IMG/VR virus record: IMGVR_UViG_2681813320_000003
Location: 1-25,704 of that record
Reading direction: 5' to 3' (one strand)
Length of the DNA stretch: 25,704 nt
Origin: a virus
Lineage: Duplodnaviria > Heunggongvirae > Uroviricota > Caudoviricetes
Part shown: piece after piece, positions 1 to 25,704 of the stretch
How positions within the stretch are numbered: the first letter of the stretch is position 1
How the letters are laid out: every line of letters begins with the position of its first letter
Notes under the pieces: model-generated
The model's input: only the letters and a program-made list of their open reading frames with translations
What the model was told of the DNA's origin: nothing
Databases searched by the model: none
Program-made: the position numbers and the translations under genes

Positions 1-23
1 TGATACATCAAATCCCGTCTGGC

Positions 24-626
24 CTACGCCTCCGGGGGAGCAGGCCAATTGATATCCGGCGCGGTGCTGGTATCAGTTGCCGTCACCGCGTCAATGTAAT
101 CCAGCACAGCGTTAAGTCGGGTGTTTTCTGTCTGCGTCAGCTTCCGCCCGGTCTGCAATTTCAGTTGAATCAGACTAATGGAAGCCATTGCAGTATCAAT
201 CAGTGACTGACGCTGTACTTCTGCCGCGCCTACTGCGGCGCTACGCTGTGCCTCGGTATCCGTCACCCATTTCTCACCATCCCATTTATCGTATGGCGTT
301 AATGGGGCGATAGTGGTTGTATTTTCAGGATAATCACCCAGAGCTGTGATTTCTTTCGATTCTCCTGTTTCGGTGCTATAGACGATTTCACCGCGATGGT
401 CTGGCACATATTCCCATGAGTTAAAATCTGCAGAACGGCAAATTGCATAACCAGCTTTATGTGTAACTGGTGCATCTAAACAAGAACATGCCGGGATACC
501 GACGCCAACCGCAAGATATTCAGTTGATGTGGAAATATATTCCCGCGTTTCACCATCATAATTATAAATGGTAATGACTCCCGCTTTTATGGCAATGAGT
601 TCGTTATTTAATACGACTTTATTCAT
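24..626 (-). CDS. tail fibre assembly chaperone (Tfa family)
   Basis: 200-aa ORF ending ...TSTAPDINWPAPPEA, the conserved Tfa/gpG-type C-terminus. Its ATG overlaps the stop of the upstream tip-domain ORF (TGATG at 624-628), suggesting translational coupling. Confidence 0.8.
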   Translation of the reverse strand: MNKVVLNNELIAIKAGVITIYNYDGETREYISTSTEYLAVGVGIPACSCLDAPVTHKAGYAICRSADFNSWEYVPDHRGEIVYSTETGESKEITALGDYPENTTTIAPLTPYDKWDGEKWVTDTEAQRSAAVGAAEVQRQSLIDTAMASISLIQLKLQTGRKLTQTENTRLNAVLDYIDAVTATDTSTAPDINWPAPPEA

Positions 627-1129
627 CAGGCAGCCCTCACGATATAATTAAAGGCAATGTTACGAGGACGGTTTTCATTAGCAGTTGGAACTACTTTTGA
701 AGCGTCAAATCCAACCGCCTTTGGATATGTTTCGCCACCAGCAGGTGAAACTTGCAACCCTTTTAATTCAAAGAAACTATTATTAGTTGAATGTTCTAAC
801 GGTATCAATGCCCCATAAAAAGAGGCAGTATTTTCCCAAATTGAATAATTTTCTGTATTTACTGTACGCAATCCGCCAGTTATGTTCCTGATGGCATCAC
901 TTTGATTTGAAAGCAACGAACGGGACACATCCACGCCTTTGGCGTCATCCCAGCCGCGAATAAACTCACCACGTAAATCAGGCAATTTATTTGTCGGGTA
1001 AGCCTTTGCCAGTTCCGGGTATTCTTCAGCAGAAAAAGGCGCACCATTGCATTTCAGCCAGCCTGTCGGTGGTGTGACAGAAGGCCAGGGAACAGGGACA
1101 CCAACGGGTAATGCTGAGCCTTCTCCCAA
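626..1129 (-). CDS. orphan tail-fibre tip cassette (phage tail collar-like domain), TTG-initiated, no shaft region
   Basis: Motif PWPSVTPPTGWLKCNGAPFSAEEYPELAKAYPTNKLPDLRGEF matches the tail-collar signature (GWLxCNG...LPDLRG). The frame opens only 15 codons upstream of the TTG, after an in-frame stop at 1175-1177, so there is no N-terminal shaft. Confidence 0.5.
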   Translation of the reverse strand: MGEGSALPVGVPVPWPSVTPPTGWLKCNGAPFSAEEYPELAKAYPTNKLPDLRGEFIRGWDDAKGVDVSRSLLSNQSDAIRNITGGLRTVNTENYSIWENTASFYGALIPLEHSTNNSFFELKGLQVSPAGGETYPKAVGFDASKVVPTANENRPRNIAFNYIVRAA

Positions 1130-1464
1130 ACCAAAGATAACGCGGCGGTTTCTTCTGCCGTCGCGATTTCCGCATCAAAAGCATCCTGTCTCCAGACTAT
1201 TTCCTTATCAGCCATAGAACGCAATACCGTTCTTTTCTGTTCAGCCTGAATAATCTGTTGTTCAGCGGAGAGTGGCGGGATATCAATCCACGCAGGATTA
1301 CCATTTTTATCAGCCCCCAGCGTTTTGCCTTCTGGCGCTACGCCTGTGTAAATTGCCATTGTTTCATCATCAACATCAGCGCCATTTTCAGGCCATGAAC
1401 CGGCGCTGATATATACATCTTTTAATGCTTCCGGATAGAAAGAGCCTTTATAAAATTTATTCAT
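1054..1464 (-). CDS. G: tail fibre assembly chaperone gpG-like, atypical C-terminus
   Basis: ATG at 1462-1464 lies 2 nt after the H stop. The conserved chaperone segment AEIATAEETAALSLVWEKAQHY is present, but the ending ...PLVSLFPGLLSHHRQAG lacks the usual WP motif and overlaps the tip-cassette ORF in another frame. Confidence 0.6.
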   Translation of the reverse strand: MNKFYKGSFYPEALKDVYISAGSWPENGADVDDETMAIYTGVAPEGKTLGADKNGNPAWIDIPPLSAEQQIIQAEQKRTVLRSMADKEIVWRQDAFDAEIATAEETAALSLVWEKAQHYPLVSLFPGLLSHHRQAG

Positions 1465-1466
1465 TC

Positions 1467-2984
1467 TTAATACCCCAGCGCGATAAAACAACAATCTTCG
1501 GTGCCCTCTCCGGATGGCGACCAGTTCTGAATACTGATATGCGTTCTGCTGGCAATACGCACATTCATCGCGGCATTGTAGCCAGATGTTCCACGGTTTC
1601 CGGTCGCAAACAAGCCTGCATAGGGAAAAGCAAATGGTAAGGCATATCCAGCATCAGCTCCCTTTTGTGTTGCCACCGTTCCCCACTGCAACATAAGTTT
1701 CACCGGGTTTCCTGTCGTCGCAATGCATGGAATGTAGATGTAGCCATTACCTGACATCATTGACCTGAAGCTGTCTAAATCCAGTAACTTCGAGGGATTA
1801 TCTGCTCCAACATCTCGTGTTGCAGCGGTCCCTAACTGGAGCGCATGTCGGAAGGCTGATACATCAGAAATATCAGATCCATTAGCCGATTTCTGCATAG
1901 CTCCGGAGGCTTTATTTATCGTTTCTCCCAAACCAAGGTATGTGAGAAGACCAGCTACATCCTTTCCACTCAAATTGGTAAGCATATTGTCCAGCGGTTG
2001 TTTACCTGCCAGCGCATTAAGCATTGTCGTGGCAAAGTTCGGATCATTCCCCAGTGCCGCCGCCAGTTCGTTCAGTGTATCCAGTGCAGCAGGTGCAGAA
2101 CCCACCATTCCTGCAATCGCCGATTTCACAAAAGCCGTAGTGGCAATCTGTGTATTGTTGACCGACTGCGCCGCCGTGGGGGCTGTTGGCGTTCCGGTGA
2201 GTGCCGGACTCGACAACGGTGCTTTTAGTGCCAGCGCATTGTTAATGGTGGTACTGAAATTCGGATCATTGTTAATGGCTGCGGCTATTTCTTTCAGCGT
2301 GTCCAGCGTGGCTGGCGCACCATTAATAAGGGCCGTCAGTGCCGCCTGTACAAACGCAGTGGTCGCAACCTGCGTGGTATTATTCCCCGCCGCTGGCGTT
2401 GGCGCTTTGGGGGTTCCGGTAAATGTCGGGCTGGCTTTTGGCGCGTACTGTGAATGCGGGTCCGGTGCGGCAAGATGTTTTGCCATCTGATCATCCGCGT
2501 ACACCTTCAGCTCCAGTGCCTTGTCATCCACATACTTGCGGGTTGCCAGCACTACAGCAGGGTCGATTTTCAGGGTGATATTGTCCGTGCTGCTGGTAAT
2601 CAGCACCATGCGCACGGTCTGAGTGCGCCCGCTACCTTCAGCCAGTTGCGGCTTATAGCTTTCCGGGCAGTTGCCCACGGCAATCAATGCCCCGGACTCA
2701 TCAAACAAGCCCACTTCACGTATCCACCAACCGCCCTCGTTTTCAGGGATCACCTGTTCGGCAATAATCTGGCTGCTGTTCTGCGGGTCGATATAAAGCA
2801 TATTCAGCGCAGCCCGGCGTTTCTCATTTACCAGTGCCGTCTGCCTTGCGTCCGGCGTTGGCAATACTCCACCGCCATCGCCCACCGCCATATGGGTAAT
2901 TTTTAGCGGCACACCGAGCGCGGCGGCGCTGGCAAGTTTCGCCGCGCCAATATCCGTCAGCAGGGTATAAAATTTTGTGCTCAT
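1467..2984 (-). CDS. H: tail fibre protein H
   Basis: 505-aa ORF with a conserved P2 H-like N-terminus, two tandem ~72-aa fibre repeats (NDPNF..TTAFV motifs) and a distinct C-terminal tip; sits in the P2 gene-order position. Confidence 0.9.
   Translation of the reverse strand: MSTKFYTLLTDIGAAKLASAAALGVPLKITHMAVGDGGGVLPTPDARQTALVNEKRRAALNMLYIDPQNSSQIIAEQVIPENEGGWWIREVGLFDESGALIAVGNCPESYKPQLAEGSGRTQTVRMVLITSSTDNITLKIDPAVVLATRKYVDDKALELKVYADDQMAKHLAAPDPHSQYAPKASPTFTGTPKAPTPAAGNNTTQVATTAFVQAALTALINGAPATLDTLKEIAAAINNDPNFSTTINNALALKAPLSSPALTGTPTAPTAAQSVNNTQIATTAFVKSAIAGMVGSAPAALDTLNELAAALGNDPNFATTMLNALAGKQPLDNMLTNLSGKDVAGLLTYLGLGETINKASGAMQKSANGSDISDVSAFRHALQLGTAATRDVGADNPSKLLDLDSFRSMMSGNGYIYIPCIATTGNPVKLMLQWGTVATQKGADAGYALPFAFPYAGLFATGNRGTSGYNAAMNVRIASRTHISIQNWSPSGEGTEDCCFIALGY
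1995..2432 (-). repeat. tandem in-frame ~216-bp repeat inside H (two copies of the phage tail-fibre repeat unit)
   Basis: Protein segments SPTFTGTPKAPTPAAGNNTTQVATTAFV... and SSPALTGTPTAPTAAQSVNNTQIATTAFV... are clearly homologous and adjacent; the DNA shows the corresponding duplication. Confidence 0.6.
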
Positions 2985-3586
2985 GGATTCACTCTCATTG
3001 TGTCAATAACATGGACCGCCCCGCCTTCATGCGCGGTACCACCGGAAATAATCGTTTCGTTGATATACGGATAGATCGTGATTTCTTCGCCAAGATAGCT
3101 GGCGGCTCCCACCCAATGCGGGCCGCTGGTCTGCAGATTGATGGACATGCCGATCATGTGGCGGCTACATGGTTTGGCATCGCTTATCAGTCGCTCAAGT
3201 TCCAGATAGGTATCTTCAGTGATGCCCTGGTCCTGCACGCCGATATCCAGGCGAAACGTGCCCGGTGTTTCTCCGGTCTGCCACCACTCAATAATGCGGA
3301 TCAGGAATCCGAACGGCTCCACCACCCGCCGCACGGCACTGGTGGTCCCTTTATGCTGATGAATATAAAAAGCATCCTTCACCACCTGGCGCTTGACGCT
3401 TTCTGTCCAGCCCTCGTCCCAGCGATCCACAGAGAACGCCCAGGCGAGATAAGGCAGGAAACTGACCGGACAGGTTGCCGGATTCCACAAGTCACGAAGC
3501 GGCACCTGCAGATCAGAAATCCCGCTGCAGGTTTTCGCCAGTCGGCGCTCCAGTGGTGTTGAACCCGGCGGCAGCAGACTATTCAT
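2981..3586 (-). CDS. I: baseplate/tail protein I
   Basis: 201-aa ORF immediately upstream of H, overlapping its start; P2 gpI position and size class. Confidence 0.8.
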   Translation of the reverse strand: MNSLLPPGSTPLERRLAKTCSGISDLQVPLRDLWNPATCPVSFLPYLAWAFSVDRWDEGWTESVKRQVVKDAFYIHQHKGTTSAVRRVVEPFGFLIRIIEWWQTGETPGTFRLDIGVQDQGITEDTYLELERLISDAKPCSRHMIGMSINLQTSGPHWVGAASYLGEEITIYPYINETIISGGTAHEGGAVHVIDTMRVNP

Positions 3587-4487
3587 CCGTTCCTCCGTTG
3601 GTTACGCTCCACTGCGTACATGATGCCGCCTGTGTTTTGTTCAGGACCACATCCGCCAGAGGAGAAGCCAGCTCCACACGCTGCACACCCTCAACATGCA
3701 GGGCGGCAAAGATGGCGCTACGGCGAATATCCCGACCAAGACGTGTCTGACTGGCGATGTACCTCTGCAGGCTGACTTTTGCCGCTGCCATTACCGGCTC
3801 TGCTTCCGGTCCCGGATAAAGAAAAATGGTGGCTTCCACACGGTACGGGATGATTTCTGCGCTGCGAACCGTAAGACGGTCAGCCACCGGGCGGACGTTC
3901 TCACTGTTCAGAGCTTTTTCCACCACGTCCAGCAGGTCTTTTTCTGCAGTTCCATCGCCTTCGCGGCTAAGGACAGTCAGCACCACCTCTGCAGGTGCCG
4001 GGCTGGTTGCACTGGCATCCGCCACCCGGCCGTCGGCGCTTCGGGCATGAAATTCATAAGCTGCAGTTGGCCCCGCAACAGAAAGCCCTTCAAAGGCTGC
4101 AGGCACACGCAGGCGTAACGCTTCATCGCTTTCCATCACAGCTGCAACGGGCGGCACAGCATCATTATCAGCAGGCGTCACCGTCAGGCGTGTCACGTTG
4201 TAGTTGGCAGCGAGCTGGTCAAGATCGCCGCCCATCGCGTAAGCCACCATCACCGCCTGCGCGGCTTCGTTAATGCGCTGGCGCAGAAGCAACTCACGGT
4301 AAGCGTTCTCCTGCAACAATTTAGTGACGGGTTCAGATTCCAGTTCCAGCGTGCGGATCACGGCTTCCTGCTCATCTTTCGGATGAAGCGCAACAAATTG
4401 GGCCTTGCGTTCGGCAAGCAGCGTCTCAAAGTCCGGCACATCCACAATCTGCGGTGCAGGCAACTGCGAAAGGTCAATCGCTGCCAT
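3579..4487 (-). CDS. J: baseplate assembly protein J
   Basis: Start chosen at the ATG 4485-4487 (MAAIDLSQL...), giving 302 aa as for P2 gpJ; overlaps the W stop; synteny. Confidence 0.85.
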   Translation of the reverse strand: MAAIDLSQLPAPQIVDVPDFETLLAERKAQFVALHPKDEQEAVIRTLELESEPVTKLLQENAYRELLLRQRINEAAQAVMVAYAMGGDLDQLAANYNVTRLTVTPADNDAVPPVAAVMESDEALRLRVPAAFEGLSVAGPTAAYEFHARSADGRVADASATSPAPAEVVLTVLSREGDGTAEKDLLDVVEKALNSENVRPVADRLTVRSAEIIPYRVEATIFLYPGPEAEPVMAAAKVSLQRYIASQTRLGRDIRRSAIFAALHVEGVQRVELASPLADVVLNKTQAASCTQWSVTNGGTDE

Positions 4488-4833
4488 TCTCTGCTCCTGT
4501 TGATACGGAAAGGGAAACAGGTACACCGTTATTACGCCGCCCGGTCAGCCCCACCACCATTGAACCGTCAAAATTGCTTTTAATGGTGATGGAATCCAGC
4601 GTCAGCCGTGGCTCCCAGCGACTCAGCGCCACATACACTGCCGACATGACCTGCAGGCGTAATGCCGGATTTTGTGGCTGGTCTATCAGTGTCGACAGCA
4701 GGGAACCATATTCACGACGGGCAATGCGGCTACCCTGCGGTGTCAGCAGAATGTCCCGCACCGACTGACGCAGATGGTCAATATCAGTAATGGCTTTACC
4801 GCTGGTATTGTTCATCCCGATATAAAGCGTCAT
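4474..4833 (-). CDS. W: baseplate assembly protein W (gp25-like)
   Basis: 119-aa ORF in the GPW/gp25 size class, between V and J. Confidence 0.85.
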   Translation of the reverse strand: MTLYIGMNNTSGKAITDIDHLRQSVRDILLTPQGSRIARREYGSLLSTLIDQPQNPALRLQVMSAVYVALSRWEPRLTLDSITIKSNFDGSMVVGLTGRRNNGVPVSLSVSTGAENGSD

Positions 4834-5408
4834 ACCGGGCCTCCGGTTGTATCGCCGCCTTTCAGGACGCCAGTATGCTGATGCGCATCAACCACGATCC
4901 CGTTAGAACTCATCGCTCCGCCGCCCTGGGTAACGCCACCATTGATCACCACTTCGCTGTTAATGCGCGTGCGGTCAGCCTCCAGTACAAACTCACTGGT
5001 TTTCATGGTGATGTTGTCAGCGGCTTCAATGACCATTGATTTGATGCCCCTGACATACCAGCGCCCGGTGGCGGGTTCGTATTCAAACCAGCCACCGTCA
5101 GGATGTTCTGTCACGCAGGCGTCCGCCGACGTCGACGGTGGTGCAAACTGATTCGAATAGACAGCGGGCAGCGCAAAGGCGGTTTCCAGATTGCCGCCCA
5201 GACTCAGCAGCACCACCTGCTCACCTTCCGATGGTCGCCACCATGTGCGGGCATTCCCGGCACGCAGCGTCAGCCAGCTAATCCAGTTGGTTTCAAGCTC
5301 GCCCGTTTTCACCCGGCAAAGCCAGTTTTCCCTGTCCACTTCGGTGACTACCCCTGTGCGAATCAGGTTGGTGATAAGGCGCATGATTTCGGTTAATTGT
5401 GCGTTCAT
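4830..5408 (-). CDS. V: baseplate spike protein V
   Basis: 192-aa ORF; N-terminus MNAQLTEIMRLITNLIRTG resembles P2 gpV; synteny. Confidence 0.85.
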   Translation of the reverse strand: MNAQLTEIMRLITNLIRTGVVTEVDRENWLCRVKTGELETNWISWLTLRAGNARTWWRPSEGEQVVLLSLGGNLETAFALPAVYSNQFAPPSTSADACVTEHPDGGWFEYEPATGRWYVRGIKSMVIEAADNITMKTSEFVLEADRTRINSEVVINGGVTQGGGAMSSNGIVVDAHQHTGVLKGGDTTGGPV

Positions 5409-5454
5409 AGGGAAAGGTTGCCATCAGGGGAAGAAAGGCGGCAGTGCTGCAACT

Positions 5455-5472
5455 TGTATCAGTGCTGATACA
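5455..5472. promoter_or_regulatory. TGT-N12-ACA dyad (palindrome TGTATCAG-TG-CTGATACA) upstream of V; candidate late-promoter activator site
   Basis: Exact TGT-N12-ACA dyad in the S-V intergenic gap, the signature of P2-family Ogr/B-dependent late promoters. Confidence 0.45.
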
Positions 5473-5476
5473 AAGA

Positions 5477-5923
5477 TCACCCCGCCAGCCATTGCAGAAT
5501 CATGTCGCGGGTCATTGCCTCAACATCATCATTTACACCCAGCAGGCGGCGCTCTGCGTAACGGACCTCCGGTCCTTTGCGACTGACGCGATCACGCAGG
5601 CCGTAATGGTGAACACGGGCAATACGCTGCACCTTGCCTTCAAACTGTACGCTGGCAGAGTCGGCGCTGGCGGCAGTTTTCAGGTATTTTGTGGTGCGCA
5701 GCTTTGCAAACATCTGACGTTTGATGCGCCCCTTCTTGCTGCGTGCTGTTACCCTGCGCGGTTCATAACTGCTGCCATCTGGATTGCGCTGCATCCTGAT
5801 ATTCTGCTGCTGTGTCCGGCGCAGTTCCTGCGCCAGCTGGCGCATCATGCGGCTTCTCGTGGCTGGTTCCAGATTCGCCAGCAAGGCACTCAGCCAGTCG
5901 TCCACCTTCTGCAGTTCAGCCAC
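5477..5923 (-). CDS. S: tail completion protein S
   Basis: 148-aa ORF; size and position of P2 gpS. Confidence 0.8.
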   Translation of the reverse strand: MAELQKVDDWLSALLANLEPATRSRMMRQLAQELRRTQQQNIRMQRNPDGSSYEPRRVTARSKKGRIKRQMFAKLRTTKYLKTAASADSASVQFEGKVQRIARVHHYGLRDRVSRKGPEVRYAERRLLGVNDDVEAMTRDMILQWLAG

Positions 5924-6368
5924 GTTTCACCGTCCACATTTCTTCAGGAGCATCAGGTTCCGCTATAGCTTCAACGCTCGACACACTGCCGTCAGTGCTG
6001 ACCAGCACACGTTCCGTCAGTTGCAGGTTCAGGCTGATATCACAGACATCGTTGCGCAGAATATCCACCTCAAAGGTGAATAGCTTTTCCCGTAACGCCG
6101 GGTTATTGATGGCATCGGGCTGGTTATCCCTCAGCCATAGCAAAACCGGGGCCATCAGCAGATTCTGGTCGCCGCTGAAATCCTCAATCACCGCGTTCAG
6201 TGTGTAACGGTACTCCCACGACATGGAGCTGGCCCCCGTGGCAACCAGCGAACCGTTATCCACAAACAGATGCAGTTTGTCCGGGTTATTGCGGACATAA
6301 GGCACCGCTTTATTGAGGGCGTGGCGCAGGGATTGTGGTTTGTTCACTGTTTCGCTCCTGACACGCAA
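5916..6368 (-). CDS. R: tail completion protein R
   Basis: 150-aa ORF; size and position of P2 gpR. Confidence 0.8.
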   Translation of the reverse strand: MRVRSETVNKPQSLRHALNKAVPYVRNNPDKLHLFVDNGSLVATGASSMSWEYRYTLNAVIEDFSGDQNLLMAPVLLWLRDNQPDAINNPALREKLFTFEVDILRNDVCDISLNLQLTERVLVSTDGSVSSVEAIAEPDAPEEMWTVKRG

Positions 6369-6600
6369 TAATCATGTCCACTTTGTCTGCACAGACCGCC
6401 CAGGCGGCCTCCGTTTCATCCAGCAACGCGTTCAGATCACCGTTAGTGCGCGGCGTTGCCTGCTCCAGCCGACACGGCGTCACTCGCGGACAACCACTGA
6501 CGGTAAGCCATACCTCCGGTGAGTGCCGGACGTTTCCGCAGCCGGATAATGTCAGCAGGCAAAGGAGTATCAGCCCAGCGGCGTAAATCCTCGTTCTCAC
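6310..6600 (-). CDS. lysC: LysC-like o-spanin (lipoprotein) nested in lysB and extending into R
   Basis: Alternate-frame ORF inside lysB with a signal peptide and lipobox (LLCLLTLSGC); same nested architecture as P2 lysB/lysC. Confidence 0.6.
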   Translation of the reverse strand: MRTRIYAAGLILLCLLTLSGCGNVRHSPEVWLTVSGCPRVTPCRLEQATPRTNGDLNALLDETEAAWAVCADKVDMIIACQERNSEQTTIPAPRPQ

Positions 6601-6871
6601 GTTTCAGCTCCTCGATCCGGTGTTGTCGTTGTCTCAGCAGCGTGCTGGTCTGTTCTGCTTCGGCATAGAGCCGCGCCTGCTCCCGGTTATTGGTTTCAGT
6701 CAGAATGGACAGGCTGATAAGCTGGCTGTTGCTCTTTGCCAGTGCCTGGCTTTTGCTCTGCAGCTCGTCTGCCTGCGTGCTGATGGTCTGGCTGGCATCA
6801 GCCAGCCGCCACGTCTGCCAGCCCAGCGCCGCCAGTAATAACGTCAGCACAACCAGCAGCAACCGGTTCAT
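6443..6871 (-). CDS. lysB: LysB-like i-spanin
   Basis: 142-aa ORF with an N-terminal transmembrane segment (LLLVVLTLLLAALGW) followed by a charged, coiled-coil-like region. Confidence 0.75.
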   Translation of the reverse strand: MNRLLLVVLTLLLAALGWQTWRLADASQTISTQADELQSKSQALAKSNSQLISLSILTETNNREQARLYAEAEQTSTLLRQRQHRIEELKRENEDLRRWADTPLPADIIRLRKRPALTGGMAYRQWLSASDAVSAGAGNAAH

Positions 6872-7245
6872 GCTGCTACCTGTTGCGCCATCTGATTACG
6901 GGTGATCCAGAAGGCAATAACGGTCAGTAGATAAAAGACCAGGGTAATAGCCCACCCCGTCCAGGCGAGACTTACAACAATCAGCAATCGCATCACCCAA
7001 CTGGTAAATACGTTTTCTTTTCGGGTAATTGTCTTCAGCAAAGATGCCCTTAACTCCTGCCAGAGCGGGCCATTCTTAATTAACGCAGCCAGTGCTACCG
7101 GAATTACCGCCCATGTCAGCAAACAGGCTACCCAAACGCCGGACGCTGCCAGTACCGGAAAAATCCCCTGCGGATACACCATTGCTGCGATTAACAGCGC
7201 CATCCATAACATCAGAAACAGTCCGCTGATTAATTTCTTTTTCAT
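6868..7245 (-). CDS. lysA: LysA-like membrane protein (lysis timing)
   Basis: Start chosen at ATG 7243-7245 (MKKKLISGLFLMLW...), 1 nt after the K stop and preceded by a GGGAG Shine-Dalgarno; multi-pass hydrophobic protein. Confidence 0.6.
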   Translation of the reverse strand: MKKKLISGLFLMLWMALLIAAMVYPQGIFPVLAASGVWVACLLTWAVIPVALAALIKNGPLWQELRASLLKTITRKENVFTSWVMRLLIVVSLAWTGWAITLVFYLLTVIAFWITRNQMAQQVAA

Positions 7246-7246
7246 T

Positions 7247-7759
7247 TCAGTTTGCTCCCTGTAAACACCAGGCCATCTCCCGCGCACGGCGGTTATCCAG
7301 CCCCTGATTAAAAACACCTTTCACATAAACCCAGCGCGGCAACTGTCGGCATGCATCCGCCCAGCGCCGCTGATTGAGCAATTTCACCAGCGTGGAACTA
7401 CAGGCATTGCCCGTCCCCACGTTGAAGGCAAACGACACCGTAGCGTCATACACCTTCTGCGGCGGCTGTTGCTTCACACACCTTTCCAGCGCCCGCTCCA
7501 CTCGTAGCACGTTGGAGATCAGCCCTTCAGCTGCCTGTCGTTCCGTAATAATTTTGCCAGGAATGACGCCCGACGTATTACCAATGCCGTCGGTCCAGAC
7601 ACCCGCGCTGCACTGATACGGCTGCAGACGACAGCCTTCGTAATCGGCGATCAGTTTCAGTCCCTCCACGGAGGTGTGAAGCTGCTGAAAACCCGGCAGC
7701 GTGGCAGCAATAGCCAGCACGGCCCCGACAAGGCAGCGTTTAACGATTGATGGATTCAT
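7247..7759 (-). CDS. K: endolysin (phage lysozyme), possible signal-anchor N-terminus
   Basis: 170-aa ORF with a hydrophobic N-terminus (LVGAVLAIAATL) and lysozyme-like core (LKLIADYEGCRLQPYQC...GVWTDGIGNT); P2 K position. Confidence 0.85.
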   Translation of the reverse strand: MNPSIVKRCLVGAVLAIAATLPGFQQLHTSVEGLKLIADYEGCRLQPYQCSAGVWTDGIGNTSGVIPGKIITERQAAEGLISNVLRVERALERCVKQQPPQKVYDATVSFAFNVGTGNACSSTLVKLLNQRRWADACRQLPRWVYVKGVFNQGLDNRRAREMAWCLQGAN

Positions 7760-7955
7760 AGTCCTCCCGCGAGATCTGCCCGTCGCGCAGAAGCTGGTAG
7801 GCTTTGTGTTTGTAGTACCAGTTGATAGCCAGCATCAGCACACCAATCATCAGGCCGCCCAGCGTTGAGGCATCCTTGATGGACAAATCGCCCAGCCAGG
7901 CCAGCACAACGGCGATGCAGTACGTGATAAAGGCGCTGATTCGCTCAAGCGTCAT
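7740..7955 (-). CDS. Y: holin
   Basis: 71-aa protein with two hydrophobic helices and a charged C-terminus, immediately upstream of the endolysin. Confidence 0.7.
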   Translation of the reverse strand: MTLERISAFITYCIAVVLAWLGDLSIKDASTLGGLMIGVLMLAINWYYKHKAYQLLRDGQISREDYESINR

Positions 7956-7958
7956 AAT

Positions 7959-8162
7959 TCAGTCCCATAGCTGGACGGTCTGCACGGTGGCGGTGGTCGG
8001 AATGTCCGGCAGCTCCACCTGCAGCCCGTGAGGTAAAAAGGGGCCATATTCGGCAAGCCCCGGATTTGCCTTCAGTACCTGCTCCGTGACACCCTGCGTG
8101 CGCCCGTAATGACGCCAGCAAAGCGCGTCCACCGTGTCATACTGATGCGCCCGCACTTTCAT
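7959..8162 (-). CDS. X: tail protein X
   Basis: 67-aa ORF, same length as P2 gpX, between L and the holin. Confidence 0.8.
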   Translation of the reverse strand: MKVRAHQYDTVDALCWRHYGRTQGVTEQVLKANPGLAEYGPFLPHGLQVELPDIPTTATVQTVQLWD

Positions 8163-8626
8163 CAGATAAGCTCCACTGTGCAGTGCGGCGCATCCTGCAC
8201 CCGGCTGATGGCCCAGCGGGCGTCACGCCACAAATCACCGCTGGATTCCGCCAGTTCCTCGCCTCGCTTCACACCGGATGCCGTGGCGTCATAGTCCTGG
8301 TATCGTTCGTTGAGCATGGCGCGTGCCCAGCAGTAAACCGCGTTGAAATAGTGCTGAATGCGCTCACTTTTGCCGTCCAGCTGTTCCGCCGGAACCTCAG
8401 CCAGCGAGGCATACCCCAGCATCTGCTGGCGTCTGCGAAACTCATACAGCTCTGCGTTGACCTCCGAAATTGCCGACAGCGCAACCTGCTTTAAACGCGG
8501 CTGCGTCACCGTGCCGTCAGTGCGCATGACACTGCGAAACTCCGACAGGTCCACATCAGGCCAGAACGGCGTATTTCTGATGATTTCCGCCTGTTCCGGT
8601 GCCTGTTCTGGCGCAACAAACTTCAT
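8162..8626 (-). CDS. L: head completion/stabilisation protein L
   Basis: Start chosen at ATG 8624-8626 (MKFVAPEQ...) with an AGGAG Shine-Dalgarno; the ORF track extends to a GTG at 8689. Synteny with P2 L. Confidence 0.7.
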   Translation of the reverse strand: MKFVAPEQAPEQAEIIRNTPFWPDVDLSEFRSVMRTDGTVTQPRLKQVALSAISEVNAELYEFRRRQQMLGYASLAEVPAEQLDGKSERIQHYFNAVYCWARAMLNERYQDYDATASGVKRGEELAESSGDLWRDARWAISRVQDAPHCTVELI

Positions 8627-8721
8627 GCTGCTTTCTCCTGAAATAGAGGGCGGTGGACGGGGTTTTGATGTGGCAGTGCCTTTCGCCACCCCGTGCCGCC
8701 CGTGCGCGGGGGCACGTTCTG

Positions 8722-9372
8722 TCAGCGGCTGTCATTGCGCAGTCTGCGCTCCAGCTGCTGTTTGTCTTTTTTCACGCCACAGCGGGGATCGAGCTGCAAC
8801 GCATGGTTGAGATGGTTAAGGGCGGAAGCCGGATTGCTTTCACTCAGGAGAGCGCCAATCGCTTTATGCAGACGCGCCCGTGACTGGTCCGGCATATCCA
8901 GACCGTCTGTCAGCTCCAGCGTCTGCAGCAACAGATCGGCATCAAAGCCGGTGGCGGCAAGCATTGCGCTCTGCGCCGCGTCTGCCATTTCCTCTGCCAG
9001 CACGGTCTGCACATTGCGGTTACCCAGTGGCATCACCCAGCCATGACGCAGGGCATGACATCCGATCTCCAGCGCCCCGGCATAATCTCCGGCATCAATG
9101 CGCCACAGCATCACGTACATCAGCACGTCATCCTGTTGAGCGCCTCCGGCAGCCAGGACACCCTCTGCCCAGGCGGCGTACTTCGGCAGCAGCTCCACCT
9201 TGATTTCCGCTTTTTTGACCGTGGACTGAACGCCCTTGAGACGGCGGCGGTCTTCCGCCAGTTGCAGCAGCATCAGGTCATAGCCCGATGCGTGGCGAAC
9301 ACTGCCGCCCTCGCGGGCGGCCTGTTCAGCCTGAACGCGCAGGCGATGCTGCCGTGCGGGACTCAGGCTCAT
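8722..9372 (-). CDS. M: terminase small (endonuclease) subunit M
   Basis: 216-aa ORF between N and L in P2 order. Confidence 0.8.
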   Translation of the reverse strand: MSLSPARQHRLRVQAEQAAREGGSVRHASGYDLMLLQLAEDRRRLKGVQSTVKKAEIKVELLPKYAAWAEGVLAAGGAQQDDVLMYVMLWRIDAGDYAGALEIGCHALRHGWVMPLGNRNVQTVLAEEMADAAQSAMLAATGFDADLLLQTLELTDGLDMPDQSRARLHKAIGALLSESNPASALNHLNHALQLDPRCGVKKDKQQLERRLRNDSR

Positions 9373-9375
9373 GGA

Positions 9376-10434
9376 TTACGCTCCGGTTTCGGCTGCGGCG
9401 GCGCTGAAATCACCAATCTGGATGTTTTCCACCAGTGCGGCGCAGCGGTAGTCCTCAACCACATAGGCTTCATTAACGGATTCAAAGTTTTCAATCCGGT
9501 CACGTTTCGGGTTGTCGATAACTGAACGGCGGCGGGTGTCTTCCTGCCAGTAGATGGACAGGTTATCCAGACGGGTGATCAGCAGTGCATTCGGCGGGAA
9601 GAACGGCGCACGCACGGCCTGCAGGCCACCCATGCGTTTCTGACTGATGATCATATCGGCAGCCAGTTTTTCACTGTTTTCCTGCTCTTTGTTGACCAGT
9701 GGGAAATACTTGTCAGACAACAGTTCACGACCGCAAATCACCACCAGATCGTCATCGTCCTGGTAGACCACGTCGATAAGCTCATTAACGGCATCCATCA
9801 CCACGGCGTCCAGGTTGGCATATTCGCCACCTTTACCGACTTTCACCGCGCCCGGTGTGGTTTCACCGCCCGTGGTGGTGCTGCCCATGACGTGATCCGG
9901 TGCATCCTCACGGATTTTCTGTAACCAGCCTTTGTTCACATCCTGCAGCAGCGGGTTTTCGCTACGGTTGGAGGTTTTCGCACGCTTCACGCCGTTAAAG
10001 CCGATCATGATGCGGTCCAGTGCCTGACGTTTCACGATGGCGTCACGGATACGCACCTGGAAATCCTGAAACTTCGCCCACAGGTCCAGCTTCGCGTAGG
10101 TCAGTACCGTGTCAAAGTTGGTCTGCTCGCATTTGTATTCCACATCGACCATCAGCGTAGGATCGACAGGTTCACGCTCTTTCGCGGTGGTGTCAGTGGT
10201 TCCGGCAATGGTGCTGCCAACACCCAACCCCAGCAGCTGACCGGACTGCTCAGTCACTGGCGTGACGTTAATCAGCGTCAGGAAAGCGGCGGACTGCTGG
10301 ATCTGGTCTTCCAGCGTCTGCTGCACAGACGGCTCCACGGTGAACTTGCTGGACAGTTCTTCAACTGCCACACCGTTCAGACGCGCCAGCTGCTGCAGGT
10401 AAGCGTTAAAAGCAAAGCGGGTATTCTTCTTCAT
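9376..10434 (-). CDS. N: major capsid protein N
   Basis: 352-aa ORF in the P2 gpN size class, downstream of scaffold O. Confidence 0.9.
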   Translation of the reverse strand: MKKNTRFAFNAYLQQLARLNGVAVEELSSKFTVEPSVQQTLEDQIQQSAAFLTLINVTPVTEQSGQLLGLGVGSTIAGTTDTTAKEREPVDPTLMVDVEYKCEQTNFDTVLTYAKLDLWAKFQDFQVRIRDAIVKRQALDRIMIGFNGVKRAKTSNRSENPLLQDVNKGWLQKIREDAPDHVMGSTTTGGETTPGAVKVGKGGEYANLDAVVMDAVNELIDVVYQDDDDLVVICGRELLSDKYFPLVNKEQENSEKLAADMIISQKRMGGLQAVRAPFFPPNALLITRLDNLSIYWQEDTRRRSVIDNPKRDRIENFESVNEAYVVEDYRCAALVENIQIGDFSAAAAETGA

Positions 10435-10450
10435 CGGGTTTTGTGCTCCA

Positions 10451-11284
10451 TCAGCAATTGGTCAGAGTGTCAACGGGGGCGTTACCGCCTGTTGCACGCT
10501 GGCGGTAGTCCTGGCGGCTGTCTTCATGACTCAGCTTGTCCACCAGTTCGTTAAAGGCGGTTTGCTGTGCCTGCAGGGCAGTCTCCAGCTCAGACAGGCG
10601 TTCTTCCTGCTCAGACAGGGATTTTTCGGTGCGTGCGCTCAGGTTCTGCTGCTCAGTGGCGACCAGCTCCACGGCCTTATGCACATCAGAGAATCGGGCG
10701 TCATCGGACTGCTCTTTTTTGGTAAACAGCGCCGTGACGCGGGCAAACAGGGACGGTTTGTCGTCCTGGATTTCTTCCAGTTCGATCACCGTTTCCTCTG
10801 CAGCGGTAAAGAGATTGGCAGGATTCTGCTTGCGGTTTGCCAGTGGGTTATGGGCTGCACTGGCGCTGAATGTCAGCATTTCAGTGCCCAGACTGGCAGG
10901 GTCATCAGTGGCAGCCAGGCCGACCAGGTAGGCTTTGCCCGTATCAGCGAACTTCGGGCTGACTTCCATAGAGGTGAATAATTTCTGGCCTTTTTTCACC
11001 AGTTCCACCAGGGACTCCGTTGGCTCAACGTCGGCATACAGCGCCATCTTGCCTGCCAGCGGACCTTCCGTGATTTCTTCAGCAAACAGCGCCGTCACCT
11101 TGCCGTAGCGGTTAAAGGTGCTGTCCGGCAGATAAGACTTGATGTGCTCAAGGTTAATCAGCGCGGTATACACCGCCGGGTTGTAGCTGGCTGCCATCTG
11201 TTCCAGCCATTCACGCTGGATTTCGCGTCCGTCGGTGGTGGCACCTTCCACCCCGATGCGAAAACGCTTTGCTTTCACTGTCAT
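10451..11284 (-). CDS. O: capsid scaffolding protein O
   Basis: 277-aa ORF with an acidic, coiled-coil-rich C-terminal half; divergent from P as in P2. Confidence 0.85.
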   Translation of the reverse strand: MTVKAKRFRIGVEGATTDGREIQREWLEQMAASYNPAVYTALINLEHIKSYLPDSTFNRYGKVTALFAEEITEGPLAGKMALYADVEPTESLVELVKKGQKLFTSMEVSPKFADTGKAYLVGLAATDDPASLGTEMLTFSASAAHNPLANRKQNPANLFTAAEETVIELEEIQDDKPSLFARVTALFTKKEQSDDARFSDVHKAVELVATEQQNLSARTEKSLSEQEERLSELETALQAQQTAFNELVDKLSHEDSRQDYRQRATGGNAPVDTLTNC

Positions 11285-11362
11285 GAGCCGTGCTCCGTTA
11301 GAAAAAACTTACTGGAGCCTTATGGTTGCGGTGATGGGGGCAGTGAAACAATGCGAGGTATT

Positions 11363-11380
11363 TGTACCGACAACCACACA
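11363..11380. promoter_or_regulatory. TGT-N12-ACA dyad in the divergent O/P intergenic region; candidate late-promoter activator site
   Basis: tgt-accgacaaccac-aca, with the dyad centre about 55 bp upstream of the P start codon. Confidence 0.4.
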
Positions 11381-11426
11381 AACCGCAGGCGGGGAAAGCC
11401 TTCATTCAAGGCTGTAGGTTTGTGCC

Positions 11427-13193
11427 ATGAACACCACACTGACACCCGCAGATCTCGATCCCCGTCGGCAGGCCATGCTGCTGTACTTTCAGGGATACCG
11501 CGTAGCCCGCATTGCTGAAATGCTGGGCGAGAAAGTTGCAACCGTTCACAGCTGGAAAAAACGCGACAAGTGGGGTGACTATGGGCCGCTGGATCAGATG
11601 CAGCTCACCACCGCCGCACGCTACTGCCAGCTCATCATGAAGGAGCACAAAGAAGGGAAAGATTTCAAAGAGATTGACCTGCTGGCGCGCCAGTCTGAGC
11701 GCCACGCGCGGATCGGCAAGTTTAACAATGGCGGCAACGAAGCCGACTTAAACCCTAACGTCGCCAACCGCAATAAAGGCCCACGCCGTCAGCCGGAAAA
11801 GAATGTTTTCACCGATGAGCAGATTGAGAAGCTGGAAGAAATCTTCCATTCCTCCATGTTCAACTACCAGCGCCACTGGTGGGAAGCCGGAAAAACCAAC
11901 CGCATCCGCAACCTGCTAAAGTCACGCCAGATCGGCGCGACCTTTTACTTTGCCCGTGAAGCCCTGATTGACGCCCTGCTTACCGGGCGTAACCAGATTT
12001 TCCTTTCCGCCAGTAAGGCACAGGCCCACGTCTTTAAGCAGTACATCATCGACTTCGCCAAAGAAGTGGAGGTGGAGCTGAAAGGCGATCCGATGGTGCT
12101 TCCTAACGGGGCCACGCTTTACTTCCTCGGCACCAATGCCCGCACGGCCCAGAGTTATCACGGCAACCTGTATCTGGATGAATATTTCTGGATACCGAAA
12201 TTTCAGGAGCTACGCAAAGTGGCTTCCGGTATGGCTATTCACAAGAAATGGCGGCAGACCTATTTTTCCACACCATCCAGTCTTACCCACAGTGCTTATC
12301 CGTTCTGGTCCGGTGCGCTGTTCAACCGTGGGCGCAACAAAGCTGACAAGGTGGACATCGACCTGTCCCACAGCAATCTGGCCCCCGGCCTGCTGTGCGC
12401 AGACGGGCAATACCGCCAGATAGTCACCGTGGAAGATGCGGTGCGCGGCGGCTGTAACCTGTTCGACCTCGATCAGTTGCGCATGGAGTACAGCCCGGAC
12501 GAATACCAGAACCTGCTGATGTGTGAGTTCGTGGACGATCTCGCGTCCGTGTTCCCGCTCAGCGAGCTGCAGGCGTGCATGGTGGACAGTTGGGAAGTCT
12601 GGACCGACTTTCATGCACTGGCCCTGCGCCCGTTTGGCTGGCGCGAAGTGTGGATCGGTTATGACCCGGCAAAAGGTACGCAAAACGGCGACAGCGCCGG
12701 GTGCGTGGTGGTGGCACCGCCAGCCGTGCCGGGCGGTAAGTTCCGCATTCTTGAGCGTCACCAGTGGCGCGGGATGGACTTCCGCGCCCAGGCTGACGCC
12801 ATCAAAAAACTGACCGAACAGTACAACGTGACATACATCGGCATCGACTCGACAGGTGTCGGTCACGGGGTTTACGAGAACGTGAAAGCGTTCTTTCCTG
12901 CCGTCCGGGAGTTTGTCTACAACCCCAACGTTAAAAATGCCCTGGTACTCAAAGCCTACGACATTATCAGTCACCGTCGTCTGGAGTTTGACGCCGGACA
13001 CACCGACATAGCGCAGTCATTTATGGCAATCCGTCGCGCCACCACCGCCAGCGGCAACCGCCCGACCTATGAAGCCAGCCGCAGCGAAGAAGCCAGCCAT
13101 GCCGATCTGGCCTGGGCAACAATGCACGCACTGTTTAACGAACCGCTGCAGGGCGAGTCCGCCAATACCAGCAATATTGTGGAGATTTTTTGA
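11427..13193 (+). CDS. P: terminase large (ATPase) subunit P
   Basis: 588-aa ORF, same size class as P2 gpP, divergent from O and followed by Q. Confidence 0.9.
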   Translation: MNTTLTPADLDPRRQAMLLYFQGYRVARIAEMLGEKVATVHSWKKRDKWGDYGPLDQMQLTTAARYCQLIMKEHKEGKDFKEIDLLARQSERHARIGKFNNGGNEADLNPNVANRNKGPRRQPEKNVFTDEQIEKLEEIFHSSMFNYQRHWWEAGKTNRIRNLLKSRQIGATFYFAREALIDALLTGRNQIFLSASKAQAHVFKQYIIDFAKEVEVELKGDPMVLPNGATLYFLGTNARTAQSYHGNLYLDEYFWIPKFQELRKVASGMAIHKKWRQTYFSTPSSLTHSAYPFWSGALFNRGRNKADKVDIDLSHSNLAPGLLCADGQYRQIVTVEDAVRGGCNLFDLDQLRMEYSPDEYQNLLMCEFVDDLASVFPLSELQACMVDSWEVWTDFHALALRPFGWREVWIGYDPAKGTQNGDSAGCVVVAPPAVPGGKFRILERHQWRGMDFRAQADAIKKLTEQYNVTYIGIDSTGVGHGVYENVKAFFPAVREFVYNPNVKNALVLKAYDIISHRRLEFDAGHTDIAQSFMAIRRATTASGNRPTYEASRSEEASHADLAWATMHALFNEPLQGESANTSNIVEIF

Positions 13194-14227
13194 TGGGAAA
13201 GAGTAAGAAGAACCGCGCTGCATCGACGAACCAGATTCAGCATAAAAGCCAGACTTCAGCCGAAGCATTCAGCTTCGGCGATCCCGTTCCTGTTCTGGAC
13301 CGCCGAGAACTGCTGGATTATGTGGAATGCGTACAGATGGACCGCTGGTATGAGCCGCCCGTCAGCTTTGACGGACTGGCGCGCACCTTCCGCGCTGCCG
13401 TGCATCATAGTTCCCCGATTGCAGTAAAGTGCAACATTCTGACCAGCACCTACATCCCTCACCCGCTGCTCAGCCAGCAGGCTTTTTCGCGTTTTGTGCA
13501 GGACTATCTGGTATTTGGTAACGCCTACCTGGAGAAACGCACGAACCGCTTCGGTGAAGTTATCGCCCTTGAACCTGCCCTGGCAAAATACACCCGACGC
13601 GGGTTAGACCTGGATACCTACTGGTTTGTGCAATACGGTATGACAACCCAGCCGTATCAGTTCACGAAAGGCAGCATTTTTCATCTGATGGAGCCGGACA
13701 TCAACCAGGAGATCTACGGCCTGCCCGGTTATCTTTCTGCCATTCCGTCCGCCCTGCTCAACGAGTCCGCCACGCTGTTCCGCCGCAAGTATTACATTAA
13801 CGGCAGTCATGCAGGCTTCATCATGTACATGACCGATGCCGCGCAGAACCAGGAGGATGTGAACAACCTCCGCAATGCGATGAAAAGCGCCAAAGGCCCT
13901 GGCAACTTCCGCAATCTGTTTATGTACTCGCCTAATGGTAAAAAAGACGGACTTCAGATTATCCCGTTGTCAGAAGTCGCAGCGAAGGATGAGTTTCTGA
14001 ATATCAAGAACGTGAGCCGCGATGACATGATGGCAGCACACCGAGTGCCGCCGCAAATGATGGGGATTATGCCTAATAATGTCGGGGGGTTTGGGGATGT
14101 GGAGAAGGCAAGTCGGGTATTTGTTCGTAATGAATTAATACCTTTGCAAAAACGTTTCGAAGAATTAAATTTATGGCTAAAAAATAATATTATTACATTC
14201 AAAGAATATCAACTATCCCTAGACTAA
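13190..14227 (+). CDS. Q: portal protein Q; last ~35 codons abruptly AT-rich
   Basis: 345-aa ORF overlapping the P stop (ATGA); P2 gpQ size. A composition break near 14110 suggests a recombination joint inside the 3' end. Confidence 0.9.
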   Translation: MMGKSKKNRAASTNQIQHKSQTSAEAFSFGDPVPVLDRRELLDYVECVQMDRWYEPPVSFDGLARTFRAAVHHSSPIAVKCNILTSTYIPHPLLSQQAFSRFVQDYLVFGNAYLEKRTNRFGEVIALEPALAKYTRRGLDLDTYWFVQYGMTTQPYQFTKGSIFHLMEPDINQEIYGLPGYLSAIPSALLNESATLFRRKYYINGSHAGFIMYMTDAAQNQEDVNNLRNAMKSAKGPGNFRNLFMYSPNGKKDGLQIIPLSEVAAKDEFLNIKNVSRDDMMAAHRVPPQMMGIMPNNVGGFGDVEKASRVFVRNELIPLQKRFEELNLWLKNNIITFKEYQLSLD

Positions 14228-14232
14228 TTAAT

Positions 14233-14253
14233 AACCACCTCTATGAGGTGGTT
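14233..14253. terminator. perfect 9-bp hairpin (aaccacctc-tat-gaggtggtt) between convergent Q and cargo gene
   Basis: Inverted repeat read directly from the sequence; there is no strong T-tract, so terminator function is uncertain. Confidence 0.4.
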
Positions 14254-14274
14254 AACAAGAATAAACCTAATTAA

Positions 14275-15684
14275 TTACTCATCTACTCTGATTTTTTGTT
14301 TTTTATTATTTTGAGTTAAGACATTTATGGTAATAGATGTATACGGATGAAAGTCAGGCACTATACTTTTAACCTCTCCATTTTCAAGAAAATGATGTGC
14401 TATTGAAGGAAATAAATCAGGATCTACAGGATATTTAGCATTAGGATTATGATACATATTTAAACCTTCTGCCCATGTTTCTGTAATATCGCCTTCTTTC
14501 ACTTCAAAACTAAATGCTGCTGGATATAATGCCTCTGGGTCATGATCATGGCAGTAACCACTCCTAAATAATCTAAGGTCACTTCTTCCAAAACCAGCCA
14601 ATTTTCCCATCCGATTAAACTTCGATATAGTACCACTATTAGAACTAAGGACGGCCGAAATATTTTCAGACTCATCCAAGAAGAAAAAGCCTGAAGGAAT
14701 TTCCTTTTTCTCAAATTGATGCGATATAATTTTCTTAGTTGCTAAACTGTAACATCCATCTTCAGATTTAACATGCTCATAGCGAATACCATAAAGATAC
14801 TGCCAAAGTGCACTATGGGACCAAATCATAGAGTTTGGTTCATGAAAATCAGCAATTGCGAAAATTAAAGGATTCCCCTTAACATGTTCTAGATCCCAGT
14901 ATCGAGTTTTCTTTTTCAGTTTAGAATAGAGAGAACTTCCAAATTTAATCGGCATATAATTCTCTATTTTCTCTAGCAATTCTTCCTTACTTTTAGGTTC
15001 AGATAGCATTTCAGATGATTGATTAATATCATTCCCTGTTGGATTAACCGTTACAGCTTCAATGCAAATAGTATTACCATACTTACGTGCCACATAATCA
15101 GGAGCATTAAACTGCCTATCTAGCCAAAAGTGTTCCTCTCGTAAATATGCGAAAAGATATAACTCCCATAGCCGGGCATCAAAACCTGTTGTCTGAAACT
15201 GCTCTATAAAATTCCCGTCGACATCCTCAAAATGATTCATCATTTCCTTGATTATCCCTGTTGCAGGCGACCAGTTCGCGTATTTACCAAATAATGAAAA
15301 ATGATGATGAAGTTTATCTGGTGTAACTATAGGTGTGAATAAATCCATTGCTTTATAAGTTTCATCACCTTGTGGAAATACTTTTACGTTTAATTTAGTA
15401 TGCTTCCGCATTAATTTCTTTAGTTTTGCTCGTGCAGAATTCATTTCTGAAACACTAGTAAATAGGTCAATACATCTATATCTCCCACTTAAGTCTCTTG
15501 CTAAAACAATACCGCTATAATCTTCATCGATTTGATCCAATAATAGCGCCCCTAGCAGGAACTCTCTCGGACTACAGTACCACTCAAACTCATAGCCTAA
15601 AAGTTCAGTATTTGGCATTCTGGTCCAATCAACAAAAGCATTAAACCTCTCTTTACTCATTTTTTTTATATCAAGAAAAGACAT
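14275..15684 (-). CDS. hypothetical protein, AT-rich cargo (moron) gene; function unknown
   Basis: 469-aa uninterrupted ORF in markedly AT-rich DNA, with a GAGGT Shine-Dalgarno 8 nt upstream of the ATG. No Walker A or other motif recognisable by eye. Confidence 0.75.
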   Translation of the reverse strand: MSFLDIKKMSKERFNAFVDWTRMPNTELLGYEFEWYCSPREFLLGALLLDQIDEDYSGIVLARDLSGRYRCIDLFTSVSEMNSARAKLKKLMRKHTKLNVKVFPQGDETYKAMDLFTPIVTPDKLHHHFSLFGKYANWSPATGIIKEMMNHFEDVDGNFIEQFQTTGFDARLWELYLFAYLREEHFWLDRQFNAPDYVARKYGNTICIEAVTVNPTGNDINQSSEMLSEPKSKEELLEKIENYMPIKFGSSLYSKLKKKTRYWDLEHVKGNPLIFAIADFHEPNSMIWSHSALWQYLYGIRYEHVKSEDGCYSLATKKIISHQFEKKEIPSGFFFLDESENISAVLSSNSGTISKFNRMGKLAGFGRSDLRLFRSGYCHDHDPEALYPAAFSFEVKEGDITETWAEGLNMYHNPNAKYPVDPDLFPSIAHHFLENGEVKSIVPDFHPYTSITINVLTQNNKKQKIRVDE

Positions 15685-15781
15685 CTTTCTACCTCATCAC
15701 GAAAAAATATTTTTTCCTAAAAAGACTTAAGTTAGCTTAATCTATTGATAAAAAAAAGCTAAGTAACGACCAAATACGCGC

Positions 15782-15801
15782 GCTCGTATCCCCGCCACGC
15801 C
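15782..15801. other. cos-like cohesive-end site
   Basis: The reverse complement GGCGTGGCGGGGATACGAGC shares its first 13 nt (GGCGTGGCGGGGA) with the P2/186 cohesive-end sequences as I recall them. Confidence 0.45.
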
Positions 15802-15846
15802 TGCCCGCTTTATGTAGTGGTTTTCATGCACCTGCATGATCTACGC

Positions 15847-15870
15847 AAAAGCCCGCCAGTTCTGGCGGGC
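15847..15870 (-). terminator. rho-independent terminator downstream of the dinI-like gene
   Basis: GC-rich hairpin gcccgccag-tt-ctggcgggc followed by a TTTT run on the minus strand. Confidence 0.5.
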
Positions 15871-16005
15871 CTTAGCAAAAACGATCCTCAAACGATCATG
15901 CGATCTCATGCGGCATAGACATGCACTACAGAGCTAACGCCTCGCAAGGGCTCGTTGTTCAACCTTGCTGACGCCAGAAGCAAGTTCAGACGCCAGCAAC
16001 GTTTC

Positions 16006-16239
16006 TTAATGCAGCCAGCTGTCGTCTTCCCACACCTTCTGCATAATTTTCATCACTTGTTTTCTTTCTTCGTCCAGTTGCAGTCCGGTTAGTTCCACAC
16101 CGTTAGAGCTACCTTTGCGAATGCGAATTACCGTTTTGGGATACAGGGGGCGCAGATTGCGGTAAAGCTCGGATTCAAGGGCGTCCAGGGTAGACTGGCT
16201 AATCTTCTGCTCTTTATCGATCATTATTTCAATGCGCAT
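16006..16239 (-). CDS. dinI: DinI-family protein (Tum C-terminal-like)
   Basis: From the internal ATG 16237-16239 the product MRIEIMIDK...LDALESEL...KIMQKVWEDDSWLH aligns by eye along its length with E. coli DinI (MRIEVTIAK...IDALAGEL...ILQETWESADDW). GAGGTG Shine-Dalgarno upstream. Confidence 0.75.
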   Translation of the reverse strand: MRIEIMIDKEQKISQSTLDALESELYRNLRPLYPKTVIRIRKGSSNGVELTGLQLDEERKQVMKIMQKVWEDDSWLH

Positions 16240-16249
16240 AAAAGTCACC

Positions 16250-16438
16250 TCAGCTGATGACATCCATTGAGCGGTTGTATTCGTGGGTTCTGATTTTTGC
16301 CATGAGTTCATCAGTCAATTCAGAAACCCACTGCAGAGCCAGCCCCTTCTCTTCATCACTACACTCACTAGCCGCTACAAGCTTAAGAAAAAAATCAATG
16401 CGCTGGAGCTTCAAAGACTCCAAAAAATAGTCCTGCAT
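16250..16438 (-). CDS. small protein, possible Tum N-terminal-like antirepressor moiety
   Basis: 62-aa ORF from ATG 16436-16438 with a strong AGGAGG Shine-Dalgarno, immediately upstream of the dinI-like gene and downstream of a LexA box. The longer track ORF (to 16540) would overlap the LexA box. Confidence 0.5.
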   Translation of the reverse strand: MQDYFLESLKLQRIDFFLKLVAASECSDEEKGLALQWVSELTDELMAKIRTHEYNRSMDVIS

Positions 16439-16481
16439 CTTTCCTCCTATGACACCACACGCAATGCTGTATGCATAACCA

Positions 16482-16497
16482 CTGTTTATATTTACAG
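16482..16497. promoter_or_regulatory. LexA operator (SOS box) CTGT-N8-ACAG
   Basis: Exact match actgtttatatttacagta to the consensus TACTGT(AT)4ACAGTA, located about 45 bp upstream of the tum-like start on the minus strand. Confidence 0.7.
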
Positions 16498-16591
16498 TAT
16501 ATAATAATCTTACTGATGTAAAACGATTTTTTACGTTCATCAGCCTGATATGCCTGGTATTATTAAGAGCACGAATTGTTAACCCGCGTAA

Positions 16592-19006
16592 TTAATACAG
16601 GTTCCGCCACTGATCATCTTCCTGCAAACGCTGGTTCCGATAGAAGATACGCAGGCCTGCTCCTGACGGAATACTGCCTCCGCGAAGGAGTAAATCGACC
16701 TCTTTCTCGCTGCCATCAAATCCTCTGGACTTCAGCTCATACACGAGCTGCAGTCGCTGATGGTCTGTAATTCGCTGTTTGTAGTCTTTACGCCGTTTCG
16801 GTTTCACCAGGCGTAACCTTGCTGCCAGTTCCCTGCGCTCTTTTTTGCTCATACTGTGCAGGTAATCGTGCAACTCCTTGTCATCCATGCTGGTAATGTC
16901 CGTTCTGGGGTCCCCATCAGCTGATTTATCTTTCTCCTGTTGGTTCAAATTTTCAGCAAGGGGACAGTTATTGCCACGAGTCCAAGGGGCGCAAGCGCCC
17001 TGGTCGGCTGCCGCCTCCTGAACGTCAACGGCCTTACGAACCATTTTCCACTTCACTGCATGAGTGCAGATTTTGCCCTCTGCAATGGGTGACCAGATGC
17101 CATAAATACGAATGCCGTGATCGCCATAGGCGGTCGGCTCTTCGTTGATTTCATAAGCGGTTCTGATGAGGTGATATTTACGGGGAACCAGTACGCCGCC
17201 CTGCTTCATGATGTAGGTGGCAAAACAACCAGCATCAGCTGCAGCCAGAATGGCATCAAGGCGCGGGTTATCCAGTACCGGCGCACCTGCTTTTTTGTCA
17301 CCCTGTTGCCTTGCCACCTGACCAGCCAGCAATCGCAGTTCACGGTAAGCCTGACGCCCCGGAATGCCAAAGAAGCGGAATTGCTGAACACGATGCAGAG
17401 ACGCCCAGGCATTAACGTATTCAGCGTTATCACGCAGAGATTTACCCGTTTCCTTGCTGATCTCGCCAGCCAGACCACGCCCGTCAATGTTCTTACTGAT
17501 GTATTTCGCGATGTAGCTAGTCGGCGTTCCTTTGCGCGGGTTAATCAACTCAGACTTAAAGCGCGGCCCCGTGTTATTGCCCAGCTCCTCGCGGTCTTCA
17601 CGGATGGCAAACTTACGCAGTAATGCAGTGATGGCGCGGCGGTCTTTTTTGCGCATAAAACACAACAGGTGCCAGTGAACTGTGCCGTCATGATGCGGCT
17701 CAGCAACCCGCACGCCATACCAGCGCAACCCGGCTTTGTGCATAGCCTTACGAAATGCAGCAAACATGCCGACCAGATAATCACTGCTTTGTCTTACCGT
17801 CGCATTTGTCCAGTTCGGGTTGGGTCTGCCGTTATTTAGCGTGGAATGGAAACGTGACGGACAGGTGATGGTGTAGAAAACGGCGCAGTCACCGCGCATT
17901 TCCGCGATAAGTTCCAGACCTTTAACACAGGCCATCATCTCATTGCGGCGATGCGCAGGGTTGCTGCTGCTGGCGTTTACCACATCCTCCATGTCCAGCG
18001 TGTCGCCGTCTTCGTTCACCAGTTCATGAGAACGGAAAAACTCCAGCGACTTACGGCGCTGCTCACGTTTATGCATCACGGCTTCATAGCTGACATAAGG
18101 AGATGCTTTTTTGCTGACCAGGCAGACAGCGCGCAACTGCTCTTCCCGCCATTCGCAACGCATCTTCCATAATTTCCGGTACCACCAGTCAGCGCACAAC
18201 ATACGCGCCAGCGAACCCGGAATGAGTTCATAGGGCACGGGTTTACGGCGGTTTCTTTTCCGACGGAGTTGCTCAAACGCAGGCGGGATAACATCCAGAC
18301 GCAGGGTTTCCGCTACCACCTTTTCCCATGTCTTGCGGATTTCTTCTGGCTTAACGTCATCGGTGGCATACAAATCACCACAAGCTGCATCAAGGCACAT
18401 GCTCATATGCGCAGCGACAAGGGTAGACAGGCGCTTCACCTGATCCTGACTCATTTCAGGCAGGATAAGCAGGCCATCCAGCCCTTCATGGCTTGCCATA
18501 AAGCGAAAAGAAGCGGATAGCTGACTGTCGCGTACATGCTCCAGTCGTTCCAGACATGGCTTAATCGTCTCACGCAAATAGCGGGAATAAGCCTTTGGCC
18601 TGCCCAGGCTGCTGAAGTATTCAATACGTTGCATCAGCGGCTTGCTGATATGGGAAGGCTGGGCATTGACGTCCGCCAGAATGACCATATCTGGATTAAA
18701 ACGCTGCTGCTCATGCGCCAGCTTTGCCCGACTAATGAGCTTATCCTGCTCCATTTCGCGCTGGACAGGATCACGGGATTCATTAAAGAAATAACGCTCC
18801 CAGACCTGATCACTCAGTGCCTCGCGGCGCAGCTGTTCCTGCTCGTTATCGGCAGCGTACAGAGTGATCAGGTTTGAAAGCGCAGAAACCGGCGCAACTT
18901 CCGCCGGGTCCAGATAAGGGTTAATGGCCTTTTTCGGGCTGTTCCATGAGAACGATGCGGCAGCCTCGTTAAAGCCGCAGCAGTTGTTCATATCGGCATG
19001 GCTCAT
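16592..19006 (-). CDS. A: replication initiation protein A (rolling-circle endonuclease, P2 gpA family)
   Basis: 804-aa ORF with an HUH-type metal-binding motif ([13 protein letters not shown]) and a paired-tyrosine motif (YIAKYISKN); P2 gpA size class. Confidence 0.85.
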
Positions 19007-19860
19007 GCACGTACTCCGTACACGGCAGAACTATCCACGCCACGCGAATAATCAAATCCCACCCAGCAGCGCGGCCCGGAAACAGCAATGATTTCTGTTG
19101 CTGATTTACCCTCGCCAGCTGCCACACCGATGCTGCGTTTTGCCTTGATGTAGTGGTGAGTAAAATTGCGATACAGCGAACGGATCAGGGATGTGTCACT
19201 GTTAGAAACAATGACCGGATGTCCTTCTGATGACCGATGTTCAAGAACAGATGCCAGGTGATACTGGTCATCTTCAGTGAAACCATCAGTGTGATAGCCG
19301 GAAAACGTACCGTCATACGGCGGATCGCAATACACCACATCCCCCGCCTTCAACATCGCCAGCGTTTCATCAAAGCTGGCGCAGATAAACGTTGCTCGCT
19401 GGGCCTTTTCTGCAAATGCGCGAATTTCTTTTTCAGGGAAATACGGATTTTTATAATTACCGTAGGGAATGTTGAAATGCCCGCTCTTGTTATAGCGACA
19501 TAAACCACGGTAACCGTGACGATTGAGATACAGGAAATATACCGCTTTCATGAAATCAGTAATTTCAGTGGAGTAATTAAACTCCTGCCTTATGTTGTAA
19601 TAAGCCACCTCCCTGTTTGCGATCTCAAATAAAACTCTGGCGCGAGATATAAACGATTCACAATCAGCAGCAACCTTTTTATAGAGGTTGATTAAATCAG
19701 GATTAATATCCGCAACAAGATAGCTGGGGTACTCCGTCTCCATCATCACTGCACAGGAACCCGCGAAAGGTTCAACCAGTCGCGGGCCAGCAGGAAGATG
19801 CTTTTTCAGTTCGGACATAATGGCGGTTTTATTTCCCGCCCATTTCAGGATGGTGCTCAT
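19003..19860 (-). CDS. dam: DNA adenine methyltransferase (Dam-like N6-MTase)
   Basis: From ATG 19858-19860: [11 protein letters not shown] (AdoMet-binding region) and the catalytic DPPY motif ([10 protein letters not shown]). Confidence 0.85.
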
Positions 19861-20084
19861 ACAGCACCTCCGTTGTAATGTTTGCCTTTCAGCTCTGCGA
19901 TTTCCTGACAGGTAATGCAAAGCTGCACACCCGGAATGGCACGGCGGCGTGCTGGCGGAATTGGCGCTTCACACTCAATGCAAAGCACGCGGGACACGCC
20001 CGGCGTTTTGGCACGGGCAGCACGGATATGACGCTGGCGTTCTTCTTCAACGCGCTGCTGTACGAGATCCATTGCATCAGCCAT
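19857..20084 (-). CDS. TraR/DksA-family C4 zinc-finger protein
   Basis: 75 aa with CIEC-x17-CITC spacing typical of the DksA/TraR zinc finger; stop overlaps the dam start (ATGA). Confidence 0.7.
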   Translation of the reverse strand: MADAMDLVQQRVEEERQRHIRAARAKTPGVSRVLCIECEAPIPPARRRAIPGVQLCITCQEIAELKGKHYNGGAV

Positions 20085-20323
20085 TAGTGGATCTCCTGCG
20101 CTTCGTTCTGGATTGCTTCAGCTGCCACACGCAGCAGTTCAGCCGCTTCAACGTGGTTTAGCTGGCGGGATGTGATATGGCACGCAAGGCTATCAAGGCG
20201 AGCTGCCATTGCTTCAGCTCTTGCCCGACGTTCTTCCAGACGAGCCTCTGTCAGTAAAATATTAAGTCCTGCGTCATCCGGTCCGGTTTTAGTCGAGAGG
20301 GTTTCAATATTACGCATAATCAA
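20084..20323 (-). CDS. hypothetical early protein
   Basis: 79-aa ORF in the early rightward operon, stacked directly against the next gene. Confidence 0.45.
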   Translation of the reverse strand: MIMRNIETLSTKTGPDDAGLNILLTEARLEERRARAEAMAARLDSLACHITSRQLNHVEAAELLRVAAEAIQNEAQEIH

Positions 20324-20384
20324 TTCTCCTGAATTTAGATAAAGGAATGCCCGGCGGGTTTACGCCATGAATTTCATTAATTGG

Positions 20385-20726
20385 CTAATTCGGCATGGCT
20401 AGCCGTCTGGGAAATAAGCTCACCACTGCACGAAGATGATTCATTACTTTAATCAACTCCCGCTTTTCGTCAGTGGTCAGCTCATTAATGCTGATGCTAT
20501 GACGTTCAGCTGGAATTTTTGCTATAAAGAATATAGCAGCCAGTGCCCGTTTATTTTGTTCATTATTGATATCCCGTGGATCACGCATATCTTTAATAAA
20601 CCGCTCAAGCTCTGACTCAATATTAAGGCCAAAAACTTTCGCCCTTAATTCCGCAATGTGATTAAGTCCATTCAGGCGTTCGCCGGGGCTTAATGGAACA
20701 GTCGCCGCAGCGCCTTCAATAGCCAT
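20385..20726 (-). CDS. hypothetical early protein
   Basis: 113-aa ORF in the early operon between the cII-distal small ORF and A. Confidence 0.5.
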   Translation of the reverse strand: MAIEGAAATVPLSPGERLNGLNHIAELRAKVFGLNIESELERFIKDMRDPRDINNEQNKRALAAIFFIAKIPAERHSISINELTTDEKRELIKVMNHLRAVVSLFPRRLAMPN

Positions 20727-20890
20727 TTGTTCCCCCGTTTTTTCGTTGATAGTTCTGCCAGCAATTCATCTTGTGAACGGCACGGATGCCAGCGTTTACC
20801 ATCCTTACCCATTATCCAGCCGTGACCGTAGTGCATTGCCGGACTTTGTTTTACCAGCAACGATGCAAATGATGGTTCTTTCGTCAGCAT
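20690..20890 (-). CDS. hypothetical early protein (Fil/Dhr position of 186)
   Basis: Start chosen at ATG 20888-20890 (MLTKEPS...) with a GAGGTG Shine-Dalgarno; small overlap with the cII stop. Confidence 0.4.
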   Translation of the reverse strand: MLTKEPSFASLLVKQSPAMHYGHGWIMGKDGKRWHPCRSQDELLAELSTKKRGNKWLLKALRRLFH

Positions 20891-20897
20891 AAGCACC

Positions 20898-21407
20898 TCA
20901 CAGCAAACCGAATGAAGCACCGAGGCCAGTCACGGTATCAACTGCACTCGCCATCGCAGGGTTAGCCTGTAAACGGGCCTGCAATGAAACAGCAGCCAGC
21001 GCCATCAGTCGTGTTACAGAGTTAATGCTGCTGATAGCATCACGACGACCTGCACTGGTTTTTACATCGCCAGATACCGCACCTGCAGCAACACGCCCGA
21101 TCTCTGCGGTTGCACTCATGACGTAATGTGGCAGTTTCTCTTTTGCCACCTCATTAATCGGTACACATGGCAGGCAGTGAATCTGAGCCAGAAAACCATC
21201 TACCAGCGTTGAATCTTCAGTCAGATCGGTAAGCAACCAGATTTCTGGTGCAGTTAATAAATGAGGTTGAGCTGGGTTCAGCTTGTTCCGCAGAATCTGC
21301 ACATTCATGCCTGCACGTTCTGCCAGTTGCACCAGGTTGTGGCGCAGTGCAAAAGCCCTACAGGCTTCATCGAAATGCGGATGTTTGGAAATCTTGTAAT
21401 CAAACAT
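20898..21407 (-). CDS. cII: CII-like lysogeny-establishment activator (186 type)
   Basis: 169 aa, the same length as phage 186 CII, with an N-terminus ([20 protein letters not shown]...) that resembles 186 CII as I recall it; sits directly after the apl-like gene. Confidence 0.65.
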
Positions 21408-21440
21408 GGTGCCCCCCTTAGAAAGTTCCCATAATTGAAC

Positions 21441-21683
21441 TTACTTACCAACAATGACTCGGAAGTTGGAATGACCGAGGGATTCACGGACCTGATCGGT
21501 TTTGTACATCAGATAACGCAGGCTTACGCGGCCTTTGTTTTTTTCTTTCTTGACCATGTACTTAGCAAGTTGACCATGGTGAATTTTTTGGTAAACAGAG
21601 CCGCGGGAAATACCCTCCCACTCTGCGAACTCTGCAGGCGTAGCCATCTCTTTTGGTACACGAATTGAAATATCAGTACTCAT
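21441..21683 (-). CDS. apl: Apl/Cox-like excisionase and repressor (HTH)
   Basis: 80-aa first gene of the lytic operon, divergent from cI; helix-turn-helix-like segment PAEFAEWEGISRGSVYQKIHHGQL. Confidence 0.65.
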   Translation of the reverse strand: MSTDISIRVPKEMATPAEFAEWEGISRGSVYQKIHHGQLAKYMVKKEKNKGRVSLRYLMYKTDQVRESLGHSNFRVIVGK

Positions 21684-21804
21684 AGTGCAGTATCTCTTAC
21701 TTTGTGTGCGTGTTAGTTCGTTTTAGCCCGTCTCTTAAACTCTCACATCAAGAGACATGAAGACATTACGATCTTGATTCAAGATTGTCAAATGGAGATC
21801 ACCA
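21684..21804. promoter_or_regulatory. immunity switch region (pR/pL and operators) between apl and cI
   Basis: 121-bp intergenic region containing the perfect palindrome tcttga-t-tcaaga (21773-21785) and TCTC/GAGA repeats, with a GGAG Shine-Dalgarno for cI. Confidence 0.5.
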
Positions 21805-22437
21805 ATGTTAAACATCAGAATGGGTTCCGATACGGGAGGTAAGGCAGCTATTGAAAGGCTGCTTGAGGCTTATGGATTCACAACTAAGCAGGCATTAAGC
21901 GAGCACCTGAATGTCTCAAAAAGCACTATGGCAAACAGAGTGTTACGTGACAGCTTTCCTGCTGACTGGATAATTCAGTGCGCACTAGAAACCGGTGTTT
22001 CGTTGCTTTGGTTAGCTACAGGACAGGGAAGCATGAAAGGAGGAGCTGAGCCTGAGAAAAGTTCTCATAATGAGAACAAACAAGCAATTAAACCGTTATC
22101 CAAACTCATAACTCCAGCTATTCCTAAAGGAACCCTGGAGAATGGACAACTCAGTATTGATGAAGAGATTTTCCTAGACCACAGCATATTACCTGCAGAT
22201 TATGAAGAATCGATGTTCTTAGAAACCCCTACTGATTGTTATCTCATCGATAAATCAATTAAACAGGTCAGCAATGGATTCTGGCTTATCAATATTGATG
22301 GAATGATTATTGTTGCAAAAATCATGCGGATTCCCGGCAATAAGATTGTAGTAAATCAAGATGAAGCGTCTTTCGAGTGCTCTACTGATGATGTGGAAGT
22401 TATTGGGCGTGCAGTCAAAGTAATAAAGAGTATCTAA
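21805..22437 (+). CDS. cI: CI immunity repressor
   Basis: 210-aa ORF with an N-terminal helix-turn-helix-like region (TKQALSEHLNVSKSTMANRVLRD), located immediately upstream of int and co-oriented with it, as in phage 186. Confidence 0.8.
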   Translation: MLNIRMGSDTGGKAAIERLLEAYGFTTKQALSEHLNVSKSTMANRVLRDSFPADWIIQCALETGVSLLWLATGQGSMKGGAEPEKSSHNENKQAIKPLSKLITPAIPKGTLENGQLSIDEEIFLDHSILPADYEESMFLETPTDCYLIDKSIKQVSNGFWLINIDGMIIVAKIMRIPGNKIVVNQDEASFECSTDDVEVIGRAVKVIKSI

Positions 22438-22439
22438 AC

Positions 22440-23456
22440 ATGACTGTCAGAAAACAGCCAAACGGTAAATGGTTGTGCGAGTGCTATCCCAATGGACGCA
22501 ATGGCAAGCGCGTGCGTAAGCAATTTGCTACGAAAGGCGAAGCCATTGCTTTTGAAGGCTTCACAATGGAAGAGGTGAACAAAAAACCATGGCTGGGGGA
22601 AAAGGAAGATCGGCGACACCTATCAGAATTAATTGAGCAGTGGTATTCCCTGTATGGTCAAACACTCGCAGACCCCAAGCGCCTCATGGCGAAACTTAGA
22701 ATTATCTGTAATGGTCTAGGCGATCCCATCGCCTCAGAACTAACAGCCGGTGACTTTACGAAATACCGCGAAGCACGGTTAAAAGGTGAAGTACGAAATG
22801 AAGATGGCACGCTTATGTCGCCCGTTAAGCCCCGCACGGTAAACCTTGAACAGCGCAATCTATCATCGGTGTTCGGTACATTAAAAAAACTAGGACACTG
22901 GTCAGCACCAAACCCGCTGGCAGGACTTCCGACCTTCAAAATTACCGAAGGTGAGCTGGCTTTTCTTTCCGTGGACGAAATCAAGCGCCTGTTGGCTGCA
23001 TGTGCTGAATCTCAAAGCCCGAGCCTACTAATGATTGCAAAAATATGCTTAGCTACCGGCGCACGGTGGAGTGAAGCCGAAAACCTTCAGGGCCACCAAA
23101 TATCGAAATACCGAATTACTTATACAAAGACAAAGGGCAAGAAAAACAGAACAGTACCAATATCTCAAGATCTGTATCACGAACTCCCCAAAAACAGAGG
23201 GAAGTTATTCACGCCATGCAGAAAATCTTTTGAGCGTGCAGTAAAAAGAGCAGGTATTGACTTGCCAGAGGGCCAGTGCACGCATGTATTGCGCCATACA
23301 TTCGCTAGTCACTTTATGATGAATGGCGGAAATATTCTTGTATTGAGAGATATTTTAGGGCACTCAGATATAAAAATGACAATGGTCTATGCCCATTTCG
23401 CACCAGAACATCTTGAAGATGCTGTTACTAAAAACCCCTTATTTAACTTAAAGTGA
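22440..23456 (+). CDS. int: tyrosine integrase (P2/186 family)
   Basis: 338 aa with conserved catalytic-region motifs (ARWSEAENL; HVLRHTFASHF; LGHSDIKMTMVYAHF); starts 2 nt after the cI stop. Confidence 0.9.
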   Translation: MTVRKQPNGKWLCECYPNGRNGKRVRKQFATKGEAIAFEGFTMEEVNKKPWLGEKEDRRHLSELIEQWYSLYGQTLADPKRLMAKLRIICNGLGDPIASELTAGDFTKYREARLKGEVRNEDGTLMSPVKPRTVNLEQRNLSSVFGTLKKLGHWSAPNPLAGLPTFKITEGELAFLSVDEIKRLLAACAESQSPSLLMIAKICLATGARWSEAENLQGHQISKYRITYTKTKGKKNRTVPISQDLYHELPKNRGKLFTPCRKSFERAVKRAGIDLPEGQCTHVLRHTFASHFMMNGGNILVLRDILGHSDIKMTMVYAHFAPEHLEDAVTKNPLFNLK

Positions 23457-23465
23457 TAAATAAAA

Positions 23466-24671
23466 ATGCATATTCAACAAGAACTCGATGAAGAACTTAA
23501 TAATCTTTTTGACACTATTAGAAAAAAATCAAGTATTCGACCACCAATTGAGATTGAAAAAAACCTTACTTTGATAGATGACTTCGCTCTAAAATGCAGT
23601 AAATTCCGGGGTTGTTTAGTAGATTACATCCAGGAAAATGATAACAGGTTAAGTTTACGCTTGCGCAATAGACTTAGAGCTGTAGATATCATGCAGAAAG
23701 AAATCGTCTCGTGTTTAGAGTGTTTTTTATCAGGGGATATTAAGTCGGCATATGACTCATTTGAAAGTATGCTAGAGCCACGAACTATATCTCGTCATAT
23801 TGAAAATATATGCATACCTCTTTCTGACTTATGTAATGAAGATAAACCATTATTCCGCGTTAGAAAATCTGATACGCCACTTACATCAAGAAGAGATATG
23901 TTTCATATTCCGTTCAGTCAGCGTCACTTTGTTAGAGCACAGAGATTTTCAGTTGCTGGTCTACCCTGTTTATATTTAGGAACATCTCTTTATATATGCT
24001 GGAGAGAAATGGATAAGCCAGATTTTGATAAGCTATATATATCTGCCTACAAGATCGATAAAAATAATGACTCAAAGGTACTAAATATAGGACCTGATTT
24101 TTTATATAAACAGAGATCTATATTAGAGTCAAAAAGAAAGAACAAATATGATTTCAATACCAAACTCTCATATTTAGCACTTTGGCCTTTGATAATTGCA
24201 TGCAATTATTTAAAAAAATATGACAATGCTTCCTTTGTACAAGAATATATTATCCCCAATCTTTTGATGCAATGGATCAGTCGGAACAGCAATGAGAATG
24301 TTGTTGGTATAGCCTACCGCTCAACAAAATTACCTGCTAATGCCTTAGGTAGCAGAGGAATAAATGTGGTACTTCCTCCAAAAGTGCGTTACGAGGAGAT
24401 GGCCAATAATGAATTTTGTCCAAATCTAGCGAAAATTTTCAAATTCACATTGCCTGTATCTTGGCAGGTCCTAAAAACAGTTGAGTACGTGCCTGAATCA
24501 GTTGCACAATCCGATCGAGAGAATCTCAGCAGAAGGCTACGAAGAAGAAAAAATCGTGAGCTAACAGGAAGCATAGATGATGAAATTTTGAACATCTATA
24601 ATTTAACTGACTTTTATAAACTCGAAACTTGTATGGATGAAATTCAAGTATATGCCCATATTAAACCATGA
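23466..24671 (+). CDS. AT-rich cargo protein with RES-domain-like motifs (putative NAD+-targeting toxin or effector)
   Basis: 401-aa ORF starting 9 nt after the int stop. Motifs RFSVAGLPCLYLGTSLYICWRE and GIAYRST...GINVVLPP fit the RES-domain pattern. Marked drop in G+C relative to flanking phage genes. Confidence 0.55.
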   Translation: MHIQQELDEELNNLFDTIRKKSSIRPPIEIEKNLTLIDDFALKCSKFRGCLVDYIQENDNRLSLRLRNRLRAVDIMQKEIVSCLECFLSGDIKSAYDSFESMLEPRTISRHIENICIPLSDLCNEDKPLFRVRKSDTPLTSRRDMFHIPFSQRHFVRAQRFSVAGLPCLYLGTSLYICWREMDKPDFDKLYISAYKIDKNNDSKVLNIGPDFLYKQRSILESKRKNKYDFNTKLSYLALWPLIIACNYLKKYDNASFVQEYIIPNLLMQWISRNSNENVVGIAYRSTKLPANALGSRGINVVLPPKVRYEEMANNEFCPNLAKIFKFTLPVSWQVLKTVEYVPESVAQSDRENLSRRLRRRKNRELTGSIDDEILNIYNLTDFYKLETCMDEIQVYAHIKP

Positions 24672-24790
24672 TAGTAATGGCGACATTTTGGCGGCAGAGC
24701 ATTAAAAGCCTATAAAACGGACAAACACCAAATAACATTAACAATATGTTTTCAAACGAAATTTACTGTTTTTGTTATAGTAAAAATGGT

Positions 24791-24835
24791 ATGTAGGAAT
24801 TTCGGACGCGGGTTCAACTCCCGCCAGCTCCACCA
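24791..24835 (+). other. ssrA: 45-nt copy of the ssrA (tmRNA) 3' end; prophage att core
   Basis: atgtaggaatttcggacgcgggttcaactcccgccagctccacca matches the T-arm and acceptor end (including CCA) of enterobacterial tmRNA as I recall it. The upstream sequence is unrelated AT-rich DNA, so this is a fragment, not the gene. Confidence 0.8.
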
Positions 24836-24868
24836 CTTGCTCTTCCGGATACGTCCGGAGAAATCCTG

Positions 24869-24904
24869 AAAGCCCGCATAGCACAAGCTCTGCGGGCTTT
24901 TTTG
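24869..24904 (+). terminator. rho-independent terminator (ssrA-type) following the att core
   Basis: Hairpin aaagcccgca...tgcgggcttt followed by TTTTTTG. Confidence 0.55.
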
Positions 24905-24947
24905 TGTCTACCGTTGTCCGAGGATATCCAGCTAAATCCAGTGATTA

Positions 24948-24999
24948 TTGGTATACGTTTAGGTATACGGTAGGATGTATACCTAAACGCGTATACCAA
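24948..24999. repeat. ~22-bp inverted repeat upstream of the P4-family integrase start
   Basis: ttggtatacgtttaggtatac / gtatacctaaacgcgtataccaa arms separated by 7 bp, lying over the probable integrase promoter and RBS region. Confidence 0.5.
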
Positions 25000-25019
25000 T
25001 TCATGAAGGAGCGGCCAAA

Positions 25020-25619
25020 TTGGCAAGAACGACACGCCCCCTGACCAACACAGAAGTACTGCGCGCTAAAGCGTTAGAAAAGGATCTAACGTTGCATGAT
25101 GGCGATGGTCTTTTTCTACTCGTTAAAACGAACGGTAAGAAGTTATGGCGTTTCCGTTATCAACGTCCGGCAACAAAGCAACGGACAATGATGGGGCTAG
25201 GAGCCTTCCCAGCCCTTTCACTTGCTGACGCCCGACGCTTAAGAGCGGATTACCTTTCCTTGTTAGCCAACGGAATTGACCCGCAAATTCAAGCTGAAAT
25301 TGCAGAGGAACAGCAGCAAATCGCACAGGACAGTATTTTCTCGACGGTCGCCGCTAATTGGTTTCAGCTCAAAAGCAAAAGTGTTACCCCTGATTATGCA
25401 AAAGATATTTGGCGCTCATTGGAAAAAGATGTATTCCCCGCCGTTGGTGAGATGCCCGTTCAGCAGATCAAAGCTAGAACATTGGTCGAAGCACTTGAGC
25501 CAGTCAAAGCTCGTGGGGCATTAGAGACTGTACGTCGTCTGGTGCAACGCATTAACGAAATAATGATTTATGCGGTTAACACTGGCTTGATTGATGCAAA
25601 CCCAGCATCAGGTGGGTAA
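25020..25619 (+). pseudogene. P4-family (CP4-57 IntA-like) integrase, truncated by an IS1 insertion
   Basis: TTG start with a GGAG Shine-Dalgarno. The 199-aa N-terminal half (MARTTRPLTNTE...DGDGLFLLVKTNGKKLWRFRYQRP...) is typical of P4-type integrases, which are about 400 aa; the frame ends at a stop created inside the IS1 terminal repeat. Confidence 0.75.
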
Positions 25620-25704
25620 TGACTCCAACTTATTGATAGTGTTTTATGTTCAGATAATGCCCGATGACTTTGTCATGCAGCTCCACCGATTTTGAGAACG
25701 ACAG
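25615..25704 (-). mobile_element. IS1: IS1 end (terminal inverted repeat plus adjacent sequence), element continues beyond the window
   Basis: ggtaatgactccaacttattgatagtgttttatgttcagataatgcccgatgactttgtcatgcagctccaccgattttgagaacgacag is the reverse complement of the IS1 right end as I recall it. Confidence 0.85.

What the first reader, a model, noticed from the sequence alone, without database searches (positions are those of the whole stretch)
1..1494. Mosaic tail-fibre region: orphan receptor-binding tip cassette coupled to a second chaperone, downstream of H-G
Seen in sequence: after H and a gpG-like chaperone with an atypical C-terminus (no WP ending), a 167-aa tail-collar domain ORF starts with TTG only 15 codons after an in-frame stop and overlaps the chaperone end in another frame. 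It is translationally coupled (TGATG) to an intact second Tfa chaperone. Inference: a spare or remnant tip-plus-chaperone cassette at the variable tail-fibre locus, possibly a substrate for host-range switching by recombination, or the product of a deletion fusing two fibre modules. The window starts inside this region, so any invertase or further cassettes upstream are not visible.
Basis: partly seen in the sequence, partly recalled or inferred. Interest (0 to 1): 0.5.

Follow-up and report, generated by a model that had tools for sequence, protein, structure and literature searches.

The report
Mis-assembled invertible phage tail-fibre switch
The 'orphan' tail-fibre tip and its chaperone are the silent alternative cassette of a well-known invertase-driven host-range switch in a P2-like E. 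coli prophage, and its odd same-direction placement next to a truncated chaperone is almost certainly an assembly error in this draft contig.

Summary
The ORFs exist as described, all on the minus strand: H (505 aa), a Tfa chaperone with an aberrant C-terminus, a 167-aa tail-collar ORF, and a second Tfa (tfaE).

The window is a whole draft contig, E. coli GCA_001283565.1 CYDS01000062.1. It carries a P2-like prophage with the classical Cin/Gin/Pin-type invertible tail-fibre segment. That segment is: H constant part | 26-bp crossover site | tip A + chaperone A, convergent with chaperone B + tip B | site | invertase.

The same prophage, 100% identical, has the canonical arrangement in other assemblies. 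Here, window 1-1134 is flipped and butt-joined at 1134/1135, at the exact centre of a crossover site, to the interior of the first chaperone gene. 36 nt are missing.

A sibling contig of the same assembly (CYDS01000060.1) overlaps window 1061-1120. It runs through 15 corrupted bases (A11TCAG) lying over the crossover site, then into the invertase and tail sheath genes. So the collar cassette sits in its normal silent position.

The breakpoints match predicted de Bruijn node ends (k=75). The junction occurs in no other genome searched.

Verdict: known biology. The direct orientation, the truncated chaperone and the 'TTG ORF' are assembly artefacts (about 0.85). Low interest.

The parts
1949..2984 (-). 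Constant 5' part of tail-fibre gene H (about 345 codons, ending ...GLLTYLGLGE)
   Evidence: PF12571 at E=5e-65. Only 2 substitutions relative to the constant part of the 518-aa H of E. coli CE0011b. 99.7% DNA identity.
1923..1948 (.). Complete 26-bp invertase crossover site, TTCTCCCAAACC AA GGTATGTGAGAA, at the constant/variable boundary of H
   Evidence: These 26 bp match both ends of the invertible segment in L001. The format is the same as the published 26-bp crossover sites of EC958 prophages (PMC4134206).
1467..1922 (-). Currently expressed variable 3' part of H (gp53-like C-terminal tip)
   Evidence: PF21882. 100% identical to the gp53-like cassette of L015 and L022.
1136..1464 (-). First 110 codons of chaperone tfa' (the cognate Tfa of the gp53-like tip). 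The deposited ORF 1054-1494 continues out of frame into the collar cassette.
   Evidence: Caudo_TAP profile positions 5-105 of 131 only. Identical to the intact 138-aa Tfa WP_001032314.1 up to ...EETAALS, then junk. The exact hybrid protein exists on this one contig only.
1134..1135 (.). Artefactual butt-join. The half-site plus central AA (1121-1134) abuts base 1135, which carries the E2348/69- and P1-type allele, followed by the interior of tfa'.
   Evidence: Window 1-1134 matches L015 at 1134/1134 in reverse orientation. Window 1136-1936 matches at 801/801 in forward orientation. 36 nt (S[1135-1170], where S is the 1971-nt invertible segment as read in Logan contig L022) are absent. The junction is absent from every collection searched.
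626..1134 (-). Silent alternative 3' exon of H (tail-collar tip) beginning at its half crossover site. It is deposited in the wrong orientation.
   Evidence: Collar domain at E=7e-15. Equals the C-terminal 167 aa of the 518-aa H of CE0011b. In the sibling contig its 5' end abuts the invertase.
24..626 (-). tfaE, the cognate chaperone of the collar tip, translationally coupled to it (TGATG)
   Evidence: Caudo_TAP at E=1e-32, full-length profile. Annotated tfaE in RefSeq relatives.
1..52 (+). 3' end of tfa' (last 17 codons ...[16 protein letters not shown]), converging on and overlapping tfaE
   Evidence: Matches L001 6001-6052 and the C-terminus of the intact Tfa. It shows that the missing tfa' C-terminus lies at the other end of the flipped block, as the canonical layout predicts.

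Best explanation
The region is the Cin/Gin/Pin-type invertible tail-fibre segment of a P2-like prophage of E. coli. H has a constant 5' part that ends at a 26-bp crossover site. A serine invertase, encoded just beyond the contig end, flips a 1971-bp segment. That segment carries two convergent cassettes: a gp53-like tip with its chaperone tfa', and a collar tip with its chaperone tfaE. Either tip can therefore be fused in frame to H and co-expressed with its own chaperone, which switches receptor specificity.

In this isolate the gp53-like tip is the expressed one (state B, in which H is fused to the gp53-like tip; state A is the opposite orientation, with H fused to the collar tip). The collar cassette is the silent copy, inverted and lying next to the invertase. 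The deposited contig shows it in direct orientation only because the assembler appended one graph node (window 1-1134) the wrong way round. That butt-joined the node's crossover-site end to the end of the preceding node inside tfa' and dropped 36 nt.

The true layout is rc(CYDS01000060.1) - rc(window 1-1134) - 36 nt - window 1136 onward. In that layout tfa' is an intact 138-aa gene and the '167-aa TTG ORF' is simply the unexpressed 3' exon of H.

Shown: the identity of all parts, the crossover site, the canonical arrangement in identical prophages, and the sibling-contig adjacency. Inferred: the exact assembler mechanism (k=75 and a second tfa' allele in the same genome).
For: 1. The canonical architecture with an invertase is present in CE0011b at 99.4% identity.
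2. The same prophage at 100.000% identity has the normal state-B layout in GCA_000703585.1 and GCA_026218615.1. Logan contigs consist of exactly the 1971-nt segment, bounded by the central dinucleotides of the two sites.
3. The window is that segment cut into S[1171-1971] and S[1-1134], with the second piece flipped, one odd base between them and 36 nt lost.
4. The sibling contig CYDS01000060.1 of the same assembly begins with window 1061-1120. It then has 15 corrupted bases (AAAAAAAAAAATCAG) in place of TTCTCCCAAACCAAC, and continues with the invertase-proximal half-site, invertase, sheath, tube and tape-measure genes. So the collar cassette abuts the invertase, and the assembler demonstrably garbled this site.
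5. That contig overhangs the site centre by 74 nt, which gives k=75. The last allele-specific SNP against the common E2348/69- and P1-type tfa'/tfaE allele is S[1060], and 1060+74 = 1134 is the contig end. The next SNP, S[1170], is the odd base 1135. Both sides of the join are therefore predicted node ends.
6. The tfa' sequence at the join matches a real crossover site at only 5 of 26 positions and has a different central dinucleotide. A genuine invertase event there is therefore implausible.
7. The junction, the hybrid 146-aa protein and the 167-aa ORF are unique to this contig. The collections searched were 5,426 complete E. coli genomes, GTDB representatives, IMG/VR, JGI metagenomes and a 15-billion-protein collection.
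8. Forde et al. 2014 document such switching in P2-like prophages and warn of assembly artefacts at these loci (PMC4134206).
Against: - No reads were available, so the absence of reads spanning 1134/1135 is inferred, not shown.
- A de Bruijn assembler should not create a junction without supporting k-mers. A scaffolding or merging step that butt-joins contigs without Ns has to be assumed, and the pipeline is unknown.
- The presence of a second tfa' allele in the same genome was not verified.
- The other contig end carries 90 nt of IS1 rather than the 74 nt expected for k=75.
- Three other rearrangement junctions in unrelated assemblies fall within 3 nt of the same point in tfa'. This could point to a real fragile site.
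- A minority subpopulation carrying a real junction cannot be excluded, because the sibling contig only proves that the canonical junction also exists.
Confidence: 0.85

Rival explanations
1. The junction is real. From state B, the prophage invertase (or an abortive cleavage at its site followed by illegitimate rejoining) inverted the block between the invertase-proximal site and a secondary site inside tfa'. This put the collar cassette in direct orientation, truncated tfa' and probably crippled assembly of the expressed fibre.
For: - The break on the cassette side lies exactly after the central AA of the crossover site, where serine invertases cut.
- With the E2348/69-type allele (TCT) the join is a perfect 12+2+12 hybrid.
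- Cin is known to use quasi sites (Iida & Hiestand-Nauer 1986 and 1987, cited in PMC4134206).
- Three other natural junctions cluster within 3 nt in tfa'.
Against: - The tfa' 'site' matches at 5 of 26 positions and has central TC rather than AA.
- The nearest relatives, 100% identical elsewhere, have T and not A at base 1135.
- The sibling contig shows the collar cassette still joined to the invertase side.
- The crossover centre is also exactly where contigs end in mixed-orientation assemblies.
- Both join ends coincide with predicted k=75 node ends.
- No other genome has this junction.
Confidence: 0.08
2. It is a natural multi-cassette array (like the Min region of p15B) in which cassettes occur in direct as well as inverted orientation and are shuffled through more than two crossover sites.
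For: Each cassette starts with a half crossover site and carries its own chaperone. The deposited order (H constant part, then site-tip-chaperone, then half-site-tip-chaperone) looks superficially like such an array.
Against: - The second 'site' has only one genuine half.
- The first chaperone is truncated out of frame.
- Identical prophages have exactly two sites and two convergent cassettes.
- None of 2,919 E. coli genomes with matches has all pieces on one strand.
Confidence: 0.02
3. It is a decayed remnant. A deletion fused two fibre modules, leaving an orphan tip and chaperone that are no longer switchable.
For: A truncated chaperone and a short ORF with a weak TTG start are typical of decay. 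Real decayed loci with tfa' truncated at nearly the same point do exist (L007, L017, L018).
Against: - Apart from 36 nt, nothing is deleted. Both pieces together equal the intact 1971-nt segment at 100% identity.
- The rest of the prophage is complete.
- The invertase and site are intact in the sibling contig.
Confidence: 0.02

Closest known systems
Invertible tail-fibre segments of E. coli prophages, e.g. EC958 Phi2 (P2-like), described by Forde et al. 2014 (PMC4134206)
   Same: A P2-like prophage whose H constant part is fused at a 26-bp crossover site to one of two mirror-image 3' cassettes. One cassette has a Phage Tail Collar domain and each has its own downstream assembly gene. A serine DNA invertase lies alongside, the segment is about 2 kb, and both orientations co-exist in cultures and upset assemblies.
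   Different: Nothing essential differs. The site sequence (TTCTCCCAAACC AA GGTATGTGAGAA) and the cassette alleles differ. The deposited orientation here is an artefact.
Phage Mu G segment / Gin (S-U versus S'-U') and phage P1 C segment / Cin
   Same: The logic is the same: a constant 5' part of the fibre gene, alternative 3' parts plus cognate Tfa-family chaperones in convergent orientation, crossover sites with a 2-bp core, and an adjacent serine invertase. The very same tfa'/gp53-like cassette (100% identical over 166 nt) occurs in P1-like plasmids such as pSJ_98.
   Different: The host phage is P2-like (Peduoviridae) rather than Mu or P1, the fibre constant part is unrelated, and the central dinucleotide is AA (Mu uses GA/TC).
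e14 P segment / Pin of E. coli K-12
   Same: RefSeq names the second chaperone tfaE after the e14 gene. The invertase belongs to the Pin-like cluster ('DNA invertase Pin-like').
   Different: e14 is a defective lambdoid element, whereas this is an apparently complete P2-like prophage.
Min multiple-inversion region of plasmid p15B
   Same: Cassettes of fibre 3' ends are bounded by crossover sites, some in direct orientation.
   Different: Min has six genuine sites. Here there are only two genuine sites, and the apparent third is half a site created by a mis-join.

Membership tests
Gin/Cin/Pin/Hin-type DNA-invertase tail-fibre switching system | Serine (resolvase-family) invertase gene adjacent to the invertible segment | tested here: met
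   The invertase is not in the window. It is present in the sibling contig of the same assembly (L037 142-708; PF00239 + PF02796) and in relatives (L001 4530-5096; L015 9407-9973).
Gin/Cin/Pin/Hin-type DNA-invertase tail-fibre switching system | Two 26-bp crossover sites (12+2+12) in inverted orientation flanking the segment | tested here: met
   One complete site lies at window 1923-1948. The variable-side half of the second site is at 1121-1134, and its invertase-side half is in the sibling contig (L037 76-87) after 15 corrupted bases. Both complete sites are present in L001, L015 and L020.
Gin/Cin/Pin/Hin-type DNA-invertase tail-fibre switching system | Constant 5' gene part fused in frame to alternative 3' parts at the site | tested here: met
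   The 505-aa H (gp53-like end) and the 518-aa H (collar end) have near-identical constant parts (2 substitutions) that end at the shared ...YLGLGE and diverge from there. The 167-aa ORF equals the collar end.
Gin/Cin/Pin/Hin-type DNA-invertase tail-fibre switching system | Each alternative 3' part followed by its own Tfa-family chaperone, with the two cassettes convergent | tested here: met
   This holds in L001, L015, L020 and L022. In the deposited window the cassettes are in direct orientation, which I attribute to a mis-join.
Gin/Cin/Pin/Hin-type DNA-invertase tail-fibre switching system | Both orientations occur in nature or in populations | tested here: met
   State A (H fused to the collar tip) occurs in CE0011b and L033. 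State B (H fused to the gp53-like tip) occurs in L015, L020, L030 and L032. Draft contigs and Logan unitigs break exactly at the central dinucleotide, as expected for mixed orientation.
Gin/Cin/Pin/Hin-type DNA-invertase tail-fibre switching system | Fis-dependent recombinational enhancer within the 5' part of the invertase gene | not tested
   The invertase gene is outside the window and no enhancer scan was made.
P2-like (Peduoviridae) prophage | P2 gene order: Q P O N M L X Y K lysis R S V W J I H G, with FI FII E T U D ogr beyond | tested here: met
   Pfam families along the contig, in this order, are Phage_GPO, cap_P2, term_smal, GPL, tail_X, holin, lysozyme, LysA/B/C, GpR, tail_S, base_V, GPW, Baseplate_J, Tail_P2_I and H. 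The sibling contig and L015 carry sheath, tube, TAC, GpE, TMP, GpU, GPD and Ogr next to smpB. The best phage match is Escherichia phage 500465-1.
Tfa (Caudo_TAP, PF02413) tail-fibre assembly protein: the 146-aa ORF | Variable N-terminal fibre-binding domain plus conserved C-terminal helical domain | tested here: not met
   Only profile positions 5-105 of 131 match. The last 28 residues of the intact protein ([28 protein letters not shown]) are replaced by 26 out-of-frame residues. The C-terminal domain is the conserved assembly/trimerisation part (PMC9608196). As deposited, the ORF is not an intact Tfa. The intact gene is recovered in the corrected layout.

The most novel reading that the evidence does not exclude
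The 1134/1135 junction is real in at least part of the population. In that case it would be an aberrant inversion between a genuine crossover site and a non-cognate point inside the chaperone gene, a point where three other natural rearrangements also break. It would convert a two-state switch into a locked, tandem, chaperone-defective array, and would be a snapshot of how invertase misfiring remodels or decays tail-fibre loci.
Probability: 0.08. Interest if true: 0.35.

Novelty: already known. Interest (0 to 1): 0.06.

Why it matters
Biologically this is textbook phage host-range switching, so nothing new is learned about mechanism.

The practical value is cautionary. Invertible segments that exist in both orientations in a culture break short-read assemblies exactly at the crossover centre, and they can be re-joined wrongly. 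Here that produced two fictitious proteins now present in public databases:
- CTW97397.1, a 146-aa 'tail fiber assembly protein'.
- WP_032253590.1, a 167-aa 'phage tail protein'.

It also produced a locus that looks like a novel mosaic. Such loci should be judged only after checking sibling contigs or reads.

Tried and rejected
**1. Quasi-site hypothesis.** I aligned the tfa' breakpoint in several registers to the real half-sites and to published gix/hix/cix-type sites. The best register gives 5 of 26 matches and a mismatched core. Rejected as a credible invertase site.

**2. Independent occurrences of the junction or its reciprocal.** I searched exact patterns in GTDB-representative genomes, IMG/VR and JGI metagenomes, and ran megablast against 5,426 complete E. 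coli genomes and against phages. I also made exact-protein look-ups. Nothing was found beyond this contig.

**3. Breakpoint 'hot spot' in tfa'.**
- Three other hybrid Tfa proteins break within 3 nt of the same point.
- Their partners are a Mu-like DNA circularization gene, lambda-type gpJ and nohD/Nu1.
- The junctions have 4-, 2- and 1-nt microhomologies. They are therefore illegitimate deletions in decayed prophages, not invertase products.
- None occurs in complete genomes.
- The clustering stays unexplained but is not needed for the verdict.

**4. The isolate's own Logan assembly.** I tried to find it through rare exact proteins. It could not be identified.

**5. Deriving k from the IS1 end.** The overhang of 90 nt disagrees with the 74 nt obtained from the two tail-fibre ends. 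I keep k=75 as an inference only.

**6. Blocked invertase look-up.** I worked around it through the exact sheath protein.
Full report
**What is in the sequence**

All four genes of the finding lie on the minus strand.
- H is at 1467-2984 (505 aa).
- A Tfa-like ORF is at 1054-1494 (146 aa from TTG, 136 aa from the ATG at 1464).
- A 167-aa ORF is at 626-1129.
- A 200-aa Tfa is at 24-626.

Pfam confirms their identities:
- H has the P2-type N-terminal fibre domain (PF12571, E=5e-65) and a gp53-like C-terminal domain.
- The 146-aa ORF matches only positions 5-105 of the 131-position Caudo_TAP profile.
- The 167-aa ORF has a Tail Collar domain (E=7e-15).
- The last ORF is a full-length Caudo_TAP protein (E=1e-32).

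The TTG lies 15 codons after an in-frame stop, and the collar ORF and the last Tfa share base 626 (TGATG).

**Where the window comes from**

Exact-protein look-ups show that the window is the entire contig CYDS01000062.1 (25,704 nt) of the draft E. coli assembly GCA_001283565.1. Position 1 is therefore a contig end. The rest of the contig is a P2-like prophage in the usual gene order.

**Comparison with relatives**

In E. coli CE0011b (99.4% identity) the locus has the classical invertible architecture. It consists of:
- the H constant part;
- a 26-bp crossover site;
- the collar tip, giving a 518-aa H;
- tfaE;
- converging on these, tfa' (138 aa) and a gp53-like tip;
- a second site;
- a serine recombinase gene, followed by the tail sheath gene.

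Against that locus, window 1-1134 matches the collar tip plus tfaE in one orientation. Window 1136-1948 matches tfa' plus the gp53-like tip in the other orientation. Window 1923-3200 matches the H constant part. The 26 bp at 1923-1948 (TTCTCCCAAACC AA GGTATGTGAGAA) match both ends of the segment.

A protein alignment shows that the two H versions share the constant part (2 substitutions), which ends at ...YLGLGE, and diverge from there. The 167-aa ORF is the C-terminal 167 residues of the collar-type H. So the 'orphan' ORF is the alternative 3' exon of H, and the second Tfa is its cognate chaperone.

This system is described for E. coli prophages, including a P2-like one, by Forde et al. 2014. 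They also list the 26-bp sites and warn about assembly problems (PMC4134206).

**The anomaly**

From here on, S denotes the 1971-nt invertible segment as read in Logan contig L022, numbered from the collar-cassette end. State A is the orientation in which H is fused to the collar tip. State B is the orientation in which H is fused to the gp53-like tip.

In a canonical state B, the collar cassette would be inverted relative to H and would lie next to the invertase. In the deposited contig it is in the same orientation as H. Its half-site plus the central AA (1121-1134) is joined to the interior of tfa': TTCTCCCAAACC AA | A GATAACGCGGC. This truncates tfa' after ...EETAALS.

I first treated this as a possible invertase-mediated inversion at a secondary site. 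Two observations weakened that idea.
- The tfa' sequence resembles a crossover site at only 5 of 26 positions and has a different core dinucleotide.
- The nearest relatives carry T where the window has A at 1135.

**The same prophage elsewhere is normal**

Contig JNQA01000056.1 of E. coli 2-210-07_S3_C3 is 100.000% identical to window 1-1134 (reverse orientation) and to window 1136-1936 (forward orientation). It shows the canonical order smpB-ogr-D-U-T-E-FII-FI-invertase | collar tip-tfaE, convergent with tfa'-gp53-like tip. It ends exactly at ...TTCTCCCAAACCAA, the centre of the crossover site.

GCA_026218615.1 has the same prophage in normal state B, with an intact tfa'. Logan contigs from other samples consist of exactly the segment S, bounded by TTGGTTTGGGAGAA ... 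TTCTCCCAAACCAA. Unitigs therefore end naturally at the crossover centre when both orientations are present.

In the coordinates of S, the window reads, in the H direction: H constant part, rc(S[1171-1971]), one base, then S[1-1134]. S[1135-1170] (36 nt) is missing and the contig ends at S[1134].

**The decisive result**

The tail sheath protein of the identical prophage carries an accession from the same submission (CTW96355.1). Looking it up returned contig CYDS01000060.1 of the same assembly.
- Its first 60 nt are window 1061-1120, the 5' end of the collar cassette.
- Nt 61-75 read AAAAAAAAAAATCAG where relatives have TTCTCCCAAACCAAC.
- From nt 76 it is identical to the invertase-proximal half-site, followed by the invertase (142-708), sheath, tube, assembly chaperone and tape-measure genes.

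So, in this very isolate, the collar cassette abuts the invertase, which is the canonical silent position. The assembler also demonstrably corrupted the crossover site.

**Consistency with a graph-node mis-join (inference)**

- The sibling contig overhangs the end of the central dinucleotide by 74 nt, which implies k=75.
- The common E2348/69- and P1-type allele of this region differs from S at S[1060] and S[1170] and then not until S[1460].
- 1060+74 = 1134, exactly the contig end.
- S[1170] is exactly the odd base 1135, which carries that other allele's nucleotide.

Window 1-1134 therefore behaves as one de Bruijn node that was appended in the wrong orientation to the end of the preceding node.

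I could not verify that a second allele is present in the genome. The IS1 end of the contig (90 nt of IS1) does not fit k-1 = 74. This paragraph is therefore inference, not demonstration.

**Uniqueness**

Several searches support the view that the arrangement is unique to this contig.
- No complete E. coli genome (5,426 searched, 2,919 with matches) has all pieces on one strand, and none has the junction.
- The junction and its predicted reciprocal are absent from GTDB representatives, IMG/VR and JGI metagenomes.
- The hybrid 146-aa and the 167-aa proteins occur on this contig only.
- Among 15 contigs carrying the identical baseplate J protein, only this one has the hybrid neighbourhood.

**Mechanism of the real system**

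The Fis/enhancer step and the cut position below come from established knowledge of Gin, Hin and Cin; the anatomy is shown here. The invertase binds the two 26-bp sites. With the Fis-bound enhancer it forms an invertasome, cuts at the central AA with a 2-nt stagger, rotates and religates. This inverts the 1971-bp segment. Either the gp53-like tip with tfa' or the collar tip with tfaE then becomes the 3' end of H and its downstream co-translated chaperone.

Tfa proteins bind the fibre tip through their variable N-terminal domain. They promote trimer assembly through the conserved C-terminal helical domain (PMC9608196). If the deposited truncation were real, it would therefore probably disable the expressed fibre.

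**Verdict**

The spare cassette and the predicted invertase are real and already well known. The features that made the locus look unusual are best explained as an assembly artefact (about 0.85). Those features are the direct orientation, the chaperone with an atypical C-terminus, the out-of-frame overlap and the short TTG ORF.

A real aberrant rearrangement retains about 0.08, mainly for two reasons: reads were not available, and three unrelated natural deletions break within 3 nt of the same point in tfa'.

Noticed in passing
L037 (GCA_001283565.1 contig CYDS01000060.1) nt 61-75: Fifteen corrupted bases (AAAAAAAAAAATCAG) replace TTCTCCCAAACCAAC exactly over the crossover site at the start of the sibling contig. 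This looks like padding from the assembler where a 60-k-mer junction node was too short to supply the k-1 prefix.
   Followed up: partly
L007 2520-2545; L017 4005-4020; L018 3675-3690 (tfa' codons ...EETAAL): Three independent deletion junctions in decayed prophage remnants next to invertase remnants break within 3 nt of the same point in tfa' (GCGTTA|TC|). The partners are a Mu-like DNA circularization gene, nohD/Nu1 and gpJ, with microhomologies of 4, 1 and 2 nt respectively. L007-type contigs occur in several samples including Logan, but the L007- and L018-type junctions are in none of the 5,426 complete genomes (the L017 junction was not searched as a whole). The reason for the clustering is unknown.
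   Followed up: partly
window 14275-15684 (-): A 469-aa ORF between the portal gene and the replication genes matches the anti-phage defence protein PD-T7-1 (PADLOC, E=1e-196) and has no Pfam domain. It is a defence cargo gene at a P2 variable locus.
   Followed up: partly
window 25615-25704 (with 25020-25619 +): The contig ends 90 nt into an IS1 copy (GGTAATGACTCC...). The IS1 interrupts an integrase-family gene (Arm-DNA-bind_3 plus Phage_int_M domains only) that is intact in, for example, ATCC 8739.
   Followed up: partly
window 19003-19920 (-) and 16006-16311 (-): The prophage carries a Dam-like D12-class N6-adenine methyltransferase (E=1e-76) and a DinI-like protein (E=1e-22).
   Followed up: no
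window 23466-24671 (+): A 401-aa ORF next to the prophage integrase is very widespread (more than 1000 contigs) and is named 'RES domain-containing protein' in UniRef. It has no Pfam or PADLOC hit here.
   Followed up: no
L031 (GCA_014616475.1 AAWEGT010000024.1) 1-2860: Another draft contig shows a collar cassette, tfaE and a 146-aa Tfa flanked by two recombinase genes, with a 430-nt stretch without a called gene where the gp53-like tip should be. This may be another mis-assembly or a rearrangement at the same kind of locus.
   Followed up: no
L020/L025 (GCA_026218615.1) about 1480-2995 of L020: No H gene is on record in the collection's gene calls for this contig, although the DNA reads through an apparently intact gp53-type H. 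This is probably an indexing gap rather than biology.
   Followed up: no

What the first reader, a model, noticed from the sequence alone, without database searches (positions are those of the whole stretch)
14090..14230. Recombination joint inside the 3' end of portal gene Q
Seen in sequence: the Q reading frame continues uninterrupted, but the DNA switches abruptly to AT-rich codons for the last ~35 residues (…NELIPLQKRFEELNLWLKNNIITFKEYQLSLD). Inference: the cargo module was acquired by homologous recombination with a low-GC donor phage using the conserved Q 3' end as one crossover arm, which would make cargo exchange at this site modular.
Basis: inference. Interest (0 to 1): 0.45.

Follow-up and report, generated by a model that had tools for sequence, protein, structure and literature searches.

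The report
Cargo-swap joint inside phage portal gene
The last 40 codons of this P2-like prophage's portal gene belong to a swappable anti-phage defence cassette, not to the phage backbone; this maps one edge of an already known defence hotspot to within 26 bases.

Summary
The portal gene Q (13193-14227) stays in frame, but third-codon-position G+C falls from 0.655 to 0.20 at nt ~14108.

It is a recombination joint, mapped to 14084-14109.
- Prophages in E. coli S88 and H15 share everything from 14084 to cos with the window (4 mismatches in 2,217 nt). They differ at 42 of 891 positions in the Q body.
- A prophage carrying a retron matches the window's Q body up to 14109 and then diverges.

In 51 close relatives, synonymous sites become saturated from 14105 while the protein motif persists. 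Tail alleles travel with the cargo, here the PD-T7-1 defence gene (14275-15684). Loci with nothing between Q and cos, including P2 itself, have tails of normal G+C.

The cassette's other edge is the invariant cos core (15776-15812). A single crossover in Q plus cos cleavage would therefore swap it; that step is inferred.

No low-G+C donor phage was found. The immediate recombination partner was an ordinary E. coli P2-like prophage.

The hotspot and its rapid swapping are published. The joint inside Q and the cargo-linked, hypervariable portal C-terminus were not mentioned in the three papers I could check. Interest is moderate.

The parts
11427..13193 (+). gpP, terminase large (ATPase) subunit; backbone gene upstream of Q
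   Evidence: 588-aa ORF. It is collinear with genes annotated 'terminase ATPase subunit' in S88, H15, Cartapus and P2.
13193..14083 (+). Q (portal) body, backbone-type sequence, GC3 0.655
   Evidence: Pfam Phage_portal, E = 4e-18. It is 94-96% identical to the Q body of S88/H15-type prophages that carry the same cassette (42 mismatches in 891 nt). It is 97.9% identical to JNE082640, which carries a different cassette.
14084..14109 (+). Crossover interval, GGGGGGTTTGGGGATGTGGAGAAGGC (codons for G-F-G-D-V-E-K-A); the recombination joint
   Evidence: The last difference from S88, H15, L085 and L086 is at 14083. The first difference from JNE082640 is at 14110. The GC3 change point is at 14108. Third-position identity across relatives collapses from 14105.
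14105..14227 (+). Q tail: the last 40 codons plus stop. AT-rich (GC3 0.20), hypervariable among relatives and inherited together with the cargo
   Evidence: It is identical in the S88 and H15 prophages. It was found at 99% or more in only 25 E. coli genomes.
14233..14255 (.). Stable hairpin (AACCACCTC-TAT-GAGGTGGTT) between the convergent Q and cargo genes; probably a two-way terminator. P2's tQ terminator likewise starts 6 nt after its Q stop
   Evidence: MFE -16.4 kcal/mol, z = -4.2, 0 of 200 shuffles as stable. P2 tQ annotation. The simple terminator scan did not report it because no T run follows.
14275..15684 (-). Cargo gene: 469-aa PD-T7-1 family anti-phage defence protein, G+C 0.35, GC3 0.26
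   Evidence: PADLOC PD-T7-1, E = 1.3e-196, profile positions 2-449 of 452. No Pfam domain. RefSeq annotates it 'hypothetical protein'. PD-T7-1 was validated experimentally by Vassallo et al. 2022, PMC9519451.
15685..15775 (-). AT-rich region upstream of the cargo gene; the rightmost part of the cassette
   Evidence: Relatives with other cargo show no homology here; homology resumes at 15774-15777.
15776..15927 (.). cos island. The invariant core is 15776-15812. The equivalent of P2's 19-nt cohesive end is 15783-15801 (CTCGTATCCCCGCCACGCC). This is the right boundary of the cassette
   Evidence: Alignment to P2 cosL/cosR and to the annotated Cartapus cos. 132 of 164 loci resume homology here. 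In 27 pairs with near-identical cassettes, the first differences appear just to the right of the cohesive end.

Best explanation
The window is an E. coli P2-like prophage. Positions ~14105-15775 form an exchangeable end cassette made of three parts: the last 40 codons of portal gene Q, a terminator-like hairpin, and the PD-T7-1 defence gene with its upstream region.

Its left edge is a homologous-recombination joint inside Q, mapped to 14084-14109. Crossovers happen in the conserved Q body because the tails are too diverged to pair, so each cargo keeps its own old Q-tail allele.

Its right edge is the cos cohesive-end core (15776-15812), which is the physical end of the packaged chromosome. 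I infer, but have not shown, that one crossover in Q between two co-resident P2-like genomes, followed by cos cutting, is enough to swap the cassette.

The tail still encodes a working portal C-terminus: the residues P-L-Q...N.W...F..Y are kept. Its AT-richness goes with the cargo, not with the host backbone.
For: Shown directly:
1. Joint in this window. S88, H15, L085 and L086 carry the same cassette, with 4 mismatches in 14084-16300, against 42 mismatches in 13193-14083 (Fisher p = 4e-19). The last mismatch is at 14083. JNE082640, which carries a retron St85 cassette, has 3 differences from the window in 13940-14109 and then diverges.
2. Population pattern. In 51 dereplicated relatives with Q at least 93% identical in protein, third-position identity is about 0.75 up to 14104 and 0.34-0.48 after. 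Positions 1 and 2 stay at 0.83-0.95 for the next 45 nt. Synonymous difference pS is 0.34 in the body and 0.85-0.89 in the tail.
3. The tail ignores backbone relatedness. Tail identity among close relatives (0.72, 0.59, 0.54) equals that to other genera (0.72, 0.59, 0.55). There are 54 distinct tails among 84 close loci.
4. Tail-cargo linkage. 57 of 64 same-tail pairs share a cargo, against about 1.6% of all pairs. Tails of homologous but diverged cargo are 0.725 identical, against 0.571 background (p = 1e-29). In E. coli genomes, 25 carry the tail and 25 carry the cargo.
5. Recurrence. For at least 9 cargo types, the cassette is 98.6-99.9% identical while the adjacent 600 nt of Q is 92-96% identical.
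6. AT-richness is tied to cargo. Nine empty Q-cos sites have tail GC3 0.69 and P2 has 0.76, against 0.35 in 123 cargo-bearing loci. Tail GC3 correlates with insert G+C (r = 0.74) but body GC3 does not (r = 0.16).
7. Right edge at cos. In 27 pairs with near-identical cassettes but a diverged cos island (under 96% identity, mostly with unrelated DNA beyond it), the two are identical through the cohesive end and differ from 2-18 nt beyond it. For H15 the shared block ends between 15746 and 15815.

Literature: Rousset et al. 2022 (PMC9122126) speculated that cos ends plus one homologous event exchange this locus.
Against: - The direction of the exchange is unknown; the Q body rather than the cassette could have been replaced.
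- S88, H15, L085 and L086 share one Q haplotype near the joint, so for this cargo the left joint may record a single event.
- The cos core is invariant. Sequence alone cannot distinguish cos cleavage plus one crossover from a second homologous crossover inside the roughly 35-bp core.
- In S88 the shared block runs through cos to about 17000, so that pair needs either a second crossover in gene A or shared ancestry of that stretch.
- From my own knowledge, P2 recombines poorly in standard crosses.
- The cause of the tails' AT-richness is not established.
- Loci were sampled from public collections and dereplicated only by tail cluster, so p-values overstate independence.
Confidence: 0.85

Rival explanations
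1. Low-G+C donor phage. The tail and cargo were imported in one step from a P2-like phage of a low-G+C host, and the tail keeps that donor's codon usage.
For: Tail GC3 (0.20) is close to cargo GC3 (0.26) and far from body GC3 (0.655). The amino-acid changes in the tail run in the AT-rich direction, for example G/E/V/R to K/N/I/T. Tail GC3 tracks insert G+C across loci.
Against: No Q gene that is AT-rich throughout was found. All 165 retrieved Q bodies have GC3 of at least 0.53. The best tail match among 50,697 phage records is 69.7% in protein, from Klebsiella, E. coli and Salmonella phages. The best non-identical match among 5.8 billion proteins is 80%. The identifiable recombination partners are ordinary E. 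coli prophages. My searches favoured close relatives, so low-G+C lineages were poorly sampled.
Confidence: 0.25
2. AT decay in place. The tails were originally of normal G+C. Once tied to a cargo kept diverse by selection, they stopped recombining with other Q genes and drifted toward AT under the general AT-biased mutation pressure of bacteria. No exotic donor is needed.
For: Empty sites have normal-G+C tails that diverge at the same rate as the body: 85% against 88% for L012 versus L032. Cargo-linked tails are saturated at synonymous sites. Diversity is already raised in the 160 nt left of the joint, with identity 0.88-0.91 against 0.94-0.98 further upstream, as expected for sequence linked to a balanced polymorphism.
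Against: This is pure inference, with no direct measurement of mutation bias or recombination rate. The step at 14105 is very sharp. This model and the low-G+C donor model predict nearly the same present-day pattern.
Confidence: 0.35
3. Diversifying selection on the portal C-terminus itself, independent of the cargo. For example, it could be escape from host defences that sense portal proteins.
For: The C-terminal ~25 residues are hypervariable: 54 variants in 84 close loci, with up to 9 or more residues per position. From my own knowledge, portal proteins are known triggers of some defence systems, such as Avs4.
Against: Synonymous sites are saturated and dN (0.12-0.39) is well below dS, so there is no sign of positive selection. 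The variation is tied to cargo identity. Empty-site tails show no excess divergence. The composition shift also affects the 14 codons whose protein sequence is conserved.
Confidence: 0.05
4. Illegitimate insertion. The cargo landed inside Q and supplied an unrelated replacement C-terminus.
For: The composition change occurs inside the coding sequence.
Against: The tail is clearly homologous to other Q C-termini. P317, L318, Q319, N326, W328, F336 and Y339 are conserved across 100 tail types, including P2. The first 14 tail codons encode the same peptide as in relatives.
Confidence: 0.02
5. Assembly artefact or chimera.
For: None.
Against: The same joint, tail and cargo are present in 25 complete E. 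coli genomes and in several IMG/VR contigs.
Confidence: 0.01

Closest known systems
P2-like phage defence hotspot between gpA (replication) and gpQ (portal), next to cos (Rousset et al. 2022, PMC9122126; Vassallo et al. 2022, PMC9519451; originally the old/tin locus of P2)
   Same: Same locus, same neighbours, next to cos, highly variable content, and carries a validated defence family (PD-T7-1). Rousset et al. speculated that cos ends plus one homologous recombination event exchange the locus.
   Different: Those papers place the hotspot 'between' gpA and gpQ. Here the left boundary lies 120 nt inside gpQ. The hotspot also splits at cos into two sub-sites that assort independently. The window's cargo is on the Q side; P2's old and tin are on the A side, and P2's Q-cos interval is empty.
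Rapid swapping of defence loci in P2 and P4 (Moura de Sousa et al. 2026, PMC13586616)
   Same: Elements with near-identical core genes carry different defences, and homologous recombination between flanking genes is discussed as a mechanism.
   Different: That is a gene-level analysis. The words 'breakpoint' and 'junction' do not occur in the paper, and 'portal' occurs once, only as a landmark. Here the joint is resolved to 26 nt and the portal C-terminus is shown to travel with the cargo.
Mosaic junctions and modular exchange in lambdoid phages (Baker et al. 1991, cited in PMC13586616; other knowledge my own)
   Same: There is a sharp transition from high to low identity, and crossovers occur in conserved sequence beside a variable module.
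   Different: Here the junction is inside an essential structural gene and leaves a chimeric but functional protein. One boundary is the genome end (cos) rather than a second homology patch.
Hitchhiking divergence beside hypervariable loci, for example gnd next to the E. coli O-antigen cluster (my own knowledge)
   Same: Sequence flanking a locus kept diverse by selection shows far deeper allelic divergence than the rest of the genome, and divergence decays with distance.
   Different: The flank here is only 40 codons, has saturated synonymous sites, and has shifted in base composition.

Membership tests
P2-like gpA-gpQ cos-adjacent defence hotspot | Lies between the portal gene gpQ and the replication gene gpA of a P2-like (Peduoviridae) phage | tested here: met
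   Gene order is P, Q, cargo, cos, DinI-like, gpA (16592-19006). It is collinear with Cartapus, S88, H15 and P2.
P2-like gpA-gpQ cos-adjacent defence hotspot | Directly adjacent to cos | tested here: met
   The cassette ends at 15775. The equivalent of the cohesive end is 15783-15801.
P2-like gpA-gpQ cos-adjacent defence hotspot | Gene content varies among phages with near-identical core genes | tested here: met
   There are 85 cargo clusters among 155 loci. Retron St85, SEFIR, DUF4145 and RT cargos sit beside Q genes 95-98% identical to the window's.
P2-like gpA-gpQ cos-adjacent defence hotspot | Cargo confers anti-phage defence | not testable with these tools
   Only the HMM match to PD-T7-1 and the published phenotype of that family are available.
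Homologous-recombination mosaic joint | Abrupt change in divergence between the same two genomes at one point | tested here: met
   42 of 891 positions differ left of the joint against 4 of 2,217 right of it; p = 4e-19.
Homologous-recombination mosaic joint | Different relatives match the left side and the right side | tested here: met
   JNE082640 matches the left side up to 14109. S88 and H15 match the right side from 14084.
Homologous-recombination mosaic joint | The joint lies in a stretch identical in both parental types | tested here: met
   The 26-nt interval 14084-14109 is identical in the window, S88, H15 and JNE082640.
Homologous-recombination mosaic joint | Depends on RecA or a phage recombinase and not on a site-specific enzyme | not testable with these tools
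   There is no Chi site nearby. I did not make a systematic search for recombinase sites.
PD-T7-1 defence protein family | Full-length match to the family profile | tested here: met
   E = 1.3e-196; residues 7-457 match profile positions 2-449 of 452.
Phage_portal (PF04860) | Profile match above the curated cut-off | tested here: met
   66 bits against a cut-off of 39.1. No solved structure is detectable by sequence.
Targeted hypermutation of a C-terminus (diversity-generating-retroelement style) | Variation confined to nonsynonymous or adenine positions, with a template repeat and a reverse transcriptase | tested here: not met
   Synonymous sites are saturated and composition has shifted. Variation tracks cargo identity. 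I did not search for a template repeat.

The most novel reading that the evidence does not exclude
The portal C-terminal allele may be functionally matched to its cargo rather than only hitchhiking with it. For example, a defence cassette could discriminate against the portals or packaging of competing P2-like phages and of P4 satellites while sparing the portal tail encoded next to it. Each cassette would then be a combined 'weapon plus self-mark' unit. A weaker form of the idea is that tail divergence is maintained because it blocks recombination and so keeps cassettes intact.
Probability: 0.05. Interest if true: 0.75.

Novelty: new member of a known kind. Interest (0 to 1): 0.4.

Why it matters
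This gives nucleotide-level anatomy for a published defence hotspot.

- The exchangeable unit runs from codon ~305 of the portal gene to the cohesive end. It is therefore the terminal segment of the packaged chromosome.
- That fits, and sharpens, the published speculation that one homologous crossover plus cos cutting swaps defences between P2-like phages.

Practical consequences:
- Hotspot-mining pipelines that anchor on 'portal protein' will cluster portals by a C-terminus that reflects the cargo, not the phage.
- The Q-tail allele can serve as a short barcode for cassette lineage.
- An essential structural protein tolerates wholesale replacement of its last ~25 residues.

It does not reveal a new kind of system.

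Tried and rejected
- Chi-stimulated recombination. The only GCTGGTGG in the window is at 735-742, no more than expected by chance.
- Special conservation of the crossover interval. Third-position identity at 14075-14104 (0.67-0.77) is no higher than elsewhere in Q. In cross-genus comparisons the segment left of the joint is among the better conserved but is not unique. I dropped the 'last conserved island' idea as unproven.
- Low-G+C donor search. tblastn of the tail against 50,697 phage records and a 44-aa search of 5.8 billion proteins found nothing closer than 70% and 80% respectively.
- Short portal fragments. The protein search returned only fragments of 42-77 aa. Two that I inspected were frameshifted assemblies and a prophage with an internal deletion, not a separate reservoir of cassettes.
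- PD-T7-1 homologues at 72-75% identity. One sits beside a Q gene of another genus, with a tail that shares only the IPLQKRFEELN start. This was not decisive.
- Solved structures. There were no sequence hits for Q, and I did not run a structure prediction.
- Literature. Odegrip et al. 2006, which first described this variable locus, is not held, so I could not check whether it noted the joint.
- Technical misses. There was a wrong frame and a stop codon in a reference.

Full report
**What the window is.** It is an E. coli P2-like (Peduoviridae) prophage. In the + direction it reads terminase gpP (11427-13193), portal gpQ (13193-14227), a 469-aa gene on the minus strand (14275-15684), the cos region (from 15776), small DinI-like ORFs, and replication gene gpA (16592-19006, minus strand). 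This order is collinear with phage Cartapus, with the prophages of E. coli S88 and H15, and with P2. The minus-strand gene is a full-length member of the PD-T7-1 anti-phage family (PADLOC E = 1.3e-196; no Pfam domain). That family was found by functional selection, partly in P2 prophages (Vassallo et al. 2022, PMC9519451).

Q is one open frame ending in the quoted peptide.
- GC3 is 0.655 in codons 1-304 and 0.20 in codons 305-344 (Fisher p = 5e-8).
- The best change point is nt 14108, and 0 of 2,000 permutations reached the observed statistic (profiles).
- Tail GC3 (0.20) resembles the cargo gene's (0.26).

**It is a recombination joint, mapped to 26 nt.**
- 25 of 5,426 complete E. coli genomes carry the same Q end plus cargo.
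- Four such prophages (S88, H15 and two IMG/VR contigs) differ from the window at 42 of 891 positions in the Q body, with the last difference at 14083. They differ at only 4 of 2,217 positions from 14084 to 16300 (Fisher p = 4e-19).
- Conversely, the genome whose Q body is closest to the window's apart from the window's own clone (JNE082640, 97.9%) carries a retron St85 cassette. It has 3 differences from the window in 13940-14109 and then diverges at nearly every third position.
- The crossover therefore lies in 14084-14109, sequence GGGGGGTTTGGGGATGTGGAGAAGGC. This agrees with the independent composition change point.

**The pattern is general.** I collected 164 related loci from one-genome-per-species contigs, IMG/VR and phage records.
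- Among 84 loci whose Q is at least 93% identical in protein, there are 54 different C-terminal tails.
- In 51 sequences dereplicated by tail, third-position identity is about 0.75 up to 14104 and drops to 0.34-0.48 from 14105. Positions 1 and 2 stay at 0.83-0.95 for the next 45 nt, which encode KASRVFVRNELxPLQ, and then fall to 0.6-0.7.
- Synonymous difference rises from 0.34 (body) and 0.43 (last 14 codons before the joint) to 0.85-0.89, which is saturation. dN is 0.12-0.39, so there is no sign of positive selection.
- Tails of close relatives are as different from each other as from tails in other genera.
- A scaffold of residues is kept in 100 tail types (P317, L318, Q319, N326, W328, F336, Y339). 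Tail length after NEL varies from 26 to 36 codons.

**The tail belongs to the cargo.**
- 57 of 64 same-tail pairs share a cargo cluster, against about 1.6% of all pairs.
- After removing near-identical tails, tails linked to homologous cargo are 0.725 identical, against 0.571 for unrelated cargo (p = 1e-29).
- For at least nine cargo types, there are pairs whose cassette is 98.6-99.9% identical while the adjacent 600 nt of Q is only 92-96% identical.
- The window's tail occurs at 99% or more in exactly 25 E. coli genomes, and the next best matches are at most about 89% over part of its length. The five examples listed there are all among the 25 cargo carriers.

**AT-richness goes with cargo.**
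- Nine loci with nothing between Q and cos (143-244 nt) have tail GC3 0.69. P2 itself (186 nt) has 0.76. The 123 cargo-bearing loci average 0.35.
- Tail GC3 correlates with insert G+C (r = 0.74, n = 97). Body GC3 does not (r = 0.16).
- Empty-site tails diverge like the body, 85% against 88%.

**The right edge is cos.**
- Homology to relatives with other cargo resumes at 15774-15777.
- Alignment to P2 puts the equivalent of the 19-nt cohesive end at 15783-15801.
- I examined 27 pairs with near-identical cassettes but a diverged cos island (under 96% identity, mostly with unrelated DNA beyond it). In each, the two sequences are identical through the invariant core GCGCGCGCTCGTATCCCCGCCACGCC, and the first differences fall 2-18 nt past the cohesive end.
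- For H15, the block shared with the window ends between 15746 and 15815. For S88, it runs on to about 17000.
- So the gpA-gpQ hotspot is really two sub-sites, Q-cos and cos-A, that assort independently. P2's old and tin sit in the second.

**Mechanism.**
- Shown: a homologous joint in Q, tail-cargo linkage, and a boundary at cos.
- Inferred: the cassette is the terminal segment of the packaged genome. One crossover in the Q body between two P2-like genomes makes a heterodimer, from which cos-to-cos packaging releases a genome with a swapped end.
- Rousset et al. 2022 speculated essentially this (PMC9122126).
- Sequence alone cannot exclude a second crossover inside the ~35-bp invariant cos core.
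- The tails are too diverged to pair, which would keep crossovers to their left and preserve the sharp step. Raised diversity in the 160 nt left of the joint fits linkage decay.

**What is not supported.** I found no low-G+C donor.
- All retrieved Q bodies have GC3 of at least 0.53.
- No phage record has a tail more than 70% identical.
- The best non-identical tail among 5.8 billion proteins is 80% identical.
- The immediate recombination partner was an ordinary E. coli prophage.
- Whether the tails descend from low-G+C phages or decayed toward AT once they stopped recombining is open. My sampling of low-G+C hosts was poor.

**Comparison with the literature.** The hotspot (Rousset 2022; Vassallo 2022) and its fast, pseudogene-free swapping (Moura de Sousa et al. 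2026, PMC13586616) are known. In those three papers 'portal' appears only as a landmark. In the 2026 paper, 'breakpoint' and 'junction' do not occur. Odegrip et al. 2006 could not be read. I therefore rate this as a well-resolved instance of a known kind, with two details that may be new: the boundary inside Q with a cargo-linked portal C-terminus, and cos as the other boundary.

**Verdict.** Confidence in the joint and cassette reading is 0.85. Interest is 0.4.

Noticed in passing
window 15928-16590; related loci right of cos: The cos-to-gpA interval is a second variable sub-site that assorts independently of the Q-cos cassette. Many pairs have identical Q-cos cassettes but unalignable DNA beyond the cos island. 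H15 has an extra 336-nt ORF here compared with the window and S88. P2's old and tin lie on this side.
   Followed up: partly
window 5409-5518: This is the site of another P2 accessory locus. E. coli S88 has about 1.9 kb here that the window lacks, containing a gene annotated 'AIPR family protein' between the baseplate V gene and the virion morphogenesis gene. The window has only about 110 nt at this position.
   Followed up: no
window 14233-14255: A 10-bp perfect hairpin lies 6 nt after the Q stop, between the convergent Q and PD-T7-1 genes (z = -4.2). P2's tQ terminator also starts 6 nt after its Q stop. I did not check whether every cassette brings its own hairpin.
   Followed up: partly
window 14084-14109: The crossover interval is strongly G-rich (GGGGGGTTTGGGGATGTGGAG), and GC skew peaks at +0.28 in 14000-14199. 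I did not test whether G-runs favour exchange here. Third-position conservation is not unusual.
   Followed up: partly
E. coli strains 33-6 and 58-3 (hits H54, H55), near window ~14034: Two genomes have an IS1 inserted in Q just left of the joint while keeping the same tail and cargo. This probably explains the 66-aa protein P0001, which has a 100% identical tail.
   Followed up: no
L178 and L179 (IMG/VR metagenome contigs), reverse strand ~2270-2510 and ~2731-2971: A PD-T7-1 homologue (73% identity) sits next to only the last ~78 codons of a Q gene. That fragment is fused upstream to unrelated 62% G+C DNA. It is either a degraded prophage or a cassette with its Q arm in another context.
   Followed up: partly
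L184 (Klebsiella variicola, BQTJ01000013.1) 5641-6247: This prophage has an internal deletion joining the tail tube gene to a 49-aa Q C-terminal fragment. A 516-aa ATPase-like cargo, DinI and gpA follow.
   Followed up: no
L165 (E. coli S88) 14693-17133: The gpA replication endonuclease of the S88 prophage, which carries the same cassette, is annotated as frameshifted. That prophage may be defective although its cassette is intact.
   Followed up: no
window 22800-23440: Identity to the S88 prophage falls to about 80% across the 3' part of the integrase gene, and homology is lost beyond 23441. This is another mosaic boundary, at the integration module.
   Followed up: no

What the first reader, a model, noticed from the sequence alone, without database searches (positions are those of the whole stretch)
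16006..16500. LexA-boxed two-gene tum/dinI module: SOS-inducible antirepressor, possibly split relative to 186 Tum
Seen in sequence: a perfect LexA box (CTGT-N8-ACAG) precedes a 62-aa ORF with a strong Shine-Dalgarno, followed 8 nt later in a different frame by a DinI-family ORF, then a terminator. Established knowledge: phage 186 is SOS-inducible through the LexA-repressed tum gene near the right genome end, and as I recall the Tum C-terminus is DinI-like. Inference: here the antirepressor and DinI-like moieties are separate ORFs (62 + 78 aa), which could be a natural two-gene arrangement, a frameshifted tum, or a programmed frameshift.
Basis: partly seen in the sequence, partly recalled or inferred. 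Interest (0 to 1): 0.5.

Follow-up and report, generated by a model that had tools for sequence, protein, structure and literature searches.

The report
SOS-controlled prophage antirepressor operon tumA-tumB
This is the known DNA-damage switch of a common P2/186-like E. coli prophage: a LexA-repressed promoter drives a small antirepressor gene (tumA) and a separate DinI-like gene (tumB), an ordinary, already described two-gene arrangement and not a broken gene.

Summary
A LexA box (16499-16480) overlaps a promoter. It is followed by a 62-aa ORF (16438-16250), a 10-nt gap, and a 77-aa DinI-family ORF (16239-16006). The operon lies after the gpA replicase gene and about 200 bp before cos.

- **Homology.** The 62-aa protein is homologous to the N-terminal half of phage 186 Tum at profile level (hhalign 94%, E 1e-7; reciprocal PHROG hits). 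The second ORF matches the Tum C-terminal half (41% identity).
- **Prior description.** The split arrangement is annotated as tumA/tumB in phage PSP3 and is present in Fels-2 (98-100% identical proteins). In E. coli HS prophage DuoHS, the 62-aa gene is 61/62 identical. Its deletion, or lexA(Ind-), abolishes mitomycin induction (PMC12055606).
- **Not a frameshift.** Both genes have their own ribosome-binding sites and dN/dS of 0.02-0.10. The gap varies from 3 to 13 nt with all three frame offsets, so frameshift readings are rejected.
- **Frequency.** The module occurs in 1143 of 5426 complete E. coli genomes.

Verdict: already known, low interest.

Side notes: a colicin-type second overlapping LexA box; tumB is often absent in relatives; TumA is far more conserved than its presumed CI target; a PD-T7-1 defence gene sits next door.

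The parts
16517..16522 (-). -35 hexamer TTTACA of the tumA promoter (counterpart of 186 p95)
   Evidence: It lies 17 nt upstream of TACTGT. TTTACA sits at this spacing in 22 of 30 species loci, while the spacer sequence varies. 186 p95 is annotated as TTCACA-N18-TACTGT. The consensus scanner did not call it because the -10 matches only 3/6.
16480..16499 (-). LexA (SOS) box 1, TACTGTAAATATAAACAGTG. Its first 6 nt (16499-16494) serve as the -10 hexamer.
   Evidence: It matches the consensus at 17/20, and 0 of 100 shuffles gave such a match. It is conserved in position in 186, PSP3, Fels-2, SopEPhi, MLG42 and the ESSI-2 types, and in 30-31 of 33 species loci.
16465..16484 (-). Possible second, weaker LexA box overlapping box 1 by 5 nt (CAGTGGTTATGCATACAGCA), colicin-operator-like
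   Evidence: It has 7 mismatches to the consensus here. Relatives have 3-6 mismatches in 21 of 31 species loci and 4-5 in Fels-2, SopEPhi, MLG42 and Klebsiella ST13phi12.1. 186, PSP3 and the ESSI-2 types have 12-15. The layout is the same as in colicin N and E1-like operators. Function is inferred, not shown.
16443..16448 (-). Shine-Dalgarno AGGAGG of tumA
   Evidence: Read directly from the sequence. It is conserved as AGGAGG(G) in relatives.
16250..16438 (-). tumA: 62-aa antirepressor gene (stop codon included)
   Evidence: hhalign to 186 Tum residues 5-44 gives 94.3%, E 9.8e-8. PHROG cross-hits support this. The protein is 98.4% identical to Fels-2 STM2728. It is 61/62 identical to E. coli HS DuoHS tum (ECHS_RS04495), whose deletion abolishes induction. 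dN/dS is 0.03-0.09. AF2 predicts a two-helix hairpin with pLDDT 87.
16246..16251 (-). Shine-Dalgarno GAGGTG of tumB, overlapping the tumA stop codon
   Evidence: Read directly from the sequence. Relatives have their own G-rich sites in gaps of different length.
16006..16239 (-). tumB: 77-aa DinI-family gene (stop codon included)
   Evidence: Pfam DinI, E 6.6e-23. It is 41% identical to 186 Tum residues 71-145, E 3e-24. It matches PDB 1GHH (DinI) at E 2.7e-6. It scores below the NCBIfam DinI equivalog cut-off, 42.7 vs 111 bits. dN/dS is 0.02-0.10.
15961..16003 (-). Stable hairpin right after tumB, without a U-run (possible partial terminator or 3' stabiliser)
   Evidence: Predicted by RNA folding. 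A hairpin at the same place in Klebsiella ST13phi12.1 has a different stem sequence. 186 has the partial terminator t95a at this position. Function is inferred.
15844..15872 (-). Intrinsic terminator ending the operon
   Evidence: A GC-rich 9-11-bp stem is followed by UUUUGCG.
15783..15801 (-). cos cohesive-end site GGCGTGGCGGGGATACGAG (context: the operon is the last unit at the right genome end)
   Evidence: The first 13 nt are identical to 186 cos, and the conserved flank cataaag(y)gggca is present.
21805..22437 (+). cI: 186-type immunity repressor, the presumed target of TumA
   Evidence: Pfam Phage_CI_repr (1.9e-30) plus Phage_CI_C (3.5e-30), with no S24 peptidase domain. It is 30% identical to 186 CI, E 1e-34.
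16592..19006 (-). gpA-type replication endonuclease gene, immediately upstream (synteny marker)
   Evidence: Pfam Phage_GPA, E 5.5e-127. The same gene order is found in 186, PSP3 and Fels-2.

Best explanation
This is the SOS-induction operon of a Fels-2/186-like (Peduoviridae) prophage, with two independent cistrons.

In an undamaged cell, host LexA sits on a box that overlaps the -10 of the promoter and keeps the operon off. A second, overlapping box may add to this. DNA damage activates RecA, LexA cleaves itself, and the promoter fires.

TumA (62 aa, a two-helix hairpin) is the antirepressor. It binds the 186-type CI repressor, which cannot be cleaved by RecA, and stops it binding its operators. 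That releases the lytic promoter.

TumB (77 aa) is a DinI-like protein translated from its own ribosome-binding site. It is an accessory that probably modulates RecA filament activity and hence the course of the SOS signal. It is not needed to define the module.

Basis of each step:
- Shown by sequence: the elements themselves, their homology and their conservation.
- Shown by others in a near-identical prophage: tumA and cleavable LexA are required for induction.
- Inferred from 186: TumA binds CI.
- Inferred from family membership only: the role of TumB.
For: - **Anatomy and LexA box.**
- **Promoter and box conservation.** Both are conserved across 186, PSP3, Fels-2 and others and in 30-31 of 33 species loci.
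- **TumA homology to the Tum N-half.** hhalign 94.3%, E 9.8e-8. 186 Tum hits phrog_698 at 2.7e-5, and ORF62 hits phrog_8554 and phrog_1993, the PSP3 TumA family.
- **TumB homology to the Tum C-half.**; Pfam DinI.
- **Prior annotation.** PSP3 is annotated with tumA ('UV induction of prophage') and tumB. Fels-2 has the same pair with 98-100% identical proteins. The literature states that Fels-2 and PSP3 have a split tum and that the PSP3 upstream gene is the antirepressor (PMC3121763).
- **Experiment in a near-identical prophage.** DuoHS tum is ECHS_RS04495, 61/62 identical to ORF62. Delta-tum and lexA(Ind-) both block mitomycin-induced lysis (PMC12055606).
- **Presumed target.** The window encodes a 186-type CI with no S24 domain.
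- **Independent cistrons.** Each has its own SD; the gap is 3-13 nt with offsets 0, 1 and 2; dN/dS is 0.02-0.10.
- **186 mechanism.** LexA-regulated p95, and Tum sequesters CI (PMC7708051; annotation).
Against: - No experiment exists on this exact sequence. TumA-CI binding has never been shown for the Fels-2-type protein. Similarity to 186 Tum is only about 20% identity over 40 residues, and BLASTP and phmmer miss it.
- TumA does not co-vary with CI as a specific binder might be expected to. Identical TumA occurs with CIs that are 40-100% identical. The Mantel test against the CI N-domain gives rho 0.19, p 0.075, and none against the C-domain.
- TumB is less acidic than host DinI (my own count from the sequences). 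It scores below the NCBIfam DinI equivalog cut-off. It is absent from 13 of 33 related loci. Its role is therefore uncertain.
Confidence: 0.9

Rival explanations
1. This is a decayed, frameshifted copy of a single fused tum gene of the 186 type, and so a pseudogene.
For: 186 encodes one 146-aa Tum that covers both halves. In the window, the tumB reading frame stays open for 24 codons upstream of its ATG.
Against: - The same two-ORF layout is 95-100% conserved in more than 1000 complete E. coli genomes. It is also found in phages of Salmonella, Klebsiella and Yersinia.
- Both ORFs are under strong purifying selection, with dN/dS of 0.02-0.10 at saturated dS.
- tumB has its own SD and ATG. Its start aligns with the internal start of 186 Tum95.5.
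- No remnant of the 186 linker is present.
- In DuoHS the 62-aa gene is required for induction.
Confidence: 0.02
2. Programmed +1 frameshifting, or stop-codon readthrough, makes a fused TumA-TumB protein, which is the real antirepressor.
For: The gap is short and the tumB frame is open across the junction. In PSP3 and MLG42 the two ORFs are in frame and separated by a TAG.
Against: - The frame offset between the two ORFs is 0, 1 or 2 in close relatives, with gaps of 3, 9, 10, 11, 12 and 13 nt. No single recoding mechanism could be conserved across these.
- No slippery heptamer is seen at the junction (sequence).
- The junction hairpin is not significant (z -0.38) and is not conserved.
- 13 of 33 relatives carry tumA with no tumB at all.
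- No protein of about 140 aa with an N-terminal ORF62 domain exists among 66 cluster representatives.
Confidence: 0.03
3. The 62-aa protein is needed for SOS induction but does not work by binding CI. It might instead act on another pro-lysogenic factor, on LexA or RecA, or on CI oligomerisation through a conserved host partner.
For: TumA is nearly invariant while CI varies widely, and the co-variation test is not significant. Homology to the 186 Tum N-half is remote. The DuoHS study shows requirement, not mechanism.
Against: - Homology to the half of 186 Tum that carries antirepressor activity, with the same genomic position and control.
- PSP3 TumA is reported to be the antirepressor (PMC3121763).
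- Every locus examined with enough flank carries a 186-type CI.
- The CI N-domain keeps many invariant residues that could form a common docking surface.
Confidence: 0.07

Closest known systems
E. coli HS prophage DuoHS tum (ECHS_RS04495) plus its adjacent DinI-like gene
   Same: The 62-aa protein is 61/62 identical. TumB has the same RefSeq protein accession as in strain S88, whose 771-bp module is 100% identical to the window. The promoter and LexA box are the same. Delta-tum and lexA(Ind-) abolish MMC induction.
   Different: There is one amino-acid change (T51S). The CI is a different allele, and different cargo lies downstream.
Salmonella phage Fels-2 STM2728 / STM2726.1 (the 'tum homologue')
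   Same: TumA is 98.4% identical and TumB 100% identical. The 10-nt gap, the frame offset and the LexA box 1 are the same.
   Different: The Fels-2 CI is only 58.5% identical. Its second LexA box is stronger, with 5 vs 7 mismatches. An orf97-like gene follows in Fels-2, where the window has cos and PD-T7-1.
Phage PSP3 tumA/tumB
   Same: It has the same two-gene architecture behind gpA and under a LexA box. tumA is annotated 'UV induction of prophage' and tumB is DinI-like. By eye, its TumB differs from the window's at about a dozen of 77 positions.
   Different: - PSP3 TumA belongs to another subfamily (phrog_1993). It is only weakly similar to ORF62 (hhalign E 0.0036; PHROG 0.0022).
- Its two ORFs are in frame with a 3-nt gap.
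- It has a single LexA box.
Coliphage 186 Tum (p95 SOS operon)
   Same: - A LexA-repressed promoter with TACTGT as the -10.
- The same position after gene A, near the right end of the genome.
- An N-half homologous to TumA and a C-half homologous to TumB.
- An internal start (Tum95.5) that coincides with the tumB start.
- A 186-type CI as the target.
   Different: It is a single 146-aa polypeptide with a 25-residue linker. It has a single LexA box. orf97 follows in the operon.
Gifsy-1/-2/-3 dinI-gfoA/gftA operons
   Same: A LexA-controlled operon pairs a dinI homologue with a small antirepressor that inactivates a non-cleavable repressor (PMC3121763).
   Different: The gene order is reversed (dinI first). 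The antirepressors and repressors are unrelated lambdoid types.
Colicin operators with two overlapping SOS boxes (colicin N, colicin E1-like)
   Same: The operator layout CTGT-N8-(A/C)CAGTGGTTAT..TACAG is the same, with 81-85% identity over 45-49 nt to the Fels-2 version. Dual boxes bind two LexA dimers and give very tight repression (PMC2994835).
   Different: They control colicin genes on plasmids. The window's second box is more degenerate. LexA occupancy of it is untested.
E. coli DinI (PDB 1GHH)
   Same: TumB aligns end to end with it (E 2.7e-6) and matches Pfam DinI.
   Different: TumB scores below the NCBIfam equivalog cut-off. By my count its net charge is about 0, against about -5 for DinI. 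RecA binding is untested.

Membership tests
Tum-type LexA-controlled antirepressor (TumA of PSP3 / Fels-2 / DuoHS; N-half of 186 Tum) | Sequence homology to the Tum N-terminal (antirepressor) region | tested here: met
   hhalign of 31 ORF62 relatives against 186 Tum gives 94.3%, E 9.8e-8, aligning residues 5-44 to 5-44. 186 Tum hits phrog_698 at 2.7e-5, and ORF62 hits phrog_8554 at 2.4e-8. ORF62 is 61/62 identical to DuoHS tum. Plain BLASTP is negative.
Tum-type LexA-controlled antirepressor | Promoter overlapped by a LexA box | tested here: met
   The box matches the consensus at 17/20 and overlaps the -10. It is conserved in position in phage relatives and in 30-31 of 33 species loci.
Tum-type LexA-controlled antirepressor | Location after the gpA replicase gene at the right end of a P2/186-like genome | tested here: met
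   gpA is immediately upstream. cos lies about 200 bp downstream. The order is the same in 186, PSP3 and Fels-2.
Tum-type LexA-controlled antirepressor | Cognate 186-type CI repressor lacking a RecA-dependent self-cleavage domain | tested here: met
   The window CI has PF07022 and PF16452 and no Peptidase_S24. It is 30% identical to 186 CI.
Tum-type LexA-controlled antirepressor | SOS- and LexA-dependent expression, and requirement for prophage induction | not testable with these tools
   Shown for the 61/62-identical DuoHS gene (PMC12055606). Not shown for this sequence.
Tum-type LexA-controlled antirepressor | Binds CI and blocks its DNA binding | not testable with these tools
   Known for 186 Tum (Shearwin et al. 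1998, as cited). The sequence co-variation test between TumA and CI was inconclusive.
Fused 186-type Tum (single polypeptide) | One continuous ORF spanning the antirepressor and DinI-like halves | tested here: not met
   A TGA stop, a 10-nt gap and a +1 frame separate the two halves. No fused representative was found in the ORF62 subfamily.
DinI family | Match to the DinI domain over its full length | tested here: met
   Pfam PF06183 at 81.3 bits against a cut-off of 24.2, covering profile positions 1-63 of 63. PDB 1GHH at E 2.7e-6.
DinI family | Orthology to host DinI (NCBIfam equivalog NF007893) | tested here: not met
   42.7 bits against a cut-off of 111. It is a phage paralogue, not the host protein.
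DinI family | Binds RecA filaments and modulates co-protease activity | not testable with these tools
   Inferred from family membership only. 186 annotation says the equivalent Tum95.5 'modulates SOS induction'.
Programmed ribosomal frameshift site | Conserved frame relationship and a slippery sequence or stimulatory structure at the junction | tested here: not met
   Offsets of 0, 1 and 2 occur among relatives. The junction hairpin has z -0.38. No slippery heptamer is seen.
Colicin-type double overlapping SOS operator | Two LexA boxes overlapping by a few bp, with the second in the register ..CAGTGG-N8-ACAG.. | tested here: inconclusive
   The layout is present. The window's box 2 has 7 mismatches, against 3-6 in most relatives and 4-6 in colicin N and E1-like operators. 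LexA occupancy is untested.

The most novel reading that the evidence does not exclude
In Fels-2-type prophages the tumA promoter carries a colicin-type double, overlapping LexA operator. This would make induction a very tightly repressed, late-firing SOS function. In addition, one nearly invariant TumA serves CI repressors that are only 40-60% identical, so a single SOS pulse, or one prophage's TumA, could cross-induce heteroimmune P2-like prophages sharing a cell. Some E. coli genomes carry up to 4 copies of the module. I found neither point stated for this phage group in the papers I could read.
Probability: 0.3. Interest if true: 0.4.

Novelty: already known. Interest (0 to 1): 0.15.

Why it matters
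The finding matters little as a discovery. The tumA/tumB split has been annotated in PSP3 and discussed for Fels-2 and PSP3 since the early 2000s. The near-identical gene in E. coli HS was shown in 2025 to be required for SOS induction.

It has practical value for annotation. The antirepressor that decides induction of a prophage present in about one in five complete E. coli genomes is still labelled 'hypothetical protein' by RefSeq. It has no Pfam or NCBIfam model.

Two side observations could be tested cheaply and bear on how polylysogens coordinate induction: the colicin-like double SOS operator, and an almost invariant TumA facing very divergent CI repressors.

Tried and rejected
- BLASTP of ORF62 against 186 Tum gave no alignment.
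- phmmer of ORF62 against 1.84 billion cluster representatives gave 66 hits. None was 186 Tum, and none was a fused form of about 140 aa. Profile methods were needed.
- ORF62 has no Pfam, NCBIfam or PADLOC hit. It has no sequence relative in the PDB. Foldseek on the AF2 model returned only generic helical hairpins, all with E > 0.9.
- Rfam found nothing real in 15600-16700.
- The hairpin over the tumA stop and tumB SD, flagged as terminator-like, is not more stable than shuffles (z -0.38). It is not conserved in SopEPhi, MLG42 or the Klebsiella phage. I do not claim it as a regulatory element.
- The consensus promoter scan found no sigma-70 site. The promoter was assigned by homology to 186 p95 and by conservation.
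- The co-variation test of TumA against the CI domains was not significant (N-domain rho 0.19, p 0.075; C-domain rho 0). An earlier impression from 8 sequences that TumA tracks the CI N-domain is not upheld.
- An apparent in-frame TumA-TumB in phage 500465-1 comes from homopolymer indels in that record.
- The search for related loci with the alignment failed because it had no conserved stretch. I reran it with the single protein.
- Bunny et al. 2002, the primary Fels-2 tum paper, is not held. I used its citation in PMC3121763. My memory of its abstract, that the Fels-2 tum homologue causes lexA-null lethality, is unverified here.
Full report
**What is there.** The feature lies on the minus strand. 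Reading 5' to 3' on that strand:
- The end of a gpA-type replication endonuclease gene (19006-16592; Pfam Phage_GPA, 5.5e-127).
- A -35 hexamer TTTACA (16522-16517) and a 17-nt spacer.
- The 20-mer TACTGTAAATATAAACAGTG (16499-16480). Its first six bases serve as the -10.
- AGGAGG (16448-16443).
- A 62-codon ORF (ATG 16438, TGA 16252-16250).
- Ten nucleotides that contain GAGGTG.
- A 77-codon ORF in the +1 frame (ATG 16239, TAA 16008-16006).
- A stable hairpin without a U-run (16003-15961).
- A canonical intrinsic terminator (about 15872-15844).
- The cos site GGCGTGGCGGGGATACGAG (15801-15783). It shares its first 13 nt and its upstream flank with 186 cos.

**Check of the observation.**
- The CTGT-N8-ACAG core is unique in the window. 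On its own it is only weakly surprising: 0.31 are expected, and 23 of 100 shuffles have one.
- The full 20-mer matches the LexA consensus at 17/20. That never occurred in 100 shuffles.
- A box sits at the homologous place, overlapping the -10, in 186, PSP3, Fels-2, SopEPhi, Yersinia MLG42, ESSI2_ev015 and ESSI-2, although the flanks have diverged.
- A box is also present in 30 of 33 loci from different Enterobacterales species, or 31 if one CTGC variant is allowed. TTTACA lies 17 nt upstream in 22 of them.
The gap is 10 nt, not 8. The second ORF is 77 aa, not 78. The true terminator lies about 134 nt beyond the stop. Everything is on the minus strand.

**Identity of the two proteins.**
- The second ORF is a DinI-family protein. 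It matches Pfam DinI at 6.6e-23 and PDB 1GHH at 2.7e-6. It aligns without gaps to residues 71-145 of 186 Tum (41% identity, E 3e-24).
- The 62-aa protein has no Pfam, NCBIfam or PADLOC match and gives no BLASTP alignment to 186 Tum.
- At profile level the relationship is clear. A profile of 31 diverse relatives (A1) aligns residues 5-44 to Tum residues 5-44 with 94.3% probability, E 9.8e-8.
- PHROG hits are reciprocal. ORF62 hits phrog_698 (3.6e-38), phrog_8554 (2.4e-8) and phrog_1993 (0.0022). 186 Tum hits phrog_1993 (1.4e-22), phrog_8554 (1.4e-11) and phrog_698 (2.7e-5). PSP3 TumA is phrog_1993.
- The shared core reads E-x3-(L/I)-(Q/E)-R-(I/V)-x-(L/M)-x2-(R/K)-L-x-A-x3-C-x3-(D/E)-(K/R)-x-(L/I)-A-(L/I).
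- AlphaFold2 predicts a two-helix hairpin (pLDDT 87). It has no informative structural neighbour.

**This arrangement is already described.**
- PSP3 carries tumA (60 aa, 'similar to 5' end 186 tum; UV induction of prophage') and tumB ('similar to dinI and 3' end of 186 tum').
- Fels-2 carries the same pair as the window, with TumA 98.4% and TumB 100% identical.
- Lemire et al. [quoted passage not shown] - The P2-like prophage DuoHS of E. coli HS has a 62-aa gene, ECHS_RS04495, that is 61/62 identical to the window's ORF. It is followed by a DinI-like gene with the same RefSeq protein accession as in strain S88. The S88 module is 100% identical to the window over the 771 bp searched.
- Ortiz de Ora et al. 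2025 name that gene tum. They show that its markerless deletion, like lexA(Ind-), abolishes mitomycin C-triggered lysis and virion production (PMC12055606).
- The 771-bp module occurs in 1143 of 5426 complete E. coli genomes. It is 100% identical in S88 and other ExPEC and APEC strains, and RefSeq calls the 62-aa gene 'hypothetical protein'.

**Two genes, not a damaged or recoded one.**
- Each ORF has its own Shine-Dalgarno sequence.
- Across window, Fels-2, SopEPhi, MLG42 and Klebsiella ST13phi12.1, both ORFs show dN/dS of 0.02-0.10 while dS is near or beyond 1.
- The spacer is 10, 10, 11, 12 and 13 nt in those phages, 3 nt in PSP3 and 9-12 nt in the species loci. All three relative frames occur. 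That excludes a conserved frameshift or readthrough device.
- The small hairpin over the junction is no more stable than shuffled sequence (z -0.38) and is not conserved.
- None of 66 cluster representatives is a fused protein of about 140 aa with ORF62 at its N-terminus.
- 13 of 33 species loci, and phage ESSI2_ev015, carry tumA under a LexA box with no dinI-like gene downstream.
- In 186, the annotated internal GTG start of Tum95.5 (residue 71, preceded by AAGGAGG) coincides with the start of tumB. The 186 gene therefore looks like a fusion of two cistrons that kept the second start site. The Fels-2-type operon does not look like a split of a single gene.

**Mechanism.** The window encodes a 186-type CI (21805-22437, plus strand). 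It has Phage_CI_repr and Phage_CI_C domains, no S24 peptidase domain, and 30% identity to 186 CI. It also encodes the CII, Fil and Int neighbours. The best-supported chain is:
1. LexA occupies the box over the -10 and keeps the operon off.
2. RecA-stimulated LexA cleavage opens the promoter.
3. TumA accumulates and inactivates CI by binding it, as shown for 186 Tum (Shearwin et al. 1998, as cited).
4. The lytic promoter is released.

TumB, by family membership and by the 186 annotation 'modulates SOS induction', probably tunes RecA filament activity.

The sequence elements and their homology are shown here. The requirement for tumA and for cleavable LexA was shown by others in a 61/62-identical system. 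CI binding by this TumA and any role of TumB are inferred.

**A caution on the target.** TumA is 71-100% identical across 31 loci. Over the same loci the CI N-domain ranges from 38 to 83% identity to the window's CI, and the C-domain from 24 to 56%. Identical TumA sits with CIs that are 40-100% identical. A Mantel test finds no significant co-variation (N-domain rho 0.19, p 0.075; C-domain rho about 0). Either TumA docks on residues that stay invariant across CI alleles (many such residues exist in the N-domain), or modules reassort faster than they co-evolve, or TumA does not work on CI alone.

**The operator.** Directly after box 1, and overlapping it by 5 nt, lies CAGTGGTTATGCATACAGCA (16484-16465).
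- In Fels-2, SopEPhi, MLG42, Klebsiella ST13phi12.1 and 21 of 31 species loci, the corresponding 20-mer has only 3-6 mismatches to the LexA consensus. In 186, PSP3, the ESSI-2 types and a Pantoea/Erwinia group it has 10-15 mismatches.
- A blastn of the Fels-2 promoter against plasmids hit more than 1000 records, most of them small mobilizable plasmids, at 81-85% identity over 45-49 nt among the listed hits. The two hits I inspected are the promoters of colicin N and of an E1-like pore-forming colicin.
- The colicin N promoter reads TACTGTATATAAAACCAGTGGTTATATGTACAGT. This is the classic pair of overlapping SOS boxes, which binds two LexA dimers and gives especially tight repression (PMC2994835).
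- The window's copy of box 2 is the weakest of its group, with 7 mismatches. Whether it is occupied is open.

**Verdict.** The module is a textbook-type SOS antirepressor operon that is already annotated (PSP3), discussed (Fels-2 and PSP3) and functionally tested in a near-identical prophage (DuoHS). Novelty is 'already known' and interest is low. The modest residue of novelty lies in the colicin-like double operator, the optional nature of tumB, and the decoupling of TumA from CI sequence.

Noticed in passing
window 16465-16484 (-); also L003, L005, L006, L007, L019-L040, L050, L051: A second LexA-like box overlaps the first by 5 nt. Together they give the same layout, and nearly the same sequence, as the double overlapping SOS operators of colicin N and E1-like genes. 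It is absent from 186, PSP3 and the ESSI-2 types. The window's copy is the most degenerate of its group, with 7 mismatches.
   Followed up: partly
window 14275-15684 (-): A 469-aa ORF lies between cos and the portal gene, in the P2 A/Q cargo hotspot. It matches the anti-phage defence protein PD-T7-1 (PADLOC E 1.3e-196; also PD-T7-5 at 1.4e-56). It has no Pfam or NCBIfam hit, and RefSeq calls it hypothetical. It is separated from the tum operon by the terminator and cos.
   Followed up: partly
window 15783-15801 (-): The cos cohesive-end site GGCGTGGCGGGGATACGAG. Its first 13 nt and its upstream flank are shared with 186 cos. This places the tum operon about 200 bp from the right end of the virion genome.
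   Followed up: yes
L019-L051 (33 species loci), L011-L016; window 21805-22437 (+): TumA is much more conserved (71-100%) than the CI repressor it presumably targets. The CI N-domain is 38-83% identical and the C-domain 24-56%. Identical TumA is paired with CIs only 40% identical. The co-variation test was not significant. Some E. coli genomes hold up to 4 copies of the module, so cross-induction between heteroimmune prophages is conceivable.
   Followed up: partly
L024, L028, L034, L038, L042-L049, L051; L008 (ESSI2_ev015): Many relatives carry LexA-boxed tumA with no dinI-like gene within 8 kb downstream. tumB is therefore an optional accessory of the module.
   Followed up: partly
L001 3293-3523 (phage 186): The annotated internal GTG start of 186 Tum95.5, with its own AAGGAGG, aligns exactly with the start codon of tumB. 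This suggests that 186 tum is a fusion of two cistrons and not the ancestral form.
   Followed up: partly
window 15961-16003 (-); L007 about 1640-1690; L004 about 3555-3600: A hairpin lies right after the tumB stop and is followed by a conserved GGTTGAACAAC...GCGAGGCGTTAG stretch. The stem sequence differs between relatives while pairing is kept. It has no U-run. It may be a partial terminator like 186 t95a, or an mRNA 3' stabiliser.
   Followed up: no
L018 (phage 500465-1, NC_049342) 181-830: This public record differs from the window by four single-base homopolymer indels inside tumA and tumB. The effect is a scrambled protein and an apparent in-frame fusion. These are most likely sequencing errors.
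   Followed up: yes
window 23466-24671 (+): A 401-aa ORF lies directly after the integrase gene, at the prophage edge. It has no Pfam, PADLOC or NCBIfam match and may be further cargo.
   Followed up: no
window 16592-19006 (-) vs L002 9589-12029: The gpA replicase gene is intact in the window (804 aa). In strain S88 it is annotated as frameshifted, although the tum region there is 100% identical.
   Followed up: no

What the first reader, a model, noticed from the sequence alone, without database searches (positions are those of the whole stretch)
23457..24790. Standalone 401-aa RES-domain-like protein carried between int and attR, with no visible antitoxin partner
Seen in sequence: an AT-rich ORF begins 9 nt after the int stop with no convincing Shine-Dalgarno, so it is probably co-transcribed with cI-int and expressed in the lysogen. 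It carries motifs matching the RES domain pattern (R...G.P..YLG.S......E, then YRS...G.NVVL) in the middle of the protein, with a ~135-aa N-terminal extension and a C-terminal tail. Established knowledge: RES-domain toxins (for example MbcT, Res of Res-Xre) degrade NAD+ and normally pair with an Xre antitoxin, which I do not see adjacent. Inference: a self-regulated NAD+-depleting effector, possibly abortive-infection or superinfection exclusion.
Basis: partly seen in the sequence, partly recalled or inferred. Interest (0 to 1): 0.75.

Follow-up and report, generated by a model that had tools for sequence, protein, structure and literature searches.

The report
Standalone RES-domain defence gene in prophage
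A 401-residue gene at the very end of a 186/Fels-2-type prophage encodes a divergent, partner-less RES-domain (NAD+-cleaving) enzyme. It is most likely an abortive-infection anti-phage effector, a relative of the recently described aRES defence proteins with a different N-terminal domain.

Summary
ORF 23466-24671 (+) encodes 401 aa, starts 9 nt after the integrase stop, is AT-rich (35% GC), and ends 164 nt before the end of the ssrA-derived attR core.

The RES call is supported:
- Pfam RES is sub-threshold on its own (11.9 bits against a cut-off of 23.2).
- A family profile matches bona fide RES proteins (hhalign 89.5%, E 2e-6) with the Arg/Tyr/Glu/Ser motif columns aligned.

No antitoxin exists. 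In 80 species-level loci no neighbouring gene family is conserved, and no overlapping ORF is conserved.

The int-attR slot is a cargo hotspot. Related prophages carry there an anti-phage dCTP deaminase, GapS1, divergent alleles of this family, or nothing.

A January 2026 preprint describes aRES, standalone RES proteins that defend by converting NAD+ to ADPR-1''-phosphate. This protein is a remote relative of aRES in the RES domain only. Its N-terminal helical domain is unrelated to the HEPN/RES-NTD1 domain that defines aRES.

It belongs to a large unannotated family (2,693 clusters) that includes SPbeta YopC and a SopEPhi gene. Function is inferred, not tested. I rate it a new variant of a known kind.

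The parts
21805..22437 (+). 186-type CI repressor, first gene of the lysogenic cI-int-cargo gene string
   Evidence: Pfam Phage_CI_repr 1.9e-30 and Phage_CI_C 3.5e-30. The same backbone occurs with other cargo or with an empty slot, so it is not a dedicated antitoxin.
22440..23456 (+). Tyrosine integrase, the left anchor of the cargo slot
   Evidence: Pfam Int_N 9.3e-29 and Phage_integrase 5.6e-24. Related int genes (>=80% nt identity) occur in 69 of 5,426 E. coli genomes.
23457..23465 (+). 9-nt spacer between the int stop and the cargo start; no terminator or promoter-like signal
   Evidence: Other alleles of the family start 14 nt or 4 nt after the int stop, or overlap it by 4 nt.
23466..24671 (+). 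401-aa standalone RES-domain protein (aRES-like); identical protein in phages RE2010, Cartapus and SE479_1PHIH2
23466..23840 (+). N-terminal all-helical domain (aa 1-125, five helices); presumed sensor or regulatory domain
   Evidence: Secondary structure of the model. No Pfam hit at E<=10. hhalign against the aRES N-terminal region gives 1.8% probability. Only non-specific helical-bundle matches in PDB.
23841..24485 (+). RES catalytic core (aa 126-340), with a roughly 50-aa mainly helical insertion at about aa 208-258
23850..23870 (+). Motif L-F-R131-V-R133-K-S; equivalent to the region-1 Arg of RES/ART enzymes (MbcT R27)
   Evidence: R131 is R in 127/133 and R133 in 131/133 representatives. 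They align with invariant R190/R192 of the bona fide RES family. The role of MbcT R27 is taken from PMC6436930.
23940..24008 (+). Motif Q-R160-FSVA-G165-L-P167-CL-Y170-LGTS174-LYICWR-E181: the 'R' and 'E' of RES plus the NAD+-binding Tyr
   Evidence: R160, G165, P167, Y170 and E181 are invariant in 133/133. They align with R223, G228, Y233 and E244 of the bona fide RES family. The Y-to-E spacing is 11, as in MbcT Y58-E69.
24306..24374 (+). Motif G281-IA-Y284-R-S286-TK...G-I-N300-VVL: the 'S' of RES and the NVVL strand
   Evidence: S286 is S/T in 131/133 and N300 is N in 129/133. The segment aligns to DGVSFKSTQ...GYNVVL of validated aRES from E. coli UC5 (BLASTP segment E 8e-4; hhalign).
24486..24668 (+). 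C-terminal helical tail (aa 341-401) with conserved Y378 and F383
   Evidence: No similarity to aRES. In one relative (P0149) the region beyond the shared N-terminal and RES part carries a type II restriction-endonuclease domain.
24672..24835 (+). Conserved phage-end arm and attR core (3' fragment of ssrA), the right anchor of the cargo slot
   Evidence: 78-99% identical in 11 related prophage ends whatever the cargo; it starts 3 nt after int where the slot is empty (L020). tmRNA partial match at 24756-24835. The published end of prophage Cartapus lies 165 nt after the stop codon.
24885..24899 (+). First terminator-like hairpin downstream, in host DNA just beyond the ssrA 3' fragment

Best explanation
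The gene encodes a single-polypeptide anti-phage abortive-infection effector. Its central domain is a divergent RES-type ADP-ribosyltransferase-fold enzyme with the full catalytic residue set. It is carried as accessory cargo in the int-attR slot of a 186/Fels-2-type prophage and is probably transcribed with cI-int in the lysogen. It is held inactive in cis, without an antitoxin, presumably by its own N- and/or C-terminal helical domains. On superinfection by another phage it would be switched on and would destroy cellular NAD+, most likely by phosphorolysis to nicotinamide and ADP-ribose-1''-phosphate as in MbcT and aRES. That arrests the infected cell and blocks the competitor.

Shown here: the gene, its anatomy, RES homology and fold, conserved catalytic residues, absence of a partner gene, and hotspot and defence-island contexts.

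Inferred: enzymatic activity and product, autoinhibition, the trigger, the defence phenotype, and co-transcription.
For: RES identity:
- hhalign of the family profile against 50 proteins carrying PF08808 gives 89.5%, E 2e-6, 153 columns. Against validated aRES from E. coli UC5 it gives 79.9%, E 1.4e-5, 171 columns.
- Sub-threshold Pfam RES hits recur in 10 of 19 close homologues and in distant members, down to E 9.5e-4. YopC scores 22.4 bits.
- The catalytic set is invariant or nearly so across 133 representatives.

Standalone:
- In 80 loci from different species no neighbour family occurs in more than 8 loci. Only 10 have a small upstream same-strand ORF, and these are unrelated to each other.
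- Overlapping ORFs are not conserved.
- One member is a single-gene integron cassette.

Defence context:
- The same slot holds an anti-phage dCTP deaminase (NCBIfam 420.5 bits, cut-off 400) and GapS1 (401.6 bits, cut-off 320) in sister prophages.
- Distant members sit beside a type I R-M system and a true aRES, beside MazEF with CTD10/MC6/DUF2326 genes on a mobile element with AcaB and RadC genes, and beside a PtuB-like HNH gene.
- One member is fused to a restriction endonuclease.

Precedent: standalone RES proteins defend by phage-triggered conversion of NAD+ to ADPR-1P with growth arrest (bioRxiv 10.64898/2026.01.28.702374).

Operon: a 9-nt gap with no terminator. Spacing to int is conserved in other alleles. 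int is transcribed in LF82 lysogens.
Against: - No experiment exists on this family.
- Direct Pfam, NCBIfam and PADLOC searches give no significant hit.
- hmmsearch against PDB and Foldseek against PDB and BFVD find nothing.
- hhalign probabilities (80-90%) are good but not decisive alone.
- Residue equivalence with MbcT is through alignment to other RES proteins and motif spacing, not through a superposition that I could inspect.
- RES enzymes are not uniform: ParT ADP-ribosylates a protein rather than depleting NAD+.
- The N-terminal domain differs from aRES, so regulation and trigger cannot be transferred.
- The gene was not among the Cartapus genes measured in LF82 RNA-seq, so expression in the lysogen is unproven.
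Confidence: 0.65

Rival explanations
1. It uses the same fold and the same defensive role, but different chemistry. The enzyme acts like ParT and ADP-ribosylates a specific host or phage macromolecule (for example Prs, or a nucleic acid) instead of bulk-depleting NAD+.
Against: The only standalone RES defence proteins tested (aRES) deplete NAD+ and make ADPR-1P. Most characterised RES toxins (MbcT, Res, NatT) are NAD+ or NADP degraders.
Confidence: 0.13
2. It is not an anti-phage system. It is a lysogenic-conversion or selfish function: a toxin that promotes persistence or stress dormancy of the lysogen (as NatT does), or that stabilises the prophage.
For: RES toxins were first characterised in persistence and toxin-antitoxin biology. 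The gene sits in the lysogenic operon.
Against: An addiction or toxin-antitoxin role needs an antitoxin, and none is conserved. The slot exchanges with validated anti-phage genes. Distant members lie in R-M and defence neighbourhoods and integron cassettes, not only in prophages.
Confidence: 0.1
3. It is a catalytically dead or repurposed RES-like scaffold, for example a decoy or binding protein, or it serves the phage's own lytic cycle or counter-defence.
For: It scores below the Pfam threshold. It carries a large insertion and extra domains. Its function is unknown in PHROGs.
Against: Every residue known to matter in RES enzymes is invariant or nearly invariant across a family spanning many phyla, which indicates selection for catalysis. 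It lies at the prophage end in the lysogenic transcription unit, not among lytic genes.
Confidence: 0.04

Closest known systems
aRES (antiphage RES-domain proteins; Osterman et al., bioRxiv 10.64898/2026.01.28.702374, January 2026)
   Same: Both are standalone proteins of about 400 aa with a RES domain in the C-terminal half, with no operonic partner, found in defence and mobile-element contexts. The RES cores are homologous (hhalign 79.9-89.5%), with the catalytic motifs aligned, including the ...STx...G-x-NVVL segment. A family member lies directly beside a true aRES gene in Mariprofundus.
   Different: aRES is defined by RES plus the HEPN/RES-NTD1 domain (PF18870), and the validated ones start with a Zn-ribbon. 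This protein has an unrelated five-helix N-terminal domain: no Pfam hit, and hhalign 1.8%. It also has a C-terminal helical tail and an insertion in the core. Its RES domain is too divergent for Pfam (11.9 bits). LF82 and B. subtilis, which carry family members, are absent from the published aRES list. It has not been tested experimentally.
RES toxins of RES-Xre type II toxin-antitoxin systems (MbcT, P. putida Res, NatT, VPA0770, ParT)
   Different: Those toxins are 144-250 residues in the solved chains and are neutralised by an adjacent Xre-type antitoxin whose C-terminus plugs the active site. Here there is no antitoxin gene, and the protein is 401 aa with flanking domains.
YopC of Bacillus phage SPbeta, the int-proximal 'unknown' ORF of Salmonella phage SopEPhi, and PHROG 7835
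   Same: They are true family members: tblastn E 4e-35 (YopC, 30% identity) and 6e-113 (SopEPhi, 47% identity); PHROG 7835 E 1.4e-198. All are prophage-borne.
   Different: All are uncharacterised. YopC is preceded by a 75-aa HTH protein, YopB, which has no counterpart here.
Prophage defence hotspots of P2-like phages (Rousset et al. 2022, PMC9122126)
   Same: It is a short, precisely bounded slot between conserved phage anchors, with high cargo turnover that includes validated defence genes.
   Different: The published E. coli P2 hotspot is next to cos; in this window that site holds a PD-T7-1 homologue. The int-attR slot of the 186/Fels-2-type lineage is a different location. That paper reports a cI-int hotspot only for Vibrio K139-like phages.

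Membership tests
RES domain (Pfam PF08808; ART-superfamily NAD+ phosphorylase fold) | Match to the Pfam RES model above its gathering score | tested here: not met
   11.9 bits, E 0.23, against a cut-off of 23.2, covering only aa 146-182. The best family members reach 19.7-22.4 bits. Even a profile of bona fide RES proteins fails to find solved RES toxins by hmmsearch, so HMM-level silence is weak evidence against membership.
RES domain (Pfam PF08808; ART-superfamily NAD+ phosphorylase fold) | Profile-profile homology to proteins that carry PF08808 | tested here: met
   hhalign A2 against A4: 89.5%, E 2e-6, 153 columns. RES-only sub-alignments: 87.6%. Against validated aRES UC5: 79.9%, E 1.4e-5.
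RES domain (Pfam PF08808; ART-superfamily NAD+ phosphorylase fold) | RES three-dimensional fold | tested here: met
RES domain (Pfam PF08808; ART-superfamily NAD+ phosphorylase fold) | Conserved Arg, Glu and Ser, plus the region-1 Arg and region-2 Tyr needed for activity in MbcT | tested here: met
   R160, E181 and S286 align with R223, E244 and S338 of bona fide RES proteins. R131/R133 and Y170 align with R190/R192 and Y233. All are conserved in 120-133 of 133 representatives. The mapping onto MbcT residue numbers is by motif and spacing only.
RES domain (Pfam PF08808; ART-superfamily NAD+ phosphorylase fold) | NAD+ phosphorylase or NADase activity | not testable with these tools
   Needs biochemistry.
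RES-Xre type II toxin-antitoxin system | Adjacent, co-oriented Xre-family antitoxin gene with a toxin-binding C-terminal domain | tested here: not met
   The upstream genes are the phage CI repressor and integrase, and these also occur with other cargo or none. No conserved neighbour in 80 loci. No conserved overlapping ORF.
RES-Xre type II toxin-antitoxin system | Small single-domain toxin | tested here: not met
   401 aa with N-terminal (1-125) and C-terminal (341-401) helical regions. Family median length is 374 aa.
aRES defence system (Osterman et al. 2026) | Standalone RES protein of 300-600 aa, not in an operon with a partner | tested here: met
   definition.
aRES defence system (Osterman et al. 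2026) | RES domain detected by profile-profile search at over 80% probability | tested here: met
   Tested by proxy. hhalign against an alignment of PF08808-carrying proteins gave 89.5% and 87.6%. hhsearch against the Pfam model itself could not be run.
aRES defence system (Osterman et al. 2026) | HEPN/RES-NTD1 domain (PF18870) N-terminal to RES | tested here: not met
   No Pfam hit at E<=10. hhalign of the N-terminal sub-alignment against the aRES-family N-terminal region gave 1.8% probability. There is no Zn-ribbon, whereas the validated aRES proteins have one and match the aRES-type alignment A4 at 100%.
aRES defence system (Osterman et al. 2026) | Phage-triggered NAD+ depletion to ADPR-1P and protection from phage | not testable with these tools
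   Needs infection assays and LC-MS.
Prophage-encoded defence hotspot cargo (as in Rousset et al. 2022) | Short locus between conserved phage anchors, with high gene turnover that includes known defence systems | tested here: met
   The anchors are the int stop codon and a conserved 164-nt arm. Cargo seen: this family (five alleles or remnants), dCTP deaminase (two), GapS1, two unknown genes, and an empty slot.

The most novel reading that the evidence does not exclude
This is the founding example of a second, very large clade of standalone RES immune effectors: 2,693 clusters at 50% identity, spread across Proteobacteria, Bacteroidota, Firmicutes, Acidobacteriota, Planctomycetota and others. 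Current defence finders and the published aRES definition miss it. It couples the NAD+-phosphorolysing core to a new helical sensor domain, and so to a different phage trigger. It is the dominant cargo of a previously undescribed int-attR defence hotspot in 186/Fels-2-type prophages, and it would also assign a function to SPbeta YopC and the SopEPhi int-proximal gene.
Probability: 0.5. Interest if true: 0.55.

Novelty: new variant of a known kind. Interest (0 to 1): 0.45.

Why it matters
If the inference holds, well-studied prophages (Fels-2-like RE2010 of Salmonella Enteritidis, Cartapus of the Crohn's-associated E. coli LF82, SopEPhi, SPbeta) each carry an unrecognised NAD+-destroying immunity gene.

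The share of bacteria that defend by NAD+ depletion would then be larger than the aRES survey counted, because this family falls below the Pfam threshold that the survey relied on.

RES chemistry yields ADPR-1''-phosphate, so such effectors would resist the common phage NARP1 NAD+-rebuilding pathway.

The distinct N-terminal domain offers a natural comparison for how one catalytic core is wired to different infection sensors.

The precisely bounded int-attR slot is a convenient anchor for mining further defence genes.

Tried and rejected
Searches that found nothing:
- Direct family searches: Pfam only sub-threshold, NCBIfam none, PADLOC none.
- hmmsearch of two family profiles against PDB: only spurious helical-bundle matches to the N-terminal region.
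- Foldseek against PDB and BFVD: nothing significant. The weak top hits were cholera toxin and LT A subunits and ART-like phage proteins at E>1, which I do not count as evidence.
- The AFDB library was unavailable.

Model quality: the first AF2 model, from 19 close homologues, was unusable in the catalytic core (pLDDT <50 at 137-192). It was replaced by a model built from 71 sequences.

Antitoxin hypotheses rejected:
- cI as antitoxin: the same cI-int backbone occurs with other cargo or an empty slot.
- An embedded or antisense ORF: positions and frames are not conserved in seven homologues.
- A conserved neighbour: none in 80 loci.
- An N-terminal domain that is a fused aRES NTD1 or Xre-like module: no similarity.

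Other checks:
- Membership of the published aRES set: the tested aRES sequences belong to a different family, and LF82 and B. subtilis are not in their table.
- Expression in the lysogen: the LF82 RNA-seq table omits this gene.
Full report
**Observation**

The ORF is real. It runs 23466..24671 on the + strand and encodes 401 aa from an ATG. The integrase ORF ends at 23456, so the two are separated by 9 nt with no recognisable Shine-Dalgarno. GC content falls to 32-38% over the ORF, against 43-52% in the adjacent phage DNA. No terminator-like hairpin or +strand promoter-like site was found between the cI gene and the end of the ORF; the first hairpin is at 24885-24899.

Upstream lie a 186-type CI repressor (21805-22437) and a tyrosine integrase (22440-23456). 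Downstream, 24756-24835 is a partial match to the 3' end of tmRNA. This fits an attR formed at ssrA. The published end of the identical prophage Cartapus in E. coli LF82 lies 165 nt after the stop codon.

The protein is 100% identical to proteins of Salmonella phage RE2010, Salmonella phage SE479_1PHIH2 and Escherichia phage Cartapus. The Cartapus depositors had already labelled it 'putative RES protein, NAD+ binding domain'. PHROG 7835, which it matches at E 1.4e-198, has no known function.

**Is it a RES domain?**

Direct searches are not sufficient:
- Pfam RES scores 11.9 bits against a cut-off of 23.2.
- NCBIfam and PADLOC give nothing.
- hmmsearch of family profiles against PDB sequences finds no RES toxin.
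- Foldseek finds nothing significant.

Three independent lines do support the assignment.

1. Sub-threshold Pfam RES hits recur throughout the family. They appear in 10 of 19 close homologues and in distant members down to E 9.5e-4. SPbeta YopC reaches 22.4 bits over profile positions 17-126.

2. Profile-profile comparison is significant. A profile of 133 family representatives matches an alignment of 50 proteins that carry PF08808 above threshold at 89.5% probability, E 2e-6, over 153 columns. It matches the experimentally validated aRES of E. coli UC5 at 79.9%, E 1.4e-5, over 171 columns. In these alignments:
   - R131/R133 pair with R190/R192.
   - R160, G165, Y170 and E181 pair with R223, G228, Y233 and E244.
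   - G281, Y284 and S286 pair with G333, Y336 and S338.

The residues shown to matter in MbcT are R27, R47, Y58 and E69, plus the eponymous S126 (PMC6436930). Their counterparts here are invariant (R160, Y170, E181) or at least 90% conserved (R131, R133, S286, N300) across representatives that share only 22-65% identity with the window protein.

A profile of bona fide RES proteins also fails to find MbcT by hmmsearch. The negative HMM results therefore reflect how divergent RES families are, not absence of homology.

**Anatomy**

- aa 1-125 form five helices. They have no detectable relative: no Pfam hit, and only non-specific helical-bundle matches.
- aa 126-340 are the RES core, with a roughly 50-residue mainly helical insertion at about aa 208-258.
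- aa 341-401 are a helical tail with conserved Y378 and F383.

**Is there a partner?**

No.
- The same cI-int backbone occurs with quite different cargo or none, so CI is not a dedicated antitoxin.
- ORFs overlapping the gene differ in position and frame in seven homologues.
- I fetched 80 loci from different species and clustered all neighbouring ORFs. No neighbour family occurs in more than 8 loci, and the largest is the integrase of the enterobacterial prophage arrangement.
- Only 10 loci have a small same-strand ORF within 150 bp upstream, and these are unrelated to one another.
- One member in Vibrio harveyi is a single-gene integron cassette.

**Context**

The slot is precisely bounded. 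The 164 nt that follow the stop codon are 78-99% identical in eleven related prophage ends. Where the slot is empty (L020), that segment begins 3 nt after the int stop.

Cargo seen between these anchors:
- this gene;
- divergent alleles of the same family (e.g. P0309 at 38% identity; L013, L016, L017) and a truncated remnant (L019);
- an anti-phage dCTP deaminase, twice, on the opposite strand;
- GapS1;
- two unknown genes.

The deaminase and GapS1 pass NCBIfam's curated cut-offs. Family alleles start 14 nt or 4 nt after the int stop, or overlap it by 4 nt. This argues for conserved co-transcription with int.

In LF82 lysogens cI and int are transcribed, with normalised read counts of 33 and 11.6 in overnight LB culture, against about 6-9 for the structural genes shown in that table. 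The RES gene was not in the annotation used, so its expression is unmeasured.

Distant members of the family lie:
- beside a type I R-M system and a true aRES gene;
- on a mobile element carrying AcaB and RadC genes, beside MazEF and CTD10/MC6/DUF2326 genes;
- in a CP4-57-like island near a small RES gene;
- in seven Bacteroidota loci, behind a GHKL-ATPase gene and a 220-aa gene, with a PtuB-like HNH gene further upstream in five of them.

One relative is fused to a type II restriction endonuclease domain.

The family is large: 2,693 clusters at 50% identity with E<=1e-3. It spans many phyla. The seven family genes I examined, from hosts as different as E. coli, Vibrio, Aeromonas and Mariprofundus, are all 32-36% GC.

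**Comparison with what is known**

Canonical RES toxins are small and are neutralised by an adjacent Xre antitoxin. That membership fails here on both counts.

A January 2026 preprint (bioRxiv 10.64898/2026.01.28.702374) reports aRES, standalone RES proteins from E. coli, Klebsiella and Enterobacter. They protect against diverse phages through infection-triggered conversion of NAD+ to nicotinamide and ADPR-1''-phosphate, with growth arrest. They resist the phage NARP1 pathway. They are countered by NARP2, by a NARP1-associated Macro-domain phosphatase, and by aRad1 inhibitors.

aRES is defined by PF08808 plus PF18870. The three validated sequences begin with a Zn-ribbon and belong to the family I had sampled as alignment A4 (hhalign 100%; sequences).

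The window protein shares only the RES core with them. BLASTP finds a single 45-residue segment. The N-terminal regions are unrelated (hhalign 1.8%). The published list of aRES genomes contains neither LF82 nor B. subtilis. I therefore file this as working like aRES, but not as a member under its published definition.

**Mechanism and confidence**

The best-supported explanation is a single-chain abortive-infection effector, confidence about 0.65. It would be made at low level from the lysogenic operon and kept off by its own flanking domains. A feature of a superinfecting phage would switch it on, and it would then consume NAD+.

The gene's anatomy, homology, conserved residues, lack of a partner, and context are shown. 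Activity, product, autoinhibition, trigger and phenotype are inferred.

Rivals:
- ParT-like protein ADP-ribosylation within the same defensive logic (0.13).
- A non-defence persistence or selfish role (0.10).
- An inactive scaffold (0.04).

**Verdict**

Its interpretation is supported as far as sequence and structure analysis can go.

The case is less novel than it would have been a year ago, because standalone RES defence is now described. It remains a distinct, large and unannotated variant with a new regulatory domain, sitting in a clean, previously undescribed hotspot. Interest 0.45.

Noticed in passing
window 14275-15684 (-): A 468-aa ORF lies between the ORF at 13190-14227 (portal by position; the portal is annotated at this point in Cartapus) and the DinI (16006-16311) and gpA-like (16592-19006) genes. 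This is the cos-adjacent P2 hotspot of Rousset et al. It matches the PADLOC model PD-T7-1 at E 1.4e-196 and has no Pfam or NCBIfam hit. The prophage therefore carries a second, known defence gene.
   Followed up: partly
window 25020-25704: A second integrase gene lies just beyond attR, so two elements sit in tandem at ssrA. It is cut off at about 25615 by the end of an IS1 element. The last 90 nt of the window are 100% identical to the end of the annotated IS1A in locus L019.
   Followed up: partly
window 23457-24835; loci L003, L004, L013-L020: The int-attR interval of this prophage lineage is a precisely bounded cargo slot, running from the int stop codon to a conserved 164-nt arm. It holds the RES-like family, an anti-phage dCTP deaminase, GapS1, unknown genes of 222, 300 and 339 aa, or nothing. 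The unknown genes are candidate defence genes.
   Followed up: partly
L019 4603-5292 and 2396-3093: In E. coli PK5 the slot holds only the C-terminal 229 aa of a family member, starting at MDKPDFDKLY. The integrase is interrupted by IS1A. This is a decaying copy of the prophage.
   Followed up: partly
P0149 (611 aa; no locus fetched): One family member carries a C-terminal LlaMI/MvaI-BcnI-type restriction endonuclease domain after the N-terminal and RES part: Pfam RE_LlaMI 2.8e-42 and PADLOC REase_II 8.3e-39. It appears to be a two-effector fusion.
   Followed up: partly
L001 3276-4939 (Bacillus phage SPbeta): YopC is a member of the family (30% identity, E 4e-35). About 100 nt upstream lies yopB, a 75-aa Cro/C1-type HTH protein. 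No HTH neighbour family recurred in the neighbour clustering of the 80 other loci. Whether YopB regulates or neutralises YopC is open.
   Followed up: partly
L010 4599-7152 (Mariprofundus ferrooxydans): A bona fide aRES-type gene (PF18870 plus PF08808, 5.7e-17) and a member of the window's family lie side by side, immediately after a type I R-M operon. Two different standalone RES effectors share one defence island.
   Followed up: partly
L006 6001-7140 (Vibrio harveyi chromosome): A family member sits as a single-gene cassette in an array of short genes separated by repeated ORFs of about 30 codons. The array looks like a chromosomal integron cassette array.
   Followed up: no
L057 87-2912 and six similar Bacteroidota loci: In seven loci the family gene follows a conserved pair: a GHKL (HATPase_c_3) ATPase of about 500 aa and a 220-aa protein of unknown family. 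In five of the seven a PtuB-like HNH nuclease lies further upstream. This may be a multi-gene system or a conserved defence island.
   Followed up: partly
window 23466-24671; L006, L009, L010, L011, L013, L016: The seven family genes examined are all 32-36% GC, in hosts as different as E. coli, Vibrio, Aeromonas, Desulfobulbus and Mariprofundus. The cause was not examined.
   Followed up: no
L002 6494-6976 (phage Cartapus; other side of attP, outside this window): The 'putative exonuclease' gene lies across attP from the RES gene. It has only a weak BRCT hit. It was the most highly expressed Cartapus gene in LF82 lysogens, about 15-fold above background (PMC9928086). It is another att-proximal accessory gene of unknown function.
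   Followed up: no

Follow-up and report, generated by a model that had tools for sequence, protein, structure and literature searches.

A P2-like prophage beside a P4-type satellite with an IS1-interrupted integrase gene: a mobile-element junction at ssrA in Escherichia coli

The DNA analyzed here (the window) is the entire 25,704-bp contig CYDS01000062.1 of the E. coli draft assembly GCA_001283565.1, with positions 15020 to 25704 constituting our locus L011. The left end of the window lies at a tail-fiber-assembly gene adjoining the invertible tail-fiber segment of related prophages, and at the right end the sequence enters IS1 and stops after 90 nt of it. The assembly was broken by repeats at both ends; in the case of IS1, this reflects the failure of short reads to assemble across a repeat. 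On its right side, the window holds a junction between a P2-like prophage and a P4-type satellite at ssrA, which represents a clean, ordinary case of known mobile-element traffic. From the phage integrase gene to the end of the contig, the following features were recognized.

22440-23456, plus strand: tyrosine integrase gene (338 aa) of the P2-like prophage, Fels-2/Elveevirus type, with the Pfam domains Int_N and Phage_integrase
23466-24671, plus strand: 401-aa cargo ORF between the phage integrase gene and the att site, part of the prophage and not of the junction; an ORF of the same length lies in the same place in Cartapus
24672-24790, plus strand: noncoding left arm at the phage att site, forming the phage side of attR, with one difference from the Cartapus attP left arm
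24791-24835, plus strand: displaced 45-nt ssrA 3' end, which forms the attR copy of the P2-like prophage's att core; an exact match with no second copy in the window
24816-24835, plus strand: putative nested core of the P4-type satellite (its attL), at the position equivalent to the 20-nt P4 core
24868-24905, plus strand: Rho-independent terminator, supplied by the satellite for the ssrA gene it abuts and vestigial here; 100% identical to the post-ssrA sequence in ATCC 8739
24947-25000, no strand assigned: cluster of two direct and two inverted copies of a presumed arm-type repeat of ~12 nt, T[T/A]GGTATACG; the int promoter region overlaps it
25020-25614, plus strand: 5' part of the P4-type integrase gene, codons 1 to 198 plus one base; 100% identical to the ATCC 8739 int gene over 595 nt
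25606-25614, plus strand: CATCAGGTG, left copy of the 9-bp IS1 target-site duplication, as recognized from sibling contigs L014 to L017
25615-25704, minus strand: terminal 90 nt of IS1 (IRR end; transposase on the minus strand), identical to the complete 768-bp IS1 in L008

The 45 nt at 24791-24835 are the last 45 nt of the annotated ssrA gene in ATCC 8739, K-12, and PSS-08-2, which are identical to one another here, and none of 100 shuffles gave a match. The likeness to ssrA breaks off at 24790/24791, and the bases further left are not ssrA. ARAGORN found no tmRNA gene in the whole window, and therefore, the intact ssrA gene is not in the window; a full ssrA directly adjacent on this side, the arrangement that the initial annotation had named as speaking against it, is absent. 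The Rfam tmRNA model aligned to the window with its 3' part alone, at 34.5 bits compared to a gathering score of 47, and the window holds no functional tmRNA gene, that is, one of full length with both the tRNA-like domain and the tag reading frame. We also considered an IsrM gene at 24798-24903, which was rejected given that the weak Rfam match (33 bits compared to a gathering score of 376) reflects the shared terminator only.

Escherichia phage Cartapus has the same 45 nt in its attP site. In the complete genome PSS-08-2, they flank the prophage on both sides, and they also close the intact ssrA gene. The order of features in Cartapus is the same integrase gene, the same 401-aa ORF, a left arm of the same 119-nt type that differs by 1 base, the same 45 nt, and then another right arm (AATAAATCAAGGGG...). 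On the left side of the PSS-08-2 prophage, this Cartapus right arm directly follows the intact ssrA gene; on its right side, the 45-nt fragment is present, and the DNA beyond it is the same as that beyond the fragment in the window. Sequence related to 24672-24790 is also present at the attR sites of the PSS-08-2 and TOK-001 prophages. The comparison of attP, attL, attR, and attB fits exactly what would be predicted for a classical recombination of attP with attB into attL and attR, and we conclude that 24791-24835 served a P2-like prophage of Fels-2/Elveevirus type as its att core. PGAP calls the equivalent fragment in PSS-08-2 a 177-nt tmRNA.

We considered that the 45-nt fragment could instead belong to the P4-type element itself, either as a duplicated core or as an ssrA pseudogene, with unrelated DNA to its left. 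P4-type islands at ssrA do have ssrA 3' sequence at their ends (PMC10107115, Table 1), but the other end of this satellite shares only ~13 to 19 degenerate nt with ssrA, the first base of identity in the window is also the first base of the Cartapus attP core, and the preceding 119 nt match the Cartapus left arm. Furthermore, a different prophage beside the same integrase scar leaves a 27-nt fragment, and a satellite origin of the 45 nt is thereby rendered very improbable. The assignment of the fragment to the prophage also places it beside a cognate tyrosine integrase, the 338-aa Int, which is 99.7% identical in amino acid sequence to the integrases of Salmonella phage RE-2010 and Cartapus and 92.3% identical to that of Fels-2.

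The prophage resembles the ssrA-integrating P2-like phages of the Peduoviridae (Fels-2, SopE-phi, RE-2010, and Escherichia phage Cartapus) in its integrase, which is 92 to 99.7% identical to theirs, and in the 45-nt core that it shares with Cartapus attP. Cartapus covers 83% of the prophage DNA in the window at 96.9% identity, whereas ~17% is uncovered. The cargo differs among relatives of the prophage, with the 401-aa ORF in the window, GapS1 in TOK-001, and another gene in PSS-08-2. The 401-aa ORF belongs to PHROG 7835, which is annotated without function, and searches of Pfam, PADLOC, and NCBIfam gave no match for it. The prophage also has 186-type CI/CII/Fil regulatory genes. A related phage attR beside this satellite integrase was found in ~20 of the 5,426 complete E. 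coli genomes.

The integration of Fels-2 and SopE-phi leaves the 3' end of ssrA unchanged (PMC10107115, Table 1). The phage right arm has its own terminator hairpin, and therefore, the phage restores ssrA as a full transcription unit. In PSS-08-2, which has the same array, intact ssrA lies at the far left prophage end, and by analogy we would expect the intact gene at the prophage left end in the genome of the window as well, where smpB and the full 363-nt ssrA should be followed by AATAAATCAAGGGGTTACG.

The DNA to the right of the phage core has a different history. Window positions 24791-25614 recur with 100% identity in ATCC 8739 and in many further E. coli genomes, and 24836-25614 stand there directly after the intact ssrA gene. 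The terminator is formed by a stem at 24868-24901 and a subsequent T run; the hairpin has a predicted energy of -22.6 kcal/mol (z = -5.8), and none of 200 shuffles was as stable. It is followed by a near-perfect palindrome at 24947-25000, with arms at 24947-24968 and 24977-25000, for which the predicted energy is -31.4 kcal/mol (z = -7.2).

The same tandem pair of repeats is present once more in the ATCC 8739 element, 55 nt inside the core at its right end. In the GenBank record of P4, 112 nt separate the core from two tandem 12-mers toward int, an inverted copy lies at the start of int, and two further tandem 12-mers lie 53 nt away on the other side. The first repeat in the window, at 24948, likewise begins 112 nt past the CCA end at 24835. 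We read the palindrome as a set of Int arm-type binding sites because the repeats of P4 attP show the same layout and the same 112-nt spacing; these would be the presumed binding sites for the arm domain of the satellite Int, overlapping its promoter region. A P4-like attP architecture, that is, tandem arm repeats on both sides of a core at the 3' end of a target RNA, is present in this element, with the other side seen in ATCC 8739.

The core annotated in P4 is the last 20 nt of its target tRNA, and by analogy, 24816-24835 would be the core of the satellite. An exact-repeat search gave no second ssrA fragment at the right end of the satellite. Alignment of the right ends of K-12 CP4-57 and the ATCC 8739 satellite did find a short degenerate copy of the form ACTCCGCCAG(CCCA)CCA that they share, the remnant reading ACTCCGCCAGCCA in ATCC 8739 and ACTCCGCCAGCCCACCA in K-12. 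The right end of the satellite has only this short remnant, and its core is thus likely nested inside the 45-nt core of the phage. Shortened ssrA forms like these right-end remnants are tabulated for elements with P4-type integrases (PMC10107115, Table 1). The shortened copy at the satellite right end in ATCC 8739 is of the same kind as that of CP4-57.

The ORF at 25020-25619 contains the domains Arm-DNA-bind_3 (E = 3e-23) and Phage_int_M (E = 2e-27), and a Pfam search of this ORF found no catalytic domain PF00589. NCBIfam PRK09692 matches the window half of the integrase over positions 1 to 196 of 413. The uninterrupted allele encodes all three domains, Arm-DNA-bind_3, Phage_int_M, and the catalytic Phage_integrase; the first 595 nt of this gene, whose product is the 398-aa integrase WP_000124719.1, are 100% identical to the DNA of the window. 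The identity ends exactly at the IS1 terminal repeat GGTAATGACTCC, and the IS1 sequence supplies a Gly codon and a stop codon at 25615-25619, giving a product that ends ...NPASG-G-stop.

The initial annotation had read the locus from its letters as a 45-nt ssrA 3' copy serving as att core, an ssrA-type terminator, a palindrome, and the N-terminal half of a P4-type integrase ending exactly at an IS1 terminal repeat. All of these items stand at the stated coordinates after comparison with other genomes, and the palindrome is refined to the cluster of arm-type Int-binding repeats of the satellite.

At the amino acid level, the integrase is 60% identical to IntA of CP4-57 in K-12 and 36% identical to P4 Int. 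Sibling copies of the neighboring element are 98% identical in nucleotide sequence to P4 over 7.2 kb (sid-delta-psu and cI-epsilon-alpha), with identical gene lengths. P4-like satellites are common in E. coli (PMC9122126, PMC8628076), and their core genes are defined as int, psu, delta, sid, alpA, epsilon/ash, and alpha (PMC13586616). The six of these genes other than the integrase gene lie outside the window; they are present beyond the same split int in L014 and beyond the intact int in ATCC 8739. In L014, the satellite genes that follow the C-terminal half include those for Psu, Delta, AlpA, Derepression, and a 777-aa primase. The element of ATCC 8739 has the order int, a variable hotspot gene of 567 aa, psu, delta, a 244-aa gene, HTH, Icd-like, and primase-helicase, and it ends before ypjA. 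The proposal that a P4-family element resides at ssrA can therefore be sharpened with the sibling copies, which identify the neighbor, so far as its sequence can tell, as a true P4-like satellite.

We tested CP4-57 as the identity of the neighbor and rejected it, given that IntA is 60% identical and the downstream genes in the siblings are P4 genes and not CP4-57 genes. CP4-57 of K-12 is similar to the satellite in its site directly after ssrA, its P4-type integrase, its post-ssrA terminator, and its degenerate right-end ssrA remnant, but it is a 22-kb island with unrelated cargo and without psu, delta, sid, or alpha. P4 itself (NC_001609) shares the domain architecture of the integrase, the layout of the arm repeats, and the 112 nt from the core to the first int-side repeat. 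It differs in that its Int is only 36% identical and its core is the 3' end of a tRNA gene, whereas the satellite targets ssrA; the repeat motif is GGTATAC in the satellite and GGGGGCA in P4. The hotspot cargo of the satellite is the gene for the 567-aa protein, whereas P4 has gop/beta/cII, and the int gene is split by IS1 here.

The IS1 sequence at the end of the window could be followed in other assemblies. The complete IS1 in L008 is 768 bp long and 100% identical to annotated IS1B-like elements, with the InsAB gene on the minus strand. A homologue search with the C-terminal half gave mostly fragment representatives of other alleles. An exact look-up of the predicted C-terminal product (198 aa, starting at Met201) found it in E. 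coli, with accessions that belong to one series with those of the N-terminal half. Sibling contigs L014 to L017 begin with 104 to 156 nt of the other IS1 end, followed by CATCAGGTG and then by the rest of int. The left copy of the 9-bp duplication is thus in the window, and the right copy is seen only in these sibling assemblies. One assembly, GCA_003604915.1, has both halves: its contig L009 carries ssrA, the N-terminal half, and IS1, and its contig L014 carries the IS1 end, CATCAGGTG, the C-terminal half, and the satellite. Both halves are paired by protein accession in at least three further assemblies. The initial annotation had called for the C-terminal half beyond IS1; it exists in the sibling assemblies with the 9-bp duplication, and the window itself ends in IS1. 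The reading that the integrase gene was cut by IS1 consequently gains a genuine transposition event behind it; in the sibling genomes, IS1 entered the gene by simple transposition and duplicated 9 bp.

The window breaks off within IS1, and misjoins at repeats may occur in short-read assembly, which raises the question of whether the junction between the integrase gene and IS1 is an assembly chimera. The 199-aa fusion product was found in 29 collection blocks, however, from NCBI, ENA, and Logan assemblies, and the reciprocal junction with the matching 9-bp duplication is present in independent assemblies; a chimera is almost certainly not the explanation. The catalytic domain PF00589 is found only in the C-terminal half, and therefore, the split gene cannot make an active recombinase. 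The satellite would be immobile with its own integrase.

IS1 insertions and the deletions that occur adjacent to them are both textbook events, and the features of this IS1, namely its 768 bp, imperfect terminal inverted repeats, and 9-bp duplication, do not differ from those known. IS1-associated deletion variants begin at the same IS1 end as the simple insertion. We weighed whether the IS1 of the window could be the border of a deletion, such that the C-terminal half and the rest of the satellite are gone and attL with half of int is left as a scar. L008, one of the two samples carrying it, has the identical left junction and a complete IS1, beyond which the sequence continues with the 5' end of ypjA, located 14.8 kb downstream in ATCC 8739. 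The flanks of its IS1, CATCAGGTG and CTGAGCGGC, do not match and show no target duplication. L008 reflects either a deletion that arose secondarily in association with IS1 or the collapse of two IS1 copies during assembly. In addition, the complete genomes 600055 and HCP4S3_I4 have a related ssrA-linked integrase gene cut by IS1 and followed by deletions. A deletion in the genome of the window would be expected to read GGCAGCATCACC and then CTGAGCGGC. L008 alone, however, shows a deletion at this exact junction, whereas at least eight contigs read for P0136 show the C-terminal half at the IS1 end with a perfect 9-bp duplication, one of them from the same assembly as a contig with the N-terminal half and one from the sequencing project of the window. 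P0137, a 201-aa partial C-terminal integrase fragment of the same cluster, is on 13 more contigs, counted by protein alone. We dropped the 14.8-kb deletion as the general case in this lineage given the simple insertion with a 9-bp duplication in most siblings, and we consider a deletion unlikely for the window as well.

With a simple insertion, the C-terminal half and the rest of the satellite likely lie beyond IS1 in the genome of the window. The C-terminal side would then be expected to read AAGTTGGCAGCATCACC CATCAGGTG TTGGCATGGCC, with IS1 followed by CATCAGGTGTTGGCATGG (the IRL end and then CATCAGGTGTTGGCATGGCC). An IS21 additionally interrupts the satellite in L015, a contig of the sequencing project that also yielded the window. 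In the strains in which IS1 is followed by a deletion (L008 and the two complete genomes), the element appears to have been lost and not merely immobilized.

The int::IS1 scar coexists with three states of ssrA. It stands directly after the intact ssrA gene, with no phage, in L008 to L010; it stands beside the present phage in the window; and it follows a 27-nt ssrA fragment left by a different, lambdoid prophage in L012 and L013. Independent acquisitions of phages could account for these three states, as could the loss of phages through precise excision. The presence of the same split integrase gene beside all three suggests a rapid turnover of phages at ssrA within one lineage.

Taken together, the most probable course of events, in which we have high confidence, is that the right end of the window is the attR of a Fels-2/Elveevirus-type prophage beside an older satellite cut by IS1. 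A P4-type satellite would already have been in place at the 3' end of ssrA, with its own terminator, arm repeats, and int gene, when the phage Int recombined the 45-bp attP core with the ssrA 3' end and so generated the attR at the right end of the window. The working ssrA, at the far (left) end of the phage, would have received from it a 45-nt 3' end that was new but identical, together with the phage terminator, and the old 45 nt, with all of the satellite DNA downstream, would have been pushed to the right end of the phage. IS1 would have transposed into int at codon 198/199, duplicating CATCAGGTG and parting the DNA-binding half (arm- and core-binding domains) from the catalytic half; the satellite could then no longer excise by its own integrase. 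Excision of the phage would be predicted to restore ssrA followed by CTTGCTCTTCC. We place the satellite first and the phage later because the displaced ssrA fragment is followed by satellite DNA, and the nested fragments of 45, 27, and ~20 nt speak for the same order.

The tandem island array at ssrA proposed in the initial annotation is thus upheld by the phage core with its match in attP, by the P4-family neighbor, and by the analogous array in PSS-08-2 with ssrA at the far left. It is established that multiple elements integrate at ssrA, where they use nested sub-sites and form tandem arrays (Williams 2003, J Bacteriol 185:1059, as cited in PMC10107115). The present locus is similar to the tmRNA-gene arrays so described in that several integrases use nested sub-sites of ssrA, the newest element lies beside the intact gene, and 3' fragments mark the boundaries; the boundary fragments here are 45 nt (P2-type), 27 nt (the lambdoid prophage in L012 and L013), and ~20 nt (P4-type). 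Compared to the arrays as they are cited there, no difference in principle is apparent, and the window would be one more instance, in which the older element has an integrase gene split by IS1. Every component is at least 97% identical to deposited sequences, and nothing in the array appears to be new in kind.

The importance of the junction is slight beyond bookkeeping, and its consequences are mainly practical. Short ssrA fragments beside prophages are att scars and should not be annotated as genes. Satellites split by an insertion sequence will be missed or misclassified by surveys in which an integrase must be present on the contig itself. A helper-type phage next to a satellite that is unable to excise is also a natural case for the study of domesticated satellites.

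The repeated disruption of this integrase by IS1 leaves mildly open whether the site is a target hotspot or whether selection acts to lock the element beside ssrA. The exact int::IS1 junction is in neither of the two complete genomes, among 5,426, that cover the junction query (DA33135 being judged by its listed coordinates). In 600055, the closest case among the 5,426, an integrase allele with 92% nucleotide identity is cut by a different IS1 variant 1 to 3 bp away, followed by the deletion, and in HCP4S3_I4, the 600055-type allele is cut by IS1 near codon 302, again followed by a deletion. This gives three independent IS1 events in this integrase family, two of which lie no more than 3 bp apart and involve distinct alleles and distinct IS1 variants. 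Elements with a P4-type integrase shorten the ssrA 3' end when they excise (PMC10107115, Table 1), CP4-57 leaves a shortened, defective tmRNA 3' end on excision (PMC10107115), and we hypothesized that IS1 knockouts of ssrA-linked P4-type integrase genes could be recurrent and selected, and not accidental. If this were the case, the incoming phage would also insulate the working tmRNA from excision of the satellite. We regard selection as a doubtful explanation that has little probability. The simpler alternative is that the site may be an IS1 target hotspot; it has two short matches to the IS1 end.

The ssrA-linked P4-type integrase genes of two further E. coli strains, 600055 and HCP4S3_I4, were found to carry independent IS1 hits, each of which can be compared with the IS1 cut in the window.

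IS1 hits in ssrA-linked P4-type integrase genes
L020 (NZ_CM129037.1) 3466-4825, IS1-cut integrase of E. coli 600055; compare window 25606-25620
L022 2267-3926, IS1-cut integrase of HCP4S3_I4; compare window 25606-25620

The 600055 integrase allele is 92% identical to that of the window; another IS1 variant, in the same orientation, interrupts it 1-3 bp away from the position cut in the window, and the IS1 is followed by a deletion. The HCP4S3_I4 integrase is cut near codon 302. The IS1 target CCCAGCATCAGGTGTTGGCATGG includes CAGCATCA and GTTGGCA, both of which are also present in the IS1 IRL end. These observations point to a possible IS1 hotspot.

Contigs with the same split integrase differ in what adjoins it.

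Loci related to the int::IS1 scar
L008 (GCA_003651345.1 QYUY01000008.1) 10596-11400, int::IS1 left junction as in the window, complete IS1, then the ypjA 5' end
L012 (Logan SRR29259467) 4816-4842, 27-nt ssrA 3' fragment beside the scar
L013 (Logan SRR19543001) 3389-3415, 27-nt ssrA 3' fragment beside the scar
L015 (GCA_001285465.1 CYCI01000086.1, same-project sibling strain) 5350-10715, P4-like satellite interrupted by IS21

The L008 contig lacks 14.8 kb, in which fall one half of int, the complete satellite and almost the entire ypjA gene; no target duplication flanks its IS1. Two readings fit this junction, a deletion associated with IS1 or a collapse in the assembly. In L012 and L013, a different prophage, which encodes a 392-aa integrase with Arm-DNA-bind_2, adjoins the same scar, and the 27-nt fragment that this prophage leaves marks a third nested ssrA sub-site used within the same lineage. 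In L015, IS21 (istA/istB) breaks the satellite after sid; beyond it lies a gene set characteristic of islands of the CP4-57 type, with CbtA/CbeA, RadC and antirestriction genes. In the same contig, the hotspot gene for the 567-aa protein is broken up into ORFs of 439 aa and 127 aa.

RefSeq/PGAP labels the attR of the PSS-08-2 prophage (L002 5983-6159) as a 177-nt "ssrA transfer-messenger RNA." Because ssrA accounts for only the last 45 nt, this call is an artefact that arises in annotation when a covariance model is aligned locally, and an Rfam match of the same kind occurs at window 24756-24835. The weak Rfam match at 24798-24903 to the Salmonella sRNA IsrM (33 bits, far under the gathering score) results from near-identical terminator hairpins; IsrM may itself descend from an island's att or terminator region of a similar ssrA type.

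Two ORFs of the window's P2-like prophage were considered with respect to defence.

Known and candidate defence ORFs
14275-15684, minus strand, 469-aa ORF, full-length match to PADLOC model PD-T7-1 (E 1e-196)
23466-24671, plus strand, 401-aa ORF in the int-att interval of the phage, PHROG 7835

The first is a known anti-phage defence gene and lies where such a gene is expected, in the gpA-gpQ hotspot. The second gave zero matches in Pfam, PADLOC and NCBIfam; PHROG 7835 is a family without known function, and the annotation of the related phage Cartapus calls it a putative RES/NAD+-binding protein. The int-att slot, a minor defence hotspot of P2 (PMC13586616), varies in content, holding GapS1 in TOK-001, another gene in PSS-08-2 and the 401-aa ORF in the window, which is a candidate uncharacterised defence gene.

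The rest of this prophage, roughly 9-10 kb (tail genes, D, ogr and attL), sits on other contigs. The contig's left end (window 1-674) falls at a tail-fibre-assembly gene adjoining the invertible tail-fibre segment known from the PSS-08-2 prophage, where it consists of a recombinase and an inverted tail-fibre-assembly gene pair.
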